Positions 1-64,000 of a DNA stretch of 64,000 nt are shown one piece after another. How positions within the stretch are numbered: the stretch's first letter is position 1; each line of letters begins with the position of its first letter. The notes beneath the pieces were generated by a model. It did no database searches. It saw only the letters and a list, made by a program, of their open reading frames with translations, and was not told the origin of the DNA. The position numbers were made by a program, and so were the translations under genes. Source of the DNA: Escherichia phage 236Ecol005PP; sequence record PP434423.1; one strand, written 5' to 3'.

Positions 1-1
1 C

Positions 2-478
<477 letters not shown>

Positions 479-506
479 TATTAAAGCATATTAAAGAGGA
501 TTAAAA

Positions 507-2486
507 ATGACTTTATTATCTCCGGGCATTGAGCTCAAAGAAACCACGGTTCAAAGCACCGTGGTTAATAACTCTACTGGTACAGCCGCTCTGGCCGGTA
601 AATTCCAGTGGGGTCCTGCTTTTCAAATTAAACAGGTTACAAATGAAGTAGATTTAGTTAATACTTTTGGTCAACCTACAGCTGAAACTGCTGACTATTT
701 TATGTCTGCAATGAATTTCTTGCAATACGGAAATGATTTGCGAGTTGTGCGTGCTGTCGATAGAGATACCGCTAAAAACTCATCTCCGATTGCCGGTAAT
801 ATTGAATACACTATTTCTACCCCAGGTAGTAACTACGCGGTTGGAGATAAAATCACGGTCAAATATGTTTCAGATGCTATTGAAACTGAAGGTAAAATTA
901 CTGAAGTAGACACAGATGGAAAAATTAAGAAAATTAATATTCCTACTGCAAAAATTATCGCTAAAGCTAAAGAAGTCGGTGAATATCCAGAATTAGGTTC
1001 TAACTGGACCGCGGAAATTTCTTCATCTTCCTCTGGTTTAGCTGCAGTAATAACTCTTGGAAAAATTATTACTGATTCTGGTATTTTATTAGCTGAAATT
1101 GAAAATGCTGAAGCTGCTATGACAGAGGTTGGCTTTCAAGCAAATCTCGAAAAATATGGAATTCCAGGAGTAGTAGCTCTTTATCCAGGCGAATTAGGCG
1201 ATAAAATTGAAATTGAAATCGTATCTAAAGCTGACTACGCAAAAGGGGCTTCTGCATTACTGCCAATTTATCCAGGCGGTGGTACTCGTGCATCTACTGC
1301 TAAAGCTGTGTTTGGATATGGACCACAAACTGATTCACAGTACGCTATTATAGTTCGTCGCAATGATGCTATTGTTCAAAGCGTTGTTCTTTCAACTAAG
1401 CGTGGTGAAAAAGATATTTACGATAGTAACATCTATATCGATGACTTTTTCGCAAAAGGTGGTTCAGAATATATTTTCGCAACTGCACAAAACTGGCCAG
1501 AAGGTTTCTCTGGAATTTTAACTTTGTCTGGCGGATTATCATCAAATGCTGAAGTAACAGCAGGAGATTTGATGGAAGCTTGGGACTTCTTTGCTGACCG
1601 CGAATCTGTTGATGTTCAGTTGTTTATTGCGGGTTCTTGCGCCGGCGAATCTTTAGAAACAGCATCTACTGTCCAAAAACACGTCGTTTCAATTGGTGAT
1701 GCTCGCCAAGATTGCTTAGTATTGTGCTCACCGCCGCGCGAAACTGTAGTTGGAATTCCTGTAACTCGTGCTGTCGATAACTTAGTCAATTGGAGAACTG
1801 CGACAGGTTCATATACTGATAATAACTTTAATATCAGTTCAACCTACGCAGCAATTGATGGTAACTACAAGTATCAGTATGACAAATATAATGATGTGAA
1901 TCGTTGGGTTCCATTAGCAGCTGATATTGCTGGTTTATGCGCGAGAACAGATAACGTTTCTCAGACTTGGATGTCTCCGGCTGGTTATAATCGTGGCCAG
2001 ATTCTTAATGTTATTAAACTTGCTATTGAAACTCGCCAGGCTCAGCGCGACCGTTTATACCAAGAAGCTATCAACCCGGTAACCGGTACAGGTGGTGATG
2101 GTTACGTATTGTATGGTGATAAAACAGCTACTTCTGTTCCTTCTCCATTTGATCGTATTAACGTTCGTCGTCTGTTTAATATGTTGAAAACGAATATCGG
2201 ACGTAGTTCAAAATATCGTTTGTTCGAATTAAACAACGCGTTTACCCGTTCATCATTCCGCACAGAAACTGCCCAGTACTTACAGGGAATTAAAGCTCTC
2301 GGTGGAATTTATGAATATCGTGTAGTTTGCGATACAACAAATAACACTCCGTCAGTAATTGATAGAAATGAGTTTGTTGCAACATTCTACATCCAACCGG
2401 CTAGAAGCATTAACTACATTACCTTGAACTTCGTAGCAACTGCTACTGGTGCAGATTTCGATGAGTTAACTGGTCTTGCAGGTTAA
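507..2486 (+). CDS. 18: contractile tail sheath protein
   Basis: 659-aa ORF, same length as T4 gp18 as recalled; position between 17 and 19. Confidence 0.9.
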   Translation: MTLLSPGIELKETTVQSTVVNNSTGTAALAGKFQWGPAFQIKQVTNEVDLVNTFGQPTAETADYFMSAMNFLQYGNDLRVVRAVDRDTAKNSSPIAGNIEYTISTPGSNYAVGDKITVKYVSDAIETEGKITEVDTDGKIKKINIPTAKIIAKAKEVGEYPELGSNWTAEISSSSSGLAAVITLGKIITDSGILLAEIENAEAAMTEVGFQANLEKYGIPGVVALYPGELGDKIEIEIVSKADYAKGASALLPIYPGGGTRASTAKAVFGYGPQTDSQYAIIVRRNDAIVQSVVLSTKRGEKDIYDSNIYIDDFFAKGGSEYIFATAQNWPEGFSGILTLSGGLSSNAEVTAGDLMEAWDFFADRESVDVQLFIAGSCAGESLETASTVQKHVVSIGDARQDCLVLCSPPRETVVGIPVTRAVDNLVNWRTATGSYTDNNFNISSTYAAIDGNYKYQYDKYNDVNRWVPLAADIAGLCARTDNVSQTWMSPAGYNRGQILNVIKLAIETRQAQRDRLYQEAINPVTGTGGDGYVLYGDKTATSVPSPFDRINVRRLFNMLKTNIGRSSKYRLFELNNAFTRSSFRTETAQYLQGIKALGGIYEYRVVCDTTNNTPSVIDRNEFVATFYIQPARSINYITLNFVATATGADFDELTGLAG

Positions 2487-2582
2487 TACAGTGCATTCTA
2501 AAGGCCTGTTTCGACAGGCCATATAAATACACTATATCCTTAATTCTTTAATTCTATATGCCCTAGGTTAAACATAGGGATA

Positions 2583-2590
2583 TATAAATA
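2583..2590 (+). promoter_or_regulatory. T4-type late promoter (TATAAATA) upstream of gene 19
   Basis: TATAAATA about 15 nt upstream of ATG; a second copy near 2522. Confidence 0.5.
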
Positions 2591-2604
2591 CTACAGAGGC
2601 TAAT

Positions 2605-3096
2605 ATGTTTGTAGATGATGTAACACGAGCGTTTGAATCTGGTGATTTTGCTCGACCTAACTTATTCCAAGTAGAAATTTCTTATCTTGGACAAAATTTT
2701 ACGTTTCAATGTAAAGCCACTGCTTTACCAGCTGGTATTGTAGAAAAAATTCCAGTCGGATTTATGAACCGTAAAATTAACGTAGCAGGCGATCGTACAT
2801 TCGATGACTGGACTGTTACAGTAATGAACGATGAGGCACATGATGCTCGCCAGAAGTTTGTTGATTGGCAAAGCATTGCTGCTGGGCAAGGGAACGAAAT
2901 TACTGGTGGAAAACCAGCAGAGTATAAAAAGAGTGCTGTTGTTCGTCAATATGCTCGTGACGCTAAAACTGTAACAAAAGAAGTCGAAATTAAAGGCCTG
3001 TGGCCTACTAACGTGGGTGAACTTCAATTAGATTGGGATTCAAACAATGAAATCCAAACCTTTGAAGTAACTCTCGCTCTCGATTATTGGGAATAA
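2605..3096 (+). CDS. 19: tail tube protein
   Basis: 163-aa ORF directly after sheath gene; T4 gp19 size and position. Confidence 0.9.
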   Translation: MFVDDVTRAFESGDFARPNLFQVEISYLGQNFTFQCKATALPAGIVEKIPVGFMNRKINVAGDRTFDDWTVTVMNDEAHDARQKFVDWQSIAAGQGNEITGGKPAEYKKSAVVRQYARDAKTVTKEVEIKGLWPTNVGELQLDWDSNNEIQTFEVTLALDYWE

Positions 3097-3128
3097 AATG
3101 AATGGGGAGAAATCCCCATCCTGCTTAA

Positions 3129-4753
<1,625 letters not shown>

Positions 4754-4754
<1 letters not shown>

Positions 4755-4969
4755 TGGAAGGTTTAATTGAAGCTATTAAATCAAACGACCTCGTAGCCGC
4801 TCGTAAATTATTTGCTGAAGCCATGGCTACAAGAACGATTGATTTAATTAAAGAAGAAAAAATCGCTATCGCTCGTAATTTCTTAATCGAAGGTGAAGAA
4901 CCTGAAGACGACGAAGACGAGGATGATGACGAAGACGACGAAGACGACGAAGACGAGGATGATGAATAA
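4754..4969 (+). CDS. 67: prohead core protein with acidic C-terminal tract
   Basis: 71-aa ORF, ATGA-coupled to gene 20 stop; C-terminal run of about 24 Asp/Glu residues. Confidence 0.7.
4897..4966 (+). repeat. GAC/GAA/GAT codon-level low-complexity tract encoding the poly-acidic tail
   Basis: Visible run gaagacgacgaagacgaggatgatgacgaagacgacgaagacgacgaagacgaggatgatgaa; creates spurious poly-Ser ORF on the opposite strand. Confidence 0.85.
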
Positions 4970-5394
4970 TGCTTCTGATCCCTGAAACTCATGAATTAGT
5001 TCTCGAGCATGTCGAAGCACTTATTCCTGAAGCACAGGGTCGCTTTGACGAATTGTCTTCTGCTTTAAATAAAGACGATATAAATACAATTGTCGAGAAT
5101 ATGCTTGATGATGAAACTGATTTAGCAGTTGCATTAGCTTCTATTAATGAAAATATGCCGTTAAATGAATTCATTGTTAAGCATGTTTCAGCTCGTGGTG
5201 AAATTACACGTACTAAAGACCGCAAAACACGCGAACGTAATGCATTTCAAACCACTGGGCTGTCTAAAGCAAAACGTAGACAAATTGCTCGCAAAGCTAC
5301 CAAAACGAAGATTGCCAATCCAGCAGGTCAATCTCGTGCTCAGCGTAAGCGTAAAAAAGCTCTTAAACGCCGTAAAGCATTAGGATTAAGCTAA
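4969..5394 (+). CDS. 68: prohead core protein, basic C-terminus
   Basis: 141-aa ORF overlapping stop of previous gene; position between 67 and 21. Confidence 0.7.
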
Positions 5395-6032
5395 TGAATG
5401 AACCCCAATTACTAATTGAAACTTGGGGTCAACCTGGCGAAATTATTGATGGTGTGCCAATGCTTGAATCCCACGATGGAAAAGACTTAGGTTTAAAGCC
5501 GGGTTTATACATCGAAGGAATATTCATGCAAGCGGAAGTCGTCAATAGAAATAAACGTCTTTATCCAAAACGCATATTAGAAAAAGCGGTAAAAGACTAT
5601 ATCAATGAGCAAGTTTTAACTAAACAAGCTCTCGGAGAATTAAATCATCCTCCACGCGCTAATGTTGACCCGATGCAAGCCGCTATCATTATAGAAGATA
5701 TGTGGTGGAAAGGAAATGACGTATACGGACGAGCTCGTGTTATTGAAGGTGACCACGGTCCTGGAGATAAATTAGCAGCTAATATTCGTGCCGGATGGAT
5801 TCCAGGAGTTTCTTCTCGTGGATTAGGTTCATTGACTGACACAAATAAAGGTTATCGTATCGTAAACGAAGGATTCAAATTAACTGTAGGTGTTGATGCA
5901 GTATGGGGTCCAAGTGCTCCAGATGCATGGGTAACTCCTAAGGAAATTACCGAATCACAGACGGCGGAAGCCGATACAAGTGCCGATGACGCCTATATGG
6001 CTCTCGCAGAGGCCATGAAAAAAGCGTTATAA
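5394..6032 (+). CDS. 21: prohead core protease
   Basis: 212-aa ORF, size and position of T4 gp21. Confidence 0.85.
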   Translation: MNEPQLLIETWGQPGEIIDGVPMLESHDGKDLGLKPGLYIEGIFMQAEVVNRNKRLYPKRILEKAVKDYINEQVLTKQALGELNHPPRANVDPMQAAIIIEDMWWKGNDVYGRARVIEGDHGPGDKLAANIRAGWIPGVSSRGLGSLTDTNKGYRIVNEGFKLTVGVDAVWGPSAPDAWVTPKEITESQTAEADTSADDAYMALAEAMKKAL

Positions 6033-6062
6033 ATATTATTATCTAAACAACAGGACTACAAA

Positions 6063-6872
6063 ATGCTTAAAGAACAACTGATTGCTGAAGCGCAAAAAAT
6101 TGATGCTTCCGTTGCTCTTGATAGTATTTTCGAATCAGTTAGTATTTCTCCGGAAGCAAAAGAAACTTTCGGCACTGTATTCGAAGCTACCGTCAAGCAG
6201 CACGCCGTTAAATTAGCTGAATCCCATATCGCTAAAATTGCTGAAAAAGCAGAAGAAGAAGTAGAAAAAAATAAAGAAGAAGCCGAAGAAAAAGCTGAGA
6301 AGAAAATCGCTGAGCAAGCTTCTAAATTCATCGACCATCTTGCGAAAGAATGGCTCGCTGAAAATAAATTAGCAGTTGATAAAGGCATCAAAGCCGAATT
6401 GTTTGAATCCATGCTTGGTGGATTAAAAGAGCTCTTTGTTGAACACAACGTTGTTGTTCCAGAAGAATCAGTTGATATTGTAGCTGAAATGGAAGAAGAG
6501 CTGCAAGAACATAAAGAAGAATCAGCTCGTCTGTTCGAAGAACTCAATATGCGCGACGCATATATCAATTATGTGCAGCGTGAAGTGGCATTGAGCGAAA
6601 GTACTAAAGATCTGACTGAGTCTCAAAAAGAAAAAGTCTCTGCTCTGGTCGAAGGTATGGATTATTCAGATGAATTCTCAAATAAATTGAGTGCCATCGT
6701 AGAAATGGTGAAGAAGTCTAATAAAGATGAAAGCACTATTACTGAGGGTATAAATACTCCTGATACTGAAGCAGCCGGACTGAATTTCGTCACTGAAGCT
6801 GTAGAAGATAAAGCTGCACCTGGTGCAGAAGATATTGTAAGTGTATATGCGAAAGTCGCATCTCGTTTCTAA
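6063..6872 (+). CDS. 22: prohead scaffolding core protein
   Basis: 269-aa highly charged, Glu/Lys/Ala-rich coiled-coil-like ORF immediately upstream of major capsid gene. Confidence 0.85.
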   Translation: MLKEQLIAEAQKIDASVALDSIFESVSISPEAKETFGTVFEATVKQHAVKLAESHIAKIAEKAEEEVEKNKEEAEEKAEKKIAEQASKFIDHLAKEWLAENKLAVDKGIKAELFESMLGGLKELFVEHNVVVPEESVDIVAEMEEELQEHKEESARLFEELNMRDAYINYVQREVALSESTKDLTESQKEKVSALVEGMDYSDEFSNKLSAIVEMVKKSNKDESTITEGINTPDTEAAGLNFVTEAVEDKAAPGAEDIVSVYAKVASRF

Positions 6873-6890
6873 TTTTAAAGGTTAACACAA

Positions 6891-8456
6891 ATGACTATCA
6901 AAACTAAAGCTGAACTTTTGAACAAATGGAAGCCATTACTGGAAGGTGAAGGTTTACCGGAAATTGCTAATAGCAAACAAGCGATTATCGCTAAAATCTT
7001 TGAAAACCAGGAAAAAGATTTCCAGACAGCTCCAGAGTACAAAGACGAAAAAATCGCTCAGGCGTTCGGTTCTTTCTTAACAGAAGCTGAAATCGGTGGT
7101 GACCACGGTTACAATGCTACTAACATCGCTGCAGGTCAGACTTCTGGCGCAGTAACTCAGATTGGCCCAGCTGTTATGGGTATGGTACGTCGTGCTATTC
7201 CTAACCTGATTGCTTTCGATATTTGCGGTGTTCAGCCGATGAACAGCCCGACTGGCCAGGTATTCGCACTGCGCGCAGTATACGGTAAAGACCCGGTCGC
7301 TTCCGGTGCTAAAGAAGCATTCCACCCAATGTATGGTCCAGATGCAATGTTCTCTGGTCAGGGTGCTGCTAAGAAATTCGCTGCTTTGAAAGCAAGTGAT
7401 ACTCTTGAAGTTGGAACTATTTACACCCACTTCTTCCAGGACACTGGTACTGTGTATCTGCAAGCTACAGAAGTTAAGCAAATTGATACTAGTGCAACTG
7501 ACGCAGCTAAATTAGATGCTGAAATTAAGAAACAAATGGAAGCTGGTGTACTGGTAGAAATCGCTGAAGGTATGGCTACTTCTGTCGCTGAACTTCAGGA
7601 AAGTTTCAACGGTTCTACCGATAACCCATGGAATGAAATGGGCTTCCGTATCGATAAACAAGTTATCGAAGCTAAATCTCGCCAGCTGAAAGCTGCTTAC
7701 TCTATCGAATTAGCACAAGACCTCCGCGCTGTTCACGGTATGGATGCTGATGCTGAACTGTCTGGTATTCTGGCTACAGAAATCATGCTGGAAATTAACC
7801 GTGAAGTTGTTGATTGGATTAACTACTCAGCTCAGGTTGGTAAATCTGGTATGACCCTGACTCCGGGTTCTAAAGCTGGTGTATTTGACTTCCAGGATCC
7901 GATTGATATTCGTGGTGCTCGCTGGGCGGGTGAATCCTTTAAAGCTCTGTTGTTCCAGATTGACAAAGAAGCAGTTGAAATTGCTCGTCAGACTGGTCGT
8001 GGTGAAGGTAACTTCATTATCGCTTCCCGTAACGTAGTTAACGTTCTGGCTTCAGTTGATACCGGCATTTCTTATGCTGCACAGGGTCTGGCTACCGGCT
8101 TTAACACTGATACTACCAAGTCAGTATTTGCTGGTGTTCTGGGTGGTAAATACCGTGTATATATCGACCAGTATGCTAAACAGGATTATTTCACTGTAGG
8201 TTATAAAGGTCCGAACGAAATGGATGCTGGTATTTACTATGCTCCATATGTAGCTCTGACTCCGCTGCGTGGTTCCGATCCGAAGAACTTCCAACCAGTA
8301 ATGGGATTCAAAACTCGTTACGGTATCGGTATCAACCCATTTGCAGAATCCGCTGCTCAGGCTCCGGCTTCTCGCATCCAGAGCGGTATGCCTTCTATTC
8401 TGAATAGCCTTGGTAAAAACGCTTACTTCCGCCGTGTATATGTTAAAGGTATCTAA
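6891..8456 (+). CDS. 23: major capsid protein
   Basis: 521-aa ORF whose N-terminus (MTIKTKAELLNKWKPLLEGEGLPEIANSKQAIIAKIFENQEKDF...) matches T4 gp23 as recalled. Confidence 0.95.
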   Translation: MTIKTKAELLNKWKPLLEGEGLPEIANSKQAIIAKIFENQEKDFQTAPEYKDEKIAQAFGSFLTEAEIGGDHGYNATNIAAGQTSGAVTQIGPAVMGMVRRAIPNLIAFDICGVQPMNSPTGQVFALRAVYGKDPVASGAKEAFHPMYGPDAMFSGQGAAKKFAALKASDTLEVGTIYTHFFQDTGTVYLQATEVKQIDTSATDAAKLDAEIKKQMEAGVLVEIAEGMATSVAELQESFNGSTDNPWNEMGFRIDKQVIEAKSRQLKAAYSIELAQDLRAVHGMDADAELSGILATEIMLEINREVVDWINYSAQVGKSGMTLTPGSKAGVFDFQDPIDIRGARWAGESFKALLFQIDKEAVEIARQTGRGEGNFIIASRNVVNVLASVDTGISYAAQGLATGFNTDTTKSVFAGVLGGKYRVYIDQYAKQDYFTVGYKGPNEMDAGIYYAPYVALTPLRGSDPKNFQPVMGFKTRYGIGINPFAESAAQAPASRIQSGMPSILNSLGKNAYFRRVYVKGI

Positions 8457-8471
8457 TCTTTGACGATTTAA

Positions 8472-8500
8472 GGGACCTTCGGGTCCCTTTAGTTGTTTTT
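8472..8500 (+). terminator. intrinsic terminator after gene 23
   Basis: GGGACC-TTCG-GGTCCC hairpin followed by T-rich run. Confidence 0.6.
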
Positions 8501-8504
8501 ATGG

Positions 8505-8512
8505 TATAAATA
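8505..8512 (+). promoter_or_regulatory. T4-type late promoter (TATAAATA) upstream of gene 24
   Basis: TATAAATA about 28 nt upstream of ATG. Confidence 0.5.
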
Positions 8513-8539
8513 AATCATATAAACTGAAAGGAAAGCGCA

Positions 8540-9823
8540 ATGGCTAAAATCAACGAACTTTTGCGCGAATCAACCACAACGAATAGCAACTCAATCGGTC
8601 GCCCAAATCTCGTTGCTTTGACTCGCGCTACCACTAAATTAATATATTCTGACATTGTAGCAACGCAAAGAACTAATCAACCTGTTGCTGCTTTTTATGG
8701 TATCAAATACCTTAACCCAGATAATGAATTTACATTTAAAACTGGTGCTACTTACGCTGGCGAAGCTGGGTACGTAGATCGAGAACAAATCACAGAATTA
8801 ACAGAAGAGTCTAAATTAACTCTCAATAAAGGCGATTTATTCAAATATAATAATATCGTTTATAAAGTATTAGAAGATACACCATTTGCTGATATTGAAG
8901 AAAGCGATTTAGAATTAGCTCTTCAGATTGCAATTGTTCTTTTAAAGGTTCGTCTATTTTCTGATGCTGCAGTAACAAGCAAATTTGAAAGCTCTGATAG
9001 CGAAATTGCGGATGCTAGATTCCAGATTAATAAATGGCAAACCGCAGTTAAATCTCGTAAACTTAAAACTGGCATTACGGTTGAATTAGCACAAGATTTA
9101 GAAGCAAATGGATTCGATGCTCCTAATTTCTTGGAAGATTTGCTTGCAACTGAAATGGCAGATGAAATCAATAAAGATATTCTGCAATCTTTGATTACAG
9201 TATCAAAACGCTATAAAGTTACAGGAATTACTGATAGTGGATTCATCGATTTGAGTTATGCATCTGCTCCTGAAGCAGGTCGTTCATTATACCGAATGGT
9301 ATGTGAAATGGTTTCGCATATCCAAAAAGAATCAACTTATACAGCAACGTTCTGTGTTGCTTCTGCTCGTGCCGCTGCGATTCTTGCTGCATCAGGTTGG
9401 TTAAAACATAAACCAGAAGATGACAAATATCTTTCACAAAATGCCTACGGGTTATTAGCTAATGGTTTACCGCTTTATTGCGATACTAACAGCCCATTAG
9501 ATTATGTAATCGTTGGTGTAGTAGAAAATATCGGTGAAAAAGAAATTGTTGGATCAATTTTCTATGCTCCGTATACAGAAGGTCTTGACTTAGATGACCC
9601 TGAACATGTAGGTGCATTTAAAGTTGTAGTTGATCCAGAAAGCTTACAACCATCTATCGGTTTATTGGTTAGATATGCTTTATCTGCAAATCCTTACACT
9701 GTAGCAAAAGATGAAAAAGAAGCAAGAATAATTGATGGTGGAGACATGGATAAAATGGCGGGTCGTTCAGATTTGTCTGTTTTATTAGGTGTTAAACTGC
9801 CAAAAATTATCGTTGATGAATAA
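8540..9823 (+). CDS. 24: capsid vertex protein (gp23 paralog)
   Basis: 427-aa ORF, T4 gp24 size and position. Confidence 0.9.
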   Translation: MAKINELLRESTTTNSNSIGRPNLVALTRATTKLIYSDIVATQRTNQPVAAFYGIKYLNPDNEFTFKTGATYAGEAGYVDREQITELTEESKLTLNKGDLFKYNNIVYKVLEDTPFADIEESDLELALQIAIVLLKVRLFSDAAVTSKFESSDSEIADARFQINKWQTAVKSRKLKTGITVELAQDLEANGFDAPNFLEDLLATEMADEINKDILQSLITVSKRYKVTGITDSGFIDLSYASAPEAGRSLYRMVCEMVSHIQKESTYTATFCVASARAAAILAASGWLKHKPEDDKYLSQNAYGLLANGLPLYCDTNSPLDYVIVGVVENIGEKEIVGSIFYAPYTEGLDLDDPEHVGAFKVVVDPESLQPSIGLLVRYALSANPYTVAKDEKEARIIDGGDMDKMAGRSDLSVLLGVKLPKIIVDE

Positions 9824-9826
9824 AAC

Positions 9827-9851
9827 AAAGGGACCGAAAGGTCCCTTTTTA
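9827..9851. terminator. bidirectional intrinsic terminator between converging genes 24 and rnlB
   Basis: AAAGGGACC-GAAA-GGTCCCTTTTT: stem flanked by A-run and T-run. Confidence 0.6.
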
Positions 9852-9852
9852 T

Positions 9853-10857
9853 TTAACTTACCAATTCAATCCAAGCCGGACGAAGTACATCTTGTACCAT
9901 TTTAACTAATTCCTTTTTAATCAAAGAAGGATTATCCGCTTGAGTTAGAGTAATACCTTCACGAGAAGTTTCTTCCAAAATATCTTGAACAGTTAGCCCC
10001 ATCACCTTTCCAAAATCCTTTGGACCAATTTCGCCAATTTTAGAAATAACGTTATTTACTCGGTTCAGTGTAACGTAGCAAGCTAAAATTCCCAGCAATT
10101 TATTATCAGCTTCTGACAGCTCAACTTTAGCTTTAATAGGCTTATCAGACTTTTTCTTTTCGCTAAATTTAGAGTTCTTGCATTTAATAGCTACACGATT
10201 GCCATTAGGCATCCAAGAAGGATAACAAGGTTTCAATACATATCCTTCAGCAGTAAATACTTCGCCTTTTGCTTCGGCATTCCAAACGCATTTATTTGCA
10301 TCAACTAATCCAGCATGGTCTACTGTAAAATTATAATCCTGGACGACAGAATCTAAATCATTTGGCAATTTAATAAGTTCTTCAAATTTACCACGACCCA
10401 AAAGTGGAGCCGTTTTAAATTTGAATGTATTACAGAATGATTCCATCATATAATCATCGACATAAGTCACATCACCACTTTCTGTAGTAACAATAATGTC
10501 AAATACATAAAAATCTTTATCACCATAATCGACATTCTTCTGAATGCCAGGTCCAGCGAATTCGCCAAAAACTTGATAAGATACAACTGCTGAAGTTTCC
10601 ATAATATCTTGCACTGCTTTAATGGAATCAGCGTAATTCTTTAAAATAATTTCATACCCAAAGAAATCTTCAGCAGGAAGAATCGGTCCAGTACGTTTAG
10701 CACAAGTTGCTTTATCGCGTTCAATAATCAGTGAGAAATTTGTGCCATGAATCTTTTCACGAGCTACCCATTCGCCGTCAGTCAATCCTAAACTGTAAAG
10801 TTTTTCAATGAATTTAGAATTGTAATGATTTTCAAGACTGCTATACTTTTTAAACAT
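9853..10857 (-). CDS. rnlB: RNA ligase 2
   Basis: 334-aa ORF with nucleotidyltransferase motif I (EKIHGTN) near N-terminus; position after gene 24 as in T4. Confidence 0.8.
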
Positions 10858-10866
10858 AATTAATCC

Positions 10867-11145
10867 TCAAAATGTAATTTCTAACCAATCACCATCACGC
10901 TGATCACTATTGACTTTAAAGCTAAATCCTTCTTTTCTCAGCCAATCACCAATTTCTTCAGTAATCAATTTATCGCGAGCGATACAATAATAACTAAAAT
11001 ATGTTTTACCTTGTTCAGCTGCTTTATTGGCAAGTTCCGAAAAATCTTTAATAAAACACTCTAGCTTAAACTGTTTACTTTTTAATGCTTTTTCGCGTAG
11101 TTGATTAGCAAAAGATTCATTTTCATAAAGATCATACTGTTCCAT
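10867..11145 (-). CDS. hypothetical protein (92 aa)
   Basis: ORF with plausible coupling to neighbours; no recognisable motif. Confidence 0.5.
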   Translation of the reverse strand: MEQYDLYENESFANQLREKALKSKQFKLECFIKDFSELANKAAEQGKTYFSYYCIARDKLITEEIGDWLRKEGFSFKVNSDQRDGDWLEITF

Positions 11146-11341
11146 TTTTCACCTTTTTATTGATATGTCTTTTTCTATAGACGACTTTTTCTCGAGTTTC
11201 AAATTTATTCTTAGCAGTCATAGCTCGAGCCCATAATACAGCCACTTCTTTCGCCTGTAAGTTCAATTCACGAGCAATTTCAATGAATGACTTTCCAGAC
11301 TCATGAAGAGTAAACACCACAACCTCAGTTCTCATAATCAA
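11132..11341 (-). CDS. hypothetical small protein, possible helix-turn-helix
   Basis: 69-aa ORF; segment SFIEIARELNLQAKEVAVLW resembles an HTH; weak. Confidence 0.4.
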   Translation of the reverse strand: MIMRTEVVVFTLHESGKSFIEIARELNLQAKEVAVLWARAMTAKNKFETREKVVYRKRHINKKVKNGTV

Positions 11342-11400
11342 TCCCGTATTATTTGGTTTGTGCCATTATATACATCAATCTCAAGATGTGTTTTGTATGC

Positions 11401-11432
11401 TTTAAAAACGAAGAAAGGGGCCGAAGCCCCAC
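11401..11432 (-). terminator. intrinsic terminator downstream of hoc
   Basis: GGGGC-CGAA-GCCCC hairpin with T-run on the - strand. Confidence 0.55.
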
Positions 11433-11434
11433 GA

Positions 11435-12565
11435 TTATGGATAAGTATAGATGATACCAGTTTCTAAAGCAGTTTTATGAATGATGTATCCATTACGTGA
11501 TTCTTGAACATCAACTTCTGGATAATCTTGAATCATCTTCTGAAGAGTGTAACGATGCAGGTAATATTTACTATCTGGGTCGTCAGTTTTCCAATCTTTA
11601 CCTTCTTCGGTCATTTTTTGGATTTCATCCATAACCCACCAACCGCACCAGATATAAGCTGAAGTACGGTGTGGAAGAGGATGAACATAAGGCAATTCAC
11701 CTTCTGGTTCCGGAGCAACTTTATCAGTCACTTGAACTTGACCTTCTGCTGTAATAGTTTTGCTATCATAATCAGTAGCAGTAACAGTAGCAGTAACTTC
11801 AATGGTTTGACTTCCAACAGATGAGGTATCAACGGTATATACATTAGTTGACCCTTCTACAGGAGAAGAATCTTTCTTCCATGAATAAGTAATTTGCGCT
11901 TCTTCTGGAGCATCAGTAACATTAGCAGTAAATGTAGCCGAAGCATCTTGTTGAACGTTAATAGAAGGAGGAGTCAATGTAACCTGTGGATTCATTGTCT
12001 TCTTATTAACCGTTAATGATACTTCATTAGAAGTAACGCTTAGTGCATCATAATCTGTCGCGGTTACTTGAGCTACACACTTGATTTTTTTAACTCCGCT
12101 TGTGGTAGGAGTGTAATTGAATGTAGCGCTAGTTGCTTCGTCCACAGGAGAATCATCTACATACCACTGATACGTAGCAGATGCTCCATCAGGTTGAGAA
12201 GCTAAGGCAGCAGTAAATTGAACTGGGGTTCCGATTACTCCAGCGTCAGGGCTATCAGGAGTTACTGCTAAGGTGGTCGTTTGTGTCTTATTTTTAACCG
12301 TGATAGTCGTAGTAATTTCTGCTGTTTCGGGACTACTATCGGCAACTTGATTTGTTGCAACAACTTTAATTGTTTTTGTTCCAGCAGGTCCTTTTAATAC
12401 ATAATTAAAAGTTGCTTCAGCTCCATCTTGTGGAACATTATCTACGCTCCAAGCATATGTAATAGGTCCATCTCCAGTTTGACCACTGGGTGTAGCAGTA
12501 AACTGCTGAGTCTGATCTATAACTCCAGTAGGTGTTTTAGGAGTTATATCAACTGTAAAAGCCAT
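11435..12565 (-). CDS. hoc: highly immunogenic outer capsid protein (Ig-like repeats)
   Basis: 376-aa ORF with repeated T/V/S-rich beta-strand-like modules; T4 Hoc size and position. Confidence 0.8.
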   Translation of the reverse strand: MAFTVDITPKTPTGVIDQTQQFTATPSGQTGDGPITYAWSVDNVPQDGAEATFNYVLKGPAGTKTIKVVATNQVADSSPETAEITTTITVKNKTQTTTLAVTPDSPDAGVIGTPVQFTAALASQPDGASATYQWYVDDSPVDEATSATFNYTPTTSGVKKIKCVAQVTATDYDALSVTSNEVSLTVNKKTMNPQVTLTPPSINVQQDASATFTANVTDAPEEAQITYSWKKDSSPVEGSTNVYTVDTSSVGSQTIEVTATVTATDYDSKTITAEGQVQVTDKVAPEPEGELPYVHPLPHRTSAYIWCGWWVMDEIQKMTEEGKDWKTDDPDSKYYLHRYTLQKMIQDYPEVDVQESRNGYIIHKTALETGIIYTYP

Positions 12566-12574
12566 AAGTTATCC

Positions 12575-13255
12575 TTATTTTAATGTTACGAAAGAAGAAT
12601 TGCGTGTTTCACGAATTAGAACTGATCCGTCGCGATTAATATAATAAATTAAGCTAAATAAAGTTTGGTGTGCCGACGCATGTTCAAAACTAGTTGGGTG
12701 AGATTTCCAATCCGGAGTTTCAGCTATCCATTGATAAATCCACCAAGGAACAGTGCAGAATCCTGGATTTTTTCCAATCAGCTGAAGATTCGGGCTAAAG
12801 TTTTCCGGAAGAGTAAATACAGACGGCTTTTCAGATTCAATAATCTCAGCTACAGCTTGCTCGAATTTTTCTTCAACAAAAGGAGTATCTTCAATCAAAA
12901 CATCGGTATTTTCGGGAATTTTATCCGTTTCGACTACTTCAATTTTAATGTCAGATTTAACCGGAGAATCAATCAGAAGTGCTGCTTCTGGATTGACTTC
13001 TTCATCGTCATATTTTAATCCCTCTGCGGCATCAGCAGCATTGATTAAGTCTTTAATAGATAACCCATCAGTCTCTGGCATAGGTTCACTAGCGAGCTTC
13101 TGGAGGGCTTCTTCAATATCAACAACGATATTATCAAAAGATTTATTCTTTTTGACCTTTATACCAAACTGTTCAGCGTATTCAGCTAATTTAGCTTTAG
13201 CTTCTTTATTATCATCAAGAGCCTTCAGCTCTGCAATATAATCTTTATCTATCAT
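12575..13255 (-). CDS. inh: inhibitor of prohead protease
   Basis: 226-aa ORF in the hoc-inh-segD-uvsW arrangement of T4. Confidence 0.7.
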   Translation of the reverse strand: MIDKDYIAELKALDDNKEAKAKLAEYAEQFGIKVKKNKSFDNIVVDIEEALQKLASEPMPETDGLSIKDLINAADAAEGLKYDDEEVNPEAALLIDSPVKSDIKIEVVETDKIPENTDVLIEDTPFVEEKFEQAVAEIIESEKPSVFTLPENFSPNLQLIGKNPGFCTVPWWIYQWIAETPDWKSHPTSFEHASAHQTLFSLIYYINRDGSVLIRETRNSSFVTLK

Positions 13256-13268
13256 AATATTTCCTCAG

Positions 13269-13276
13269 TATAAATA
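13269..13276 (+). promoter_or_regulatory. T4-type late promoter (TATAAATA) upstream of segD
   Basis: TATAAATA upstream of ATG. Confidence 0.45.
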
Positions 13277-13304
13277 TAGATATATTTATTACTCGGAAAA
13301 TAGT

Positions 13305-13922
13305 ATGTACCACTTTGTATATGAAACGACAAATCTAATAAATGGTAAAAAGTATATAGGAAAACACTCTACTGATGACTTGAATGATGGCTACCTTGGT
13401 TCCGGTAAAGCAATTCAGCAGGCTATAAAGAAATATGGTGAAAAGAATTTCTCTAGAACAATACTAAAAGAGTTTAAAACTTCCGAAGAAGCGTACATGT
13501 ATGAAGAAGAAATTATAACTCCTGAACTAATAAAAAGCAAAAATTATTATAATATGAAACCTGGTGGAATTGGTGGAATTGTTATGACTGCAGAGGTTAT
13601 AGCAAAGATGAAAGAATCTTCCGCTAAGAGATTTGAAAACTCACCGGGCACGGTATTAGGTACAACTTGTTACACCAATGGAACTAAAAATATTTTTATT
13701 AAACCTGGAGAACTTGTTCCAGAAGGATTTGTAAAAGGGATGGTTCATCTTAATAGAAAGTCCAGAAAAGGATGTAAAGTCAAACCGACTACCACAGGAA
13801 CTTTTTGGGTCAATAATGGAGCAATAAATAAATTAATACAACCAGACGGTATTATTCCCGACGGATTTATTAAAGGTCGTCTCATGAAAAGAGACTCTAA
13901 AGGCAAATTTAGTAAGGCATAA
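13305..13922 (+). CDS. segD: GIY-YIG homing endonuclease
   Basis: 205-aa ORF with N-terminal GIY-YIG signature (HFVYETTNLINGKKYIGKHS); free-standing between inh and uvsW as T4 segD. Confidence 0.75.
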   Translation: MYHFVYETTNLINGKKYIGKHSTDDLNDGYLGSGKAIQQAIKKYGEKNFSRTILKEFKTSEEAYMYEEEIITPELIKSKNYYNMKPGGIGGIVMTAEVIAKMKESSAKRFENSPGTVLGTTCYTNGTKNIFIKPGELVPEGFVKGMVHLNRKSRKGCKVKPTTTGTFWVNNGAINKLIQPDGIIPDGFIKGRLMKRDSKGKFSKA

Positions 13923-13924
13923 TT

Positions 13925-15433
13925 ATGGATATTAAAGTACATTTTCACGACTTCAGTCATGTACGCATCGATTGTGAAGAGAGCACGTTCCACGAATTAA
14001 GAGATTTCTTTTCGTTTGAGGCCGATGGATATAGGTTTAATCCTCGCTTCAGATATGGCAACTGGGATGGACGAATCCGTCTTTTAGATTATAATCGCCT
14101 TCTTCCATTTGGCTTAGTCGGGCAAATTAAAAAGTTCTGTGATAACTTTGGCTATAAAGCCTGGATTGACCCGCAGATTAACGAAAAAGAAGAATTATCA
14201 AGAAAAGATTTTGATGAATGGCTTTCTAAATTAGAAATCTATTCAGGAAATAAAAGAATTGAACCACACTGGTATCAAAAAGATGCAGTGTTCGAAGGAT
14301 TAGTTAATCGTCGTAGAATTCTTAATCTTCCAACATCCGCAGGTAAATCTTTAATTCAAGCTTTGCTTGCTCGATATTATTTGGAAAATTATGAAGGTAA
14401 AATTCTTATCATTGTTCCAACAACTGCTCTGACAACTCAGATGGCTGATGACTTTGTTGACTATCGTTTATTCAGTCATGCAATGATAAAGAAAATCGGT
14501 GGTGGAGCATCAAAAGATGATAAATATAAAAATGATGCACCGGTCGTTGTTGGTACATGGCAAACTGTAGTAAAACAACCGAAAGAATGGTTCTCACAGT
14601 TTGGAATGATGATGAATGATGAATGCCATCTTGCTACAGGAAAAAGTATTTCATCTATCATATCAGGTTTAAATAACTGCATGTTTAAATTTGGTTTGTC
14701 CGGTTCATTGCGTGATGGCAAAGCTAATATCATGCAGTATGTTGGAATGTTTGGTGAAATATTTAAGCCAGTAACGACTTCTAAATTAATGGAAGATGGA
14801 CAAGTAACTGAGTTAAAAATTAATAGTATTTTTCTTCGCTATCCCGATGAGTTCACTACTAAATTAAAGGGAAAAACTTACCAAGAAGAAATAAAAATTA
14901 TTACTGGGCTCAGTAAAAGAAATAAATGGATCGCTAAATTAGCTATTAAGCTTGCGCAAAAAGATGAAAACGCTTTTGTCATGTTTAAGCATGTATCACA
15001 TGGTAAAGCTATTTTCGATTTAATTAAAAATGAATACGATAAAGTTTATTACGTATCAGGGGAAGTTGATACCGAAACCCGCAATATAATGAAAACCTTA
15101 GCTGAAAACGGTAAAGGAATAATTATAGTAGCTAGTTATGGTGTATTTTCTACTGGTATTTCAGTTAAAAATCTGCATCACGTTGTTTTAGCGCACGGTG
15201 TTAAATCTAAAATTATTGTATTGCAAACAATAGGTCGCGTATTACGTAAGCATGGTTCTAAAACAATCGCAACGGTCTGGGACCTCATAGATGATTGTGG
15301 CGTCAAGCCAAAATCTGCTAATACGAAAAAGAAATATGTTCATTTGAACTATCTTTTAAAACACGGCATTGATCGTATTCAGCGCTACGCAGATGAAAAA
15401 TTTAATTACGTAATGAAAACAGTTAATTTATAA
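13925..15433 (+). CDS. uvsW: UvsW DNA/RNA helicase
   Basis: 502-aa ORF with Walker A-like LPTSAGKS and DECH box (MNDECHLATG). Confidence 0.9.
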   Translation: MDIKVHFHDFSHVRIDCEESTFHELRDFFSFEADGYRFNPRFRYGNWDGRIRLLDYNRLLPFGLVGQIKKFCDNFGYKAWIDPQINEKEELSRKDFDEWLSKLEIYSGNKRIEPHWYQKDAVFEGLVNRRRILNLPTSAGKSLIQALLARYYLENYEGKILIIVPTTALTTQMADDFVDYRLFSHAMIKKIGGGASKDDKYKNDAPVVVGTWQTVVKQPKEWFSQFGMMMNDECHLATGKSISSIISGLNNCMFKFGLSGSLRDGKANIMQYVGMFGEIFKPVTTSKLMEDGQVTELKINSIFLRYPDEFTTKLKGKTYQEEIKIITGLSKRNKWIAKLAIKLAQKDENAFVMFKHVSHGKAIFDLIKNEYDKVYYVSGEVDTETRNIMKTLAENGKGIIIVASYGVFSTGISVKNLHHVVLAHGVKSKIIVLQTIGRVLRKHGSKTIATVWDLIDDCGVKPKSANTKKKYVHLNYLLKHGIDRIQRYADEKFNYVMKTVNL

Positions 15434-15446
15434 GGGCTTCGGCCCT

Positions 15447-15689
15447 TTGGAGAAAAAGATGTTACTAGAATTTAAACAATTTCTTTATGAAGCTTCTATT
15501 GATGAATTTATGGGTAAAATTGCCTCTTGCCAAACATTAGAAGGTCTAGAAGAACTCGAAGCTTATTATAAGAAAAGAGTTAAAGAAACTGAATTAAAAG
15601 ATACTGATGACATCTCTGTGAGAGATGCTTTGGCAGGAAAAAGAGCTGAATTAGAAGATTCAGACGATGAAGTAGAAGAAAGCTTTTAA
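15447..15689 (+). CDS. uvsW.1: small acidic protein downstream of uvsW
   Basis: 80-aa ORF in T4 uvsW.1 position. Confidence 0.6.
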   Translation: MEKKMLLEFKQFLYEASIDEFMGKIASCQTLEGLEELEAYYKKRVKETELKDTDDISVRDALAGKRAELEDSDDEVEESF

Positions 15690-15744
15690 ATTAAAAAAGG
15701 CCCAACCAAAAAAGGAAGGGCCAAAACTATAGACTAAAGGTCAC

Positions 15745-15912
15745 ACTATAGCAAAAGTTGTGTTTCATTTAATTGTTCTTCCGAACTTTCTGAAACTGGT
15801 AGTTCTTTAATGTAATTATAGCAAGGCCCAGGATGTACAGGACCTTTGTCTGTTTCAACAACCAATGCAGAATCGATTGGAGTTTTACAGACAACACAAA
15901 TCTTATCTGACA
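15745..15912 (-). CDS. small Cys-containing ORF (about 55 aa), not in ORF track
   Basis: My own translation of the - strand: MSDKICVVCKTPIDSALVVETDKGPVHPGPCYNYIK...; CxxC plus distal Cys; coordinates approximate. Confidence 0.3.
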
Positions 15913-15941
15913 TGATTGTCTCCTCTAAATTATATATCTAT

Positions 15942-16166
15942 TTATATAACTCTCATATGCATATCAATGCCCATATCTTTAGAATAAAAATATTCATCAA
16001 GATATCCGGCAAATTTTCCTTTAATATAAAGTACATCTTCACCGCATGGGTGGTCGGCCAGGATACGAATATCCTGGCGCTTGAGATTATACTTTTTCAT
16101 TAAGAATTGAATTTCCGTTTCGAATTCTTCTTCATAATTAAAAGCATCATCAATGCTATATTTCAT
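15942..16166 (-). CDS. hypothetical protein (74 aa)
   Basis: ORF immediately upstream of and coupled to uvsY. Confidence 0.5.
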   Translation of the reverse strand: MKYSIDDAFNYEEEFETEIQFLMKKYNLKRQDIRILADHPCGEDVLYIKGKFAGYLDEYFYSKDMGIDMHMRVI

Positions 16167-16579
16167 TATTTTCCAGCCTCAAATGCTCGCATGTCTTGAA
16201 TATGCTTAATAGCAAATCCACGTGATTTAATAGCATCAAGAGCTCCGCTACAGAAATCCAGTAAAATTCCCCAATATTGTAATGAAGTATCAACTTTTAA
16301 AACATCCTTATCAGCTGATAGAACTGTCTTCATTTCTGATTTTTCATAACGATCCATACTAAATTCATCACCATCTCCTCGTCCCGAGTAGTAGTCTAAT
16401 TTAGCTTTAAGAGCAACTTTTTTCTGTGCGTCAATTCTAAGCATTTCCTTTTTAATACTTGAATGCTTATTAAGCCATTTACTATATAACATCACATTAT
16501 TAGCTGCTTCATACTGTAATTTAGTCGAATCTATAAACACATCTTTCTTCAATTCTTCTTGAAGATCTTCTAATTTCAT
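16166..16579 (-). CDS. uvsY: recombination mediator UvsY
   Basis: 137-aa ORF, T4 UvsY size and position. Confidence 0.85.
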   Translation of the reverse strand: MKLEDLQEELKKDVFIDSTKLQYEAANNVMLYSKWLNKHSSIKKEMLRIDAQKKVALKAKLDYYSGRGDGDEFSMDRYEKSEMKTVLSADKDVLKVDTSLQYWGILLDFCSGALDAIKSRGFAIKHIQDMRAFEAGK

Positions 16580-16617
16580 ATTGTTCTCTATTCAATTGTT
16601 ATTGGATGGACTTAGAT

Positions 16618-16648
16618 TCATTATACCACGTTTATACGTGAAGCATTA
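16618..16648 (-). promoter_or_regulatory. candidate MotA-dependent middle promoter for uvsY
   Basis: On - strand: aTGCTTCA (MotA-box-like) followed about 13 nt later by TATAAT; approximate coordinates. Confidence 0.4.
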
Positions 16649-17044
16649 TACTCTATTACTGGAAGCCAATTGCAGTTTTATCTGCTCAATATCATCAGGG
16701 TTATCGATGACCGAAAAGCGTATTTCTACTATCAGAGTATAATCATCATAAACCGGTATTACATTAACTGCTAATTTATCAATACGTGGCTCGTAGTTTC
16801 TTACTGCGCTTTCGATGTTACGCTCAACTGTATCAGCAGTAAGAGGAGTCATATTCTCAAAAAGCTGGTCAGATAAATCGCATCCAAATTCTGGGTCAAA
16901 AGGTCTCGACCCTTTTCTGGTTGTAATAATTCCTAAAAGGCTATTTTTAATTGACCTTAATCCAAGAGATCTAGAAACATCTTTGTCCCAATCCATTTTC
17001 ATTTCTGGGTCAATGTCAGAATAAAGCTTATTAATATTTGCCAT
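16646..17044 (-). CDS. 25: baseplate wedge protein
   Basis: 132-aa ORF, T4 gp25 size/position. Confidence 0.85.
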   Translation of the reverse strand: MANINKLYSDIDPEMKMDWDKDVSRSLGLRSIKNSLLGIITTRKGSRPFDPEFGCDLSDQLFENMTPLTADTVERNIESAVRNYEPRIDKLAVNVIPVYDDYTLIVEIRFSVIDNPDDIEQIKLQLASSNRV

Positions 17045-17670
17045 TACAATAGCTCAAAGAATTCTTTGAGTCCTCTTATTACATGAGCGTGAGTTTTTCC
17101 ACACTCTGGACACTTAATTGGAACAGCCAAATAAACAGTAGGCTTTAAAAGCATATCTTTTATAGCTACAATATCTGACTCTGTGATGATAGAATATAAA
17201 TCTTCCAGTTCCTTTTCATTTAAGTCTTCAACTGGAATGCTTTCCCCGTTAGCATGAATCGTTTCTATGCATGATACTATCATGTGGGCTATATTTTTAT
17301 CATCAAAAATTTTAGGGTAATGGAACTTAATTTTAATGTCACCCAGTGTATACCAGAGGTCTTCTGGTGCATCTATTTGTGTATGTAATAGATTTATATG
17401 GGTTGGTATTTCAGTTCCACAGGTGCACTTCCAGGAGTTTTCATGATTAACTTCTCCAAGAGAATGCGCCCATAAATGAATCAGCAGTAGTTCTGATTCT
17501 TGGCGGTTTAAATCTTTTGCATTTGTGCAGTCTTTGATTAGCTTTTTAACAATCTCTTCGACTGAACCGTTCTTTTTAGCAGTAATAAGTTCTAGATATT
17601 CTTTAAGAGTAAATGCGCGACAGTTGATTATTTTAGAACCAACTCTCACGTCAAATTTGTATTCATACAT
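17044..17670 (-). CDS. 26: baseplate hub protein
   Basis: 208-aa ORF, coupled to gene 25. Confidence 0.8.
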
Positions 17671-17689
17671 ATTTAGCTCCTTTATTTAT

Positions 17690-17706
17690 CATATTTATAA
17701 ATAGAA
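17690..17706. promoter_or_regulatory. divergent late promoters between genes 26 and 51
   Basis: Sequence tatttataaatag gives TATAAATA on both strands. Confidence 0.45.
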
Positions 17707-17720
17707 TAAAAGGAGCATCT

Positions 17721-18470
17721 ATGGCAAACATTATTCGTTGTAAATTACCAGATGGTGTTCATCGTTTTAAACCATTTACGGTAGAAGATTATCGAGATTT
17801 TTTGTTAGTTCGAAACGATATAGAACATCGGTCACCACAAGAACAAAAAGAAATAATTGCTGATTTAATTGCTGATTATTTTGGAGACTATCCGAAGACT
17901 TGGCAACCATTTATATTTTTGCAGGTATTTGTAGGGTCGATAGGTAAAACTAAAGTACCGGTCACATTTGTATGTCCAAAATGTAAAAAAGAAAAGACAG
18001 TTCCATTTGAAATATATCAAAAAGAATTAAAGGAACCTGTTTTTGATGTAGCTAATGTTAAAATTAAATTAAAGTTTCCTTCTGAGTTTTATGAAAATAA
18101 AGCAAAGATGATTACTGAAAATATTCATTCTGTTCAAGTAGATGAAACTTGGTATGATTGGAAGGAAATTAGCGAATCAAGTCAAATAGAACTCGTTGAC
18201 GCCATCGAGATAGAAACATTAGAAAAAATTCTCGATGCAATGAATCCTATTAATTTAACTCTACATATGTCATGCTGTAATAAGTATGTAAAAAAATACA
18301 CTGATATAGTAGATGTGTTTAAGCTATTAGTTAACCCAGATGAAATATTTACTTTTTATCAAATCAATCACACGCTCGTAAAAAGTAATTATAGCTTAAA
18401 TTCAATAATGAAAATGATTCCTGCCGAGCGCGGATTCGTATTAAAACTGATTGAGAAGGATAAACAATAA
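17721..18470 (+). CDS. 51: baseplate hub assembly protein
   Basis: 249-aa ORF, T4 gp51 size/position. Confidence 0.8.
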
Positions 18471-19645
18471 TGAGTATGTTGCAACGCCCAGGATATCCAA
18501 ATCTCAGCGTTAAATTATTTGATAGCTACGACGCTTGGAGTAATAATAGATTTGTTGAATTAGCTGCTACTATTACCACATTAACTATGCGGGATTCTCT
18601 TTATGGACGAAATGAAGGAATGCTGCAGTTTTATGATTCTAAAAACATCCATACAAAAATGGATGGAAATGAAATAATTCAGATTTCTGTAGCTAATGCA
18701 AATGATATTAATAATGTTAAAACACGAATTTATGGATGTAAGCATTTTTCAGTGTCAGTAGATTCAAAAGGCGATAACATCATTGCTATTGAATTGGGAA
18801 CTATTCATTCTATAGAAAATCTTAAATTTGGCAGACCGTTTTTCCCTGATGCAGGTGAATCTATAAAGGAAATGCTTGGCGTCATTTATCAAGACCGTAC
18901 GCTATTGACTCCAGCAATAAATGCTATAAATGCTTATGTTCCTGATATTCCGTGGACTAGTACATTTGAAAACTATTTGTCGTATGTCAGAGAAGTTGCT
19001 CTAGCTGTAGGAAGTGACAAATTTGTATTTGTGTGGCAAGACATCATGGGAGTTAACATGATGGACTATGATATGATGATAAATCAAGAACCATATCCAA
19101 TGATTGTCGGTGAGCCATCTTTAATAGGTCAATTCATCCAAGAATTAAAATATCCATTAGCATATGATTTCGTTTGGTTGACTAAATCGAATCCTCACAA
19201 ACGTGACCCAATGAAAAATGCTACTATCTATGCACATTCATTTTTGGATTCTTCATTGCCAATGATTACTACAGGAAAGGGCGAAAACTCTATTGTAGTG
19301 TCAAGATCAGGTGCTTATTCTGAAATGACTTATAGGAATGGGTATGAAGAAGCTATTCGTCTTCAAACTATGGCACAATACGATGGCTATGCTAAATGTT
19401 CTACTGTCGGTAATTTTAACTTGACACCTGGCGTTAAAATTATTTTTAACGATAGTAAAAACCAATTTAAAACAGAATTTTACGTTGATGAAGTCATCCA
19501 TGAATTATCAAATAATAATTCAGTAACTCATCTATATATGTTCACTAATGCAACGAAACTGGAAACAATAGACCCAGTTAAGGTTAAAAATGAATTTAAA
19601 TCTGATACTACCACTGAAGAAAGTAGTTCTTCCAATAAGCAATAA
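18470..19645 (+). CDS. 27: baseplate hub protein
   Basis: 391-aa ORF, T4 gp27 size/position. Confidence 0.85.
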
Positions 19646-20123
19646 AGAAGTTTCTATTCCTAAAATGGGTCTTAAACATTATAACATTTTAAAAGATGTT
19701 AAAGGTCCTGATGAAAATTTAAAACTTCTTATTGATTCTATTTGTCCGAATTTATCACCAGCAGAAGTTGATTTCGTTTCCATTCATTTATTGGAATTTA
19801 ATGGAAAGATTAAATCTCGTAAAGAAATAGATAGTTATACTTATGACATTAATGATGTTTATGTATGCCAAAGATTAGAATTTCAATACCAAGGAAATAC
19901 ATTTTATTTTAGACCGCCTGGAAAATTTGAACAATTTTTAACTGTGAGCGATATGTTATCCAAATGCTTGCTTAAGGTCAATGATGAAGTTAAAGAAATT
20001 AATTTTCTTGAGATGCCAGCATTCGTTTTAAAATGGGCAAATGATATTTTTACAACTTTAGCAATTCCTGGCCCTAATGGTCCAATAACCGGAATTGGCA
20101 ATATTATTGGATTATTTGAATGA
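19590..20123 (+). CDS. 28: baseplate hub distal subunit
   Basis: 177-aa ORF overlapping 3' end of gene 27 in another frame. Confidence 0.75.
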
Positions 20124-21892
20124 AAAAGCCACAAGAAATGCAAACGATGCGTAGAAAAGTTATTTCAGATAATAAACCAACACAGGAAGCGGCTAAATCC
20201 GCTTCTAACACTTTATCTGGACTTAACGATATATCTACGAAATTGGATGATGCTCAAGCTGCTTCTGAGTTAATTGCTCAAACTGTCGAAGAAAAATCGA
20301 ATGAAATAATTGGAGCAATTGACAACGTAGAAAGCGCAGTGAGTGATACTACCGCTGGTTCTGAGTTAATTGCTGAAACTGTTGAAATTGGCAATAATAT
20401 TAATAAAGAAATCGGTGAATCACTCGGGAGCAAATTAGATAAATTAACAAGTTTACTAGAGCAAAAAATTCAGACAGCCGGAATTCAACAAACAGGAACT
20501 AGTTTAGCTACGGTTGAAAGCGCTATTCCTGTTAAAGTTGTTGAGGACGATACAGCTGAATCTGTGGGTCCTTTATTACCGGCTCCTGAAGCAGTTAATA
20601 ATGATCCTGATGCTGATTTTTTCCCTACCCCTCAGCCAGTTGAACCCAAACAAGAATCACCAGAAGAAAAACAGAAAAAAGACGCATTTAACTTAAAATT
20701 ATCTCAAGCTTTAGATAAATTAACGAAGACTGTTGATTTTGGATTTAAGAAATCCATTTCAATTACTGATAAAATATCGAGCATGTTATTTAAGTATACT
20801 GTCAGTGCTGCTATTGAAGCTGCTAAAATGACTGCAATGATATTGGCTGTTGTTGTCGGAATAGATCTGTTGATGGTTCATTTCAAATATTGGTCAGATA
20901 AATTTTCGCAGGCTTGGGATTTGTTTAGTACAGACTTTACTAAATTCTCTAGCGAAACCGGAACATGGGGTCCTTTATTACAGAGCATCTTTGGTTCTAT
21001 TGATAAAATTAAGAAGCTGTGGGAAGCTGGAGATTGGGGCGGATTGACAGCAGCTATTGTAGAAGGGCTTGGAAAGGTTCTTTTTAATTTAGGAGAGCTT
21101 ATTCAACTTGGTATGGCTAAATTATCTGCGGCAATTCTTCGAGTCATTCCTGGTATGAAGGATACTGCTGATGAAGTAGAAGGAAGAGCACTAGAAAATT
21201 TCCAAAATACTACAAATGCTTCTCTTAACAAAGAAGACCAAGAAAAAGTTGCAAACTATCAATATAAAAGAATGAATGGAGAACTTGGTCCGATAGCAAA
21301 AGGACTCGACAAAATTGCGAACTGGAAAACTCGTGCATCTAACTGGATTCGTGGTGTTGATAATAAAGAAGCACTAACGACTGATGAAGAGAGAGCAGAG
21401 GAAGAAGAAAAATTAAAGCAACTTTCTCCGGAGGAAGCTAAAATTGCTTTAATGAAAGCTAATGAAGCTCGTGCTGCTATGAATCGTTTTGATGAATATG
21501 CTAATTCAGCTGATATGAGTAAAGACTCAACAGTTAAATCAGTTGAAGCTGCCTATGAAGACCTTAAAAAACGGATGGATGACCCGGATTTAAATAATTC
21601 ACCGGCAGTTAAAAAAGAACTTGCTGCTAGATTTTCTAAAATTGATGCTACTTATCAAGAGCTCAAGAAAAATCAGCCTAATGCCAAACCTCAAACTTCT
21701 GCTAAATCGCCAGAAGCAAAACAAGTCCAGGTAATAGAAAAGAACAAAGCGCAACAAGCTCCTGTTCAACAAGCATCTCCTTCGATCAATAATACTAATA
21801 ATGTTGTTAAGAAAAATACTGTCGTTCATAATATGACACCCGTAACGAGCACGACTGCTCCTGGTGTATTTGATGCGACTGGAGTTAATTAA
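20120..21892 (+). CDS. 29: tail tape-measure protein
   Basis: 590-aa ORF, T4 gp29 size/position. Confidence 0.85.
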   Translation: MKKPQEMQTMRRKVISDNKPTQEAAKSASNTLSGLNDISTKLDDAQAASELIAQTVEEKSNEIIGAIDNVESAVSDTTAGSELIAETVEIGNNINKEIGESLGSKLDKLTSLLEQKIQTAGIQQTGTSLATVESAIPVKVVEDDTAESVGPLLPAPEAVNNDPDADFFPTPQPVEPKQESPEEKQKKDAFNLKLSQALDKLTKTVDFGFKKSISITDKISSMLFKYTVSAAIEAAKMTAMILAVVVGIDLLMVHFKYWSDKFSQAWDLFSTDFTKFSSETGTWGPLLQSIFGSIDKIKKLWEAGDWGGLTAAIVEGLGKVLFNLGELIQLGMAKLSAAILRVIPGMKDTADEVEGRALENFQNTTNASLNKEDQEKVANYQYKRMNGELGPIAKGLDKIANWKTRASNWIRGVDNKEALTTDEERAEEEEKLKQLSPEEAKIALMKANEARAAMNRFDEYANSADMSKDSTVKSVEAAYEDLKKRMDDPDLNNSPAVKKELAARFSKIDATYQELKKNQPNAKPQTSAKSPEAKQVQVIEKNKAQQAPVQQASPSINNTNNVVKKNTVVHNMTPVTSTTAPGVFDATGVN

Positions 21893-21900
21893 GGAATAAT

Positions 21901-22995
21901 ATGGCAATTGTTAAAGAAATAACTGCTGATTTAATTAAAAAGTCCGGTGAGAAAATTTCAGCCGGACAGAGTACTAAATCAGAAGTAGCAACTAAAACAT
22001 ACACTGCCCAGTTTCCAACTGGGCGTGCTAGTGGTAATGACACTACAGGGGACTTCCAGGTAACAGATCTATATAAGAATGGATTATTATTTACTGCATA
22101 CAATATGTCATCTAGGGATTCTGGAAGTCTTAGATCGATGAGATCTAACTACTCTTCTTCATCTTCGAGTATTTTAAGTACAGCTAGAAACACTATTAGT
22201 AGTACAGTATCAAAACTATCAAATGGATTAATATCAAACAATAATTCAGGAACAATAAGTAAAGCTCCTGTGGCAAATATTCTTTTACCGAGATCTAAAT
22301 CTGATGTTGATACATCATCACATAGATTTAATGATGTTCAAGAAAGTCTTATCAGCAGAGGCGGAGGTACTGCTACTGGTGTGCTAAGTAATATTGCTTC
22401 AACTGCAGTGTTTGGGGCACTGGAAAGTATAACGCAAGGTATAATGGCTGATAATAATGAACAGATTTATACAACAGCCAGAAGTATGTATGGTGGTGCT
22501 GAGAATAGAACTAAAGTGTTTACATGGGATTTGACTCCACGTTCAACAGAAGATTTAATGGCTATTATTAATATCTATCAATATTTTAACTATTTTTCTT
22601 ATGGCGAAACAGGTAAATCTCAATACGCTGCTGAAATAAAGGGGTATTTGGATGATTGGTATCGTTCTACGTTAATTGAACCTTTATCTCCGGAAGACGC
22701 AGCTAAAAATAAAACACTATTTGAGAAAATGACAGCAAGTTTAACGAACGTTCTAGTAGTTTCAAACCCGACAGTTTGGATGGTGAAAAACTTTGGTGCA
22801 ACATCTAAGTTTGATGGAAAAACGGAAATATTTGGCCCATGTCAAATACAGAGCATTAGATTTGATAAAACGCCTAACGGTAACTTTAATGGATTAGCTA
22901 TTGCTCCAAACCTCTCTAGTACATTTACTCTTGAGATTACTATGAGAGAAATTATCACGTTAAACCGTGCTTCTTTATATGCGGGGACTTTTTAA
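21901..22995 (+). CDS. 48: baseplate tail tube cap
   Basis: 364-aa ORF, T4 gp48 size/position. Confidence 0.85.
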   Translation: MAIVKEITADLIKKSGEKISAGQSTKSEVATKTYTAQFPTGRASGNDTTGDFQVTDLYKNGLLFTAYNMSSRDSGSLRSMRSNYSSSSSSILSTARNTISSTVSKLSNGLISNNNSGTISKAPVANILLPRSKSDVDTSSHRFNDVQESLISRGGGTATGVLSNIASTAVFGALESITQGIMADNNEQIYTTARSMYGGAENRTKVFTWDLTPRSTEDLMAIINIYQYFNYFSYGETGKSQYAAEIKGYLDDWYRSTLIEPLSPEDAAKNKTLFEKMTASLTNVLVVSNPTVWMVKNFGATSKFDGKTEIFGPCQIQSIRFDKTPNGNFNGLAIAPNLSSTFTLEITMREIITLNRASLYAGTF

Positions 22996-23960
22996 TGTAT
23001 TCTTTAGAGGAATTTAATAATCAAGCAATAAACGCAGATTTCCAACGTAATAATATGTTTAGCTGCGTTTTTGCGACAACTCCATCAACTAAAAGCTCTT
23101 CGTTGATAAGTTCAATTAGCAACTTTTCTTATAATAACTTGGGCCTAAATTCAAATTGGTTAGGATTAACTCAAGGTGATATTAATCAGGGAATTACCAC
23201 GCTAATTACAGCTGGCACACAAAAACTAATAAGAAAATCAGGAGTCAGTAAATATCTCATTGGTGCCATGAGTCAACGTACTGTCCAGAGTTTATTAGGC
23301 TCATTTACAGTTGGTACATATTTAATTGACTTCTTTAACATGGCATATAACTCATCTGGATTGATGATATACTCTGTAAAAATGCCAGAGAATAGATTAT
23401 CCTATGAAACTGACTGGAACTATAATTCTCCTAATATTCGTATAACTGGGAGAGAATTAGACCCTTTGGTTATTTCATTTAGAATGGATTCAGAAGCTTG
23501 TAACTATCGTGCAATGCAAGACTGGGTTAACGCTGTTCAAGACCCAGTAACTGGATTGCGTGCTTTGCCACAAGATGTCGAGGCAGATATTCAGGTTAAT
23601 CTTCATTCTCGCAATGGATTGCCTCATACTGCGGTGATGTTCACCGGATGCATTCCAATATCAGTGAGCGCTCCTGAGCTATCATATGATGGAGATAACC
23701 AAATAACTACATTTGATGTTACTTTTGCGTACAGAGTGATGCAGGCTGGAGCAGTTGATAGGCAAGCTGCGCTTGAATGGCTTGAATCTGCTGCTATAAA
23801 TGGTATTCAAAGCGTTCTCGGAAATAGTGGAGGTGTTACTGGACTATCTAATTCGCTTTCACGACTTAGTAGATTAGGAGGAACTGCGGGAAGCATTTCA
23901 AACATTAATACTATGACGGGAATTGTCAACTCGCAAAGTAAAATATTAGGAGCAATATAA
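22995..23960 (+). CDS. 54: baseplate tail tube initiator
   Basis: 321-aa ORF coupled to gene 48. Confidence 0.85.
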   Translation: MYSLEEFNNQAINADFQRNNMFSCVFATTPSTKSSSLISSISNFSYNNLGLNSNWLGLTQGDINQGITTLITAGTQKLIRKSGVSKYLIGAMSQRTVQSLLGSFTVGTYLIDFFNMAYNSSGLMIYSVKMPENRLSYETDWNYNSPNIRITGRELDPLVISFRMDSEACNYRAMQDWVNAVQDPVTGLRALPQDVEADIQVNLHSRNGLPHTAVMFTGCIPISVSAPELSYDGDNQITTFDVTFAYRVMQAGAVDRQAALEWLESAAINGIQSVLGNSGGVTGLSNSLSRLSRLGGTAGSISNINTMTGIVNSQSKILGAI

Positions 23961-23964
23961 CAAT

Positions 23965-23995
23965 GGGGACCTTTCGGTCCCCATATTTTTATTTA
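23965..23995 (+). terminator. intrinsic terminator after gene 54
   Basis: GGGGACC-TTTC-GGTCCCC hairpin plus T-run. Confidence 0.6.
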
Positions 23996-24279
23996 CGGAA
24001 TGAAATAAAAGCAGCAACTGAAGCAACTAAACTGTCTTCAATATAAACTTCAATTTTTACCGGAGCTTCTGACTCAAATTTACCTGTTACTACACCTTGG
24101 AAAATACTTTCAGTCTGTTCTGGCTTTGAAAAATTTTCAGAAGGAAAAATTCCGAACTTTTTATCTGTTCCAAAAATTTTGATAAATTCATCATAAACTG
24201 CTTCATTAAAAGCATTATCAGCAGGAATAACGCCTTCAACTACAAGTTCTTGACCTAAAAAGCGCAAAGAAGATTTCAT
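23989..24279 (-). CDS. hypothetical protein (96 aa)
   Basis: ORF starting 8 nt downstream of the promoter/SD cassette at 24288-24340. Confidence 0.55.
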   Translation of the reverse strand: MKSSLRFLGQELVVEGVIPADNAFNEAVYDEFIKIFGTDKKFGIFPSENFSKPEQTESIFQGVVTGKFESEAPVKIEVYIEDSLVASVAAFISFRK

Positions 24280-24287
24280 TTTGTGTT

Positions 24288-24340
24288 CCTCATGTTATGT
24301 CAGTAAGATTACTATAACACAACATGAGGGACTTGTAAAC
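24288..24340 (-). promoter_or_regulatory. T4 early-promoter-like cassette (-35 GTTTAC, -10 TATAGT) inside an inverted repeat that contains the SD
   Basis: - strand reads GTTTACAAGTCCCTCATGTTGTGTTATAGTAATCTTACTGACATAACATGAGG; inverted repeat CCTCATGTT/AACATGAGG; second copy at 38143-38195. Confidence 0.55.
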
Positions 24341-24697
24341 TACATTTTGAACTTTTTAGTACGCGTAATAGGCATGCGTCGATTTTATACTGTTTCATTG
24401 TTTGAAGAGCAGTATCAAAAACAGCATTAATGACACCAATTGGATTTCCGCCCAAGTTTTTAAGCTTAACTAATGATAGTTTCTCATTAACACCTATCAT
24501 TACGATATGCATCATTTTATCGCCCGGCTTAACGTTTTATTCGTATCACCGCCAGAGGTGTATGTACAAAATCTAAATCCAGGAAGCACACTTTCTTCAC
24601 CGGCTTGAATAGCAAAAATTTGAGGTATTTTATGCTTAGGATTTAAGTTAACAACCGGCGCCGAAGCGCCGTCAAATAATTCTGTAATAAGTTCCAT
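24312..24697 (-). pseudogene. frameshifted paralog of the Alt N-terminal region
   Basis: Track ORFs 24512..24697 and 24312..24515 together align with Alt residues about 2-125 (MELITELFD...KIPQIF...GFRFCTYTSGGDTN / MMHIV...KQYKIDACLLRVLKS) in two frames. Confidence 0.65.
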
Positions 24698-24700
24698 GAT

Positions 24701-26752
24701 TTATCCTTGAACGAACTTGTAAGGCATGTTTGCAATATCTATGCAAGACGCAATAATTCCAAGAGATGATTCTGCTTTCTGTTTAACATTTGATGAAACA
24801 AACGATGCAAAGTCAACTCTATCTTCTATATCACCTGTCATTGTAACCAATTCACCAGTTTCCATTAAACGGTCACCGTCATAAATTACCGATTCGGTGA
24901 GTTCTTCTGTGGTCATAACTTCAGCTTGAATAAGCTTGTTGTTAGTTCTAACTGTTCCATCGTTGTAAGATGCATCAGTTATTTTATTAACTTTGACCAT
25001 TAATCCACGTGGCAAAATGACTTCCATTTCATTTGAAGGCGCTAAACTTCCACCGGGTAAAACAACATTGACTTTATCAGCCCCAGTAATAACCCATCCA
25101 ATTCCAACTAAATTATCGCTAGAATTTACAAGTCCTTCATCAGTTTTATCAATAGAAACACTTAAACGCTTTTCGTCTGGTAAAACACCCACAGATGAAT
25201 CAGTCATCCAAGTACCAAAAATATTTGGATATAATGATGTTGACACAAAGTTTCTAAAATAAAAAACTCGATTTTTTACCATTGCTTCGTATATTGAAGG
25301 TAACATTCGTTGTGAACGATACAAAGTAATACCTTTTGGTAATCGTTCACCATTTTTAAAGGCTGAATCTAAATTATCAATGGCTTGTTCTATTTCAGGT
25401 GCTGTTAAAATACTTGTACGCTCATCTGGATTATATAATCCCAAAAGAGCATTATTCATGTCTACATATCCTGAACCTACATATTCACGAATTCCGCGTT
25501 TTTGCGCTGGTGTGTATTTAGATGAATCTTTATTTTCGACTATAGGATGTAATGACCATCCAGCGGTAAGAGCATATCCACGTAATTCTCTTCGAATAAT
25601 CTTTGTTTTTATTGCATTCCAAGAATTTTGTACTAACTCATTTGCAGCATCTTGGTTTAAATGCGAATGTCTGTTAATATTTCTTTCAAACCAAGCACCT
25701 TTATATTTTTCTAAAGTATCATCGACGATAGAAGCAATAGTTTCTAAAGTTTTTATTGAAGTAATAGATTCTTTTCGTAATTTTTCTAAAGCTTTATTTT
25801 TTATTTCTGCATTAATAATGGATTCTTTATCTTCAGGAATTATAGAAGCTTCTCTGAATGCCATCCCAGCTGTAACACTGCTAAGAGCATTCTCTAATGC
25901 AAATCCTGAAGTAGAAATAACAGTTAATTCGTTAGCATCAGAAATTAAAGGCGCGTCGGCGGGTTTATTTAATTCTGCTGCTGAAGCCTCAAATTTTTGA
26001 AACATTGGTGTTTCAAATCTAGAAGATTCCAATGACTGACTTTGTGCAATTGCTCTACGGGAAATTTTAACTTTAACAATAACAGCTTGGTCAGAACGTT
26101 TATCATTTTCTTGCGCAATAGATGCAGCAATTGCCTCATTTTTAGTTACTTGAGCTCCAGTATCTTTATTGATATAAACATCACCGACCTTCGATTCAAC
26201 TTTAGTAAAGAGCTCGGTGCTAATTTCCGGAACTCCTGGAATGTCTTCTAGTGATACATTTTTGCGATGTATAAGAATATATGCATACTTTTTATCGTAA
26301 TCCCAGAGTTCCTTAAGAAGGACGTATCTGCCACCTGAACGACTGCGGATAAGTCTATCAGCAATAACTTGAATTTGTCGAGCTTGACCAGCAGTTTTAG
26401 ACTTAAGAATACGAAGCATGCAGGCATCAATTTTATACTGACGCATCGTTTGCATCGCAACAGTAAAAACTGAATTGATGTAATTAATTGGGCTTGGACC
26501 GAGACCTTTTAATTTAGCAATTGAACCTTTAGCAGTTAATGTAAAAGGAACGATGTGCATCATTTTATCGCCCATCTTTAAATCACGGTTAGTATCACCT
26601 CCAGATGTATAAGTACATAAACGAAAGCCTGGTTGTTCTATTGCGTCATCAACATGAACTGAAAAAATTTGTGGTATTTTCTTCTTTGGATACAAATTTG
26701 TAATCGGAAGAGTAGTATTTTCGTCAAATAATTCTGTAATAAGTTCCATCAT
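24701..26752 (-). CDS. alt: ADP-ribosyltransferase Alt
   Basis: 683-aa ORF in T4 alt position between gene 54 and DNA ligase. Confidence 0.8.
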   Translation of the reverse strand: MMELITELFDENTTLPITNLYPKKKIPQIFSVHVDDAIEQPGFRLCTYTSGGDTNRDLKMGDKMMHIVPFTLTAKGSIAKLKGLGPSPINYINSVFTVAMQTMRQYKIDACMLRILKSKTAGQARQIQVIADRLIRSRSGGRYVLLKELWDYDKKYAYILIHRKNVSLEDIPGVPEISTELFTKVESKVGDVYINKDTGAQVTKNEAIAASIAQENDKRSDQAVIVKVKISRRAIAQSQSLESSRFETPMFQKFEASAAELNKPADAPLISDANELTVISTSGFALENALSSVTAGMAFREASIIPEDKESIINAEIKNKALEKLRKESITSIKTLETIASIVDDTLEKYKGAWFERNINRHSHLNQDAANELVQNSWNAIKTKIIRRELRGYALTAGWSLHPIVENKDSSKYTPAQKRGIREYVGSGYVDMNNALLGLYNPDERTSILTAPEIEQAIDNLDSAFKNGERLPKGITLYRSQRMLPSIYEAMVKNRVFYFRNFVSTSLYPNIFGTWMTDSSVGVLPDEKRLSVSIDKTDEGLVNSSDNLVGIGWVITGADKVNVVLPGGSLAPSNEMEVILPRGLMVKVNKITDASYNDGTVRTNNKLIQAEVMTTEELTESVIYDGDRLMETGELVTMTGDIEDRVDFASFVSSNVKQKAESSLGIIASCIDIANMPYKFVQG

Positions 26753-26801
26753 ATCCTCTCTAGTGTTTATTCTATTTATAAAATTAAAGGCCCGAAGGCC
26801 T

Positions 26802-26990
26802 TTAATAATCTAATGGTAAGAGAGTACGATATATTTCAAACTTTGGCCCTTTTTCATAGGCATCAAATGTTTCTGAAAATTTATTATAAGCATATGCATC
26901 TACAAATTCGAGAATGATTTGTGATACAGAAGTAGAAACATCTCCACCTTCTTTTTGAGCAATGACAATTGTTTCTAAGTAAGCTTTCAT
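26802..26990 (-). CDS. hypothetical protein (62 aa)
   Basis: ORF coupled to stop of ligase gene. Confidence 0.45.
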   Translation of the reverse strand: MKAYLETIVIAQKEGGDVSTSVSQIILEFVDAYAYNKFSETFDAYEKGPKFEIYRTLLPLDY

Positions 26991-28450
26991 AGACCAGTTA
27001 CCTCATGAAAATCGCCAAATACATCCTCGAATGTATTAGCTTTAGTTTTATCTTCACGTAAACGAATCGCAATCGGAAGAAATAATTTAACGTAATCAGT
27101 GCGGCCATCAGATTTTAACCAACCATTGCATTCGCACTCTAGAATTTTTCCAATATAATAATTTTGGTTTTCCATAATGCGAGTACGGTCAAGTTCATGC
27201 GATTTTACACCGGCTTTATCTTTTAAGCCTGAACCAGCATTTACTTTAATTTTTCCACACTCTGACTCAAGAATAAATCCACCTGCTTTAGTAGGGTCTT
27301 TACGGTGAGGATAAATTCCTACAATTTTTAAATCAACATCAATTACTTCTTTAAATTTATAGAGATTTTTTGAACGAGCATTTTCCCATAATCCATCGAT
27401 ATTTTTGAGAATAATACCTTCAAGACCTTGGTCAATATACTTTTTATAAATTACCTTAGCTTCATCTAGGTTATTTACTACCTGGTTTTCAATTAAAATT
27501 ACTTTATCATAGCCTGATGTCATTTGTTCTAGTTTAGAAAAACGTACATCATATTTCAAACGAAATGCAGGAAGACCGTATATTTCTACCAACGGGACAT
27601 AATCCCAGACCTGAAACTTCATGCATTGAGCTTCTTTTTCAGAAATGGTTCCCTTTAAAGATTTATTGGCGATGCCATTAGATGCAGTACGTGATTCAGC
27701 TACTTCTGTGAAGTCTTTAACTTTGCTGTTTTCAGGATGAGCATCAAAAAGAAAATCTAGGCCTTCTGGCTCCTTTTTAACTTGCTCATGGTATACCAAT
27801 TCGCCATCAATTAACACACCTTCTGGATGAATCTGGCGGGCTTCAGCAGTCATTTTGATTAACTCTTCCTTAAGAAGATCTAATCCTAGATATTCATTAC
27901 CGGCTCGTGATAAAAGACGAACATCATCTAATTCATCACCTCGGACTTCAGCAAAACACCGAGCTCCATCTGCTTTTAACTGTGCAAAGGCTGGAAACTT
28001 AATATTCTTATTAATGCCTTTTTCATCATAAGAACTTGCCAGCATTTGAGGTTGTTCAGGAATTAAACCTGACCAAACTTTGTTTGCAATAGATACTGAA
28101 GCACCGCATTCAAGGTCTCGCATCATAACTCGACGCAAAACTTCAACATCATTCTTTTTACCATCAGTGATATATCCAGTCAATTCCTCAATTGCAGCAT
28201 TTCCAGTCAATTTCCGAGTAGCTAATGTGAATTCAATGAAGTCAAGCATATCGGTAAGAGTCAACATTCCAAAACTCTGGGTAGTAATACCAGGTTTAGG
28301 CCATTTCTTGATATAATACTGCAACCCACGAGAATAAGTCAGACGATATACTCGTTTAAGCAATTCATTATCTTTATTCTTTTCAAGAATTGCTTGCTTC
28401 TGCTTAGTTGAACCAATAGATGCTATTTCGTTCAGAATTTTAAGAATCAT
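26987..28450 (-). CDS. 30: ATP-dependent DNA ligase
   Basis: 487-aa ORF with ligase motif I (KADGARC); T4 gp30 length. Confidence 0.9.
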   Translation of the reverse strand: MILKILNEIASIGSTKQKQAILEKNKDNELLKRVYRLTYSRGLQYYIKKWPKPGITTQSFGMLTLTDMLDFIEFTLATRKLTGNAAIEELTGYITDGKKNDVEVLRRVMMRDLECGASVSIANKVWSGLIPEQPQMLASSYDEKGINKNIKFPAFAQLKADGARCFAEVRGDELDDVRLLSRAGNEYLGLDLLKEELIKMTAEARQIHPEGVLIDGELVYHEQVKKEPEGLDFLFDAHPENSKVKDFTEVAESRTASNGIANKSLKGTISEKEAQCMKFQVWDYVPLVEIYGLPAFRLKYDVRFSKLEQMTSGYDKVILIENQVVNNLDEAKVIYKKYIDQGLEGIILKNIDGLWENARSKNLYKFKEVIDVDLKIVGIYPHRKDPTKAGGFILESECGKIKVNAGSGLKDKAGVKSHELDRTRIMENQNYYIGKILECECNGWLKSDGRTDYVKLFLPIAIRLREDKTKANTFEDVFGDFHEVTGL

Positions 28451-28716
28451 TATTCATCCTTCAGAGTTTGGTTTACAGCTCTATTATAAATCAATTCATC
28501 ATTAAGCTCAGTCAAAGACTTATGATATGTGGTTCTAACTTTATTTCCTTGCATCCAGTGCTTGATATAAATGAAACCTTGCTCTACACATTTTTTAAAA
28601 ATTCGTTCGTCTTTTTGAGCTCGGAACTCTGGATTGCATCTAAAAAATTGATTTACGTGACCGTAATCACGTGTAGTATTACCTTCATTTTCATAAATAG
28701 TGTGAACAACAAACAT
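28450..28716 (-). CDS. hypothetical protein (88 aa)
   Basis: ORF coupled to neighbours. Confidence 0.5.
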   Translation of the reverse strand: MFVVHTIYENEGNTTRDYGHVNQFFRCNPEFRAQKDERIFKKCVEQGFIYIKHWMQGNKVRTTYHKSLTELNDELIYNRAVNQTLKDE

Positions 28717-29579
28717 TAGAATGCTCCTTGAAAAATATTATCACCACTAGTAAGTCTATTAAAATACCCTGCGTCGCCAGGCTTAATATAACTCCACGTG
28801 TGGAATGGATTCATATGATACGGGTGTGTATAATATGGATTATATGGATGTGTATAATATGGATGATATGGATTTAATCCAGGCGTTCTCCAGGTAGTGT
28901 TCCAAGGAAAAGAATCGTTTTTAACCATCTTCTCAATTACATCTTTTATAGCTTTTTCACTATCAAAACTTTCTTTATTTTCCTTTGGTGAAAAAAGCTT
29001 ATTCTCTACATCGTTCCATGTATAAACTCGCTGTGCAGTTTTTGGAATATTGTCACGCTCTCCTCGCGCCATCCAATAAACAGGAACATTTAATATTTCA
29101 TTCGCATGATCGCAATGGTGAGCAAGATCGTCAATATAACAAATTACGTTATATTTCTCTTTTGCCTTTTTGAATAACTCTTCTTTTGAAGAATCATGAC
29201 CACACATCATTACTTCTGAGAAGGCACCAGGAAAAAGAGCATTCAAATTAAATTGACGATTCAACAGAGCGTCAATAGAATCACCCAATGCTGTAACAGC
29301 TACAAAATTATAATCTTCTTTTAATTTGTTAATTACACACAGAGCATCTTTATACGGAGACAAGTAACGAATAAAATCTGAACGATTGTATTTTTCAATT
29401 AACTTGACGCCAAGTTCTTCATCACAATTAAATAGTTTACCTGGAGAAATAAATTTCTCATCTTGGATCATTTTTAAAATATGTTCTAACGGAAGATTAT
29501 ATTTCTGAGCAAAATAAGGAAGGCCTGATTGCCAGCTTAAACATACTCCATCAATATCAGTCAAAATAGTTGGCTTCAT
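28716..29579 (-). CDS. HAD-like hydrolase with Tyr/Pro/His-rich C-terminal repeats
   Basis: N-terminal LTDIDGV (DxDG) motif; C-terminal PYHPYYTHPYNPYYTHPYHMNPFH encoded by short direct DNA repeats around 28790-28880. Confidence 0.55.
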   Translation of the reverse strand: MKPTILTDIDGVCLSWQSGLPYFAQKYNLPLEHILKMIQDEKFISPGKLFNCDEELGVKLIEKYNRSDFIRYLSPYKDALCVINKLKEDYNFVAVTALGDSIDALLNRQFNLNALFPGAFSEVMMCGHDSSKEELFKKAKEKYNVICYIDDLAHHCDHANEILNVPVYWMARGERDNIPKTAQRVYTWNDVENKLFSPKENKESFDSEKAIKDVIEKMVKNDSFPWNTTWRTPGLNPYHPYYTHPYNPYYTHPYHMNPFHTWSYIKPGDAGYFNRLTSGDNIFQGAF

Positions 29580-30040
29580 AGAGAGTCTCTTAATAGGTTT
29601 AACACATCAATAAATTCAGCTTCGGTTAGTATTGTATCATCTTTTGTTAGACCACTAGCCATGCTGTGCTTCAAAACTTTTCCTTTCGAGGCTTGTAATG
29701 CATCGCGAAAGCCCTTGTTTTGGAACGCTGCTTCAAAATATGCATTTGTGTATAATTCTTTCCACGCCGGAGAGTATCTTGAAAACGGAACTCCAAGCCA
29801 AAAGAGGGTCCCACGGTCCTGAGCTCTAGCATAAGACCTTCCAGCTTGTTGGGCGGCAAGCCCGGATAACCCAAATATACGACGCTGTTGTTCAACATTT
29901 TTCACCTTGCATCCTTGGAGGAATCCTTCGAGACCTCCAAATTGAATACCATCCATAACGAAAGGCCATTGGGCGAAATTACTTAATGCGCATGATGGCC
30001 ATCTAAAATTGCTTCTTATCTCTAACTCAGACATTTTCAA
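29576..30040 (-). CDS. hypothetical protein (154 aa)
   Basis: ORF coupled to neighbours. Confidence 0.5.
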   Translation of the reverse strand: MKMSELEIRSNFRWPSCALSNFAQWPFVMDGIQFGGLEGFLQGCKVKNVEQQRRIFGLSGLAAQQAGRSYARAQDRGTLFWLGVPFSRYSPAWKELYTNAYFEAAFQNKGFRDALQASKGKVLKHSMASGLTKDDTILTEAEFIDVLNLLRDSL

Positions 30041-30233
30041 TACTTATAATTTCAACATCAGCCCAATGACCATAGCAAGGAAGACGAAATTCAACTGGCC
30101 AGTTAGGGTCCTTTTCTAATATAATAGACTGAACTTGTGGCTCTTCATGTTCATCGGTATACGGACCTTTATACGTTACTTTATATGTGACCTTAATGTA
30201 CTGAATTCCAAAAATCTTATTAATTATATTCAT
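30027..30233 (-). CDS. hypothetical protein (68 aa)
   Basis: ORF in compact early operon. Confidence 0.4.
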   Translation of the reverse strand: MNIINKIFGIQYIKVTYKVTYKGPYTDEHEEPQVQSIILEKDPNWPVEFRLPCYGHWADVEIISIENV

Positions 30234-30427
30234 ATTAATTCCTTTAATCCATAGATAGGAGATAATTCATCACCCATACGAAGGTCTTCATTTCCATCTA
30301 CCCAGGAAACAATATAAGCCTCTTTTATTTGAATACCACTCCATTTAAATGGAGGTAGAACCTTAGAAATTAATCCAGGTATACCAACTCCCTTTAATTC
30401 AACAGTTTGACCCGAAAAGAATTTCAT
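30230..30427 (-). CDS. hypothetical protein (65 aa)
   Basis: ORF in compact early operon. Confidence 0.4.
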   Translation of the reverse strand: MKFFSGQTVELKGVGIPGLISKVLPPFKWSGIQIKEAYIVSWVDGNEDLRMGDELSPIYGLKELI

Positions 30428-30714
30428 TAGAACCTCATCTGAAAACCATGCGATTTAACATTACCGCCGCCAATATCAGAAATGTTAATTTCGCGCGCAA
30501 TTGAAGGGTCAATGTCAATTTCACGATTGAGTTTAGTGATAGCTAAAGTATCGCGTCCATTTACAGTACGGAACTCTAAAGGGCAGACTACATTAACGTA
30601 GTTTTTAATCGATTCACTGATAGGTTGCAAATGAGCAGGAAGGTCTTTAGGTGCCTTAGAGAAAACCACTTCACAGAAATTTTTGCGGGTATCAAAATAA
30701 GTAGTCATAAACAT
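30427..30714 (-). CDS. hypothetical protein (95 aa)
   Basis: ORF in compact early operon. Confidence 0.45.
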   Translation of the reverse strand: MFMTTYFDTRKNFCEVVFSKAPKDLPAHLQPISESIKNYVNVVCPLEFRTVNGRDTLAITKLNREIDIDPSIAREINISDIGGGNVKSHGFQMRF

Positions 30715-30755
30715 AGTATTTTCCTCAGTAAGGGGCCGAAGCCCCTCATTTTATT

Positions 30756-31121
30756 TTAAATATCAAATTCGTTAAGAACTACATCAAAGATCGCTTCAAG
30801 ATGCTCAGGTTTAGCTCTGTTACTCAGAATATGACGAATCCAAGTTTTAACCAGAAGCTTACGATTGACGCCATTCCAGCAAGGATGAGTCCCTAAATCA
30901 CGTTGACGGAAATCATCATCTAATGCGATTTTAAAAGAAGAACCTTCTTTCGTGATTGAAACCGTGATGCCATTTTCAAATCGCATATAAACGTAATTAG
31001 GAGTCATATACTGTTCAATTTCGCATACTGATCCATTTTGATGTTTCCAAAGGCAGATAGTATCAATAGAACCTGCAATACCGTTAGAAACATATTTACG
31101 TTCAAAGTTGATGTAGTTCAT
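30756..31121 (-). CDS. hypothetical protein (121 aa)
   Basis: ORF in compact early operon. Confidence 0.45.
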   Translation of the reverse strand: MNYINFERKYVSNGIAGSIDTICLWKHQNGSVCEIEQYMTPNYVYMRFENGITVSITKEGSSFKIALDDDFRQRDLGTHPCWNGVNRKLLVKTWIRHILSNRAKPEHLEAIFDVVLNEFDI

Positions 31122-31189
31122 TTTTATTCTCCGAGATGTTTAATTGCGGTACAGGTATATAATATCATATCCTGTACCAAAGTAAACAA

Positions 31190-31522
31190 TTATTTTACTA
31201 CTTTCCATTGCTGCATGTCAAGTTTACCAACTTTTTTCATCTTCTCAATTAAGCGTTCGACACGTTGGCGAGCTGTAACATAATACCATTCACCCAATTC
31301 ATTTTGTTCAATTTTTCCAACGATTACTGTATTCAATTCATAAATCCAACCAGTAAAGAAATTATGAACTTGAATTGTAAAGGTGAAATCTGTTCCCATA
31401 CCTTCTGTTGTTTCTACTTCAATAATATCACCTTCAACTGCCATTAAGAACCACATAGTTTCATCATATTTACCATTGAAGCATTTAATTTTAACTGTAG
31501 CGTTCAGATTAATCGTTTTCAT
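31190..31522 (-). CDS. hypothetical protein (110 aa)
   Basis: ORF in compact early operon. Confidence 0.45.
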   Translation of the reverse strand: MKTINLNATVKIKCFNGKYDETMWFLMAVEGDIIEVETTEGMGTDFTFTIQVHNFFTGWIYELNTVIVGKIEQNELGEWYYVTARQRVERLIEKMKKVGKLDMQQWKVVK

Positions 31523-31597
31523 TTTATTCTCCTTTGTTTGTGTAAGATAATACTATTACAAAGGAACCATACTGTAAACAACTTTGTGCAATCTTTG

Positions 31598-31628
31598 GAA
31601 AATAAAAAAGGACTCCCGAAGGAGTCCT
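31598..31628 (-). terminator. intrinsic terminator after the 72-aa basic-protein ORF
   Basis: AGGACTCC-CGAA-GGAGTCCT hairpin followed by T-run on the - strand. Confidence 0.55.
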
Positions 31629-31632
31629 CAAC

Positions 31633-31851
31633 TTATGCTTTCTGCTTACCAAAACGAGAAGCATCATCTCGAAGAACCGCACGTGCTCGGCGCATGATCT
31701 TCTCAACAGTTTGATTGATACGAGAGTTCGACCCACGCTTGTAACCAGCGCGTTTAGAATCACCAACTTTCTTTTCAACTGCTTTCTTTGCTTTAGCTTG
31801 TTTTGCCATTATAAATTCTCTTTTAAATGAAAATGCAGGACTTATTGGCAT
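31633..31851 (-). CDS. small basic protein (72 aa; true start may be internal Met)
   Basis: Lys/Arg-rich ORF (MAKQAKAKKAVEKK...). Confidence 0.45.
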   Translation of the reverse strand: MPISPAFSFKREFIMAKQAKAKKAVEKKVGDSKRAGYKRGSNSRINQTVEKIMRRARAVLRDDASRFGKQKA

Positions 31852-32205
31852 TGCCTGCGCAAGCCCTCAAGGGGAACATAGGTTTTGGATATTTAACGAC
31901 AGGATAACCATAAACCCGTCATCATACCTTATAGCTCTTATCTGTTGCACACCGTTAGCTTAAAGGTTCCGGGTCCGATTTCTCGAGGATAAGATATATA
32001 CTGATGGATATATAGGCCTTGAGGCGTACTCCCGATTGGCCATCACCTCGGGGTAGCATGCACTTGCCGCTATAAGAATAACATTCAAGAGGTACACCGT
32101 AAAACTGCCGGGGTCTTAAAACTATAATGATTCGCAAATCATTAATCAGACAGTTCGACGGCTCCTCGATTTTAGCTCACACTAAGGCAGTGACTCTCCA
32201 ATAAA
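31852..32205. other. GC-enriched non-coding island with long-range complementarity (candidate structured RNA or intron/mobile remnant)
   Basis: About 350 bp without credible ORF, visibly higher GC than flanks; complementary segments CCTCAAGG (near 31866) and CCTTGAGG (near 32028); GGCC...GGCC palindromic ends. Confidence 0.4.
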
Positions 32206-32454
32206 TTACTTCAGTGTTACCACAAAGTGACGAACTGCTTTTCGTGCGGCAGAAGCCAGAGGCTTAGCATACTTAAGTTCATCTTTTTCCTGGAGCTCAG
32301 CGGCTAATGCAGTTTGAGCAGGATTCAGATGTTTGAAATAACGCAGGATTTCAAGAGCTTCGGCTTCAACATCAATAGATGCGCCATAGTTTTCGTGACC
32401 ATTATTCCATGCGTTTCGTTGCAGTTCAAGAGCGTGTTGTAATTGTTTAATCAT
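32206..32454 (-). CDS. rIII: lysis-inhibition accessory protein rIII
   Basis: 82-aa ORF, size and position of T4 rIII. Confidence 0.7.
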   Translation of the reverse strand: MIKQLQHALELQRNAWNNGHENYGASIDVEAEALEILRYFKHLNPAQTALAAELQEKDELKYAKPLASAARKAVRHFVVTLK

Positions 32455-32601
32455 TTAAAAATTCTCGTTAGAGATTAAAACTCGGTAGTCACGTTCTTCT
32501 GAATTTCATCTTCTTTCGACAGATCTCTCAGTTGTAGACTACCACATAGAATTGTTCGGTTAACTTATTATTCCGACACCCAATTCATATTATTATTTAT
32601 A

Positions 32602-32937
32602 TCACTTATAAAGACACGGAATAGCTTTATAGTGACAGGTAACAAATTTTTGTTTAATTTCTTTTGGCTGCTTAAGACCCAGAGCTACAAAAGGATGAGG
32701 AACATTTCGAATTTGACCAACTGGAAGAGAAGTCAAATCACCAACTTCGCAGAAACCTTCAGGAACATCAGGACCAACAGAGTGAACTACACACAGTTCA
32801 GGAACTTCACCTTGGACACGTTTACCGATAATAAGTCCTGATTCTGTAACTTCTTCATCGCCGGCTTGTGCAGGTTCAGAAACTAAAATAACATATTCAC
32901 CGACAGCACGAATTGGTAGCTGTTGTACTTCAGACAT
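32602..32937 (-). CDS. 31: co-chaperonin (GroES homolog) for capsid folding
   Basis: 111-aa ORF, T4 gp31 size/position. Confidence 0.8.
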
Positions 32938-32993
32938 CGTTTTTCCTTTTTGTTAACAGATGAATTAATAATAACAAATAATTCTTAAAGCAT

Positions 32994-33302
32994 TTATTTA
33001 CCAATAAATTGAAGCAAATGCTCAACTTTCATACCATTAACGGAAATCAATTTGTCAATAGAAAAACCTCGCCATGCACCTAGTTCAACATCAAATACTG
33101 GAATCATATCAGTAGATTCTTTCCGAGTAGATTCAGTCAATTTACCGGTTTGCATGGTTGGCATAAAGTCAGCATCACGAGTGCCTTTCATAGTACGAAT
33201 AGTACCATCAGACTTTTCAAAAACCACGTTTGAAATACCCATGGACAATTTAGTTTTCAAAATTTCACGAATTGCTACTTTCTGTTCAGTTGTCAGTTTC
33301 AT
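32994..33302 (-). CDS. hypothetical protein (102 aa)
   Basis: ORF between gene 31 and cd. Confidence 0.5.
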   Translation of the reverse strand: MKLTTEQKVAIREILKTKLSMGISNVVFEKSDGTIRTMKGTRDADFMPTMQTGKLTESTRKESTDMIPVFDVELGAWRGFSIDKLISVNGMKVEHLLQFIGK

Positions 33303-33539
33303 TTATTTACCTATCACAGTTTTAATATGAGTTGTTCCACGTTCTTTAAGAGTGGAAAGCAATTTTTGGCATTTTTCTAAATCAGATTTCCAACTATACG
33401 GTCTATCAATACAAACCCAGTTTGACTTATAATACTGCTTCCATTTAGAGAAAAAATATTTCTTATACTCTACAGCAAATGAAATGTTCTCGTTGGAATA
33501 AGAACTAATTGCTGTGAGTTGTACCAAACGAAATTTCAT
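33303..33539 (-). CDS. hypothetical protein (78 aa)
   Basis: ORF coupled to cd. Confidence 0.45.
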   Translation of the reverse strand: MKFRLVQLTAISSYSNENISFAVEYKKYFFSKWKQYYKSNWVCIDRPYSWKSDLEKCQKLLSTLKERGTTHIKTVIGK

Positions 33540-34120
33540 TATTCACCACAGAATTCGTTGATATTTTCCCAGTTTAACTTATTCAAGTTTTTCTTAGGAA
33601 CATTAAACACTTCAATACCTGCATTTCGCAGAATATCATCCCAGCCAGGTTTATTTTTATCGTATGTTTCGCAATAAACTAGCTTTTTAATACCAGATTG
33701 AGCTATCGCTTTTGCACAATCCGGACAAGGAGAAAGTGTTACATACATAGTAGCACCTTCAATTGAAGAACCGTTTCGTGCAGCAAACAAAATCGCATTT
33801 AGTTCAGCATGAATTTCATTTTTAGACGACCATTCAGAGTGAGCGCTACGGTGTTCTTTCGCCAAGACAAAGCGATCAGTTGAACCAAACGATACACATT
33901 CAGGCTTATGACCTTGAATGATAGTATGTTTAGGCTTATTCAGCAACCAGCCTTGTTCAGCAGCATAATCACAGCAATTCACACCACCTGCTGGAGAACC
34001 GTTATATCCGGTAGAAATAATACGTCCATTCTTTTCAATTACTGCTCCTACCTTCCAGGAGCAACATTTGGATTCTTGTGATACTAAATATGCAATTTGA
34101 AGTACTGTACTCGCTTTCAT
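33539..34120 (-). CDS. cd: dCMP deaminase
   Basis: 193-aa ORF with zinc deaminase motifs HAELNAI and PCPDCAKAI. Confidence 0.9.
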   Translation of the reverse strand: MKASTVLQIAYLVSQESKCCSWKVGAVIEKNGRIISTGYNGSPAGGVNCCDYAAEQGWLLNKPKHTIIQGHKPECVSFGSTDRFVLAKEHRSAHSEWSSKNEIHAELNAILFAARNGSSIEGATMYVTLSPCPDCAKAIAQSGIKKLVYCETYDKNKPGWDDILRNAGIEVFNVPKKNLNKLNWENINEFCGE

Positions 34121-34455
34121 TTCATAATCACCAGATAAGCAGATTTAGCAGTTTCAACACGATAAATTTCGTGACGAAGTTTAGTTATACTTTTAATAAC
34201 AGAACTAATTATATTCTGCCCATCTTTAAAGCGGTTTTTCTTATCAATAAAAATTGCACCAGCCATCTTTTTGTGAAGCTCAACTGGATACTTCGTCACA
34301 ATAATAGCATCATACACAGAAGGATGAATACTATTCACTAGAGTATCATTCATTAAAGTTATTCTAATGAACTGTGCTGTTTCAGAATCAAGCGCTCTAT
34401 GATCGCCAGTATCATTTTCAAGACAATTATCAATTATATCAGTTAAATTCATCAT
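34117..34455 (-). CDS. hypothetical protein (112 aa)
   Basis: ORF coupled to cd. Confidence 0.45.
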   Translation of the reverse strand: MMNLTDIIDNCLENDTGDHRALDSETAQFIRITLMNDTLVNSIHPSVYDAIIVTKYPVELHKKMAGAIFIDKKNRFKDGQNIISSVIKSITKLRHEIYRVETAKSAYLVIMK

Positions 34456-34688
34456 AGTACGCCATACACCCTTTGTGCTTCAACTAATCCATCAAAATCC
34501 AGTTTGAGATGTGTTATTTGGTCACCATCACTTGGATTCACAATTACTAATACTGAACGAGGAGTTTCGGTAATAACACGAACCGATGTTTCAGGAAATC
34601 GTTCAGAAACTTTATTTACCAATTCCTGAGCAAATAGTTTAACTTTTTCTTGGAATTCTTTAACAGTAATTGGTTTTTCACTTAGCAT
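34452..34688 (-). CDS. hypothetical protein (78 aa)
   Basis: ORF in early operon. Confidence 0.45.
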   Translation of the reverse strand: MLSEKPITVKEFQEKVKLFAQELVNKVSERFPETSVRVITETPRSVLVIVNPSDGDQITHLKLDFDGLVEAQRVYGVL

Positions 34689-34750
34689 TTCAATTTCCTC
34701 ATTTGTTTTGGTAAAGCTATAATATCACAACTCTACCGTAAAGTAAACTG

Positions 34751-35026
34751 TTAAATTGCCTTGAATTCTGATGTCTGTGATTCAAAGCGAATATCGCCTT
34801 TGATGACTAGCTCAGCACCAAGACCGAATACGACAATGATATGTGCGGAACCTGGATACAGCGTAATGGCAATAGAATCAACCTGGTCTGGAAGCAAAGT
34901 ATTCAATACATGAGTCACTTGAGCATGAATTCGAAGCTCGGCTGCGTTATCAAGCTTTTCAAACATATTATTAGCAATAATTTGGCTAAACACTACTTCT
35001 ACGATTTTAGAATAAGTTGGAAACAT
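34751..35026 (-). CDS. hypothetical protein (91 aa)
   Basis: ORF in early operon. Confidence 0.45.
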   Translation of the reverse strand: MFPTYSKIVEVVFSQIIANNMFEKLDNAAELRIHAQVTHVLNTLLPDQVDSIAITLYPGSAHIIVVFGLGAELVIKGDIRFESQTSEFKAI

Positions 35027-35028
35027 AT

Positions 35029-35229
35029 TTACCTCACATAATTTTCTTCAAGCCAATCAATAACATCCAACGCATTATCAAAAGTTGAACCATCTACTTT
35101 ATCTTCTGTTTCATAATCAAGAACATCTAAGCCTACTCTTCCATCAACAATAGGCCATAAACAAAATAGATATTTCTTTTCTTTTTCAATTTTATCACAA
35201 AGTCGATAAATCTTTTCTATGTTATTCAT
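35029..35229 (-). CDS. hypothetical protein (66 aa)
   Basis: ORF in early operon. Confidence 0.4.
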   Translation of the reverse strand: MNNIEKIYRLCDKIEKEKKYLFCLWPIVDGRVGLDVLDYETEDKVDGSTFDNALDVIDWLEENYVR

Positions 35230-35418
35230 AAGTTTTCCATGGTAAAGGCAGTTTAGTTTTCTTTACTGTTAGTTCAACATCAGGATTCTTTTCTCTTAAT
35301 TTAAGGCATTCCTCCCAAGCTCTGATTTCACTAGTGAATATACAAAATTGCCCATTACTAGTACCAACTAAACCACTATTTACAATAACAATAGCCCAAG
35401 TTTCATGATGCCACGCCA

Positions 35419-35419
<1 letters not shown>
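35222..35419 (-). CDS. hypothetical protein (65 aa)
   Basis: ORF coupled to pseT. Confidence 0.4.
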
Positions 35420-36763
<1,344 letters not shown>

Positions 36764-36767
<4 letters not shown>

Positions 36768-37000
36768 TTATTTTTCTCAACTAATGATTGAATATAATCA
36801 TGCAGGTCTTTAGATGCTTTACCCCACTTATTTTGATATTCATTTTTAAGATTAGCACGTGATTGAGCTAATAAAACATCATTGGTTGGAGGTAAAGATT
36901 CTAATCGTTGAATCTGGCGTCCATAAATCATTGCAGCCATCTCGGATTCATAAATCAATCCTTTGAGATGTTCAAATTGATGCCATGAAATCATTTGCAT
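36764..37000 (-). CDS. hypothetical protein (78 aa)
   Basis: ORF in early operon. Confidence 0.45.
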
Positions 37001-37290
37001 TTATCCTCTTTTAACTCTTGGCGATAATAACATATCATAGTTTTTTGGTCATGTACATATCGTTTTACATCATTAAGCCAAATACGAAATTCCTGGGAAT
37101 CTTCGAATGGCATACCGACCCAAGCTTTACCATCAATAACTTTAACTTGCCAGGATAGTTTAGCTTCATCATATGACTTTATTTGCACGGGCCAATTAGG
37201 ATGAACTGTTTCTTTCTTTACTTCTAAAGGCTTTGTCGAACAACCAACTAGAAGACCAATAGATAATATTACTGCTGATAGTTTAATCAT
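36991..37290 (-). CDS. predicted lipoprotein (99 aa)
   Basis: N-terminal signal peptide MIKLSAVILSIGLLVGC with lipobox LVGC. Confidence 0.55.
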   Translation of the reverse strand: MIKLSAVILSIGLLVGCSTKPLEVKKETVHPNWPVQIKSYDEAKLSWQVKVIDGKAWVGMPFEDSQEFRIWLNDVKRYVHDQKTMICYYRQELKEDKCK

Positions 37291-37640
37291 TTAGAAAGGT
37301 CCTGGATGTCTTCTGCGAACTTGTTGAAGGAGTTGTTGATTTGTTTTTCAACCAATCCTGGCTTATGAGCCACCACATCCGCCTTCTTTGCGTCTTTGCG
37401 CAGTTTTTCATTTTCACGCTCAATAGCAGCAATTGCCTCACGATTTTTATTATTCATCGCATCAATATAATTATACTGAATTCGCAAATTATTTAATGCT
37501 AAAGCGTTTTCATTGGCCGTTTTTGTAATTTCTACAACAGACGTTTCTAATCTTTCAATTTTACTTTTTAAAATTAAAGAAGTTCCGCCCAATGCAATTA
37601 CAATTAATAGCAAGCCTGCTGTCGTATTACTTAATTGCAT
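37287..37640 (-). CDS. membrane-anchored coiled-coil protein (117 aa)
   Basis: Hydrophobic N-terminal segment AGLLLIVIALGGTSLIL followed by charged heptad-like sequence. Confidence 0.5.
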   Translation of the reverse strand: MQLSNTTAGLLLIVIALGGTSLILKSKIERLETSVVEITKTANENALALNNLRIQYNYIDAMNNKNREAIAAIERENEKLRKDAKKADVVAHKPGLVEKQINNSFNKFAEDIQDLSK

Positions 37641-38137
37641 AAAGTTTTAATAACCTCTATAATATCGTCTTGAGAAAGACCGTTAATTAAAATATGATGT
37701 TCAGCCGGAGATTTAGAAATTTTAAAGCATGCCTCAACATCTTCTGCCATATCTGATGCGCTACGATTTGGATTACTAATTCCAAGACGATGTTTTCCCG
37801 TCAAAGGATTAACGATGATATAGCATTTACAGTTATTAATATGAACATTAGGTTGAGTCTGATTAATGAACACATCACAATCATATTTCGCAAGCTGATT
37901 TTCTAAAAAGACTTTCATCTCCTCAACTGCATCAGGAAGCATATCACGGGCTTGCTCAAGACGACGATTTCGATATTCTTTAATGGTCGTTTTCCGCTTG
38001 ACTTGCTTAGCTAAATCTTTCTTAAGATCGGTGATATATCCAACTCGACGATTTCCTTTAAACACAGAAATCCCATCTGTAGTATCACCGTATGCTTCAA
38101 CGACCATTTCAGTAGTAATAAGCTGTAAATCCATCAT
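37631..38137 (-). CDS. alc: possible Alc (host transcription shutoff) homolog
   Basis: 168-aa ORF in the position and with the size of T4 alc (167 aa as recalled); sequence identity not verified. Confidence 0.45.
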   Translation of the reverse strand: MMDLQLITTEMVVEAYGDTTDGISVFKGNRRVGYITDLKKDLAKQVKRKTTIKEYRNRRLEQARDMLPDAVEEMKVFLENQLAKYDCDVFINQTQPNVHINNCKCYIIVNPLTGKHRLGISNPNRSASDMAEDVEACFKISKSPAEHHILINGLSQDDIIEVIKTLCN

Positions 38138-38142
38138 AAAGT

Positions 38143-38195
38143 CCTCATGTTATGTCAGTAAGACTACTGTAACACAACACGAGGGACTTGTAAAC
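38143..38195 (-). promoter_or_regulatory. second copy of the early-promoter/inverted-repeat cassette
   Basis: - strand GTTTACAAGTCCCTCGTGTTGTGTTACAGTAGTCTTACTGACATAACATGAGG ending 6 nt before the start codon; about 90 percent identical to 24288-24340. Confidence 0.55.
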
Positions 38196-38198
38196 AGC

Positions 38199-39786
<1,588 letters not shown>

Positions 39787-39787
39787 A

Positions 39788-39810
39788 ATAAAATGGGCCC
39801 TTGCGGCCCA
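39788..39810 (-). terminator. hairpin between nrdB and denA (possible partial terminator)
   Basis: TGGGCC-CTTGC-GGCCCA stem with short T-run on - strand. Confidence 0.35.
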
Positions 39811-39814
39811 CTCC

Positions 39815-40984
39815 TTAAAAATATTTTTTAAAACTCATCATAACTTTATCATCAACATCATTATCAATCTGTGCTACAAGGTAAGATGAAAGTTCTACTT
39901 CTTGTGGCGCGGATTGAACATTATCAGAATTAAGATATTCACGAATCCAAGGATATGGATGTTTAACCGGAGCATCAGTAATTGGGCATGGAAGACCACA
40001 CTGTTTCATACGAGATACAGTTAAGTAATCAATAAAGCTCCACATGCTATTTGTATTTAATCCAGGAACATCGCCATCTTTAAATAAATGAACTGCCCAA
40101 TCTTTTTCTTGGCGGTTAACTTCCATGAAAATATCAACTGCTTCTTGTTCACACTCTTGAGCAATTTTAACCCATTCATCGCCATCAGTACCGGATTGAA
40201 GTTGACGAATAATATATTGAGTGCCTTTAAGGTGAAGCTGCTCATCACGAGCAATGAACTTCATAATCTTGGCATTACCTTCCATGATTTCCATGTTTTT
40301 GTGGAAGTTAAATGTACAGGCGAAAGATACATAAAAACGAATAGCTTCCAATGCGTTGATTACATGAAGGCAAAGATAAAGAGATTTCATTAGTGCTCGT
40401 TTAGTGCATTCAACAACTTTGCCTAGCTCTTCTTTACGAAATCCTTCTGATAAAATTCCTTCATAATCTTCAACCGCATTCTGATATTCACGAGTCTTAA
40501 CTAGAACATCATCGTAATAGCGACCAATGGACTCGGCACGTTTCATGATAGCTTTATCTAATACAATCTCATCAAACACTTTTGACGGATCAGTATAAAG
40601 ATTTCGCATAATATGAGTGTATGAACGGCTGTGAATAGTTTCACTAAAAGTCCATGTAGCAACCCATGTATCAAGGCTTGGGTCTGAAATTAATGACATA
40701 AGTACAGCAGACGGTGCACGACCCTGAATGCTATCTAGAAGTGATTGATACTTCAGGTTATTAGTAAAAATATCTTGCTGATACTGAGGAAGCTTGTTAA
40801 ATTGTGCAGCATCCATCATCAAGTTTACTTCTTCCGGACGCCAGAAAAATGACAACTGCTTTTCGGTTAAATCTTCAAAAACTTTATGGCGTTGAATATC
40901 ATAACGCGCAATACCAAGACCTGAACCGAAGAACATAGGTTCTTTTAAAACATCAACTGGATTTGTATTAAAAACTGTAGACAT
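39815..40984 (-). CDS. nrdB: ribonucleotide reductase small (beta) subunit, uninterrupted
   Basis: 389-aa continuous ORF; no intron. Confidence 0.9.
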   Translation of the reverse strand: MSTVFNTNPVDVLKEPMFFGSGLGIARYDIQRHKVFEDLTEKQLSFFWRPEEVNLMMDAAQFNKLPQYQQDIFTNNLKYQSLLDSIQGRAPSAVLMSLISDPSLDTWVATWTFSETIHSRSYTHIMRNLYTDPSKVFDEIVLDKAIMKRAESIGRYYDDVLVKTREYQNAVEDYEGILSEGFRKEELGKVVECTKRALMKSLYLCLHVINALEAIRFYVSFACTFNFHKNMEIMEGNAKIMKFIARDEQLHLKGTQYIIRQLQSGTDGDEWVKIAQECEQEAVDIFMEVNRQEKDWAVHLFKDGDVPGLNTNSMWSFIDYLTVSRMKQCGLPCPITDAPVKHPYPWIREYLNSDNVQSAPQEVELSSYLVAQIDNDVDDKVMMSFKKYF

Positions 40985-41019
40985 ATTATTCTCGCTTATT
41001 ATAGGTTTAAATTATTTAA

Positions 41020-41811
41020 TCACATATTGTGTATAAGCACTTCAGTCTGAAATGATGCACCTTTCTTTTGCTTCCTATACATGGTTTCAAAATATTCAAT
41101 TTTGAAATTATTAGAAAGGGCCCAATCTTTTAAAATATAATTATTAATATCGTCTGATAGATTATTAGTGATAATAAATTTAGACTTCGATTGTTTAATT
41201 TTGTCTAATAATTCTAATTCATCCTTTTCTTCCCAGCCTGAATATTTAAATTTAGTAGAAAGATATGGCGGGTCAATGAATAAATTTTTGTTTTCAAAAT
41301 CCAAATCTCTGAATGATTTATTACTAAATGTAAATCTGTGTTGTCTATTTTTAAATTCAGAAAATTTATCCTGCTGAGACTTATTAAAAGAAGTTCTGGA
41401 ATACTTGGCTCTATTGGCGAAAGCCGCGTTATAATTCCCATTACTAGAAAATCGGATTAACGAACTGAATGAAAATAAATGTAGAACATAAAGATATAGT
41501 CCGTTTTTGGTTTTATCGTATTCTTTTGACAGATTATAAAAAGGTGCTGAATCTTTGTCATTCAAATTAAAGTCTTCAATAATTTGAACTATATCATTAA
41601 TTGAAGATGATTTCATCTTATTATACATATCTATAAGAGGAGTATTAATATCATTACATATAACATCTCTCTGACAATTCATAGAAAATCCAAGACCACC
41701 ACAAAAAGCATCCAAAACAGGCTTATCGTCAAAGCGGTTTGAAAATTGTCTAATAAATGGCATATACTTATGTTTTGCACCTGGATATGTTATGGCAGGT
41801 AGGTCTTTCAT
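41020..41811 (-). CDS. Dam-family N6-adenine DNA methyltransferase
   Basis: 263-aa ORF with N-terminal YPGAK, motif I DAFCGGLG and motif IV FIDPPY in the order typical of alpha-class Dam enzymes. Confidence 0.7.
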   Translation of the reverse strand: MKDLPAITYPGAKHKYMPFIRQFSNRFDDKPVLDAFCGGLGFSMNCQRDVICNDINTPLIDMYNKMKSSSINDIVQIIEDFNLNDKDSAPFYNLSKEYDKTKNGLYLYVLHLFSFSSLIRFSSNGNYNAAFANRAKYSRTSFNKSQQDKFSEFKNRQHRFTFSNKSFRDLDFENKNLFIDPPYLSTKFKYSGWEEKDELELLDKIKQSKSKFIITNNLSDDINNYILKDWALSNNFKIEYFETMYRKQKKGASFQTEVLIHNM

Positions 41812-41854
41812 TTTATTTCTCGTTGTTAGTGACTCGTCCGTGAGTCAAATTATA

Positions 41855-42844
41855 TCATAATTTACAGGATGAACAATCTTCAGCTTTTGGAGTTTCTATT
41901 TCGTAATCATCAGTACCGGAACCATCACGAGTATTATGATAATAGAAGTTTTTAATGCCATAATACCATCCATATAGCATGTCATCAATCATTATTGACA
42001 TTGGAACCTTTCCTTTTGGAAAAATCTGCGGGTCATAATATGTATTCGCTGAAGCTGATTGACATACCCATTTAAGCATAATAGCTACCTGCGTAAGATA
42101 AGGTTTATTACCTTTCTTAGCTAATTTCCACGTATAATCATATAGGTCTATGTTATGTTCAATATTGGGCACGACTTGATTAAAGGAACCCTCTTTTGAT
42201 TCTTTAACAGAGACTGGTCCACGTGGAGGCTCGATACCATTAGTACTGTTAGAAACTTGGGAAGATGACTCACATGGCATAAGTGCTGATAATGTGCTAT
42301 TACGGATGCCAAAGAGCTTAAGGTCTTCCCGCAGCGCCGACCAGTCACAAACGTATTTTGGAGCTGCGATTTGGTCAATCTTTTTATTGTACCAGTCGAT
42401 AGGTAATTCGCCTCGAGACCAACGAGTGTCTGAATAATATTCGCAAGGTCCTTTTTCTTTGGCGAGCTTAATGGATGCTTTAATGAGTCCATACTGTAAT
42501 CTCTCAAATAGTTCATGTGTTAAATCGTTAGCATCTTCATAAGAAGCAAAGTTACTTGCCAGCCAAGCTGCATAGTTAGTAACACCTACACCAAGATTTC
42601 GACGCTTTTTAGCTTTTTCTGCTTCAGGAACTGGATATCCTTGGTAATCCAAAAGATTATCAAGAGCACGAACTTGGACTTCTGCTAATTCATTAATTTT
42701 ATCTTGGTCTTGCCAATCGAAGTTATCCAACACAAATGCGCTAAGGGTACAAAGCCCCACTTCTCCCTTGTTTTCAATAACTTCTATTGTAGTATACTCA
42801 TCATCTTCGTAAAATTCATCTACAAATTCATAATCAATATTCAT
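41855..42844 (-). CDS. nrdA: ribonucleotide reductase large subunit, C-terminal fragment
   Basis: 329-aa ORF; acidic 22-aa leader then GEVGLCTLSAF, ...LSALMPCESSSQVSNSTNGIEPPRG..., C-terminal CSSCKL typical of class Ia NrdA. Confidence 0.85.
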   Translation of the reverse strand: MNIDYEFVDEFYEDDEYTTIEVIENKGEVGLCTLSAFVLDNFDWQDQDKINELAEVQVRALDNLLDYQGYPVPEAEKAKKRRNLGVGVTNYAAWLASNFASYEDANDLTHELFERLQYGLIKASIKLAKEKGPCEYYSDTRWSRGELPIDWYNKKIDQIAAPKYVCDWSALREDLKLFGIRNSTLSALMPCESSSQVSNSTNGIEPPRGPVSVKESKEGSFNQVVPNIEHNIDLYDYTWKLAKKGNKPYLTQVAIMLKWVCQSASANTYYDPQIFPKGKVPMSIMIDDMLYGWYYGIKNFYYHNTRDGSGTDDYEIETPKAEDCSSCKL

Positions 42845-43544
42845 TTAATTCTTCTACCTTTTTTCTAGTAATTCCTAAAGCTTTAGATGCTCGATGTATT
42901 GATTGATATTCTATACCGTTTATTTTTACAGCAATTAAGTTATGGGGTTTTAATCCCTTTGGATGAGGTTTACTGACGAAAACTAAATTATCAAGCTCTG
43001 AAATCTTATCCAATTTCTTACACTTAAATCCTTTGTGATGCGCCCGTTTACCTTTACAAACGGCTGACATCGCAGATGGATTTAAATTATGCTCTTTACA
43101 AAATTCGTTAAGACCTCGATGAATTTCCTCATGACCATCTGGAAATGTAAACACCCAAGACGTTTGAAGTCGAGATTTAACTTCTGGAGACATAGGAATA
43201 CCTTTGTTCCAGGCCGGTTTGCCTTTATTATTTTCAGATACAGAAATAGCCAATTTTCTTCTAAGCCACCCATGTCGTTTATTGGTGTTCTTTCGTTCAA
43301 TATTATCTTCAGAATAAACACACATCATATTAGCGGCAAATATCAATTTATGATTATCTGGATATATCTTTACTAATAATTGATGAGCTATGTAATGCTC
43401 TTCTGGTGTCAAATCTACCAGGTTTTCCTTTGTATCAGAACCACCAATACACAGAGGTATAATATGATGTGATTCGGTATAGCAATCTAATTTTCTGTTC
43501 TTAGCTTTAGAAATAAGGTTATTGTAAATTTTAGAATAATCCAT
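42834..43544 (-). CDS. HNH homing endonuclease inserted within nrdA
   Basis: 236-aa ORF with HNH motif (HHIIPLCIGGSDTKENLVDLTPEEHYIAH) and C-terminal HTH-like segment; AGAGGA SD upstream; 3' end overlaps start of nrdA C-fragment. Confidence 0.8.
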   Translation of the reverse strand: MDYSKIYNNLISKAKNRKLDCYTESHHIIPLCIGGSDTKENLVDLTPEEHYIAHQLLVKIYPDNHKLIFAANMMCVYSEDNIERKNTNKRHGWLRRKLAISVSENNKGKPAWNKGIPMSPEVKSRLQTSWVFTFPDGHEEIHRGLNEFCKEHNLNPSAMSAVCKGKRAHHKGFKCKKLDKISELDNLVFVSKPHPKGLKPHNLIAVKINGIEYQSIHRASKALGITRKKVEELNEY

Positions 43545-43589
43545 AACTTTTCCTCTTGTTATGGATTATTTATTAACGGTCTGTGTACT
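42834..43589 (-). mobile_element. free-standing homing-endonuclease insertion splitting nrdA
   Basis: HNH ORF plus 45-nt leader lies exactly between the two nrdA pieces; too little non-ORF sequence for a group I intron core. Confidence 0.65.
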
Positions 43590-45023
43590 TTATTTGCTTT
43601 GAATTATACCGCCAGGATTAGCTTCATAAAACTTAGCTACATCCGACTTCTTAATTTTAATTAAACGGGTTTGTTGACTATTCACATCATTTGTTGGAAT
43701 AGCAATTTCACAACACAAGTTACTCTGACGAATAGGTGCTTTTTCACGAATAAATGGAGTATAGTTATTCGTATTATCAATGAACTGCACATAAATCCTT
43801 GCTGTTCCTGAGCGTTCAGTCATTAGCAATTCAAACAGTTCACGGGCTTTAATACGCTTTTTACGAATATTAGGGTCTTTTTCTGCGGCTTCATATAATT
43901 CACGGAAACGGTCTTGGTCTTTAAAATAAGAATAATAAAGCTCACCACCCATTTCATGTGGACTGAACAAAGTAATGTAGTCGTTCTTTCCAAAACGTTC
44001 CATCATCAAATCATTCAGCTGGACGCCATAATCCATATGACGGATACGGTTTTCTTCTACACCTTTGTTATTTTTCAAAACGAGAAGATTTTCAACTTCC
44101 AAATGCCAAATAGGATAATAAGCAGTAGCAGCGCCGCCACGAATTCCACCCTGTGAGCATGATTTAACAGCAGTCTGAAAATGTTTCCAAAAAGGAATAA
44201 CACCAGTATGGCGTACTTCACCTGTACCAATCTTAGAACCTTCGGCACGAATCATACCAACGTTAATACCAATTCCAGCGCGTTTGGAGATATATTCAAC
44301 AATTGAAGCGGAAACCTTATTGATAGACTTCAGCGAATCACCTGCCTCAATAACAACACATGAACTAAACTGTCGAGTCGGAGTACGACAGCCAGCCATA
44401 ATAGGAGTTGGCAATGAAATCTGTCGAGTAGATACTGCTTCATAAAAACGAATAACGTGTTTTAGTCTATCAACAGGTTCATCTTGATGCAATGCCATTC
44501 CAATAGTCATAAATGCAAACTGCGGAGTTTCATAAATTTGACCAGTGGTTTTATCTTTAACTAGATATTTTTCTTTTAATTGCATCGCCCCGGAATAAGT
44601 AAATTCCATATCCCGCTCATGCTTAATTTTTGATTCTAAAAATGTAATTTCTTCTGCTGAATATTTTGACAGCAGTTCAGGGTCATATTTACCTTCATTT
44701 ACACAGTAAGAAATATGGTCAATAAATGAACGTGGTTCATATTGTCCGTAAACATGCTTACGAAGAGCAAACATTAAACAGCGTGCAGCTACATATTGAT
44801 AATCAGGCTCTTCAACTGAAATAGAATTCGCAGCAGCCTTAATTACAATGGTTTGAATGTCATCAGTGGTCATTCCATCACGGAGATATGATTTAATATT
44901 TTCATATAATTCATAAGGATCTACAGATGTTCCTTCAGCTGCCCAAGATAAAACTTTAATAATTTTTTGCGGGTCAAAGCTCTGAGAAACACCACTACTT
45001 TTGATAACATTAATTAATTGCAT
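43590..45023 (-). CDS. nrdA: ribonucleotide reductase large subunit, N-terminal fragment
   Basis: 477-aa ORF with ATP-cone-like N-terminus and active-site motif SNLCCEIAIPT, then a 29-aa Lys-rich non-homologous tail and stop. Confidence 0.85.
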   Translation of the reverse strand: MQLINVIKSSGVSQSFDPQKIIKVLSWAAEGTSVDPYELYENIKSYLRDGMTTDDIQTIVIKAAANSISVEEPDYQYVAARCLMFALRKHVYGQYEPRSFIDHISYCVNEGKYDPELLSKYSAEEITFLESKIKHERDMEFTYSGAMQLKEKYLVKDKTTGQIYETPQFAFMTIGMALHQDEPVDRLKHVIRFYEAVSTRQISLPTPIMAGCRTPTRQFSSCVVIEAGDSLKSINKVSASIVEYISKRAGIGINVGMIRAEGSKIGTGEVRHTGVIPFWKHFQTAVKSCSQGGIRGGAATAYYPIWHLEVENLLVLKNNKGVEENRIRHMDYGVQLNDLMMERFGKNDYITLFSPHEMGGELYYSYFKDQDRFRELYEAAEKDPNIRKKRIKARELFELLMTERSGTARIYVQFIDNTNNYTPFIREKAPIRQSNLCCEIAIPTNDVNSQQTRLIKIKKSDVAKFYEANPGGIIQSK

Positions 45024-45340
45024 AAGTCCTCAACTTGAAAATCGTCTTTAAACAATCGGTTAACTATATGAGCTATTATATCACCATGACACGGCTTTGG
45101 TTTACATGTGCATCCTAGCCTCATTCCACGTAAAGGCTCTAAATGTGCTTTAGTTATTTCTCCGGATTTAATTCGACGTATAAAATCTTTTTTGAATAAT
45201 TCAATGGCAGCCTCCCGGCTGCCAGCATCTTTACCGACGTAATTTCCCCAAAATGTACCGCGGTGAATATTAACATCAAAGTCGGATTTATATTTATTCA
45301 CTACCTGGCATAGACGGCCCGCGCGGTAATAGTTCGTCAT
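45014..45340 (-). CDS. hypothetical Cys-rich protein (108 aa)
   Basis: ORF containing [12 protein letters not shown] segment. Confidence 0.45.
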
Positions 45341-45557
45341 ATTGTTTTTCCGTTAAAACAGTAATATCATAATAACAATCTGAAGAAGTTTTAACTGTAG
45401 AAATTTTATTATCAAAATACTCACGAGTCATTTTATGAGTATAATATTTTTTGCCATAAATGATAATAGGCTGTTCTGGTCCTGGAACTTCTAACTCGCT
45501 TGGATTAGGAAGTGTAAAAAGAACGACACCAGAAGTATCTTTAAATCGTAAAATCAT
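45294..45557 (-). CDS. hypothetical protein (87 aa)
   Basis: ORF downstream of td. Confidence 0.4.
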
Positions 45558-45580
45558 ATATCCTCACAATTAATAATTAA

Positions 45581-45892
45581 TTACACCGCCATTTTTCCTT
45601 TAATAGGAGGGTGTGATTCGTAACCTTTAAGAACGAAATCTTTAGGCCTGAGTTTAAGAGTGTATTCCAATTGTTCTTTAGTAGAAAGATAGCGGAATTT
45701 ATAAGGCAATCCGCCTATTACCAGTTCACAAAGCTCTTTAGGTTCACGACGTAAAATTTCTTTACATTGTTCTACGTGATTCATATAGATATGAGTATTA
45801 CCACCAGAAAATATCAAATCTCCTGGAATAAGATTACACATCTTAGCTACAATATGAACTAACGCAGCATATGATGCAATATTAAATGGAAG
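45581..45892 (-). CDS. td: thymidylate synthase, exon 2
   Basis: Encodes LPFNIASYAALV... (TS C-terminal domain); track ORF start ATG is the last three intron nucleotides. Confidence 0.85.
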   Translation of the reverse strand, partial: LPFNIASYAALVHIVAKMCNLIPGDLIFSGGNTHIYMNHVEQCKEILRREPKELCELVIGGLPYKFRYLSTKEQLEYTLKLRPKDFVLKGYESHPPIKGKMAV

Positions 45893-46146
45893 CATTATGT
45901 TCAGATAAGGTCGTTAATCTTATCCCGGAATTATATCCAGCTGCATGTCACCATACAGATCAGACTATATCTCCATCTTGATGAAGCAAGATGTCTATCG
46001 TTTCGAGTCACTTGACCCTACTCCCCAAAGGGATAGTCGTTAGGCATTTAGTTCAAAAGAACATTTAGCACGGGATTGTCTACTAGAGAGGTTCCCCGTT
46101 TAGATAGATTACAAGTATAAGTCACCTTATACTCAGGCCTCAATTA
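45893..46146 (-). other. group I self-splicing intron in td, ORF-less (about 254 nt)
   Basis: Exon 1 ends ...GTT TTC TTG GGT then TAATTGAGGCCTGAGTATAAGGTGACTTATACTTG...; intron ends ...CTGAACATAATG; both ends match the T4 td intron as recalled; no ORF inside. Confidence 0.8.
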
Positions 46147-46695
46147 ACCCAAGAAAACATCTACACTTCTTTGGTACCATTGTAAATCAAGATAACCATT
46201 ACGCACATTAAACTGATAGAACATATGACAGGGCGGTAATGCCATTTGATTGATTTCAGCTGGATTCCATGCTGAAACGATTTGACGTCGATCAGTTGGT
46301 AATTTTTTAATACGATCAATAGTTTCAACTAATTGATCCACACCACCGAAATCACGCCATTGTTTACCGTATATAGGACCAAGTTCACCACTATGATATC
46401 CTAGGTCTTTAGCCTGGTTTTCATAGTTATCGTCCCAAATAGTTTTACCTTGAATAAGACTACCATGAGTGCGAAGACGTAAATCATTAACATTGGTAGA
46501 ACCGGAAATAAACCATAGAAGCTCAGCAATGCAAGCTTTCCAAGCGAGCTTCTTAGTCGTTACTGCAGGAAAACCTTTAGTTAAATCCCAACGTAATTTA
46601 GTACCGAACAAAGCAATTGTTCCTGTGCCTGTTCGGTCATCGGTTTCATAGCCATTTTCAAAAATGTCTTTAATTAAATCTTGGTATTGTTTCAT
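46147..46695 (-). CDS. td: thymidylate synthase, exon 1
   Basis: 183 codons ending ...PPCHMFYQF...QRSVDVFLG (TS active-site Cys region). Confidence 0.85.
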
Positions 46696-46774
46696 TTAGT
46701 ACCTTATATAAATTATAATACATTTTATGAAGCTAAATAATCAATACGGTTTAGCATCAAATTTTCTTTCGATT

Positions 46775-47101
46775 TCAGGAGTGAAATATATTTTCTTTAC
46801 CACGTTTGGAAAAGCGACCAATAATATGATAATTATTCTCATCAAACGTGATATTGCCAATATCCATAGCTTTCAACCAAATATCGATATTTCTGTCAAG
46901 CTTTATATCAAAATTCCAATACGGAGAACTATTACCGAAAATACTGCAAGCGGATTCAGTGAAACAACTGCTATAAATCTTGTCTTTAGGAACTACTAAT
47001 TGATAGACGCCTTTAATAAACTGAGGACCCTGCCATTTTGGCTGTTTCGCGTCTTTTTCTAATAGAATAGGATAATAATTAAAGTTCATATTTTCCGCCA
47101 T
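46775..47101 (-). CDS. hypothetical protein (108 aa)
   Basis: ORF between frd and td. Confidence 0.45.
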   Translation of the reverse strand: MAENMNFNYYPILLEKDAKQPKWQGPQFIKGVYQLVVPKDKIYSSCFTESACSIFGNSSPYWNFDIKLDRNIDIWLKAMDIGNITFDENNYHIIGRFSKRGKENIFHS

Positions 47102-47109
47102 GCGTTATT

Positions 47110-47700
<591 letters not shown>

Positions 47701-47943
47701 TCAAACAGACTTTTTCACAATTTTCCAATCAGCTTTAAACTGTTCAACGCCAGAGTGGTAAATCCAAAATCCTGCGCTTTCTCCATCTTCATAAAGAGGG
47801 CATCCATCGCATTCATCTTCCCATCCCATATCACGTAAAAGATGTTCAGCTTTTTCAACAAGTTCAGAATCTTTACCAATGATATTAAAATACCATTTAC
47901 CTCTAACTTCTGAATCTTTAATGCTCTGGCGTTGTAATCTCAT
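47701..47943 (-). CDS. hypothetical protein (80 aa)
   Basis: ORF upstream of frd. Confidence 0.4.
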   Translation of the reverse strand: MRLQRQSIKDSEVRGKWYFNIIGKDSELVEKAEHLLRDMGWEDECDGCPLYEDGESAGFWIYHSGVEQFKADWKIVKKSV

Positions 47944-47997
47944 TTTATTCTCCTTAGTTGATAGGGTAATAGTATCACACTACTACCCTTCTGTAAA

Positions 47998-48363
47998 CTA
48001 CTTTTTGAAAGTTTTTCGCAAAAGTTCAATGATTTCATCTACATTGTTTTCGTCTACAATGCAGTGAATTTTTGTTACGCCAGAAACCTTGTCTTTGACT
48101 TCATCTTCTTCAGAAGTCGGTTCTTTATACTCGCGGAAACAATGAAATTCGTCTTCGCAGACGTTGAAGTAAAAATGCTTTCCATTTGCGCATTCAATGT
48201 GTTTTATTAATCTAAATCCATCAACAGAGAAAGCTTCTTTAACTTCAAACCATCCGCCATTTTCTTGAATAATTTTAACTATTGATGAATTAGAACGTGG
48301 GCGATAATTAATAAATGTATTAATAAGTCTTGGAACAAGCTCATACTTTTTGCCGATATACAT
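47998..48363 (-). CDS. hypothetical protein (121 aa)
   Basis: ORF between gene 32 and frd. Confidence 0.45.
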   Translation of the reverse strand: MYIGKKYELVPRLINTFINYRPRSNSSIVKIIQENGGWFEVKEAFSVDGFRLIKHIECANGKHFYFNVCEDEFHCFREYKEPTSEEDEVKDKVSGVTKIHCIVDENNVDEIIELLRKTFKK

Positions 48364-48407
48364 TGAGTTTTCCTCATTTTAATAGGGGCTTGATAGCCCC
48401 TTGATAA

Positions 48408-48659
48408 TTACTGCTCAATAAATCCTGTGTAAAATTCTACATCTTCAGCATCCATACCATCACAATATTCATCAACCATAAATTGTTTAAGACGATTTAA
48501 AGGACCTTCAATAACAACTGAAACATTGCAGTTAGGATCATTTAGTGCGCTTGTAATACGGAGTTCAGGATAACGATTACGAATAATTTCTTCAATATAT
48601 TCAAAATCAACAACATCAATATCAATTTTAGCCATGTTATTTTCCTCTTTAATCATCAT
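48408..48659 (-). CDS. hypothetical acidic protein (83 aa)
   Basis: ORF between gene 32 and frd. Confidence 0.4.
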
Positions 48660-48724
48660 CAGCAGTATTGCCGATAGTTGTATAGTACCATAGTCCTTGT
48701 TGTGTGTAAACTGTTTTGTGAAAA

Positions 48725-48761
48725 AATTTTTGAAATAAAAAAGGGGACCTCTAGGGTCCCC
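48725..48761 (-). terminator. intrinsic terminator after gene 32
   Basis: GGGGACC-CTCTA-GGGTCCCC hairpin followed by T-run on - strand. Confidence 0.6.
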
Positions 48762-48783
48762 AATTAATTAGTAATATAATCTA

Positions 48784-49692
48784 TTAAAGGTCATTCAAAA
48801 GGTCATCCAGGTCCGTGTCATCAGCACTAGATGAACTGCCAGAGCTTGAGCTCATAAAATCATCTTCAGTTTTTGTTTTGAAGTCATCAACATTGAATGC
48901 ATCCAAATCATCAGCAACTTTATCGGCTTTCTTAGCAGCAGTTGCTGCGGCACCACCCATAGCAGCAGTTCCCATAACTTGACTGAACTTAGTGCTCAGT
49001 TCTTCAAACGATTTGAATTTATCTTTAGAAGTCATTTCAGAAAGGTCAACCATTTGTTCGAACAGTTCTTTCTGGAAAGATTCATCATCAATGTTTGGAA
49101 TCGCAGATTGATTCAGGAATTTAGATTCGTCGTAGTTACTAAAACCAGAAACTTGTTTAACTTTCAGTACAAAGTTAGCACCTTCCCACGGACAAGTTAC
49201 ATCAACCGGAGTTTCACCCATTTCAACATCAACTGCAATCATTGCATTGATTTTATCCCAGATTTTCTTACCGAAACGATATTTAAATACTTTACCTTCA
49301 TTTTCTGGAGCAGCTGGGTCTTTTACTACAAGAATGTTAGCCCAGTAAGAAATTTTACGTTTAACAAGACCGTACTCTTTATTGTCAGTATTATACAAAT
49401 CATTTTTACTGATGTATTGACATACTGGACAAGAATCGTAATCACCGTGGGTAGATGAACATGTTTCAATATACCATTTACCATTTTTCTTGAAACCGTG
49501 ATTTACAAGAATTGCGAATGGTGCTTGTTCATCATTTTTAGACGGAAGAAAACGAATTACTGCTTGACCGTTACCCGCATTGTCGAGTTTCAGTTTCCAC
49601 TCGCCTTTATCTTCAGAAGAAAAACCACCTTTATTTCCAGCCAGTTTAGCCATTTGTGCAGCGAGTTCAGCAGTAGATTTACGTTTAAACAT
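48784..49692 (-). CDS. 32: single-stranded DNA-binding protein
   Basis: 302-aa ORF; N-terminus [17 protein letters not shown]... and acidic Ser/Asp-rich C-terminus match T4 gp32 as recalled. Confidence 0.95.
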
Positions 49693-49791
49693 TTTTATTT
49701 CCTTTTTAATTTAATTAACAGTTGGTGCTATGACGATGTATGACCTCATAGCTGGTCAGTGAGATAATTATAATCTATTTATAATAAGCAA

Positions 49792-50445
49792 TTAATACTT
49801 GCAAGATTTCACAGTTTCAATGAAAACACTTTTAGCTTTCTGTGAATCAATATTTAAAATTTTTCTATAAGCCTTTAACTTTATAGAATAATTATTCCAG
49901 ACTAAATTATCAGTCTGTTCATCATGTTTATCAATTATATTTAAAAACGAATCAAGCAAGATAAACGTCTCAAACGAAATTATATTCGATTGAAGCAGTT
50001 TAAAAATATAACTTGATTGAACTTTTGGATTATACTCAAAGATTTCTTTAAAAGCAGAAACTTCAACTTTTTTACTAAAATAATAAATGTTGCGAATATC
50101 TTCTTCAAACTTAAATTTAATTTGCTTTAAGCGTCCGATATATTCACGATAAAACACAAGTGCATCAGCGTCAGAGATGTCACCAATCCAAGCATCTTGG
50201 TTAGCAACAAGATTGCTTATAAAGATTAAAGCAAGTTCCTTTAATTTATATTTTTCTGATAACTTCTGGAAAAAATACTTATCCCTTCGCTTTTGATAAG
50301 CGGCATCAGACACCCGCATGCACCAATTATACTTAATTACATCATACTTTCCATTCATATGTTGTTTTATCATTAAGTATAATTTATAAACTGATTTACC
50401 ATCAATGTATCTTTCACCACCAGCAGGCATGCGGAGTTTAATCAT
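49792..50445 (-). CDS. 59: helicase loader
   Basis: 217-aa ORF, T4 gp59 size and position. Confidence 0.8.
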   Translation of the reverse strand: MIKLRMPAGGERYIDGKSVYKLYLMIKQHMNGKYDVIKYNWCMRVSDAAYQKRRDKYFFQKLSEKYKLKELALIFISNLVANQDAWIGDISDADALVFYREYIGRLKQIKFKFEEDIRNIYYFSKKVEVSAFKEIFEYNPKVQSSYIFKLLQSNIISFETFILLDSFLNIIDKHDEQTDNLVWNNYSIKLKAYRKILNIDSQKAKSVFIETVKSCKY

Positions 50446-50789
50446 AGTAGAAAATCTAATGTATTAGTTTTTTCACAACGAACAACAGAAGGACGTAAAA
50501 GATTTTCGTCGATAGCTTCTGACTGAATTTTTTCAATTATACCCGAAGGAATAAATTTAGCAAATTGAGTTTCAGGAATAGAATTTTCTTCCAAGAATGC
50601 TGTTGTAGCTTCAAGATAACTCATTCCAAACTCTTCTACCATTTTTTCAATAATAAATCCATTTTCTTGGCGGTCAAGAAGCTTTGCTATTTCATCCTTT
50701 TCTTTCTTAATTGAAAGTTCTTTTTCTGAAAGACCGGTCTCATCGACCGGACGAATATCATTTAGAGAAAACTGTGTCATAAAGTTCAA
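50442..50789 (-). CDS. 33: late transcription co-activator
   Basis: ORF in T4 gene 33 position; true start may be an internal Met. Confidence 0.65.
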   Translation of the reverse strand: MNFMTQFSLNDIRPVDETGLSEKELSIKKEKDEIAKLLDRQENGFIIEKMVEEFGMSYLEATTAFLEENSIPETQFAKFIPSGIIEKIQSEAIDENLLRPSVVRCEKTNTLDFLL

Positions 50790-51027
50790 CTACCTCTTCG
50801 GTTTCAGCTTCAAACACATCACGGTTATCTTTATGATACAAAGCTAAAAGACGATTAAACATCTTACCATCAACGCCAAGTTCATCTTTGGCACGAATTC
50901 GAATGTCTTTAATCAATTCATTATAACCGGAAATTTTCAGTTTATGATCAGATGCTTCTTTGATAAATTTAGCTAAGTCTTCGCCATGGATAGCTTCATC
51001 AAATTCAACCATTTCTTTTTTAGCCAT
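50758..51027 (-). CDS. dsbA: dsDNA-binding protein
   Basis: 89-aa ORF, T4 DsbA size/position. Confidence 0.65.
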   Translation of the reverse strand: MAKKEMVEFDEAIHGEDLAKFIKEASDHKLKISGYNELIKDIRIRAKDELGVDGKMFNRLLALYHKDNRDVFEAETEEVVELYDTVFSK

Positions 51028-51035
51028 TATTCACC

Positions 51036-51953
51036 TCAAAATTCATTAATGCTATTAGTTAATTTAGAAAGACCCGCTTTTACAAAATATGAATAAATTT
51101 TGCCACGCGGTGGTAATTTATATGAATTATAGTAATTCACAATGTTTGAAGCAATATTATCAGGAATATAATCAAAATCAATTAGAACTAAATTTTCTTT
51201 GTATCGATTATATTCAGATTCGGTGAGAAGCACCTTAGCTTGCTCACGGTCATTAGCAATAGCTTCAACAATAGAGGTTTTCATTGAAGGAGTTCGTTCA
51301 CCTTCAACTCTGGTAAACCAAAAATCAGATCGTACTTTAACTGAAGCAACGTTATCCTTTTTGTCGCCTTTAAGGATTTTAGTCATACAGTCAATTTCAG
51401 CAGAACCGCTTTTAATTTTAACCCATTTCTTATGCATCGGTGACCATTGCTTAACATTTGGGTATTTGTGAAGTTGAGTAAAGTCACCATCCGACGAAAT
51501 GATTAAAATCTTATGTCCTTCTAAAGAGAACTTTTTAACAAGAACAGCAATATGGTCATCTGCTTCATACTTATCAATATCCATAACGATGTATGGCATA
51601 TAAGTTTTCAATTCATCTATAACTTTATGACTGGATTCAAAATAACCTTCCCAATCCCAAGTAGATTCTTCTCGTGCTTTTCCACGGTTTTTCTTATAAT
51701 AATAAGCAAAATCACGACGCCAGTATCCAGATTTCGCGTTATCAATACACAATACAATTTTAGTGTATCCAAGAGTTTTTGCTTTTTTGACATTAAACTT
51801 AATTGAGTTCAATATCAAATGACGAACCATTGATAAATTAATTTTTTCTTTATCTGGGAAGTTTACCAAAGCAGTTGAAAGCGCAATTTGACTAAAGTCA
51901 ATTAAGCAGATTCCTTCTTTGTAATCTTCATCCAGCATCATTTCTAAATCCAT
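51036..51953 (-). CDS. rnh: RNase H (5'-3' exonuclease)
   Basis: T4 RNase H N-terminus as recalled begins at internal Met (MDLEMMLDEDYKEGICLIDFSQIALS...); track ORF extends 5 codons upstream. Confidence 0.8.
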   Translation of the reverse strand: MDLEMMLDEDYKEGICLIDFSQIALSTALVNFPDKEKINLSMVRHLILNSIKFNVKKAKTLGYTKIVLCIDNAKSGYWRRDFAYYYKKNRGKAREESTWDWEGYFESSHKVIDELKTYMPYIVMDIDKYEADDHIAVLVKKFSLEGHKILIISSDGDFTQLHKYPNVKQWSPMHKKWVKIKSGSAEIDCMTKILKGDKKDNVASVKVRSDFWFTRVEGERTPSMKTSIVEAIANDREQAKVLLTESEYNRYKENLVLIDFDYIPDNIASNIVNYYNSYKLPPRGKIYSYFVKAGLSKLTNSINEF

Positions 51954-52015
51954 ATGAACCTCGTTCAATTAGTGAGATTTCTATTATATACCATCCAAAT
52001 CTTAAAGTAAACAAG

Positions 52016-52023
52016 TATAAATA
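52016..52023 (+). promoter_or_regulatory. T4-type late promoter (TATAAATA) upstream of gene 34
   Basis: TATAAATA about 35 nt upstream of ATG. Confidence 0.5.
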
Positions 52024-52057
52024 CTTATTATTGAAAACACAATAGGAGCCCGGGAGA

Positions 52058-55000
52058 ATGGCCGAGATTAAAAGAAAGTTCAGAGCAGAAGATGGTCTGG
52101 ACGCAGGTGGCGATAAAATAATCAACGTAGCTTTAGCTGATCGTACCGTAGGAACTGACGGTGTTAACGTTGATTACTTAATTCAAGAAAACACAGTTCA
52201 ACAATACGATCCAACTCGTGGATATTTAAAAGATTTTGTAATCATTTATGATAACCGCTTTTGGGCTGCTATAAATGATATTCCAAAACCGGCAGGAGCT
52301 TTTAATAGCGGACGCTGGAGAGCATTACGTACTGATGCTAACTGGATCACAGTTTCATCTGGTTCATATCAATTAAAATCCGGTGAAGCGATTTCGGTTA
52401 ACACTGCAGCCGGTAATGATATTACATTTACTTTACCATCTTCCCCAATTGACGGTGACACTATCGTTCTCCAAGATATTGGAGGAAAACCTGGAGTTAA
52501 TCAAGTTTTAATTGTAGCTCCAGTGCAAAGTATTGTAAACTTTAGAGGTGAACAGGTACGTTCAGTACTAATGACTCATCCAAAATCACAGATAGTTTTA
52601 ATTTTTAGTAATCGTCTGTGGCAAATGTATGTTGCTGATTATAGTAGAGAAGCTATAGTTGTAACACCAGCGAATACTTATCAAGCGCAATCCAACGATT
52701 TTATCGTGCGTAGATTTACTTCTGCTGCACCAATTAATGTTAAACTTCCAAGATTTGCTAATCATGGCGATATTATTAATTTCGTCGATTTAGATAAACT
52801 AAATCCGCTTTATCATACAATTGTTACTACATACGATGAAACGACTTCAATACAAGAAGTTGGAACTCATTCCATTGAAGGCCGTACAACGATTGACGGT
52901 TTCTTGATGTTTGATGATAATGAGAAATTGTGGAGATGGTTTGACGGGGATAGTAAAGCGCGTTTACGCATTATAACGACTAATTCTAATATTCGTCCAA
53001 ATGAAGAAGTTATGGTATTTGGTGCGAATAACGGAACAGCTCAGACAATTGAACTTCAGCTTCCTACTGATATCTCTGTTGGTGATACTGTTAAAATTTC
53101 CATGAATTACATGAGAAAAGGACAAACAGTTAAAATCAAAGCTGCCGGTGAAGATAAAATTGCTTCTTCAGTTCAATTGCTGCAATTCCCAAAACGTTCA
53201 GAATATCCGCCTGAAACTAAATGGGTAACTGTTCAAGAATTAGTTTTTAATGGTGAAACTAATTATGTTCCAGTTTTACAACTTGCTTATATAGAAGATT
53301 CTGATGGAAAATACTGGGTTGTACAGCAAAACGTTCCAACTGTAGAAAGAGTAGATTCTTTAAATGATTCTACTAGAGCAAGATTAGGCGTAATTGCTTT
53401 AGCTACACAAGCTCAAGCTAATGTTGATTTAGAAAATTCTCCACAAAAAGAATTAGCAATTACTCCAGAAACGTTAGCTAATCGTACTGCTACTGAAACT
53501 CGTAGAGGTATCGCAAGAATAGCAACTACTGCTCAAGTGAATCAGAACACCACATTCTCTTTTGCTGATGATCTTATCATTACTCCTAAAAAGCTGAATG
53601 AAAGAACTGCTACAGAAACTCGCAGAGGTGTTGCTGAAATTGCTACGCAGCAAGAAACTAATACAGGTACTGATGATACTACAATCATCACTCCTAAAAA
53701 GCTTCAAGCTCGTCAGGGTTCTGAATCATTATCTGGTATTGTAACTTTTGTATCTACTGCAGGTGCTACTCCAGCTTCTAGCCGTGAATTAAATGGTACG
53801 AATGTTTATAATAAAAACACTAATAATTTAGTTGTTTCACCTAAAGCTTTGGATCAGTATAAAGCTACTCCAACACAGCAAGGTGCAGTAATTTTAGCAG
53901 TTGAAAGTGAAGTAATTGCTGGACAAAGTCAGCAAGGATGGGCAAATGCGGTTGTAACACCAGAAACGTTACATAAAAAGACATCAACTGATGGAAGAAT
54001 TGGTTTAATTGAAATTGCTACGCAAAGCGAAGTTAATACAGGAACTGATTATACTCGTGCAGTCACTCCTAAAACTTTAAATGACCGTAGAGCAACTGAA
54101 AGTTTAAGTGGTATAGCTGAAATTGCTACACAAGTTGAATTCGACGCAGGCGTCGACGATACTCGTATCTCTACACCATTAAAAATTAAAACCAGATTTA
54201 ATAGTACTGATCGTACTTCTGTTGTTGCTCTATCTGGATTAGTTGAATCAGGAACTCTCTGGGACCATTATACCCTTAATATTCTTGAAGCAAATGAGAC
54301 ACAGCGTGGTACACTTCGTGTAGCTACACAAGTTGAAGCTGCTGCAGGAACATTAGATAATGTTTTAATAACTCCTAAAAAGCTTTTAGGTACTAAATCT
54401 ACCGAATCGCAAGAAGGTGTTATTAAAGTTGCGACTCAGTCTGAAACTGTAACTGGAACGTCAGCAAATACTGCTGTATCTCCAAAAAATTTAAAATGGA
54501 TTGCGCAGAGTGAACCTACTTGGGCAGCTACTACTGCGATAAGAGGCTTTGTTAAAACTTCATCTGGTTCAATTACATTCGTTGGTAATGACACAGTTGG
54601 TTCTACACAGAACTTAGAGCTATACGAGAAAAATAGCTATGCAGTATCACCATATGAATTAAACCGCGTATTAGCAAATTATTTGCCGTTAAAAGCAAAA
54701 GCCGCTGACACAAATTTATTGGATGGTCTAGATTCATCCCAGTTCATTCGTAGGGATATTGCACAGACGGTTAATGGTTCACTAACCTTAACCCAACAAA
54801 CGAATCTGAGTGCCCCTCTTGTATCATCTAGTACTGCTACGTTTGGTGGATCAGTTTCGGCAAATAGTACATTAACTATTTCTAATACTGGAACGGCAAC
54901 TCGTCTGATTTTTGAGAAAGGACCTCAGACTGGAACTAACCCAGTACAGACGATGACTATCAGAGTTTGGGGAAATCAGTTTGGTGGCGGTTCAGATACA

Positions 55001-55927
55001 ACACGTTCTACTGTATTTGAAGTTGGTGATGAAACTTCTAATCACTTTTATTCTCAACGTAATAAAGCTGGGAATATAACGTTTAGTATCAATGGTACTG
55101 TGATGCCGATAAACGTTAATGCTTCGGGTTCTTTGAACGCGGGCGGCGTTGCAACATTTGGTAGTTCAGTTACTGCTAATGGTGAATTCATCAGCAAGTC
55201 TGCAAATGCCTTTAGAGCTATTAATGGTAATTACGGATTCTTTATTCGCAATGATGGCACTAATACCTATTTTTTGCTCACTGCATCTGGTGATCAGACT
55301 GGCGGATTTAATGGATTACGTCCTTTAGCTATTAACAATCAGTCCGGTCAAGTAACGATTGGTGAAAGCTTAATCATTGCCAAAGGTGCTACTATAAATT
55401 CAGGTGGTTTGACTGTTAACTCGAGAATTCGTTCTCAAGGCACTAAAACATCTAATTTATATACTCGTGCACCAACATCTGATACTGTAGGATTCTGGTC
55501 AATCGATGTTAATGATTCAGCTACTTATAACCAGTTCCCAGGTTATTTTAAAATGGTTGAAAAAACTAATGAAGTGACTGGACTTCCATACTTAGAACGC
55601 GGAGAAGAGGTTAAATCTCCTGGTACATTGACTCAGTTTGGTAACACACTTGATTCGCTTTACCAAGATTGGATTACTTATCCAACGACTCCAGAAGCAC
55701 GTACCACTCGCTGGACACGCACATGGCAGAAAACCAAAAACTCCTGGTCAAGTTTTGTTCAGGTATTTGACGGAGGTAACCCTCCTCAACCATCTGATAT
55801 TGGTGCTTTACCATCTGATAATGCTACAATGGGGAATCTTACTATTCGTGATTTCTTACGAATTGGTAATGTTCGCATTATTCCTGACCCAGTGAATAAA
55901 ACGGTTAAATTTGAATGGGTTGAATAA
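52058..55927 (+). CDS. 34: long tail fiber proximal subunit
   Basis: 1289-aa ORF with repeated TPKKL.../ATQ-type fiber repeats; T4 gp34 length. Confidence 0.9.
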   Translation: MAEIKRKFRAEDGLDAGGDKIINVALADRTVGTDGVNVDYLIQENTVQQYDPTRGYLKDFVIIYDNRFWAAINDIPKPAGAFNSGRWRALRTDANWITVSSGSYQLKSGEAISVNTAAGNDITFTLPSSPIDGDTIVLQDIGGKPGVNQVLIVAPVQSIVNFRGEQVRSVLMTHPKSQIVLIFSNRLWQMYVADYSREAIVVTPANTYQAQSNDFIVRRFTSAAPINVKLPRFANHGDIINFVDLDKLNPLYHTIVTTYDETTSIQEVGTHSIEGRTTIDGFLMFDDNEKLWRWFDGDSKARLRIITTNSNIRPNEEVMVFGANNGTAQTIELQLPTDISVGDTVKISMNYMRKGQTVKIKAAGEDKIASSVQLLQFPKRSEYPPETKWVTVQELVFNGETNYVPVLQLAYIEDSDGKYWVVQQNVPTVERVDSLNDSTRARLGVIALATQAQANVDLENSPQKELAITPETLANRTATETRRGIARIATTAQVNQNTTFSFADDLIITPKKLNERTATETRRGVAEIATQQETNTGTDDTTIITPKKLQARQGSESLSGIVTFVSTAGATPASSRELNGTNVYNKNTNNLVVSPKALDQYKATPTQQGAVILAVESEVIAGQSQQGWANAVVTPETLHKKTSTDGRIGLIEIATQSEVNTGTDYTRAVTPKTLNDRRATESLSGIAEIATQVEFDAGVDDTRISTPLKIKTRFNSTDRTSVVALSGLVESGTLWDHYTLNILEANETQRGTLRVATQVEAAAGTLDNVLITPKKLLGTKSTESQEGVIKVATQSETVTGTSANTAVSPKNLKWIAQSEPTWAATTAIRGFVKTSSGSITFVGNDTVGSTQNLELYEKNSYAVSPYELNRVLANYLPLKAKAADTNLLDGLDSSQFIRRDIAQTVNGSLTLTQQTNLSAPLVSSSTATFGGSVSANSTLTISNTGTATRLIFEKGPQTGTNPVQTMTIRVWGNQFGGGSDTTRSTVFEVGDETSNHFYSQRNKAGNITFSINGTVMPINVNASGSLNAGGVATFGSSVTANGEFISKSANAFRAINGNYGFFIRNDGTNTYFLLTASGDQTGGFNGLRPLAINNQSGQVTIGESLIIAKGATINSGGLTVNSRIRSQGTKTSNLYTRAPTSDTVGFWSIDVNDSATYNQFPGYFKMVEKTNEVTGLPYLERGEEVKSPGTLTQFGNTLDSLYQDWITYPTTPEARTTRWTRTWQKTKNSWSSFVQVFDGGNPPQPSDIGALPSDNATMGNLTIRDFLRIGNVRIIPDPVNKTVKFEWVE

Positions 55928-55935
55928 GAGGTATT

Positions 55936-57051
55936 ATGGAAAAATTTATGGCAGAGTTTGGACAAGGATATGTCCAAACGCCATTTTTATCGGAAAGTAA
56001 TTCAGTAAGATACAAAATAAGTATAGCGGGTTCTTGCCCGCTTTCTACTGCAGGACCATACGTTAAATTTCAGGATAATCCTGTCGGAAATCAAACATTT
56101 AGCGCCGGTCTTCATTTAAGAGTTTTTGACCCTTCTACAGGAGCATTAGTTGATAGTAAGTCATATGCTTTTTCGACTTCAGATGATACTACATCAGCTG
56201 CTTTTGTTAGTTTCATGAATTCTTTGACGAATAATAGACTTGTTGCTATATTAACTAACGGAAAAGTTAATTTTCCTCCTGAAGTAGTATCTTGGATAAG
56301 AACCGCAGGAACGTCTGCTTTTCCATCTGATTCTATATTGTCAAGATTCGACGTATCATATGCTGCTTTTTACACTTCTTCTAAAAGAGCTATTGCATTA
56401 GAGCATGTTAAATTAAGTAATAGAAAAAGCACAGATGATTATCAAACTATTTTAGATGTTGTATTTGACAGTTTAGAAGACGTTGGAGCTACAGGATTTC
56501 CTAAAAGAACATACGAAAGCGTTGAGCAATTTATGTCGGCAGTTGGTGGAACTAATAACGAAATTGCGCGATTACCAACTTCAGCTGCTATAAGTAAACT
56601 CTCTGATTATAATTTAATTCCTGGCGATGTGCTTTATCTTAAAGCTCAATTATATGCTGATGCTGATTTACTTGCGCTTGGAACTACAAATATATCTATC
56701 CGTTTTTATAATGCATCTAACGGATATATTTCCTCGACACAAGCTGAGTTTACCGGACAAGCTGGGTCTTGGGAATTAAAGGAAGATTATGTAGTTGTTC
56801 CAGAAAATGCTGTGGGATTTACGATATATGCACAAAGAACTGCACAAGCCGGTCAAGGTGGTATGAGGAATTTAAGCTTTTCTGAAGTGTCAAGAAATGG
56901 AGGTATTTCGAAACCTGCTGAATTTGGCGTCAACGGCATTCGTGTTAATTATATCTGTGAATCTGCTTCACCTCCGGATATAATGGTACTTCCTACGCAA
57001 GCATCGTCTAAAACTGGTAAAGTGTTTGGGCAAGAATTTAGAGAAGTATAA
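55936..57051 (+). CDS. 35: long tail fiber hinge connector
   Basis: 371-aa ORF following gene 34. Confidence 0.8.
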   Translation: MEKFMAEFGQGYVQTPFLSESNSVRYKISIAGSCPLSTAGPYVKFQDNPVGNQTFSAGLHLRVFDPSTGALVDSKSYAFSTSDDTTSAAFVSFMNSLTNNRLVAILTNGKVNFPPEVVSWIRTAGTSAFPSDSILSRFDVSYAAFYTSSKRAIALEHVKLSNRKSTDDYQTILDVVFDSLEDVGATGFPKRTYESVEQFMSAVGGTNNEIARLPTSAAISKLSDYNLIPGDVLYLKAQLYADADLLALGTTNISIRFYNASNGYISSTQAEFTGQAGSWELKEDYVVVPENAVGFTIYAQRTAQAGQGGMRNLSFSEVSRNGGISKPAEFGVNGIRVNYICESASPPDIMVLPTQASSKTGKVFGQEFREV

Positions 57052-57054
57052 ATT

Positions 57055-57080
57055 GAGGGAGCCTTCGGGTTCCCTTTTTC
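57055..57080 (+). terminator. intrinsic terminator after gene 35
   Basis: GGGAGCC-TTCG-GGTTCCC hairpin plus T-run. Confidence 0.5.
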
Positions 57081-57082
57081 TT

Positions 57083-57090
57083 TATAAATA
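57083..57090 (+). promoter_or_regulatory. T4-type late promoter (TATAAATA) upstream of gene 36
   Basis: TATAAATA about 25 nt upstream of ATG. Confidence 0.5.
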
Positions 57091-57113
57091 CTATTAAAAT
57101 AAAGGGGCATACA

Positions 57114-57776
57114 ATGGCTGATTTAAAAGTAGGTTCAACAACTGGAGGCTCTGTCATTTGGCATCAAGGAAATTTTCCATTGAATCCAGCCGGTGACGAT
57201 GTACTCTATAAATCATTTAAAATATATTCAGAATATAATAAACCACAAGCTGCAGATAACGATTTCGTTTCTAAAGCTAATGGTGGTACTTACGCCGCGA
57301 CCGTTCGATTTAATGGAGGAGTACATGTTCCTACTATAGGTAGTAGTCAACAGTGTGGTGTTTATCCAGGTAACGGTGATGCAGCTACTTTTGCTATGGC
57401 AAATATTGACATCGTTTCGTGGAATGGTATTGGTTTTAAATCATCACAAGGTTCAGCAGACCGAACTGTTGTTGTTAACACTCGTACTGGTGATATCAGC
57501 ACTAAGGGTGGTATTTATGCAACTGGACCCGTCCGTTCTAACGTTACGGCTCCAGTTGCAGCAAATGACCTTACTAGAAAGGACTATGTTGATGGAGCAA
57601 TAAATACTGTTACGGCAAATGCGAACTCTAGAGTGTTACGATCTGGCGACACTATGACGGGTAACTTAACCGCACCAAACTTTTTCTCGCAGAATCCTGC
57701 ATCTCAACCTTCACACGTTCCACGATTTGACCAAATCGTAATTAAGGATTCTGTTCAAGATTTCGGCTATTATTAA
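57114..57776 (+). CDS. 36: long tail fiber distal connector
   Basis: 220-aa ORF, T4 gp36 size/position. Confidence 0.8.
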
Positions 57777-57784
57777 GAGGACTT

Positions 57785-60700
57785 ATGGCTACTTTAAAAC
57801 AAATACAATTTAAAAGAAGCAAAACCGCAGGTGCACGTCCTGCTGCTTCAGTATTAGCCGAAGGTGAATTGGCTATAAACTTAAAAGATAGAACAATTTT
57901 TACTAAAGACGATTCAGGAAATATCATTGATCTAGGTATTGCTAAAGGCGGTCAAATTGATGGAAATGTGACTATTGATGGAACTTTACGCGTCAATGGA
58001 CCAATAAACAACTTTGGAAATTTTTCTACAAGTGGTACTATCACGGCAAGTAATATTGTTTCTGCTACAGTATTCAGATCAACATCCGGTTCATTTTATA
58101 CAAGAGCAATAAATGATACAGCAAATGCCCATCTTTGGTTTGAAAATACAAATGGATCAGAGAGAGGTGTTTTATATTCAAAACCACAGTCTGAAAATGA
58201 AGGCGTAATTACAATGCGTGTTCGCCAAGGAACCGCAGCAGGGGCTCAAAATTCAGAATTTCATTTCATTTCTACTGATGGCGGTATCTTCCAGGCACGC
58301 AAATTAACTGCTTTAACTTCTATTAGTACACCAACTATTAGTGTTAATTTAATTAATCATGATTCTAAAGCCTTTGGACAATATGATTCACAATCTTTGG
58401 TCAACTATGTTTATCCTGGAACCGGTGAAACAAACGGTATAAACTATCTTCGTAAAGTTCGCGCTAAAGCTGCCGGAACCATGTGGCACGAAATCTGTAC
58501 AGCTCAGACCGGCCAAGCAGATGAAATGTCTTGGTGGACAGGTAATACTCCATCATCTAAACAATATGGCATTCGTAATGACGGACGAATGGCAGGCCGT
58601 AATAGCCTTGCATTAGGTACATTCACTACGGGTTTCCCGTCTAGTGATTATGGTAACGTCGGTGTAATGGGCGATAAGTATCTTGTTCTCGGTGACACTG
58701 TAACCGGTCTGAAATATATTAAGCAAGGTGTTTATGATTTAGTTGGTGGAGGTTATTCCGTTGCATCTATTACCCCGGATAGTTTCCGTAGTACTCGTAA
58801 AGCAATATTTGGACGCTCAGAAGACCAAGGTGCAACATGGATTATGCCTGGAACCAACGCTGCGGCTTTATCGGTTCAAACACAAGCTGATGAAAACACT
58901 GCTGGAGACGGCCAGACACATATTGGCTATAACTCAGGCGGTAAAATGAACCACTATTTCCGTGGTAAAGGCAAAACTAATATTAATACTCAAGAAGGCA
59001 TGGAAGTTAACCCGGGTATTCTTAAACTAGTAACCGGTGCTAACAGTATTAGCTTTAACGCTGCAACAGGTAATATTGATTCTACATTAGCTTTTCGTCT
59101 TAATAAAGGTATAATTATTGATGGACCTGATAATCAGGGATTCCAATTTAATGCTCCGACGGCTGTAGATGGTACTAGAAGCATATACTGGAATAGTGGC
59201 ACTCGCGCAGGTCAAAACAAAAACCCTGTTACAGTTAAAGTGTGGGGTAATTCATTTAACGCATCTGGTGATCGTAGTCGTGAAACCGTTTTTGAAGTAG
59301 CTGATGGGCAAGGTTACCATTTTTATTCTCAACGCGTAGCTCCTGCACCTGGTTCGACTGTCGGGCCTATTCAACTCCGAGTTAATGGTGGTTTATTAAC
59401 TTCAGGTAGTATTGTTACTTCTGGTTCTATTACAACCGAATCAAGCTTAGTTGCAAATAATGGATTGTCTGTAAATGGACAAGCTAAATTTGGCGGAACA
59501 GCAAACGCACTAAGAATTTGGAACGCTGAATATGGTGCTATTTTCCGTCGTTCGGAAAGTAACTTTTATATTATTCCAACCAATCAAAATGAAGGCGAAA
59601 GCGGAGACATTCACAGCTCTTTGAGACCTGTGAGAATAGGATTAAACGATGGCATGGTTGGGTTAGGAAGAGATTCTTTTATAGTAGATCAAAATAATGC
59701 TTTAACTACTATAAACAGTAACTCTCGCATTAATGCCAACTTTAGAATGCAATTAGGACAAAACGCTTATATAGATATTGAAGCTTCTGACGGCATTCGT
59801 CCAGCAGGGTGTGGTTCATTTGCATCCCAGAATGACGTAAACGTCAGAGCTCCAATTTATATGAATATAGAGCGTACTGCTACTTCTGAATATATTCCTA
59901 TTGTTAAACAGCGTTATGTGCAAGGTGATAGCACTTATTCTATTGGGACATTAATTAATCAAGGAGATTTCCGTGTTCATTATCACCAGGGAACTAGCAC
60001 CAATGGCGTAGATTTGAGTTGGGAATTCCGTCGCACAGGCGATTTCCGCGCGGCAGGTAAAATTATTGCCGGTGCTGCTACTCTTGGCACTGATGGTAAT
60101 ATCACGGGCGGTTCAGGAAACTTTGCTAACTTGAATACAACTTTAAACCGTAAAGTGAATTCTGGTTTTATTACTTATGGAGCAACTGCAGGTTGGTACA
60201 AGTTTGCAACAGTAACAATGCCTCAAGCTACATCAACCGTTTCAATTACAGTCACTGGCGGAAATGGATTTAATTCTGGATCATTTAATCAGTGCGCAAT
60301 TTCTGAAATTGTTCTTCGTACAGGAAACAATAATCCTAAAGGATTAAATGCTGTTCTATATAGAAGAGGACTAAATTCATTTAGAGATATTGCTTGGGTT
60401 AATACATCTGGTGATACATATGACATTTATGTTAATATGGGAACATATGCTAATCAGTTGATATTTAACTATAGTTCTGTTGATAACGCTACAGTTCAAA
60501 TTATTGGCGCATTCAGTTCAGCCCAAAATCCTGTTGATGCATTGCCAGGAACATATATTAAAGGTCAGGTAGCAGATGTATTAACTAACTTAGTTGATTC
60601 TGGAAAAACGAAACGTTTTGTTGCTGAATCTGAAATAGCTGTTAATAATCAAACTGGATTACGTATTACGAGTAATGGTGATAAATCTGGTTCAAATTCA

Positions 60701-61708
60701 GTATTATTCAGAAATGACGGTGGAAGTTTCTATATTTTACTGACCGACAAAAACTCTTCAGACGGCGATAATAAAGCAACTGAAGGTGATTGGAATGGAA
60801 AACGACCGTTTTCAATTGATATGACTGCTGGTACTGTTCGTCTTGGCGAAAATACTTCTTTTAGTAAAGATGTTACTATTGATGGAAACATTAATTCACG
60901 AGTTAAAGTTGTCGGACAGTGGAATGTTAGCTTTTCTGATATTTCAGATGTGACTCGTGACCGTTCTGCATTTTTAGTGAATACGGGTGCTATAACAGCT
61001 ACAAGCCAATCTTATTATCCATTGTTTTCTGGGTATAGTTATTTGAAAGATACTGGATATTGTCAATCATTTGAATTTGGATGGTTAGGTGTTTCTGGTA
61101 CTTGGCGTCAAGGCATTATTCGCATGCGTGGTGACAGTACATCAGGGCAACAGGCTCGTTGGACTTTTGATATGGACGGAACATTTTATGCTCCTATACT
61201 ATCATGCGGATCTGCGAGAGCATTCGGTGTCAATACATCAAATGGTCTCGGTGGAAACAGTATAACATTTGGTGATAGCGATACTGGTATTAAGCAAAAT
61301 GGCGATGGATTATTAGACATATATGCGAACAACGTACAAGTATTCCGTTTCCAAAATGGCGATTTGTACTCATATAAAAATATAAATGCTCCAAACGTTT
61401 ATATTCGTTCTGATATTCGTTTAAAATCCAACTTTAAACCTATCGAAAACGCACTTGATAAAGTTGAAAAACTTAACGGTGTCATTTACGATAAAGCTGA
61501 ATACATCGGTGGAGAGGCAATTGAAACTGAAGCGGGTATTGTGGCTCAAACTTTACAAGACGTTTTACCAGAAGCTGTCCGTGAAACAGAAGACAGTAAG
61601 GGTAATAAAATACTCACTGTTTCTTCTCAAGCCCAGATTGCTCTTCTGGTTGAAGCTGTGAAAACACTTTCTGCTCGTGTAAAAGAACTTGAATCTAAAC
61701 TTATGTAA
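57785..61708 (+). CDS. 37: long tail fiber distal subunit, T2-type with C-terminal chaperone-like domain
   Basis: 1307-aa ORF (longer than T4 gp37, 1026 aa as recalled); C-terminal about 110 aa (...[26 protein letters not shown]...LESKLM) resembles self-cleaving intramolecular chaperone domains. Confidence 0.85.
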
Positions 61709-61709
61709 A

Positions 61710-61738
61710 AGAGGGCTTCGGCCCTCTAAGGATTTTTA
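61710..61738 (+). terminator. hairpin/terminator between genes 37 and 38
   Basis: AGAGGGC-TTCG-GCCCTCT hairpin followed by T-rich run; gene 38 ATG follows immediately. Confidence 0.5.
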
Positions 61739-62521
61739 ATGGCAATTGTAGGTGTTCCTGGCTGGATTGGCGAATCTGCCGTGAATGAAACTGGACAACG
61801 TTGGATGGATGCTGCGATGAAAGCAGTTCGTGTTTCAGTTCCCGGTTGGATGAGCTCAATGGCTGGACAATCTAAAGAAATACATTACAGCATTGGTGCT
61901 AGCAATTCTTATAATAAAGACACACTAATAAATTGGATAAAAGCTCAAGGAAGTACTCCTGTTGTTATTACAATTACAGGCAATATCGTTTCTCACTCTA
62001 CCGGCGTTCCGTGTCTGGATTTCCCTAGTTCGTTGACCAACGCATATGTTACGTTGATCATTAACTCCGGTGTGACTGTCTATGGACGCGGTGGCAATGG
62101 TGGTAGTAACGCTGGTGGTGGCGCTGGTGGTAACGCAATTAATAATGGCATCGGTACACGCTTGCGTATTACGAATAATGGTGCAATCGCTGGAGGTGGT
62201 GGCGGTGGTGGCGGCGGTAACTACGGTAGACTATCATTTGGTGGTGGTGGTGGTCGCCCATTCGGTGCTGGCGGGTCTTCCAATCATATGAGTTCCGGTG
62301 CAACCGCTGGCTCCATTTCCGCTCCAGGTAAAGGATCTGCTGGTGAGGGGTCTCTTCATGTATATAAAGGCGGGAATGGCGGTGAAGTTGGCTCTGCTGG
62401 AGGAAGATGTAATATTCAAGGGAACGGTACAGAATATAACGGCGGCGCAGCAGGTAAAGCTGTTACTGGTAATGCTCCAACTTGGACTAAAGTTGGTACA
62501 ATATATGGTTCAAGAGTATAA
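61739..62521 (+). CDS. 38: T2-type tail fiber adhesin with glycine-rich motifs
   Basis: 260-aa ORF with multiple Gly runs (GRGGNGGSNAGGGAGGNA, GGGGGGGGGNYGRLSFGGGGGRPFGAGGS, GGNGGEVGSAGGR) typical of T2/K3-type gp38. Confidence 0.8.
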   Translation: MAIVGVPGWIGESAVNETGQRWMDAAMKAVRVSVPGWMSSMAGQSKEIHYSIGASNSYNKDTLINWIKAQGSTPVVITITGNIVSHSTGVPCLDFPSSLTNAYVTLIINSGVTVYGRGGNGGSNAGGGAGGNAINNGIGTRLRITNNGAIAGGGGGGGGGNYGRLSFGGGGGRPFGAGGSSNHMSSGATAGSISAPGKGSAGEGSLHVYKGGNGGEVGSAGGRCNIQGNGTEYNGGAAGKAVTGNAPTWTKVGTIYGSRV

Positions 62522-62552
62522 TTTTGAATAAATATCCTTAAAAGGAGGGTCT

Positions 62553-63209
62553 ATGGCAGCACCTAGAATATCATTTTCGCCCTCTGATATTCTGTTTGGT
62601 GTTCTAGATCGCTTGTTCAAAGATAACGCTACCGGGAATGTTCTTGCTTCCCGGGTAGCTGTCGTAATTCTTTTGTTTATAATGGCGATTGTTTGGTATA
62701 GGGGAGATAGTTTCTTTGAGTACTATAAGCAATCAAAGTATGAAACATACAGTGAAATTATTGAAAAGGAAAGAAATGCACGCTTTGAATCTGTCGCCCT
62801 GGAACAACTCCAGATAGTTCATATATCATCTGAGGCAGACTTTAGTGCGGTGTATTCTTTCCGCCCTAAAAACTTAAACTATTTTGTTGATATTATAGCA
62901 TATGAAGGAAGACTACCTTCAACAATAACCGAAAAATCACTTGGAGGATATCCTGTTGATAAAACTATGGATGAATATACAGTTCATTTAAATGGACGTC
63001 ATTATTATTCCAACTCAAAATTTGCTTTTTTACCGACTAAAAAGCCTACTCCCGAAATAAATTACATGTACAGTTGTCCATATTTTAATTTGGATAACAT
63101 CTATGCTGGAACAATAACCATGTACTGGTATAGAAATGATCATATAAGTAATGACCGCCTTGAATCAATATGTTCTCAGGCGGCCAGAATATTAGGAAGG
63201 GCTAAATAA
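62553..63209 (+). CDS. t: holin
   Basis: 218-aa ORF with single N-proximal TMD (VAVVILLFIMAIVWY) and large C-terminal domain; T4 T size/position. Confidence 0.85.
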   Translation: MAAPRISFSPSDILFGVLDRLFKDNATGNVLASRVAVVILLFIMAIVWYRGDSFFEYYKQSKYETYSEIIEKERNARFESVALEQLQIVHISSEADFSAVYSFRPKNLNYFVDIIAYEGRLPSTITEKSLGGYPVDKTMDEYTVHLNGRHYYSNSKFAFLPTKKPTPEINYMYSCPYFNLDNIYAGTITMYWYRNDHISNDRLESICSQAARILGRAK

Positions 63210-63482
63210 TTATTTGTTTGTATACATCTCTAGATATCGATATACACCCTCAAAACCCTCGTTGAATTCGTCGATGAGGGTTTTCTTATTTTCTTGGGTT
63301 AATTCAGAAACAATTTTACGGAATGAATTCTGATTCAACTTTCTACCTTCATGCGTTACTCCAATCTCATTCAGAAATGCGATAAAATTAACACGATTCT
63401 CAACAATATCTTCTCTGGAAAATTTAATCAAAATAGATGCAACAGTAATAATTTCACGAACTGTATCAATGTTTTTATTCAT
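63210..63482 (-). CDS. asiA: anti-sigma-70 factor
   Basis: 90-aa ORF MNKNIDTVREIITVASILIKFSRED... matches T4 AsiA as recalled. Confidence 0.85.
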   Translation of the reverse strand: MNKNIDTVREIITVASILIKFSREDIVENRVNFIAFLNEIGVTHEGRKLNQNSFRKIVSELTQENKKTLIDEFNEGFEGVYRYLEMYTNK

Positions 63483-63643
63483 TAACTACACCACTCAATT
63501 AGTTGACTTTATTATAATATCATCAGACGCTTGATTTGTAAACTGGTCTGTGTTATTTTCTTCAAAAATTTTTTCTACGAATTCCTTGAACGACTCACGT
63601 TCCTGAGCTACATTATGCTCGATTACCTTTTCAAGATTATGAC

Positions 63644-63922
63644 TCATTCGAAATAATCTTCAATTTCGTAATCATGGACATAAATCATTATAGTTTTTAA
63701 TACATCATCAATACTTTTTCCTGGAGCTGGAATTACGTAAAAATATCCTGCTTTTGAGAGGTCTTTATAAGTTCCAACCAAGAAATCATTATTCTCAAGA
63801 TGTAGTTCTTCAACTAATTCATCGACAATTGAGTGGTATAAATTTGGTAGAAACTTATATAGCTTTTCTAGAATGTCAATTTTGATTGTATATTGAACCA
63901 CAGATTGAGAATCAATAATCAT
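63644..63922 (-). CDS. arn: possible anti-restriction nuclease Arn
   Basis: 92-aa acidic ORF in the expected position next to asiA; identity not verified. Confidence 0.45.
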   Translation of the reverse strand: MIIDSQSVVQYTIKIDILEKLYKFLPNLYHSIVDELVEELHLENNDFLVGTYKDLSKAGYFYVIPAPGKSIDDVLKTIMIYVHDYEIEDYFE

Positions 63923-64000
63923 AGACCTTCCCCTTATGTTTCTGTTTGCGATTAGATTCTTTAAACGCTTTCTTCTTATCTTTATGAACAGAAGCTTTAT

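Follow-up and report, generated by a model that had tools for sequence, protein, structure and literature searches.

Proteolytic removal of the C-terminus has been reported for gp37, the distal long-tail-fiber subunit, of phages T2 and T6 (PMC3157838). The same study states that the T2-type arrangement of genes 37 and 38 predominates, and gives a rule whereby each gp38 attachment domain goes together with its matching subtype of gp37 C-terminus (PMC3157838). In phage S16, the last 113 residues of gp37 form an intramolecular chaperone (IMC). Its autocleavage at S^SDRRIKK uncovers the surface to which gp38 binds, and the N-terminal domain of gp38 docks there by means of a Trp "prong" (PMC7917993). 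The cleavage sites have been aligned as DLNVS^SDRRIKK in S16 and DVYIR^SDGRLKI in the fPS phages (PMC7917993). The T2 receptor is FadL, and phage PaulHMueller depends on OmpA (PMC8594841). Here, we analyzed gene 37 of Escherichia phage 236Ecol005PP in a window of 64,000 nucleotides (PP434423.1). Jointly with the cleavage, gp38 capping, and receptor reading set out below, we hold it very probable that this is the standard distal long-tail-fiber gene of a T2-like Escherichia coli phage (Tequatrovirus), with a T2-type fiber tip.

Gene 37 is an ATG-to-stop ORF on the plus strand (57785..61708), as are all features below, and is preceded by a good Shine-Dalgarno match (AAGAGGA) 5 nt upstream of its start. 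It encodes a precursor of 1307 aa and 140.3 kDa, the length given in the first-pass annotation, and its translation contains the C-terminal peptide cited there (ending LESKLM). Its best full-length match is the Shigella phage Shfl2 "long tail fiber protein distal subunit". The locus follows the canonical T-even order of gp34, gp35, gp36, gp37, gp38, and holin t. Upstream lie the proximal long-tail-fiber subunit gp34 (52058..55927; Pfam Gp34_trimer and Gp34_2nd; 95.4% aa identity to T4 gp34), the hinge connector gp35 (55936..57051; 97.8% aa identity to T4 gp35; annotated as proximal hinge connector in relatives), and the short distal-half-fiber subunit gp36 (57114..57776; Pfam Phage_T4_gp36, E=2.6e-36; 84.1% identity to T4). 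At 1289, 371, and 220 aa, against 1289, 372, and 221 aa in T4, these three do have the T4-like lengths first ascribed to them. To the right, the variable cassette is bounded by the conserved gene for holin t (62553..63209; 218 aa; Pfam Phage_holin_T, E=1.6e-116), with 96 to 100% nt identity to every compared phage, T4 included. A sigma-70 promoter scan of positions 57000-63500, whose scope does not extend to T4 late promoters, returned 21 sites, no excess over the 19.6 +/- 4.8 in shuffled sequences, and is uninformative. That so long an ORF, or the domain at its C-terminus, arose by chance or as an assembly artifact, such as a fusion of two genes, is scarcely credible: we found no point in its support, and full-length collinear homologs of 1276 to 1341 aa with the same C-terminus occur in hundreds of phage genomes.

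The locus had been described as a T2-type gp37 within an otherwise T4-like structural module. The T2-type assignment stands, with the last ~157 aa resembling T2 and an adhesin-type gp38 encoded next door, but the implied oddity does not. The flanks resemble T2-type phages and T4 to an equal degree, and the T2-type arrangement, recognized by its adhesin-type gp38, was found in 763 phage records versus 297 with a T4-type gp38. That makes it the majority form, and it is T4, not phage 236Ecol005PP, that is the exception. In the multiple alignment, T4 gp37 shows nothing but gaps opposite aa 1101-1300, and the gene directly downstream of gene 37 encodes a gp38 of the adhesin family (PF05268), not the 183-aa T4 gp38. 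Several database records label homologous gp38 proteins "distal long tail fiber assembly catalyst", as would fit a fiber working like that of T4, in which gp37 bears the receptor-binding tip and gp38 acts solely as a chaperone during assembly, without becoming part of the virion. Such a mode of action is nevertheless extremely improbable, given that the PF05268 adhesin encoded here is full length and a homolog of S16 gp38, which is bound to the virion (6f45), and that T4 gp37 (1026 aa, 61.7% identical over the residues paired in a pairwise alignment) places no residues against the last ~200 aa, from aa 1101, in the multiple alignment, ending instead in an unrelated His-rich tip.

The resemblance of the gp37 C-terminus to intramolecular chaperone domains, initially proposed from its sequence, is far beyond chance. 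Peptidase_S74 (PF13884, "chaperone of endosialidase") matched aa 1209-1266 over profile positions 1-58/58 with 56.4 bits (E=3.7e-15), the Pfam gathering cut-off being 22 bits. The IMC domain as a whole spans aa 1209-1307 of 1307 (61409..61705; 99 aa, 10.8 kDa), the extreme C-terminus of the subunit, and is 100% identical in amino acid sequence to that of T2 gp37 (X04442; 294/300 nt); alignment to T2, likewise proposed at first pass, gave 98 to 100% identity over the last ~157 aa. The domain opens with a predicted autocleavage motif, S1209-D-I-R-L-K1214 (61409..61426), in the context NVYIR^S1209-DIRL-K1214, that is, a Ser followed by a Lys five residues on (Ser-x4-Lys; S-D-x-R-x-K). Both residues are invariant in 7/7 aligned T2-type gp37s, and the motif aligns with those of S16 and the fPS phages. 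When the last 142 aa were searched against PDB with phmmer (E<=10), the meaningful matches were 6f45_A (E=3e-09) and the auto-processing domain of MYRF (7dc3, E=1.1e-3). In a separate PDB search, 6f45_A, comprising the S16 gp37 tip and IMC, aligned with aa 1153-1305 at E=1.2e-10. In these alignments, SDIRLK lies opposite SDRRIKK of 6f45_A, and in 7dc3 the query Ser faces the first residue of ADLRAK and the Lys faces a Lys. The PDB entries for endosialidase and T5 fiber IMCs were not matched directly by this single-sequence search of the last 142 aa. Many influenza HA2 matches (E 0.02-0.6) were set aside as coiled-coil or low-information. The DNA encoding the chaperone domain is 96 to 99% identical in nucleotide sequence to most T2-type phages, a level no higher than that of the neighboring holin gene, and hence indicates nothing special.

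Because the domain is identical to that of T2 and homologous to that of S16, autocleavage of gp37 is predicted at the R1208^S1209 bond. Alternatively, the S74-like domain might stay in the mature fiber as a degenerate, noncleaving remnant or structural cap, with gp38 binding elsewhere. Cleavage is read from sequence, and the single-sequence AlphaFold2 monomer of aa 1151-1307 (pLDDT 48.6, pTM 0.36) was uninformative, being too poor for comparison with the family's characteristic fold, an intertwined trimer that ends in a helical bundle; here the solved 6f45_A serves as a substitute through sequence homology only. We nonetheless regard retention as highly improbable, in view of the intact motif with its invariant Ser and Lys, the match over the entire S74 profile, and the complete identity of the domain to its counterpart in T2, a phage in which the gp37 C-terminus is reportedly cleaved.

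Immediately upstream of the predicted cut, the mature distal tip of gp37 (aa 1153-1208; 61241..61408), ending in NVYIR, aligns with the S16 gp37 tip (6f45 chain A) and is 92 to 100% identical in Shfl2, T2, LH2, KRT47, and PaulHMueller. By analogy with S16 (PMC7917993), gp38 is predicted to dock on this tip after release of the chaperone domain. A terminator-like UUCG-tetraloop hairpin, AGAGGGC-TTCG-GCCCTCT (61710..61727), lies in the gap that separates the stop of gene 37 from the start of gene 38, with an MFE of -13.4 kcal/mol but a z of only -1.6. The intergenic sequence, hairpin included, is identical to that of T2, whose record annotates it as "stem-loop structure; pot. transcription terminator", with a possible RBS of gene 38 in overlap. 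Gene 38 (61739..62521) encodes a T2-type tail-fiber adhesin of 260 aa and 24% glycine, matching GP38 (PF05268) over profile positions 1-218/218 (E=1.5e-69) and S16 gp38 (6f45_D) at E=3.7e-51. Its N-terminal attachment domain (aa 1-42; 61739..61864; Gp38_N, PF21721, E=7.1e-18) carries Trp9, Trp22, and Trp37 and is nearly invariant among six aligned gp38s. A near-identical gp37 tip accompanies this attachment domain in five of the six phages that have it; the tip of FJ1 diverges (60%, aa 1151-1200). In the C-terminal domain, poly-Gly blocks are aligned across relatives, with variable segments in between. The closest gp38 is that of PaulHMueller (Bas45), at 93.5% aa identity, and the 17 substitutions between them all fall past the attachment domain, mostly in the glycine-rich, variable C-terminal half. 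Single changes in this half are known to shift specificity. The receptor of gp38 is probably OmpA, an indirect assignment by similarity to the PaulHMueller adhesin. Work on T2, K3, and S16 (PMC3157838; PMC7917993) suggests that gp38 would be carried on the virion and set the receptor.

The gene was also first read as a recombinational mosaic, and the nucleotide comparison bears this out, as successive stretches of the gene 37 locus are 98 to 100% identical to differing Tequatrovirus phages (Shfl2/KRT47, LH2, and FJ1). Across the whole of gene 37, no single record exceeds the 89.3% nt identity of Shfl2. The N-terminal ~50 aa of gp37 (57785..57934), the end that joins gp36, are conserved at 96 to 100% aa identity in Shfl2, T2, LH2, KRT47, FJ1, PaulHMueller, and T4, and nt 57736-57885 at 98 to 100% nt identity in the same phages; this segment is likely a recombination anchor. 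Farther along the shaft, aa 493-617 (59261..59635) form a Gp34_trimer-like domain (PF21446, E=1.4e-10), and PDB gp34 fragments 4uxe, 5nxf, and 5nxh match aa 465-657 at E~1e-15. A distal-shaft patch (59986..60735) is common almost only to FJ1 and AV115, with 98 to 100% nt identity to FJ1 versus 51 to 90% for the other five phages compared; by tblastn with aa 791-1110, FJ1 and AV115 were 94.1% identical and the next best record 81.6%. Mosaicism extends to the center of gp36, where nt 57286-57585 are 57 to 65% identical to Shfl2 and 91 to 98% to FJ1. Gene 38 shows 87 to 95% identity to PaulHMueller in its variable part. The proximal shaft is like that of Shfl2/KRT47 and the distal shaft (aa ~800-1050) like that of FJ1/AV115; with them are combined the universal T2 tip and chaperone domain and an OmpA-type adhesin like that of PaulHMueller. 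The patches come together from among T2-type alleles, as opposed to a T2 cassette inserted into a T4 genome, and mosaicism is the known norm at the gene 37/38 locus. The gp37/gp38 allele itself appears to be a new combination of known patches, absent from the phage collection searched. It is unlikely that, within this new combination, the rare FJ1/AV115-type distal-shaft patch adds a secondary contact (e.g., to LPS or a glycan) and so codetermines host range with gp38, and any such role for the shaft is speculative.

Drawing on T2 and S16 for cleavage, gp38 capping, and receptor, we propose the following sequence of events. The 1307-aa gp37 precursor would trimerize, with the 99-aa IMC domain nucleating folding from the C-terminus. 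Once the trimer had folded, Ser1209, helped by Lys1214, would cut the R1208-S1209 bond, and departure of the 10.8-kDa chaperone fragment would leave a mature gp37 of 1208 aa and 129.5 kDa. The bared NVYIR tip would then be capped by the separately encoded gp38, docking via its Trp-bearing N-terminal domain, so that the hypervariable loops of gp38, framed by glycine-rich motifs, would face an outer-membrane protein, probably OmpA.

An S74-bearing gp37 together with a gp38 adhesin is already known and is the commonest arrangement in this phage group. The main value of the analysis is for annotation, suggesting that the phage uses T2-type host recognition, with a cleaved gp37 and a gp38 adhesin cap that probably binds OmpA. 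If host recognition does proceed via gp38, host-range engineering should aim at the gp38 loops, not the gp37 tip. The locus offers nothing new on fiber chaperone domains or on the mosaicism of tail fibers; both have been well documented there.

Compared with described systems, the locus resembles T4 in gene position, in the N-terminal ~50 aa of gp37, in gp37 aa 601-650 (100% identical), and in the flanks, with gp34, gp35, and holin 95 to 98% identical. Unlike the gp37 of phage 236Ecol005PP, however, T4 gp37 (1026 aa) has its own receptor-binding tip and no S74 domain, and T4 gp38 (183 aa) is an unrelated chaperone. The IMCs of endosialidase (K1F) and of T5 L-shaped fibers likewise belong to PF13884, lie at the C-terminus of a trimeric fiber or spike, and carry the Ser/Lys motif (PMC7917993, PMC5537660), but are related via the family profile only, and their upstream triple-beta-helix or fiber domains are unrelated. 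Among individual phages, Shfl2 provides the best full-length relative of gp37 (1311 aa; 89.3% nt, 91.7% aa), Escherichia phage vB_EcoM_FJ1 matches the patch at 59986-60735 at 98 to 100% nt identity, and PaulHMueller has the closest gp38. The S16 gp37-gp38 tip (PDB 6f45) shares a homologous gp37 tip and IMC, a homologous gp38, and the S-D-x-R-x-K motif, and the same logic would apply, whereby the IMC departs and gp38 then docks. In contrast, the tip and IMC sequences are distant, with several alignment gaps; the S16 IMC has 113 aa versus 99 in 236Ecol005PP, and the residues before the cut are DLNVS versus NVYIR. T2 gp37 (X04442, 1341 aa) and gp38 agree with the present pair in gene order, in the N-terminal 50 aa, and in the last ~157 aa (98 to 100% identical). 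Overall aa identity to T2 gp37 is nevertheless 67.9%, the gp37 of phage 236Ecol005PP is 34 aa shorter, and the shaft differs in many patches (14 to 50% identity in aa 51-200 and 901-1100). Finally, T2 uses FadL, whereas the gp38 of phage 236Ecol005PP is closest to an OmpA-specific one.

Gene 37, encoding the distal long-tail-fibre subunit precursor, is an ATG-to-stop ORF of 1307 aa at exactly 57785..61708 (+), with a ribosome-binding site (AAGAGGA) immediately 5' of it. This ORF, at the position claimed for it, and the C-terminal peptide quoted in the first-pass annotation were both found in the window. The surrounding genes follow the canonical T-even late-gene order, with gp34 (52058..55927, 1289 aa), gp35 (55936..57051, 371 aa) and gp36 (57114..57776, 220 aa) upstream, gp38 (61739..62521, 260 aa) and holin t (62553..63209, 218 aa) downstream, all on the + strand, and asiA and arn on the opposite strand beyond the holin.

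The C terminus of gp37 carries an intramolecular chaperone domain (IMC, residues 1209-1307). Residues 1209-1266 matched all 58 of the 58 positions of the Pfam Peptidase_S74 profile ("chaperone of endosialidase", PF13884) at 56.4 bits (E=3.7e-15; curated cut-off, 22 bits). The IMC begins at S1209-D-I-R-L-K1214, directly preceded by NVYIR; S1209 and K1214 form the Ser-x4-Lys motif of the family, and SDIRLK lines up with both the gp37 cleavage site of Salmonella phage S16 (DLNVS^SDRRIKK) and the site predicted for Yersinia fPS phages (DVYIR^SDGRLKI) (PMC7917993). Searches of the PDB with phmmer recovered chain A of 6f45, a crystal structure of the S16 gp37 tip with its chaperone domain, using either full gp37 (E=1.2e-10) or its last 142 aa (E=3e-09). 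They also recovered human MYRF (7dc3, E=1.1e-3), whose auto-processing domain is homologous; there the first residue of the ADLRAK motif lies opposite the gp37 Ser, and Lys faces Lys. The last ~110 residues, for which an absence of detectable homology had been named as the outcome that would overturn the proposed chaperone-like C terminus, are clearly homologous to fibre chaperone domains, and hence the proposal stands. Because a single-sequence AlphaFold model of residues 1151-1307 was unusable (pLDDT 48.6), assignment of the IMC fold rests on sequence homology to 6f45.

In S16, the IMC is autocleaved once trimerised, and its departure exposes the docking surface for gp38 (PMC7917993). For T2/T6 gp37, proteolytic loss of the C terminus is reported (PMC3157838). 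Cutting at the predicted site, R1208^S1209, would shorten the precursor from 140.3 kDa to a mature subunit of 129.5 kDa and release a fragment of 10.8 kDa, and we infer that gp37 is cleaved and capped by gp38 in this phage. Further upstream in the fibre, shaft residues 493-617 (59261-59635, +) matched Pfam Gp34_trimer (E=1.4e-10), and residues 465-657 matched the gp34 trimerisation domain (PDB 4uxe/5nxf, E~1e-15). This part of the shaft is homologous to a proximal-fibre domain, and the module is therefore common to both half-fibres. Residues 58-126 of the hinge protein gp35 matched Pfam ILEI ('interleukin-like EMT inducer', PF15711; 34.7 bits, cut-off 27, E=2.6e-08), an unexpected family name for such a protein.

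The downstream ORF encodes a T2-type adhesin, matching Pfam GP38 over the full profile (E=1.5e-69), Gp38_N (E=7.1e-18) and S16 gp38 (6f45 chain D, E=3.7e-51). Its 24% glycine content accounts for a local G+C spike to 0.52. The N-terminal attachment domain, which contains Trp9, Trp22 and Trp37, was almost invariant in six phages, five of which had a near-identical gp37 tip, that of FJ1 being more divergent; this pattern fits the lock-and-key gp37/gp38 pairing of Trojet et al. (PMC3157838). The nearest relative was gp38 of PaulHMueller/Bas45 (93.5% aa identity), a phage that depends on OmpA (PMC8594841), making OmpA the best guess for the receptor. All 17 differences between the two adhesins lie past the attachment domain, mostly in the glycine-rich, variable C-terminal half, so we infer OmpA rather than assign it. 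Krischvirus adhesins (RB49, JSE, Phi1, ECD7) were 85-87% identical to gp38, closer than most Tequatrovirus gp38s (~82%), which indicates exchange of the adhesin across genera, another case of its known cross-genus spread.

The first-pass annotation had described a T2-type gp37 in an otherwise T4-like module. The T2-type assignment was upheld; the T4-like background is no oddity, as gp34, gp35 and the holin are 95-98% identical to T4 and T2-type phages are equally close. Of the records in the phage collection, 763 carried the gp38 adhesin and 297 the T4-type gp38 chaperone, in agreement with the T2/T6 form being the predominant one (PMC3157838). By these comparisons, 236Ecol005PP is typical of T2-type Tequatrovirus phages, and the exception is T4. 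The overall interpretation of gp37 was supported.

Elsewhere in the window, td (thymidylate synthase, -) comprises two exons (46144..46695 and 45581..45895) separated by a group I intron of ~250 nt (45896-46143, -; Rfam RF00028 at 45941-46156, 72.7 bits, E=1.6e-16). Unlike the T4 td intron, which carries a homing-endonuclease ORF, this one appears to be without one. nrdA (41855-45023, -) is in two pieces, encoding an N-terminal 477 aa (43590..45023) and a C-terminal 329 aa (41855..42844), between which lies an I-HmuI/NUMOD-like homing-endonuclease ORF (236 aa, 42834..43544); no intron was detected there with Rfam. FL33, FL34, fPS-2 and fPS-90 share this 'gene in pieces' layout at ~97.8% nt identity. 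Between nrdB and the C-terminal part of nrdA is an ORF for a D12-class N6-adenine DNA methyltransferase (PF02086, 263 aa, 41020-41811, -), apparently a rare accessory methylase that has inserted at this position. It was present at at least 99% identity in only four phage records (T4_ev240, EP02SG, ECO07P2 and vB_Eco_NR1) and at ~75-80% in a few; the remaining matches fell below 60%, with the next-best among the matches listed at 33-40%.

The proposed recombinational mosaic was borne out as a patchwork among T2-type alleles, long-described behaviour for the tail-fibre locus (PMC3157838). A 17.8-kb flank shared 93-96% nt identity with many Tequatrovirus genomes. The gp37 protein was aligned with its counterparts in T2 (X04442), Shfl2, LH2, KRT47, FJ1, PaulHMueller and T4. 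Over the full length of gene 37, the best match, Shfl2, reached just 89.3% nt identity, owing to the patchwork revealed by sliding-window nt comparison. Best matches were Shfl2 (95-100%) and KRT47 (91-100%) at 57586-58335, Shfl2 (96-100%) and LH2 (98-99%) at 59236-59685, FJ1 only (98-100%) at 59986-60735, Shfl2 and LH2 (95-99%; KRT47 81-99%) at 61186-61785, and PaulHMueller only (87-95%) at 61936-62535, the variable part of gene 38. Across the FJ1-like patch (residues 791-1110, tblastn), FJ1 and AV115 were 94.1% identical and the next best record 81.6%. The centre of gp36 (57286-57585, +) was also mosaic (Shfl2 57-65% nt versus FJ1 91-98%), both gene 36 ends being 97-100% identical to the compared T2-type phages and 92-99% to T4. 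The variable parts are framed by three blocks conserved in every compared phage that possesses them, and these are the obvious candidates for crossover anchors. The first consists of the end of gp36 and the N-terminal 50 aa of gp37, the second comprises the chaperone-domain end with the following hairpin and gp38 N terminus, and the third is the holin gene. T4 has the first and third blocks and lacks the second.

The hairpin (61710-61727, +) lies after the stop codon of gene 37 and before the start codon of gene 38. It has a UUCG tetraloop on a 7-bp G+C-rich stem (-13.4 kcal/mol; z versus shuffles just -1.6), and T2 (X04442) has an identical one, annotated there as a potential terminator that overlaps a putative RBS for gene 38. 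The 30-nt spacer between the genes is identical to that of T2, and the last 300 nt of gene 37 differ from T2 at six positions. The last ~157 aa of gp37 are 98-100% identical to T2, and the 99-aa chaperone domain 100%. The feature is already known, even to a chaperone domain that T2 shares residue for residue; what is new here is only the way in which the patches are combined, and that is of little interest.

What the first reader, a model, noticed from the sequence alone, without database searches (positions are those of the whole stretch)
61739..62521. gp38 adhesin with glycine-rich motifs flanking variable segments
The 260-aa gp38 has at least four Gly-rich runs separated by short variable stretches, which is the architecture of T2-type receptor-binding adhesins; the variable segments would determine outer-membrane receptor choice. 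The Gly runs also produce GC-rich codon repeats (ggtggtggc...) that invite recombination and slippage, and the terminator-like hairpin directly upstream could tune the gp37:gp38 ratio.
Basis: partly seen in the sequence, partly recalled or inferred. Interest (0 to 1): 0.4.

Follow-up and report, generated by a model that had tools for sequence, protein, structure and literature searches.

The report
K3-type gp38 tail-fibre adhesin gene
This is an ordinary, already deposited T2/K3-type phage tail-fibre tip adhesin (gp38) that most likely binds the E. coli outer-membrane protein OmpA, although its receptor-contacting loops carry a variant for which I found no receptor test.

Summary
Window 61739-62521 (+) encodes a 260-aa T2-type gp38 adhesin (Pfam GP38 1.5e-69 plus Gp38_N). 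It lies between gene 37 and holin gene t in a Tequatrovirus-like genome. The predicted structure (pLDDT 93.5) matches the solved S16 and PP01 adhesins, and nothing resembles the T4 gp38 chaperone. Across 77 homologues, conserved glycine motifs alternate with hypervariable loops.

The identical protein is already in GenBank (WWT49818.1, phage 236Ecol005PP). It is 93% identical to gp38 of K3, the classic OmpA-specific phage. In the hypervariable loops it is 72-79% identical to five OmpA-dependent adhesins tabulated, 42-46% to Tsx binders, and 8-18% to FadL, OmpC or OmpW binders. I predict OmpA (about 0.75).

The caveat is a linked loop variant, Y162 with H207/V208. Every receptor-tested relative I examined has R162 with S207/A208.

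Mosaic patterns support cassette recombination. Slippage is not supported, because no insertions relative to the window fall inside the glycine runs.

The upstream hairpin is real and conserved, with compensatory changes, and is present even in T4, where it belongs to gene 38's ribosome-binding site. Its T-run is not conserved, so a terminator role is unsupported.

Low novelty.

The parts
61739..62521 (+). Gene 38: 260-aa T2/K3-type tail-fibre tip adhesin (receptor-recognizing protein).
   Evidence: ORF. Pfam GP38 PF05268 (1.5e-69) plus Gp38_N PF21721 (7e-18). PDB 6f45_D at 3.7e-51. Exact match to WWT49818.1. 93% identical to K3 gp38 (P07876).
61739..61873 (+). N-terminal attachment domain (aa 1-45) with three Trp (W9, W22, W37) that should plug into the gp37 trimer tip.
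   Evidence: Gp38_N hit over aa 1-42. W9 and W22 are at least 90% conserved in 77 homologues. The model has helices at 10-18, 23-29 and 38-41. The role of the three Trp comes from the S16 structure description (PMC6851490).
62084..62470 (+). Polyglycine-II sandwich region (aa 116-244; aa 132-151 are a beta-helix turn in between). It holds the Gly-rich motifs and the five distal loops.
   Evidence: Gly is 38.5% here and the entropy profile alternates. The model has pLDDT above 90 and almost no regular secondary structure here, as expected for PGII helices. Foldseek matches to 6f45_D and 9v85.
62105..62122 (+). Loop A / HVS1 (aa 123-128, SNAGGG).
   Evidence: Entropy 2.1-2.6 bits. Equivalent to PP01 loop-A. 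G126 and G128 differ from K3, which has A at both.
62192..62218 (+). GRM3: nine-Gly run (aa 152-160) encoded by mixed GGA/GGT/GGC codons.
   Evidence: TRF finds a 9-nt period, 3.1 copies, at 62191-62218. Codons listed. Near-invariant columns. The only exact 14-20 nt matches to the divergent alleles T2 and RB68 within the receptor-binding C-terminal half of the gene lie here.
62219..62239 (+). Loop B / HVS2 (aa 161-167, NYGRLSF). This is the short form typical of K3-type OmpA adhesins, but with Y162 instead of R.
   Evidence: Alignments. 66 of 77 homologues carry an insertion here. Haplotype table.
62240..62254 (+). GRM4: five-Gly run (aa 168-172) encoded as (GGT)5. It is the only pure trinucleotide repeat in the gene.
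   Evidence: TRF finds TGG x5.3 at 62239-62254. Codons.
62276..62305 (+). Loop C / HVS3 (aa 180-189, SSNHMSSGAT).
   Evidence: Entropy 2.4-2.9 bits. N182 differs from K3, which has S.
62330..62368 (+). Loop D (aa 198-210, KGSAGEGSLHVYK). It has the four-residue GEGS-type insertion shared by OmpA binders and absent from Tsx binders. A201, H207, V208 and K210 differ from K3.
   Evidence: Alignment. Entropy 2-3.3 bits. Differences from K3. Haplotypes.
62405..62440 (+). Loop E / HVS4 (aa 223-234, RCNIQGNGTEYN).
   Evidence: Entropy 1.4-3.5 bits. Aligned to PP01 loop-E.
61710..61727 (+). Conserved 7-bp C(UUCG)G-type hairpin between the gene 37 stop (61706-61708) and the gene 38 ribosome-binding site.
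   Evidence: -13.4 kcal/mol. Present in 10 of 10 T-even phages, T4 included, with compensatory changes in 3 of 6 consensus pairs. The T4 homologue is the 'split SD' hairpin of gene 38 (PMC3014915).
61728..61732 (+). Shine-Dalgarno-like AAGGA, 6 nt upstream of the gene 38 ATG and directly 3' of the hairpin.
   Evidence: Read directly from the sequence and compared with relatives.
57785..61708 (+). Gene 37: 1307-aa distal half-fibre. Its tip, once the C-terminal intramolecular chaperone domain (aa 1209-1266, nt 61409-61582) is removed, is where gp38 docks.
   Evidence: Pfam Peptidase_S74 (3.7e-15) and Gp34_trimer. The C-terminal 155 aa align to S16 gp37 chain 6f45_A at 8.5e-12. T2 gp37 processing is cited in PMC3157838.
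57083..57090 (+). T4 late-promoter consensus TATAAATA upstream of gene 36. It is the likely start of the 36-37-38 late transcript.
   Evidence: Motif search. It is the only exact match on either strand in 54000-64000. The transcript assignment is my inference.
62553..63209 (+). Gene t (holin), the conserved downstream neighbour.
   Evidence: Pfam Phage_holin_T at 1.6e-116.

Best explanation
Window 61739-62521 encodes the monomeric receptor-binding tip (gp38) of the long tail fibre of a T4-like (Tequatrovirus) coliphage. It is the T2/K3 adhesin type, not the T4 chaperone type. The inferred mechanism, taken from the solved S16 and PP01 homologues, runs as follows. Genes 36, 37 and 38 are made late in infection. 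The gp37 trimer folds with the help of its own C-terminal S74-type chaperone domain, which is then cut off. One gp38 molecule caps the trimer through its three-helix N-terminal domain (W9, W22, W37). A beta-helix carries a three-layer lattice of polyglycine-II helices built from about 10 Gly-rich motifs. That rigid, invariant lattice presents five short hypervariable loops (A-E; aa 123-128, 161-167, 180-189, 198-210, 223-234) to the cell surface. Those loops choose the outer-membrane protein receptor. By loop lengths and loop sequence, this allele belongs to the K3 group ('type 2' OmpA adhesins of Lutz et al. 2025). The predicted primary receptor is therefore the extracellular loops of E. coli OmpA. 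The allele is a mosaic. Its N-terminal and beta-helix parts are shared with Tsx-binding adhesins, and its loop cassette is shared with OmpA binders that sit on unrelated backbones. This fits cassette exchange by recombination in or near the conserved Gly-coding stretches. The hairpin just upstream is a conserved element of the gene 37-38 junction. It more probably acts on gene 38 translation initiation or mRNA stability than on transcription termination.
For: Family and fold: Pfam GP38 plus Gp38_N. Full-length phmmer match to S16 gp38 6f45_D at 3.7e-51, and to PP01 gp38 9v85. AF2 model with pLDDT 93.5 and pTM 0.87. Foldseek gives 6f45_D at E 9.5e-22, TM 0.79/0.83, and 9v85 at E 3.7e-19.

Context: gp35, gp36, gp37 (with the S74 domain), gp38 and t in canonical order. 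The gp37 C-terminus aligns to S16 gp37.

Architecture: Gly motifs are invariant and the loops carry 2-3.5 bits of entropy over 77 homologues. dN/dS against PaulHMueller is 0.03 for aa 1-115 and 0.46 for aa 152-236.

Receptor: 93% identity to K3 gp38, UniProt P07876. K3 is OmpA-specific (PMC3157838; Table S1 of bioRxiv 10.64898/2026.04.02.716166). Identity at HVS2-4 loop positions is 79% to K3, PaulHMueller/Bas45 and FL18, 77% to RB49, and 72% to EV240. All five are experimentally OmpA-dependent. It is 42-46% to the Tsx binders T6, WilhelmHis and FriedrichMiescher, 18% to T2 (FadL), 16% to PP01 (OmpC) and 8% to RB68 (OmpW). The window shares the short loop B and the GEGS insertion in loop D with the OmpA set. 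A host mutant resistant to 310Ecol104PP (gp38 91.5% identical) carries an ompA frameshift (PMC11510089). Replacing gp38 from HVS2 onwards with the EV240 sequence is sufficient to switch a Tsx phage to OmpA.

Mosaicism: per-segment nucleotide identities are.

Hairpin.
Against: No receptor experiment exists for this allele. All eight receptor-tested K3-type adhesins I could examine (K3, Bas45, RB49, EV240, FL12, FL18, and 310Ecol104PP by resistant mutant) have R162 in loop B and S207-A208 in loop D. The window has Y162 and H207-V208, and also K210, A201 and N182. Single loop substitutions are known to switch receptors in this family: RB51 Q206L changes OmpF to OmpW, and a few residues separate PST from T6. 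An 82%-identical relative, FriedrichMiescher, uses Tsx, so overall identity alone does not predict the receptor. The assembly steps and the 3:1 gp37:gp38 stoichiometry are carried over from S16 and T2, not shown here.
Confidence: 0.75

Rival explanations
1. It is the same adhesin, but the Y162 / H207-V208 loop variant has changed specificity. It might recognise a different set of OmpA loop alleles than K3, or a different outer-membrane protein altogether.
For: Positions 162 (loop B) and 208 (loop D) are almost perfectly linked in 89 distinct K3-type sequences: R162 with S-A, Y162 with [W/S/H]-V, and one exception. Both haplotypes occur on several backbone classes (7 and 6 of 8), which suggests a functional unit rather than drift. 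In PP01, loop B and loop D are structurally coupled, since Y159A perturbs Y209 and loop E. I found no Y-type adhesin with a tested receptor. H207 occurs only in this protein and in one 98%-identical metagenomic sequence. Receptor switches through single loop residues are documented.
Against: Loop lengths and most loop residues are those of OmpA binders. HVS identity to OmpA binders is 72-79%, against 46% or less to anything else. Lutz et al. found that variation within one adhesin type changes which OmpA alleles are accepted, not which protein is bound.
Confidence: 0.22
2. The upstream hairpin is a partial intrinsic terminator that lowers gene 38 transcription relative to gene 37, and so sets the 3:1 gp37:gp38 ratio.
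For: A GC-rich 7-bp stem with a UUCG loop is followed by a T5 run, and the consensus scan flagged it. The required stoichiometry is three gp37 per gp38 (S16 structure). In RB49, where gene 38 sits elsewhere in the genome, a hairpin with an adjacent T-run also precedes it.
Against: The T-run starts 5 nt after the stem, and those 5 nt are the Shine-Dalgarno sequence. The T-run is absent in T6, EV240, WilhelmHis, RB68, PP01 and T4, while the hairpin is kept with compensatory changes. T4 has the same hairpin in front of a chaperone-type gene 38, where it works by bringing the SD and AUG together (PMC3014915). The scan finds 3 terminator-like sites where shuffles give 1.7 +/- 1.5.
Confidence: 0.15
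3. The Gly-codon repeats make the gene a slippage-prone contingency locus that varies loop or Gly-run length.
For: (GGT)5 lies at 62240-62254 and a 9-nt periodic run at 62191-62218. Gly-run lengths differ among homologues, 7-10 and 4-5.
Against: Among 77 homologues, none of the ten insertion sites relative to the window lies inside the Gly runs. They fall after residues 34, 49, 72, 103, 122, 124, 125, 128, 162, 164, 181, 182, 204 and 228, that is, in or at the edges of the hypervariable segments or in the N-terminal half. The run-length differences I looked at arise from substitutions. The G9 run uses mixed codons, and the longest internal exact repeat is 13 nt. The Gly columns are invariant, as expected for a tightly packed PGII lattice.
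Confidence: 0.05
4. The ORF is a T4-type gp38 assembly chaperone and not part of the virion.
For: It occupies the same map position as T4 gene 38. Several database records of close homologues are still labelled 'distal long tail fiber assembly catalyst'.
Against: BLASTP against T4 gp38 gives E = 45. There is no tail-fibre-assembly Pfam hit. The fold matches the S16 and PP01 adhesins. The gp37 here carries its own S74 chaperone domain.
Confidence: 0.01

Closest known systems
gp38 of coliphage K3 (UniProt P07876), the classic OmpA-specific adhesin; also PaulHMueller/Bas45 and 310Ecol104PP
   Same: All are 260 aa with no gaps. The window is 93% identical to K3 (242/260), 93.5% to Bas45 and 91.5% to 310Ecol104PP. 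Loop lengths, N-terminal domain, flanking gp37 C-terminus and hairpin are the same.
   Different: There are 18 substitutions against K3. Eleven fall in the five distal loops: G126, G128, Y162, R164, S166, N182, A201, H207, V208, K210 and I226. Three more (N213, E216, S219) match the EV240/T6 lineage instead, which points to a small recombinant patch at nt 601-690.
gp38 of Salmonella phage S16 (PDB 6F45, in complex with the gp37 tip) and of E. coli O157 phage PP01 (PDB 9V85)
   Same: Three-domain fold: helical attachment domain, beta-helix and polyglycine-II sandwich with five distal loops. Foldseek gives TM 0.73-0.86 and about 43% identity.
   Different: Both of those bind OmpC. Their loops are unrelated in sequence to the window's (16% identity at HVS positions for PP01).
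Tsx-binding adhesins with the same backbone (FriedrichMiescher/Bas39, PinkRuby, slur02 group)
   Same: 90-98% nucleotide identity over codons 1-90 and 231-260, and 82% overall protein identity.
   Different: The central loop cassette is replaced. Loop B is YYSPFSQMKLTF, five residues longer, and loop D lacks the GEGS insertion. Nucleotide identity is 53-67% over nt 451-630. The receptor is Tsx, not OmpA.
T4 gp38 (tail-fibre assembly chaperone)
   Same: Same map position between genes 37 and t, and the same upstream UUCG hairpin.
   Different: The protein is unrelated (E = 45). T4 gp37 itself carries the receptor-binding tip. In T4 the SD lies 5' of the hairpin (split ribosome-binding site). 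In the window the SD lies 3' of it.

Membership tests
T2-type gp38 adhesin (Pfam PF05268 GP38 + PF21721 Gp38_N) | Sequence matches both family profiles above the curated cut-offs over the full length. | tested here: met
   234.6 bits (cut-off 25) over aa 47-260, and 64.8 bits (cut-off 25) over aa 1-42.
T2-type gp38 adhesin (Pfam PF05268 GP38 + PF21721 Gp38_N) | Three-domain fold with a beta-helix and a polyglycine-II sandwich, as in PDB 6F45 and 9V85. | tested here: met
   AF2 model with pLDDT 93.5. Foldseek 6f45_D at E 9.5e-22, TM 0.79/0.83, and 9v85_C at E 3.7e-19. No other PDB fold has E below 1. This is a prediction, not a solved structure.
T2-type gp38 adhesin (Pfam PF05268 GP38 + PF21721 Gp38_N) | About 10 conserved Gly-rich motifs alternating with hypervariable segments in the C-terminal half. 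| tested here: met
   Entropy profile over 77 homologues: about 0 bits in the Gly motifs and 2-3.5 bits in five segments.
T2-type gp38 adhesin (Pfam PF05268 GP38 + PF21721 Gp38_N) | Three conserved Trp in the N-terminal attachment domain that dock onto the gp37 trimer. | tested here: met
   W9, W22 and W37 are present. W9 and W22 are at least 90% conserved. W37 is replaced by Y in the RB49 group. Docking itself was not tested.
T2-type gp38 adhesin (Pfam PF05268 GP38 + PF21721 Gp38_N) | Gene lies directly downstream of a gene 37 whose product ends in a removable intramolecular chaperone domain. | tested here: met
   gp37 has Peptidase_S74 at aa 1209-1266 and aligns to S16 gp37. Cleavage was not tested.
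T2-type gp38 adhesin (Pfam PF05268 GP38 + PF21721 Gp38_N) | The protein is present in the virion as a monomer at the fibre tip and is needed for adsorption. | not testable with these tools
   Needs virion proteomics, electron microscopy and genetics.
K3-type (Lutz 'type 2') OmpA-specific gp38 | Short 7-residue loop B with no insertion after the G9 run, and the GEGS-type four-residue insertion in loop D. | tested here: met
   The window has NYGRLSF and ..GSAGEGSLHVY... The same lengths occur in K3, Bas45, RB49, EV240, FL12 and FL18. Tsx, FadL, OmpC and OmpW binders differ.
K3-type (Lutz 'type 2') OmpA-specific gp38 | Signature loop residues of the receptor-tested members (R162; S207-A208-Y-T210). 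| tested here: not met
   The window has Y162 and H207-V208-Y-K210. 25 of 94 K3-type sequences carry the Y162/xV variant, and I found none of them with a tested receptor.
K3-type (Lutz 'type 2') OmpA-specific gp38 | Infection depends on OmpA. | not testable with these tools
   Inferred only from relatives.
T4-type gp38 tail-fibre assembly chaperone | Sequence similarity to T4 gp38 or the tail-fibre assembly protein family. | tested here: not met
   BLASTP E = 45. No such Pfam hit at E <= 0.01.
Rho-independent terminator (for the hairpin at 61710-61727) | GC-rich stem-loop followed immediately by a U-tract, conserved among relatives. | tested here: not met
   The stem is present and conserved. 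The T5 run starts 5 nt after the stem and is absent in 6 of 10 relatives.
T4 gene 38 'split' translation-initiation region | Hairpin lies between the Shine-Dalgarno sequence and the AUG, shortening their effective spacing. | tested here: not met
   The hairpin is homologous in position and sequence to the T4 one. In the window, however, the SD (AAGGA, 61728-61732) lies 3' of the hairpin at normal spacing.

The most novel reading that the evidence does not exclude
The linked loop-B/loop-D variant carried here (Y162 with H207-V208, against R162 with S207-A208 in every receptor-tested K3-type adhesin I examined) could be a distinct, horizontally shuffled specificity cassette. It might retarget the K3-type adhesin to a different set of OmpA surface-loop alleles, or to another outer-membrane protein. 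In that case sequence-based receptor predictors trained only on R-type adhesins would misjudge its host range.
Probability: 0.22. Interest if true: 0.35.

Novelty: already known. Interest (0 to 1): 0.15.

Why it matters
gp38 is the main host-range determinant of most T-even phages, so a correct receptor call matters for designing phage cocktails and for engineering. This case adds nothing new in kind. The exact protein is already in GenBank with the right annotation. Its family has two crystal structures and large receptor-mapping data sets. One point is of practical use. The window allele belongs to a sub-variant of the OmpA-type loops (Y162 / xV208) that is fairly common in public data (25 of 94 K3-type sequences examined). 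As far as I could find, no receptor-tested phage carries it. It would therefore be a cheap and sensible addition to receptor-mapping panels.

Tried and rejected
1. T4-type chaperone: rejected.

2. Looking for the source genome in the local phage collection. The best 8-kb match is only about 91%, and accession PP434423 is not held. Identity was obtained instead from an exact protein look-up.

3. Lutz 'type 1' OmpA adhesins (R165-V-H-S-G-A in loop B): the window's loop B does not resemble this. FL18 and FL12 (type 2) match instead.

4. Searching the literature and the supplementary tables of the 2026 receptor-prediction preprint for a receptor-tested Y162-type adhesin. Most genomes there are listed as 'submitted', so the OmpA phages LZ9, LZ10, M1, Ox4, K5 and TP7 could not be typed.

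5. Hairpin as a stand-alone stable structure: z = -1.6, which is not significant alone. The case for it rests on conservation and covariation.

6. Group I intron inside split nrdA: none detected at E <= 1.

7. I could not measure the distance between loop B and loop D in the AF2 model, because coordinates are not exposed. The coupling argument therefore rests on the PP01 paper.
Full report
**What is there**

Window 61739-62521 (+) is a 260-aa ORF. It matches Pfam GP38 (PF05268, 1.5e-69, aa 47-260) and Gp38_N (PF21721, 7e-18, aa 1-42). Upstream on the same strand lie gp35 (55936-57051), gp36 (57114-57776) and a 1307-aa gp37 (57785-61708). The gp37 ends in a Peptidase_S74 intramolecular chaperone domain (aa 1209-1266). 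Downstream lie the holin gene t (62553-63209) and, on the other strand, asiA. Over 8 kb the DNA is about 91% identical to many Tequatrovirus genomes such as ECO78, JK1, Shfl2 and Kha5h. An exact-sequence look-up shows the protein is already public as WWT49818.1, 'receptor-recognizing protein', Escherichia phage 236Ecol005PP, on a 167,705-bp contig. The accession PP434423.1 is given in a preprint. That record is not in the local phage collection.

**Check of the observation**

- Glycine makes up 38.5% of residues 116-245 and 9.6% of residues 1-115.
- There are about nine or ten Gly motifs rather than four. This agrees with the 10 glycine-rich motifs that form polyglycine-II helices in the S16 gp38 crystal structure (PMC6851490).
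- In an alignment of 77 homologues (53-98% identical), the Gly motifs are invariant or nearly so.
- Five intervening segments reach 2-3.5 bits of column entropy: aa 123-128, 161-167, 180-189, 198-210 and 223-234.
- These five segments align with receptor loops A-E of the PP01 gp38 structure.
- GC content is 53% in this half of the gene, against 36% for the window.

**Fold and family**

phmmer finds S16 gp38 (6f45_D, 3.7e-51, nearly full length) and the PP01 gp38 receptor-binding domain (9v85, 3.3e-34). An AlphaFold2 model built on the 77-sequence alignment is confident (pLDDT 93.5, pTM 0.87). Its only significant PDB neighbours are those two structures (E 9.5e-22 and 3.7e-19, TM 0.73-0.86).

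It comes back negative: BLASTP against T4 gp38 gives E = 45. The C-terminal 155 residues of gp37 align to the S16 gp37 fragment that carries gp38 in 6F45 (8.5e-12). The three Trp that dock S16 gp38 onto gp37 are present here as W9, W22 and W37.

**Which receptor**

The 90%-identity cluster of the nearest relatives contains UniProt P07876, gp38 of phage K3. The window protein is 93% identical to it, 242/260 with no gaps. K3 is the classic OmpA phage (PMC3157838; Table S1 of bioRxiv 10.64898/2026.04.02.716166).

Other close relatives with experimental receptor data:
- PaulHMueller/Bas45: 93.5% identical; ompA-dependent and complemented.
- 310Ecol104PP: 91.5% identical; a resistant host mutant has an ompA frameshift (PMC11510089).
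- RB49: 86% identical; OmpA.

Overall identity is not a safe guide. The 82%-identical FriedrichMiescher/Bas39 and PinkRuby adhesins use Tsx. I therefore compared only the loop positions of HVS2-4:

| Reference adhesins | Receptor | Identity to window at loop positions |
|---|---|---|
| K3, Bas45, FL18 | OmpA | 79% |
| RB49 | OmpA | 77% |
| EV240 | OmpA | 72% |
| T6, WilhelmHis, FriedrichMiescher | Tsx | 42-46% |
| T2 | FadL | 18% |
| PP01 | OmpC | 16% |
| RB68 | OmpW | 8% |

The OmpA binders score 72-79% even though their N-terminal halves range from 22% to 99% identity to the window. The window also shares the two length signatures of the OmpA set. These are a short seven-residue loop B, where 66 of 77 homologues carry an insertion, and a four-residue GEGS-type insertion in loop D. 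FL12 and FL18 place this group in Lutz's 'type 2' OmpA adhesins. Those accept only some natural OmpA variants. Exchanging gp38 from HVS2 onwards for the EV240 sequence is enough to convert a Tsx phage to OmpA. I therefore predict OmpA with about 0.75 confidence.

**The caveat, and the one mildly new point**

Of the 18 differences from K3, 11 lie in the five distal loops. The dN/dS ratio against Bas45 is 0.03 for aa 1-115 and 0.46 for aa 152-236.

Two of the changed positions form a linked pair. Among 94 K3-type sequences (89 distinct), R162 in loop B goes with S207-A208 in loop D (68 sequences). Y162 goes with [W/S/H]207-V208 (25 sequences). There is one exception. Both combinations occur on several N-terminal and beta-helix backbone classes (7 and 6 of the 8 classes).

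Every receptor-tested member I could inspect is R-type. The window is Y-type, with the rare H207 seen otherwise only in one 98%-identical metagenomic sequence. In PP01, loop B and loop D are structurally coupled. Single loop substitutions can switch receptors in this family. A shifted OmpA-allele range, or less probably a different receptor, therefore cannot be excluded.

**Recombination and slippage**

The gene is a mosaic.
- FriedrichMiescher (Tsx) is 90-98% identical in nucleotides over codons 1-90 and 231-260, but only 53-67% over nt 451-630.
- EV240 (OmpA) shows the reverse: 37-70% in the first 480 nt and 80-88% from the G9 run to loop E.
- In nt 601-690, EV240 is closer to the window than K3-like Bas45 is.
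- In the C-terminal half of the gene, the only exact 14-20 nt matches to divergent alleles (T2, RB68, WilhelmHis) lie in the G9 and G5 coding runs.

This agrees with the published view that exchanges occur in or near the conserved motifs (PMC3157838).

Slippage gets no support. None of the insertion sites relative to the window among the 77 homologues lies inside the Gly runs. The G9 run uses mixed codons. The only pure repeat is (GGT)5, and the longest internal exact repeat is 13 nt.

**The hairpin**

AGAGGGC-TTCG-GCCCTCT (61710-61727, -13.4 kcal/mol) sits between the gene 37 stop and an AAGGA Shine-Dalgarno sequence 6 nt before the ATG. A hairpin at this position is present in all 10 T-even genomes compared. 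Three of the six consensus pairs show compensatory double changes.

The hairpin is also present in T4, whose gene 38 is the unrelated chaperone. There it is the documented 'split' ribosome-binding-site hairpin, which brings the SD and AUG from 22 nt to 5 nt apart (PMC3014915). In the window and other T2-type phages the SD lies after the hairpin, so that exact mechanism does not carry over.

The T-run that made it look like a terminator begins 5 nt after the stem. It is missing in T6, EV240, WilhelmHis, RB68, PP01 and T4. I read the hairpin as a conserved element of the 37-38 junction acting on translation initiation or mRNA stability. A terminator role that sets the gp37:gp38 ratio is possible but unsupported (about 0.15). 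The only exact late-promoter consensus (TATAAATA) in the last 10 kb lies at 57083, upstream of gene 36. This fits co-transcription of genes 36-37-38, which is my inference.

**Verdict**

This is a correct, well-described but ordinary feature. It is a K3-type gp38 adhesin, already deposited and correctly annotated, in a family with solved structures and large receptor data sets. Interest is low. The residual novelty is the Y162/xV208 loop variant, for which I found no receptor test.

Noticed in passing
window 45941-46156 (-): A compact group I intron (Rfam RF00028, 72.7 bits, full model in 216 nt, no room for a homing-endonuclease ORF) interrupts the thymidylate synthase gene td. The exons are the ORFs at 46144-46695 and 45581-45895. 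T4's td intron, from my own knowledge, is about 1 kb and encodes I-TevI. About 36 phage records share this compact form over at least 80% of a 401-nt query.
   Followed up: partly
window 41855-45023 (-): The ribonucleotide reductase large-subunit gene nrdA is split into two ORFs: 477 aa at 43590-45023 and 329 aa at 41855-42844. The Pfam barrel-domain profile breaks at position ~220 of 523. An I-HmuI-like HNH homing-endonuclease ORF (42834-43544) lies between the two pieces. No group I intron was detected there at E <= 1. This looks like a 'gene in pieces' arrangement of the kind I recall being described for Aeromonas phage Aeh1 nrdA. About 34 phage genomes, including FL12, FL33/34 and Yersinia fPS-90, have the same insertion, annotated as two nrdA CDSs plus a homing endonuclease.
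   Followed up: partly
window 41020-41811 (-): A 263-aa D12-class N6-adenine DNA methyltransferase (Pfam PF02086, 1.2e-23, DPPY motif) lies just downstream of the split nrdA. I did not check whether this is the phage's only dam-like gene.
   Followed up: no
window 45014-45340 (-): A 108-aa DUF4326 protein (Pfam 1.3e-21) is wedged between nrdA and td. Its function is unknown.
   Followed up: no
L013:2-3502 (Logan SRR16777242 contig) and 87 PLSDB plasmids, e.g. NZ_CP034066.1: K3-type gp38 adhesins about 80% identical to the window protein occur on 106-120 kb non-mobilizable plasmids of E. coli, Shigella, Enterobacter, Citrobacter and Salmonella. They have the R162/SA loops and are preceded by a gp37-like fibre with an S74 domain. 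Next to them lie ParA, DnaB and TacA/GNAT toxin-antitoxin genes, which suggests phage-plasmids. The T-even fibre-tip module is therefore shared with temperate plasmid-prophages.
   Followed up: partly
window 62493-62552 (gene 38 - t junction): T4 and RB68 have an exact late-promoter TATAAATA in front of t. The window and most T2-type relatives have AATAAATA at that site (GAATAAATATCC), one mismatch from the consensus. Whether t still has its own late promoter here is open.
   Followed up: no
L003:1440-1490 (RB49) and L011 (AV108): In Krischvirus, gene 38 has moved about 55 kb away from gene 37. Even so, a GC-rich hairpin (GCCCC-TTAATT-GGGGC) still sits directly upstream of its ribosome-binding site, here with an adjacent T-run. 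A hairpin seems to travel with gene 38.
   Followed up: no
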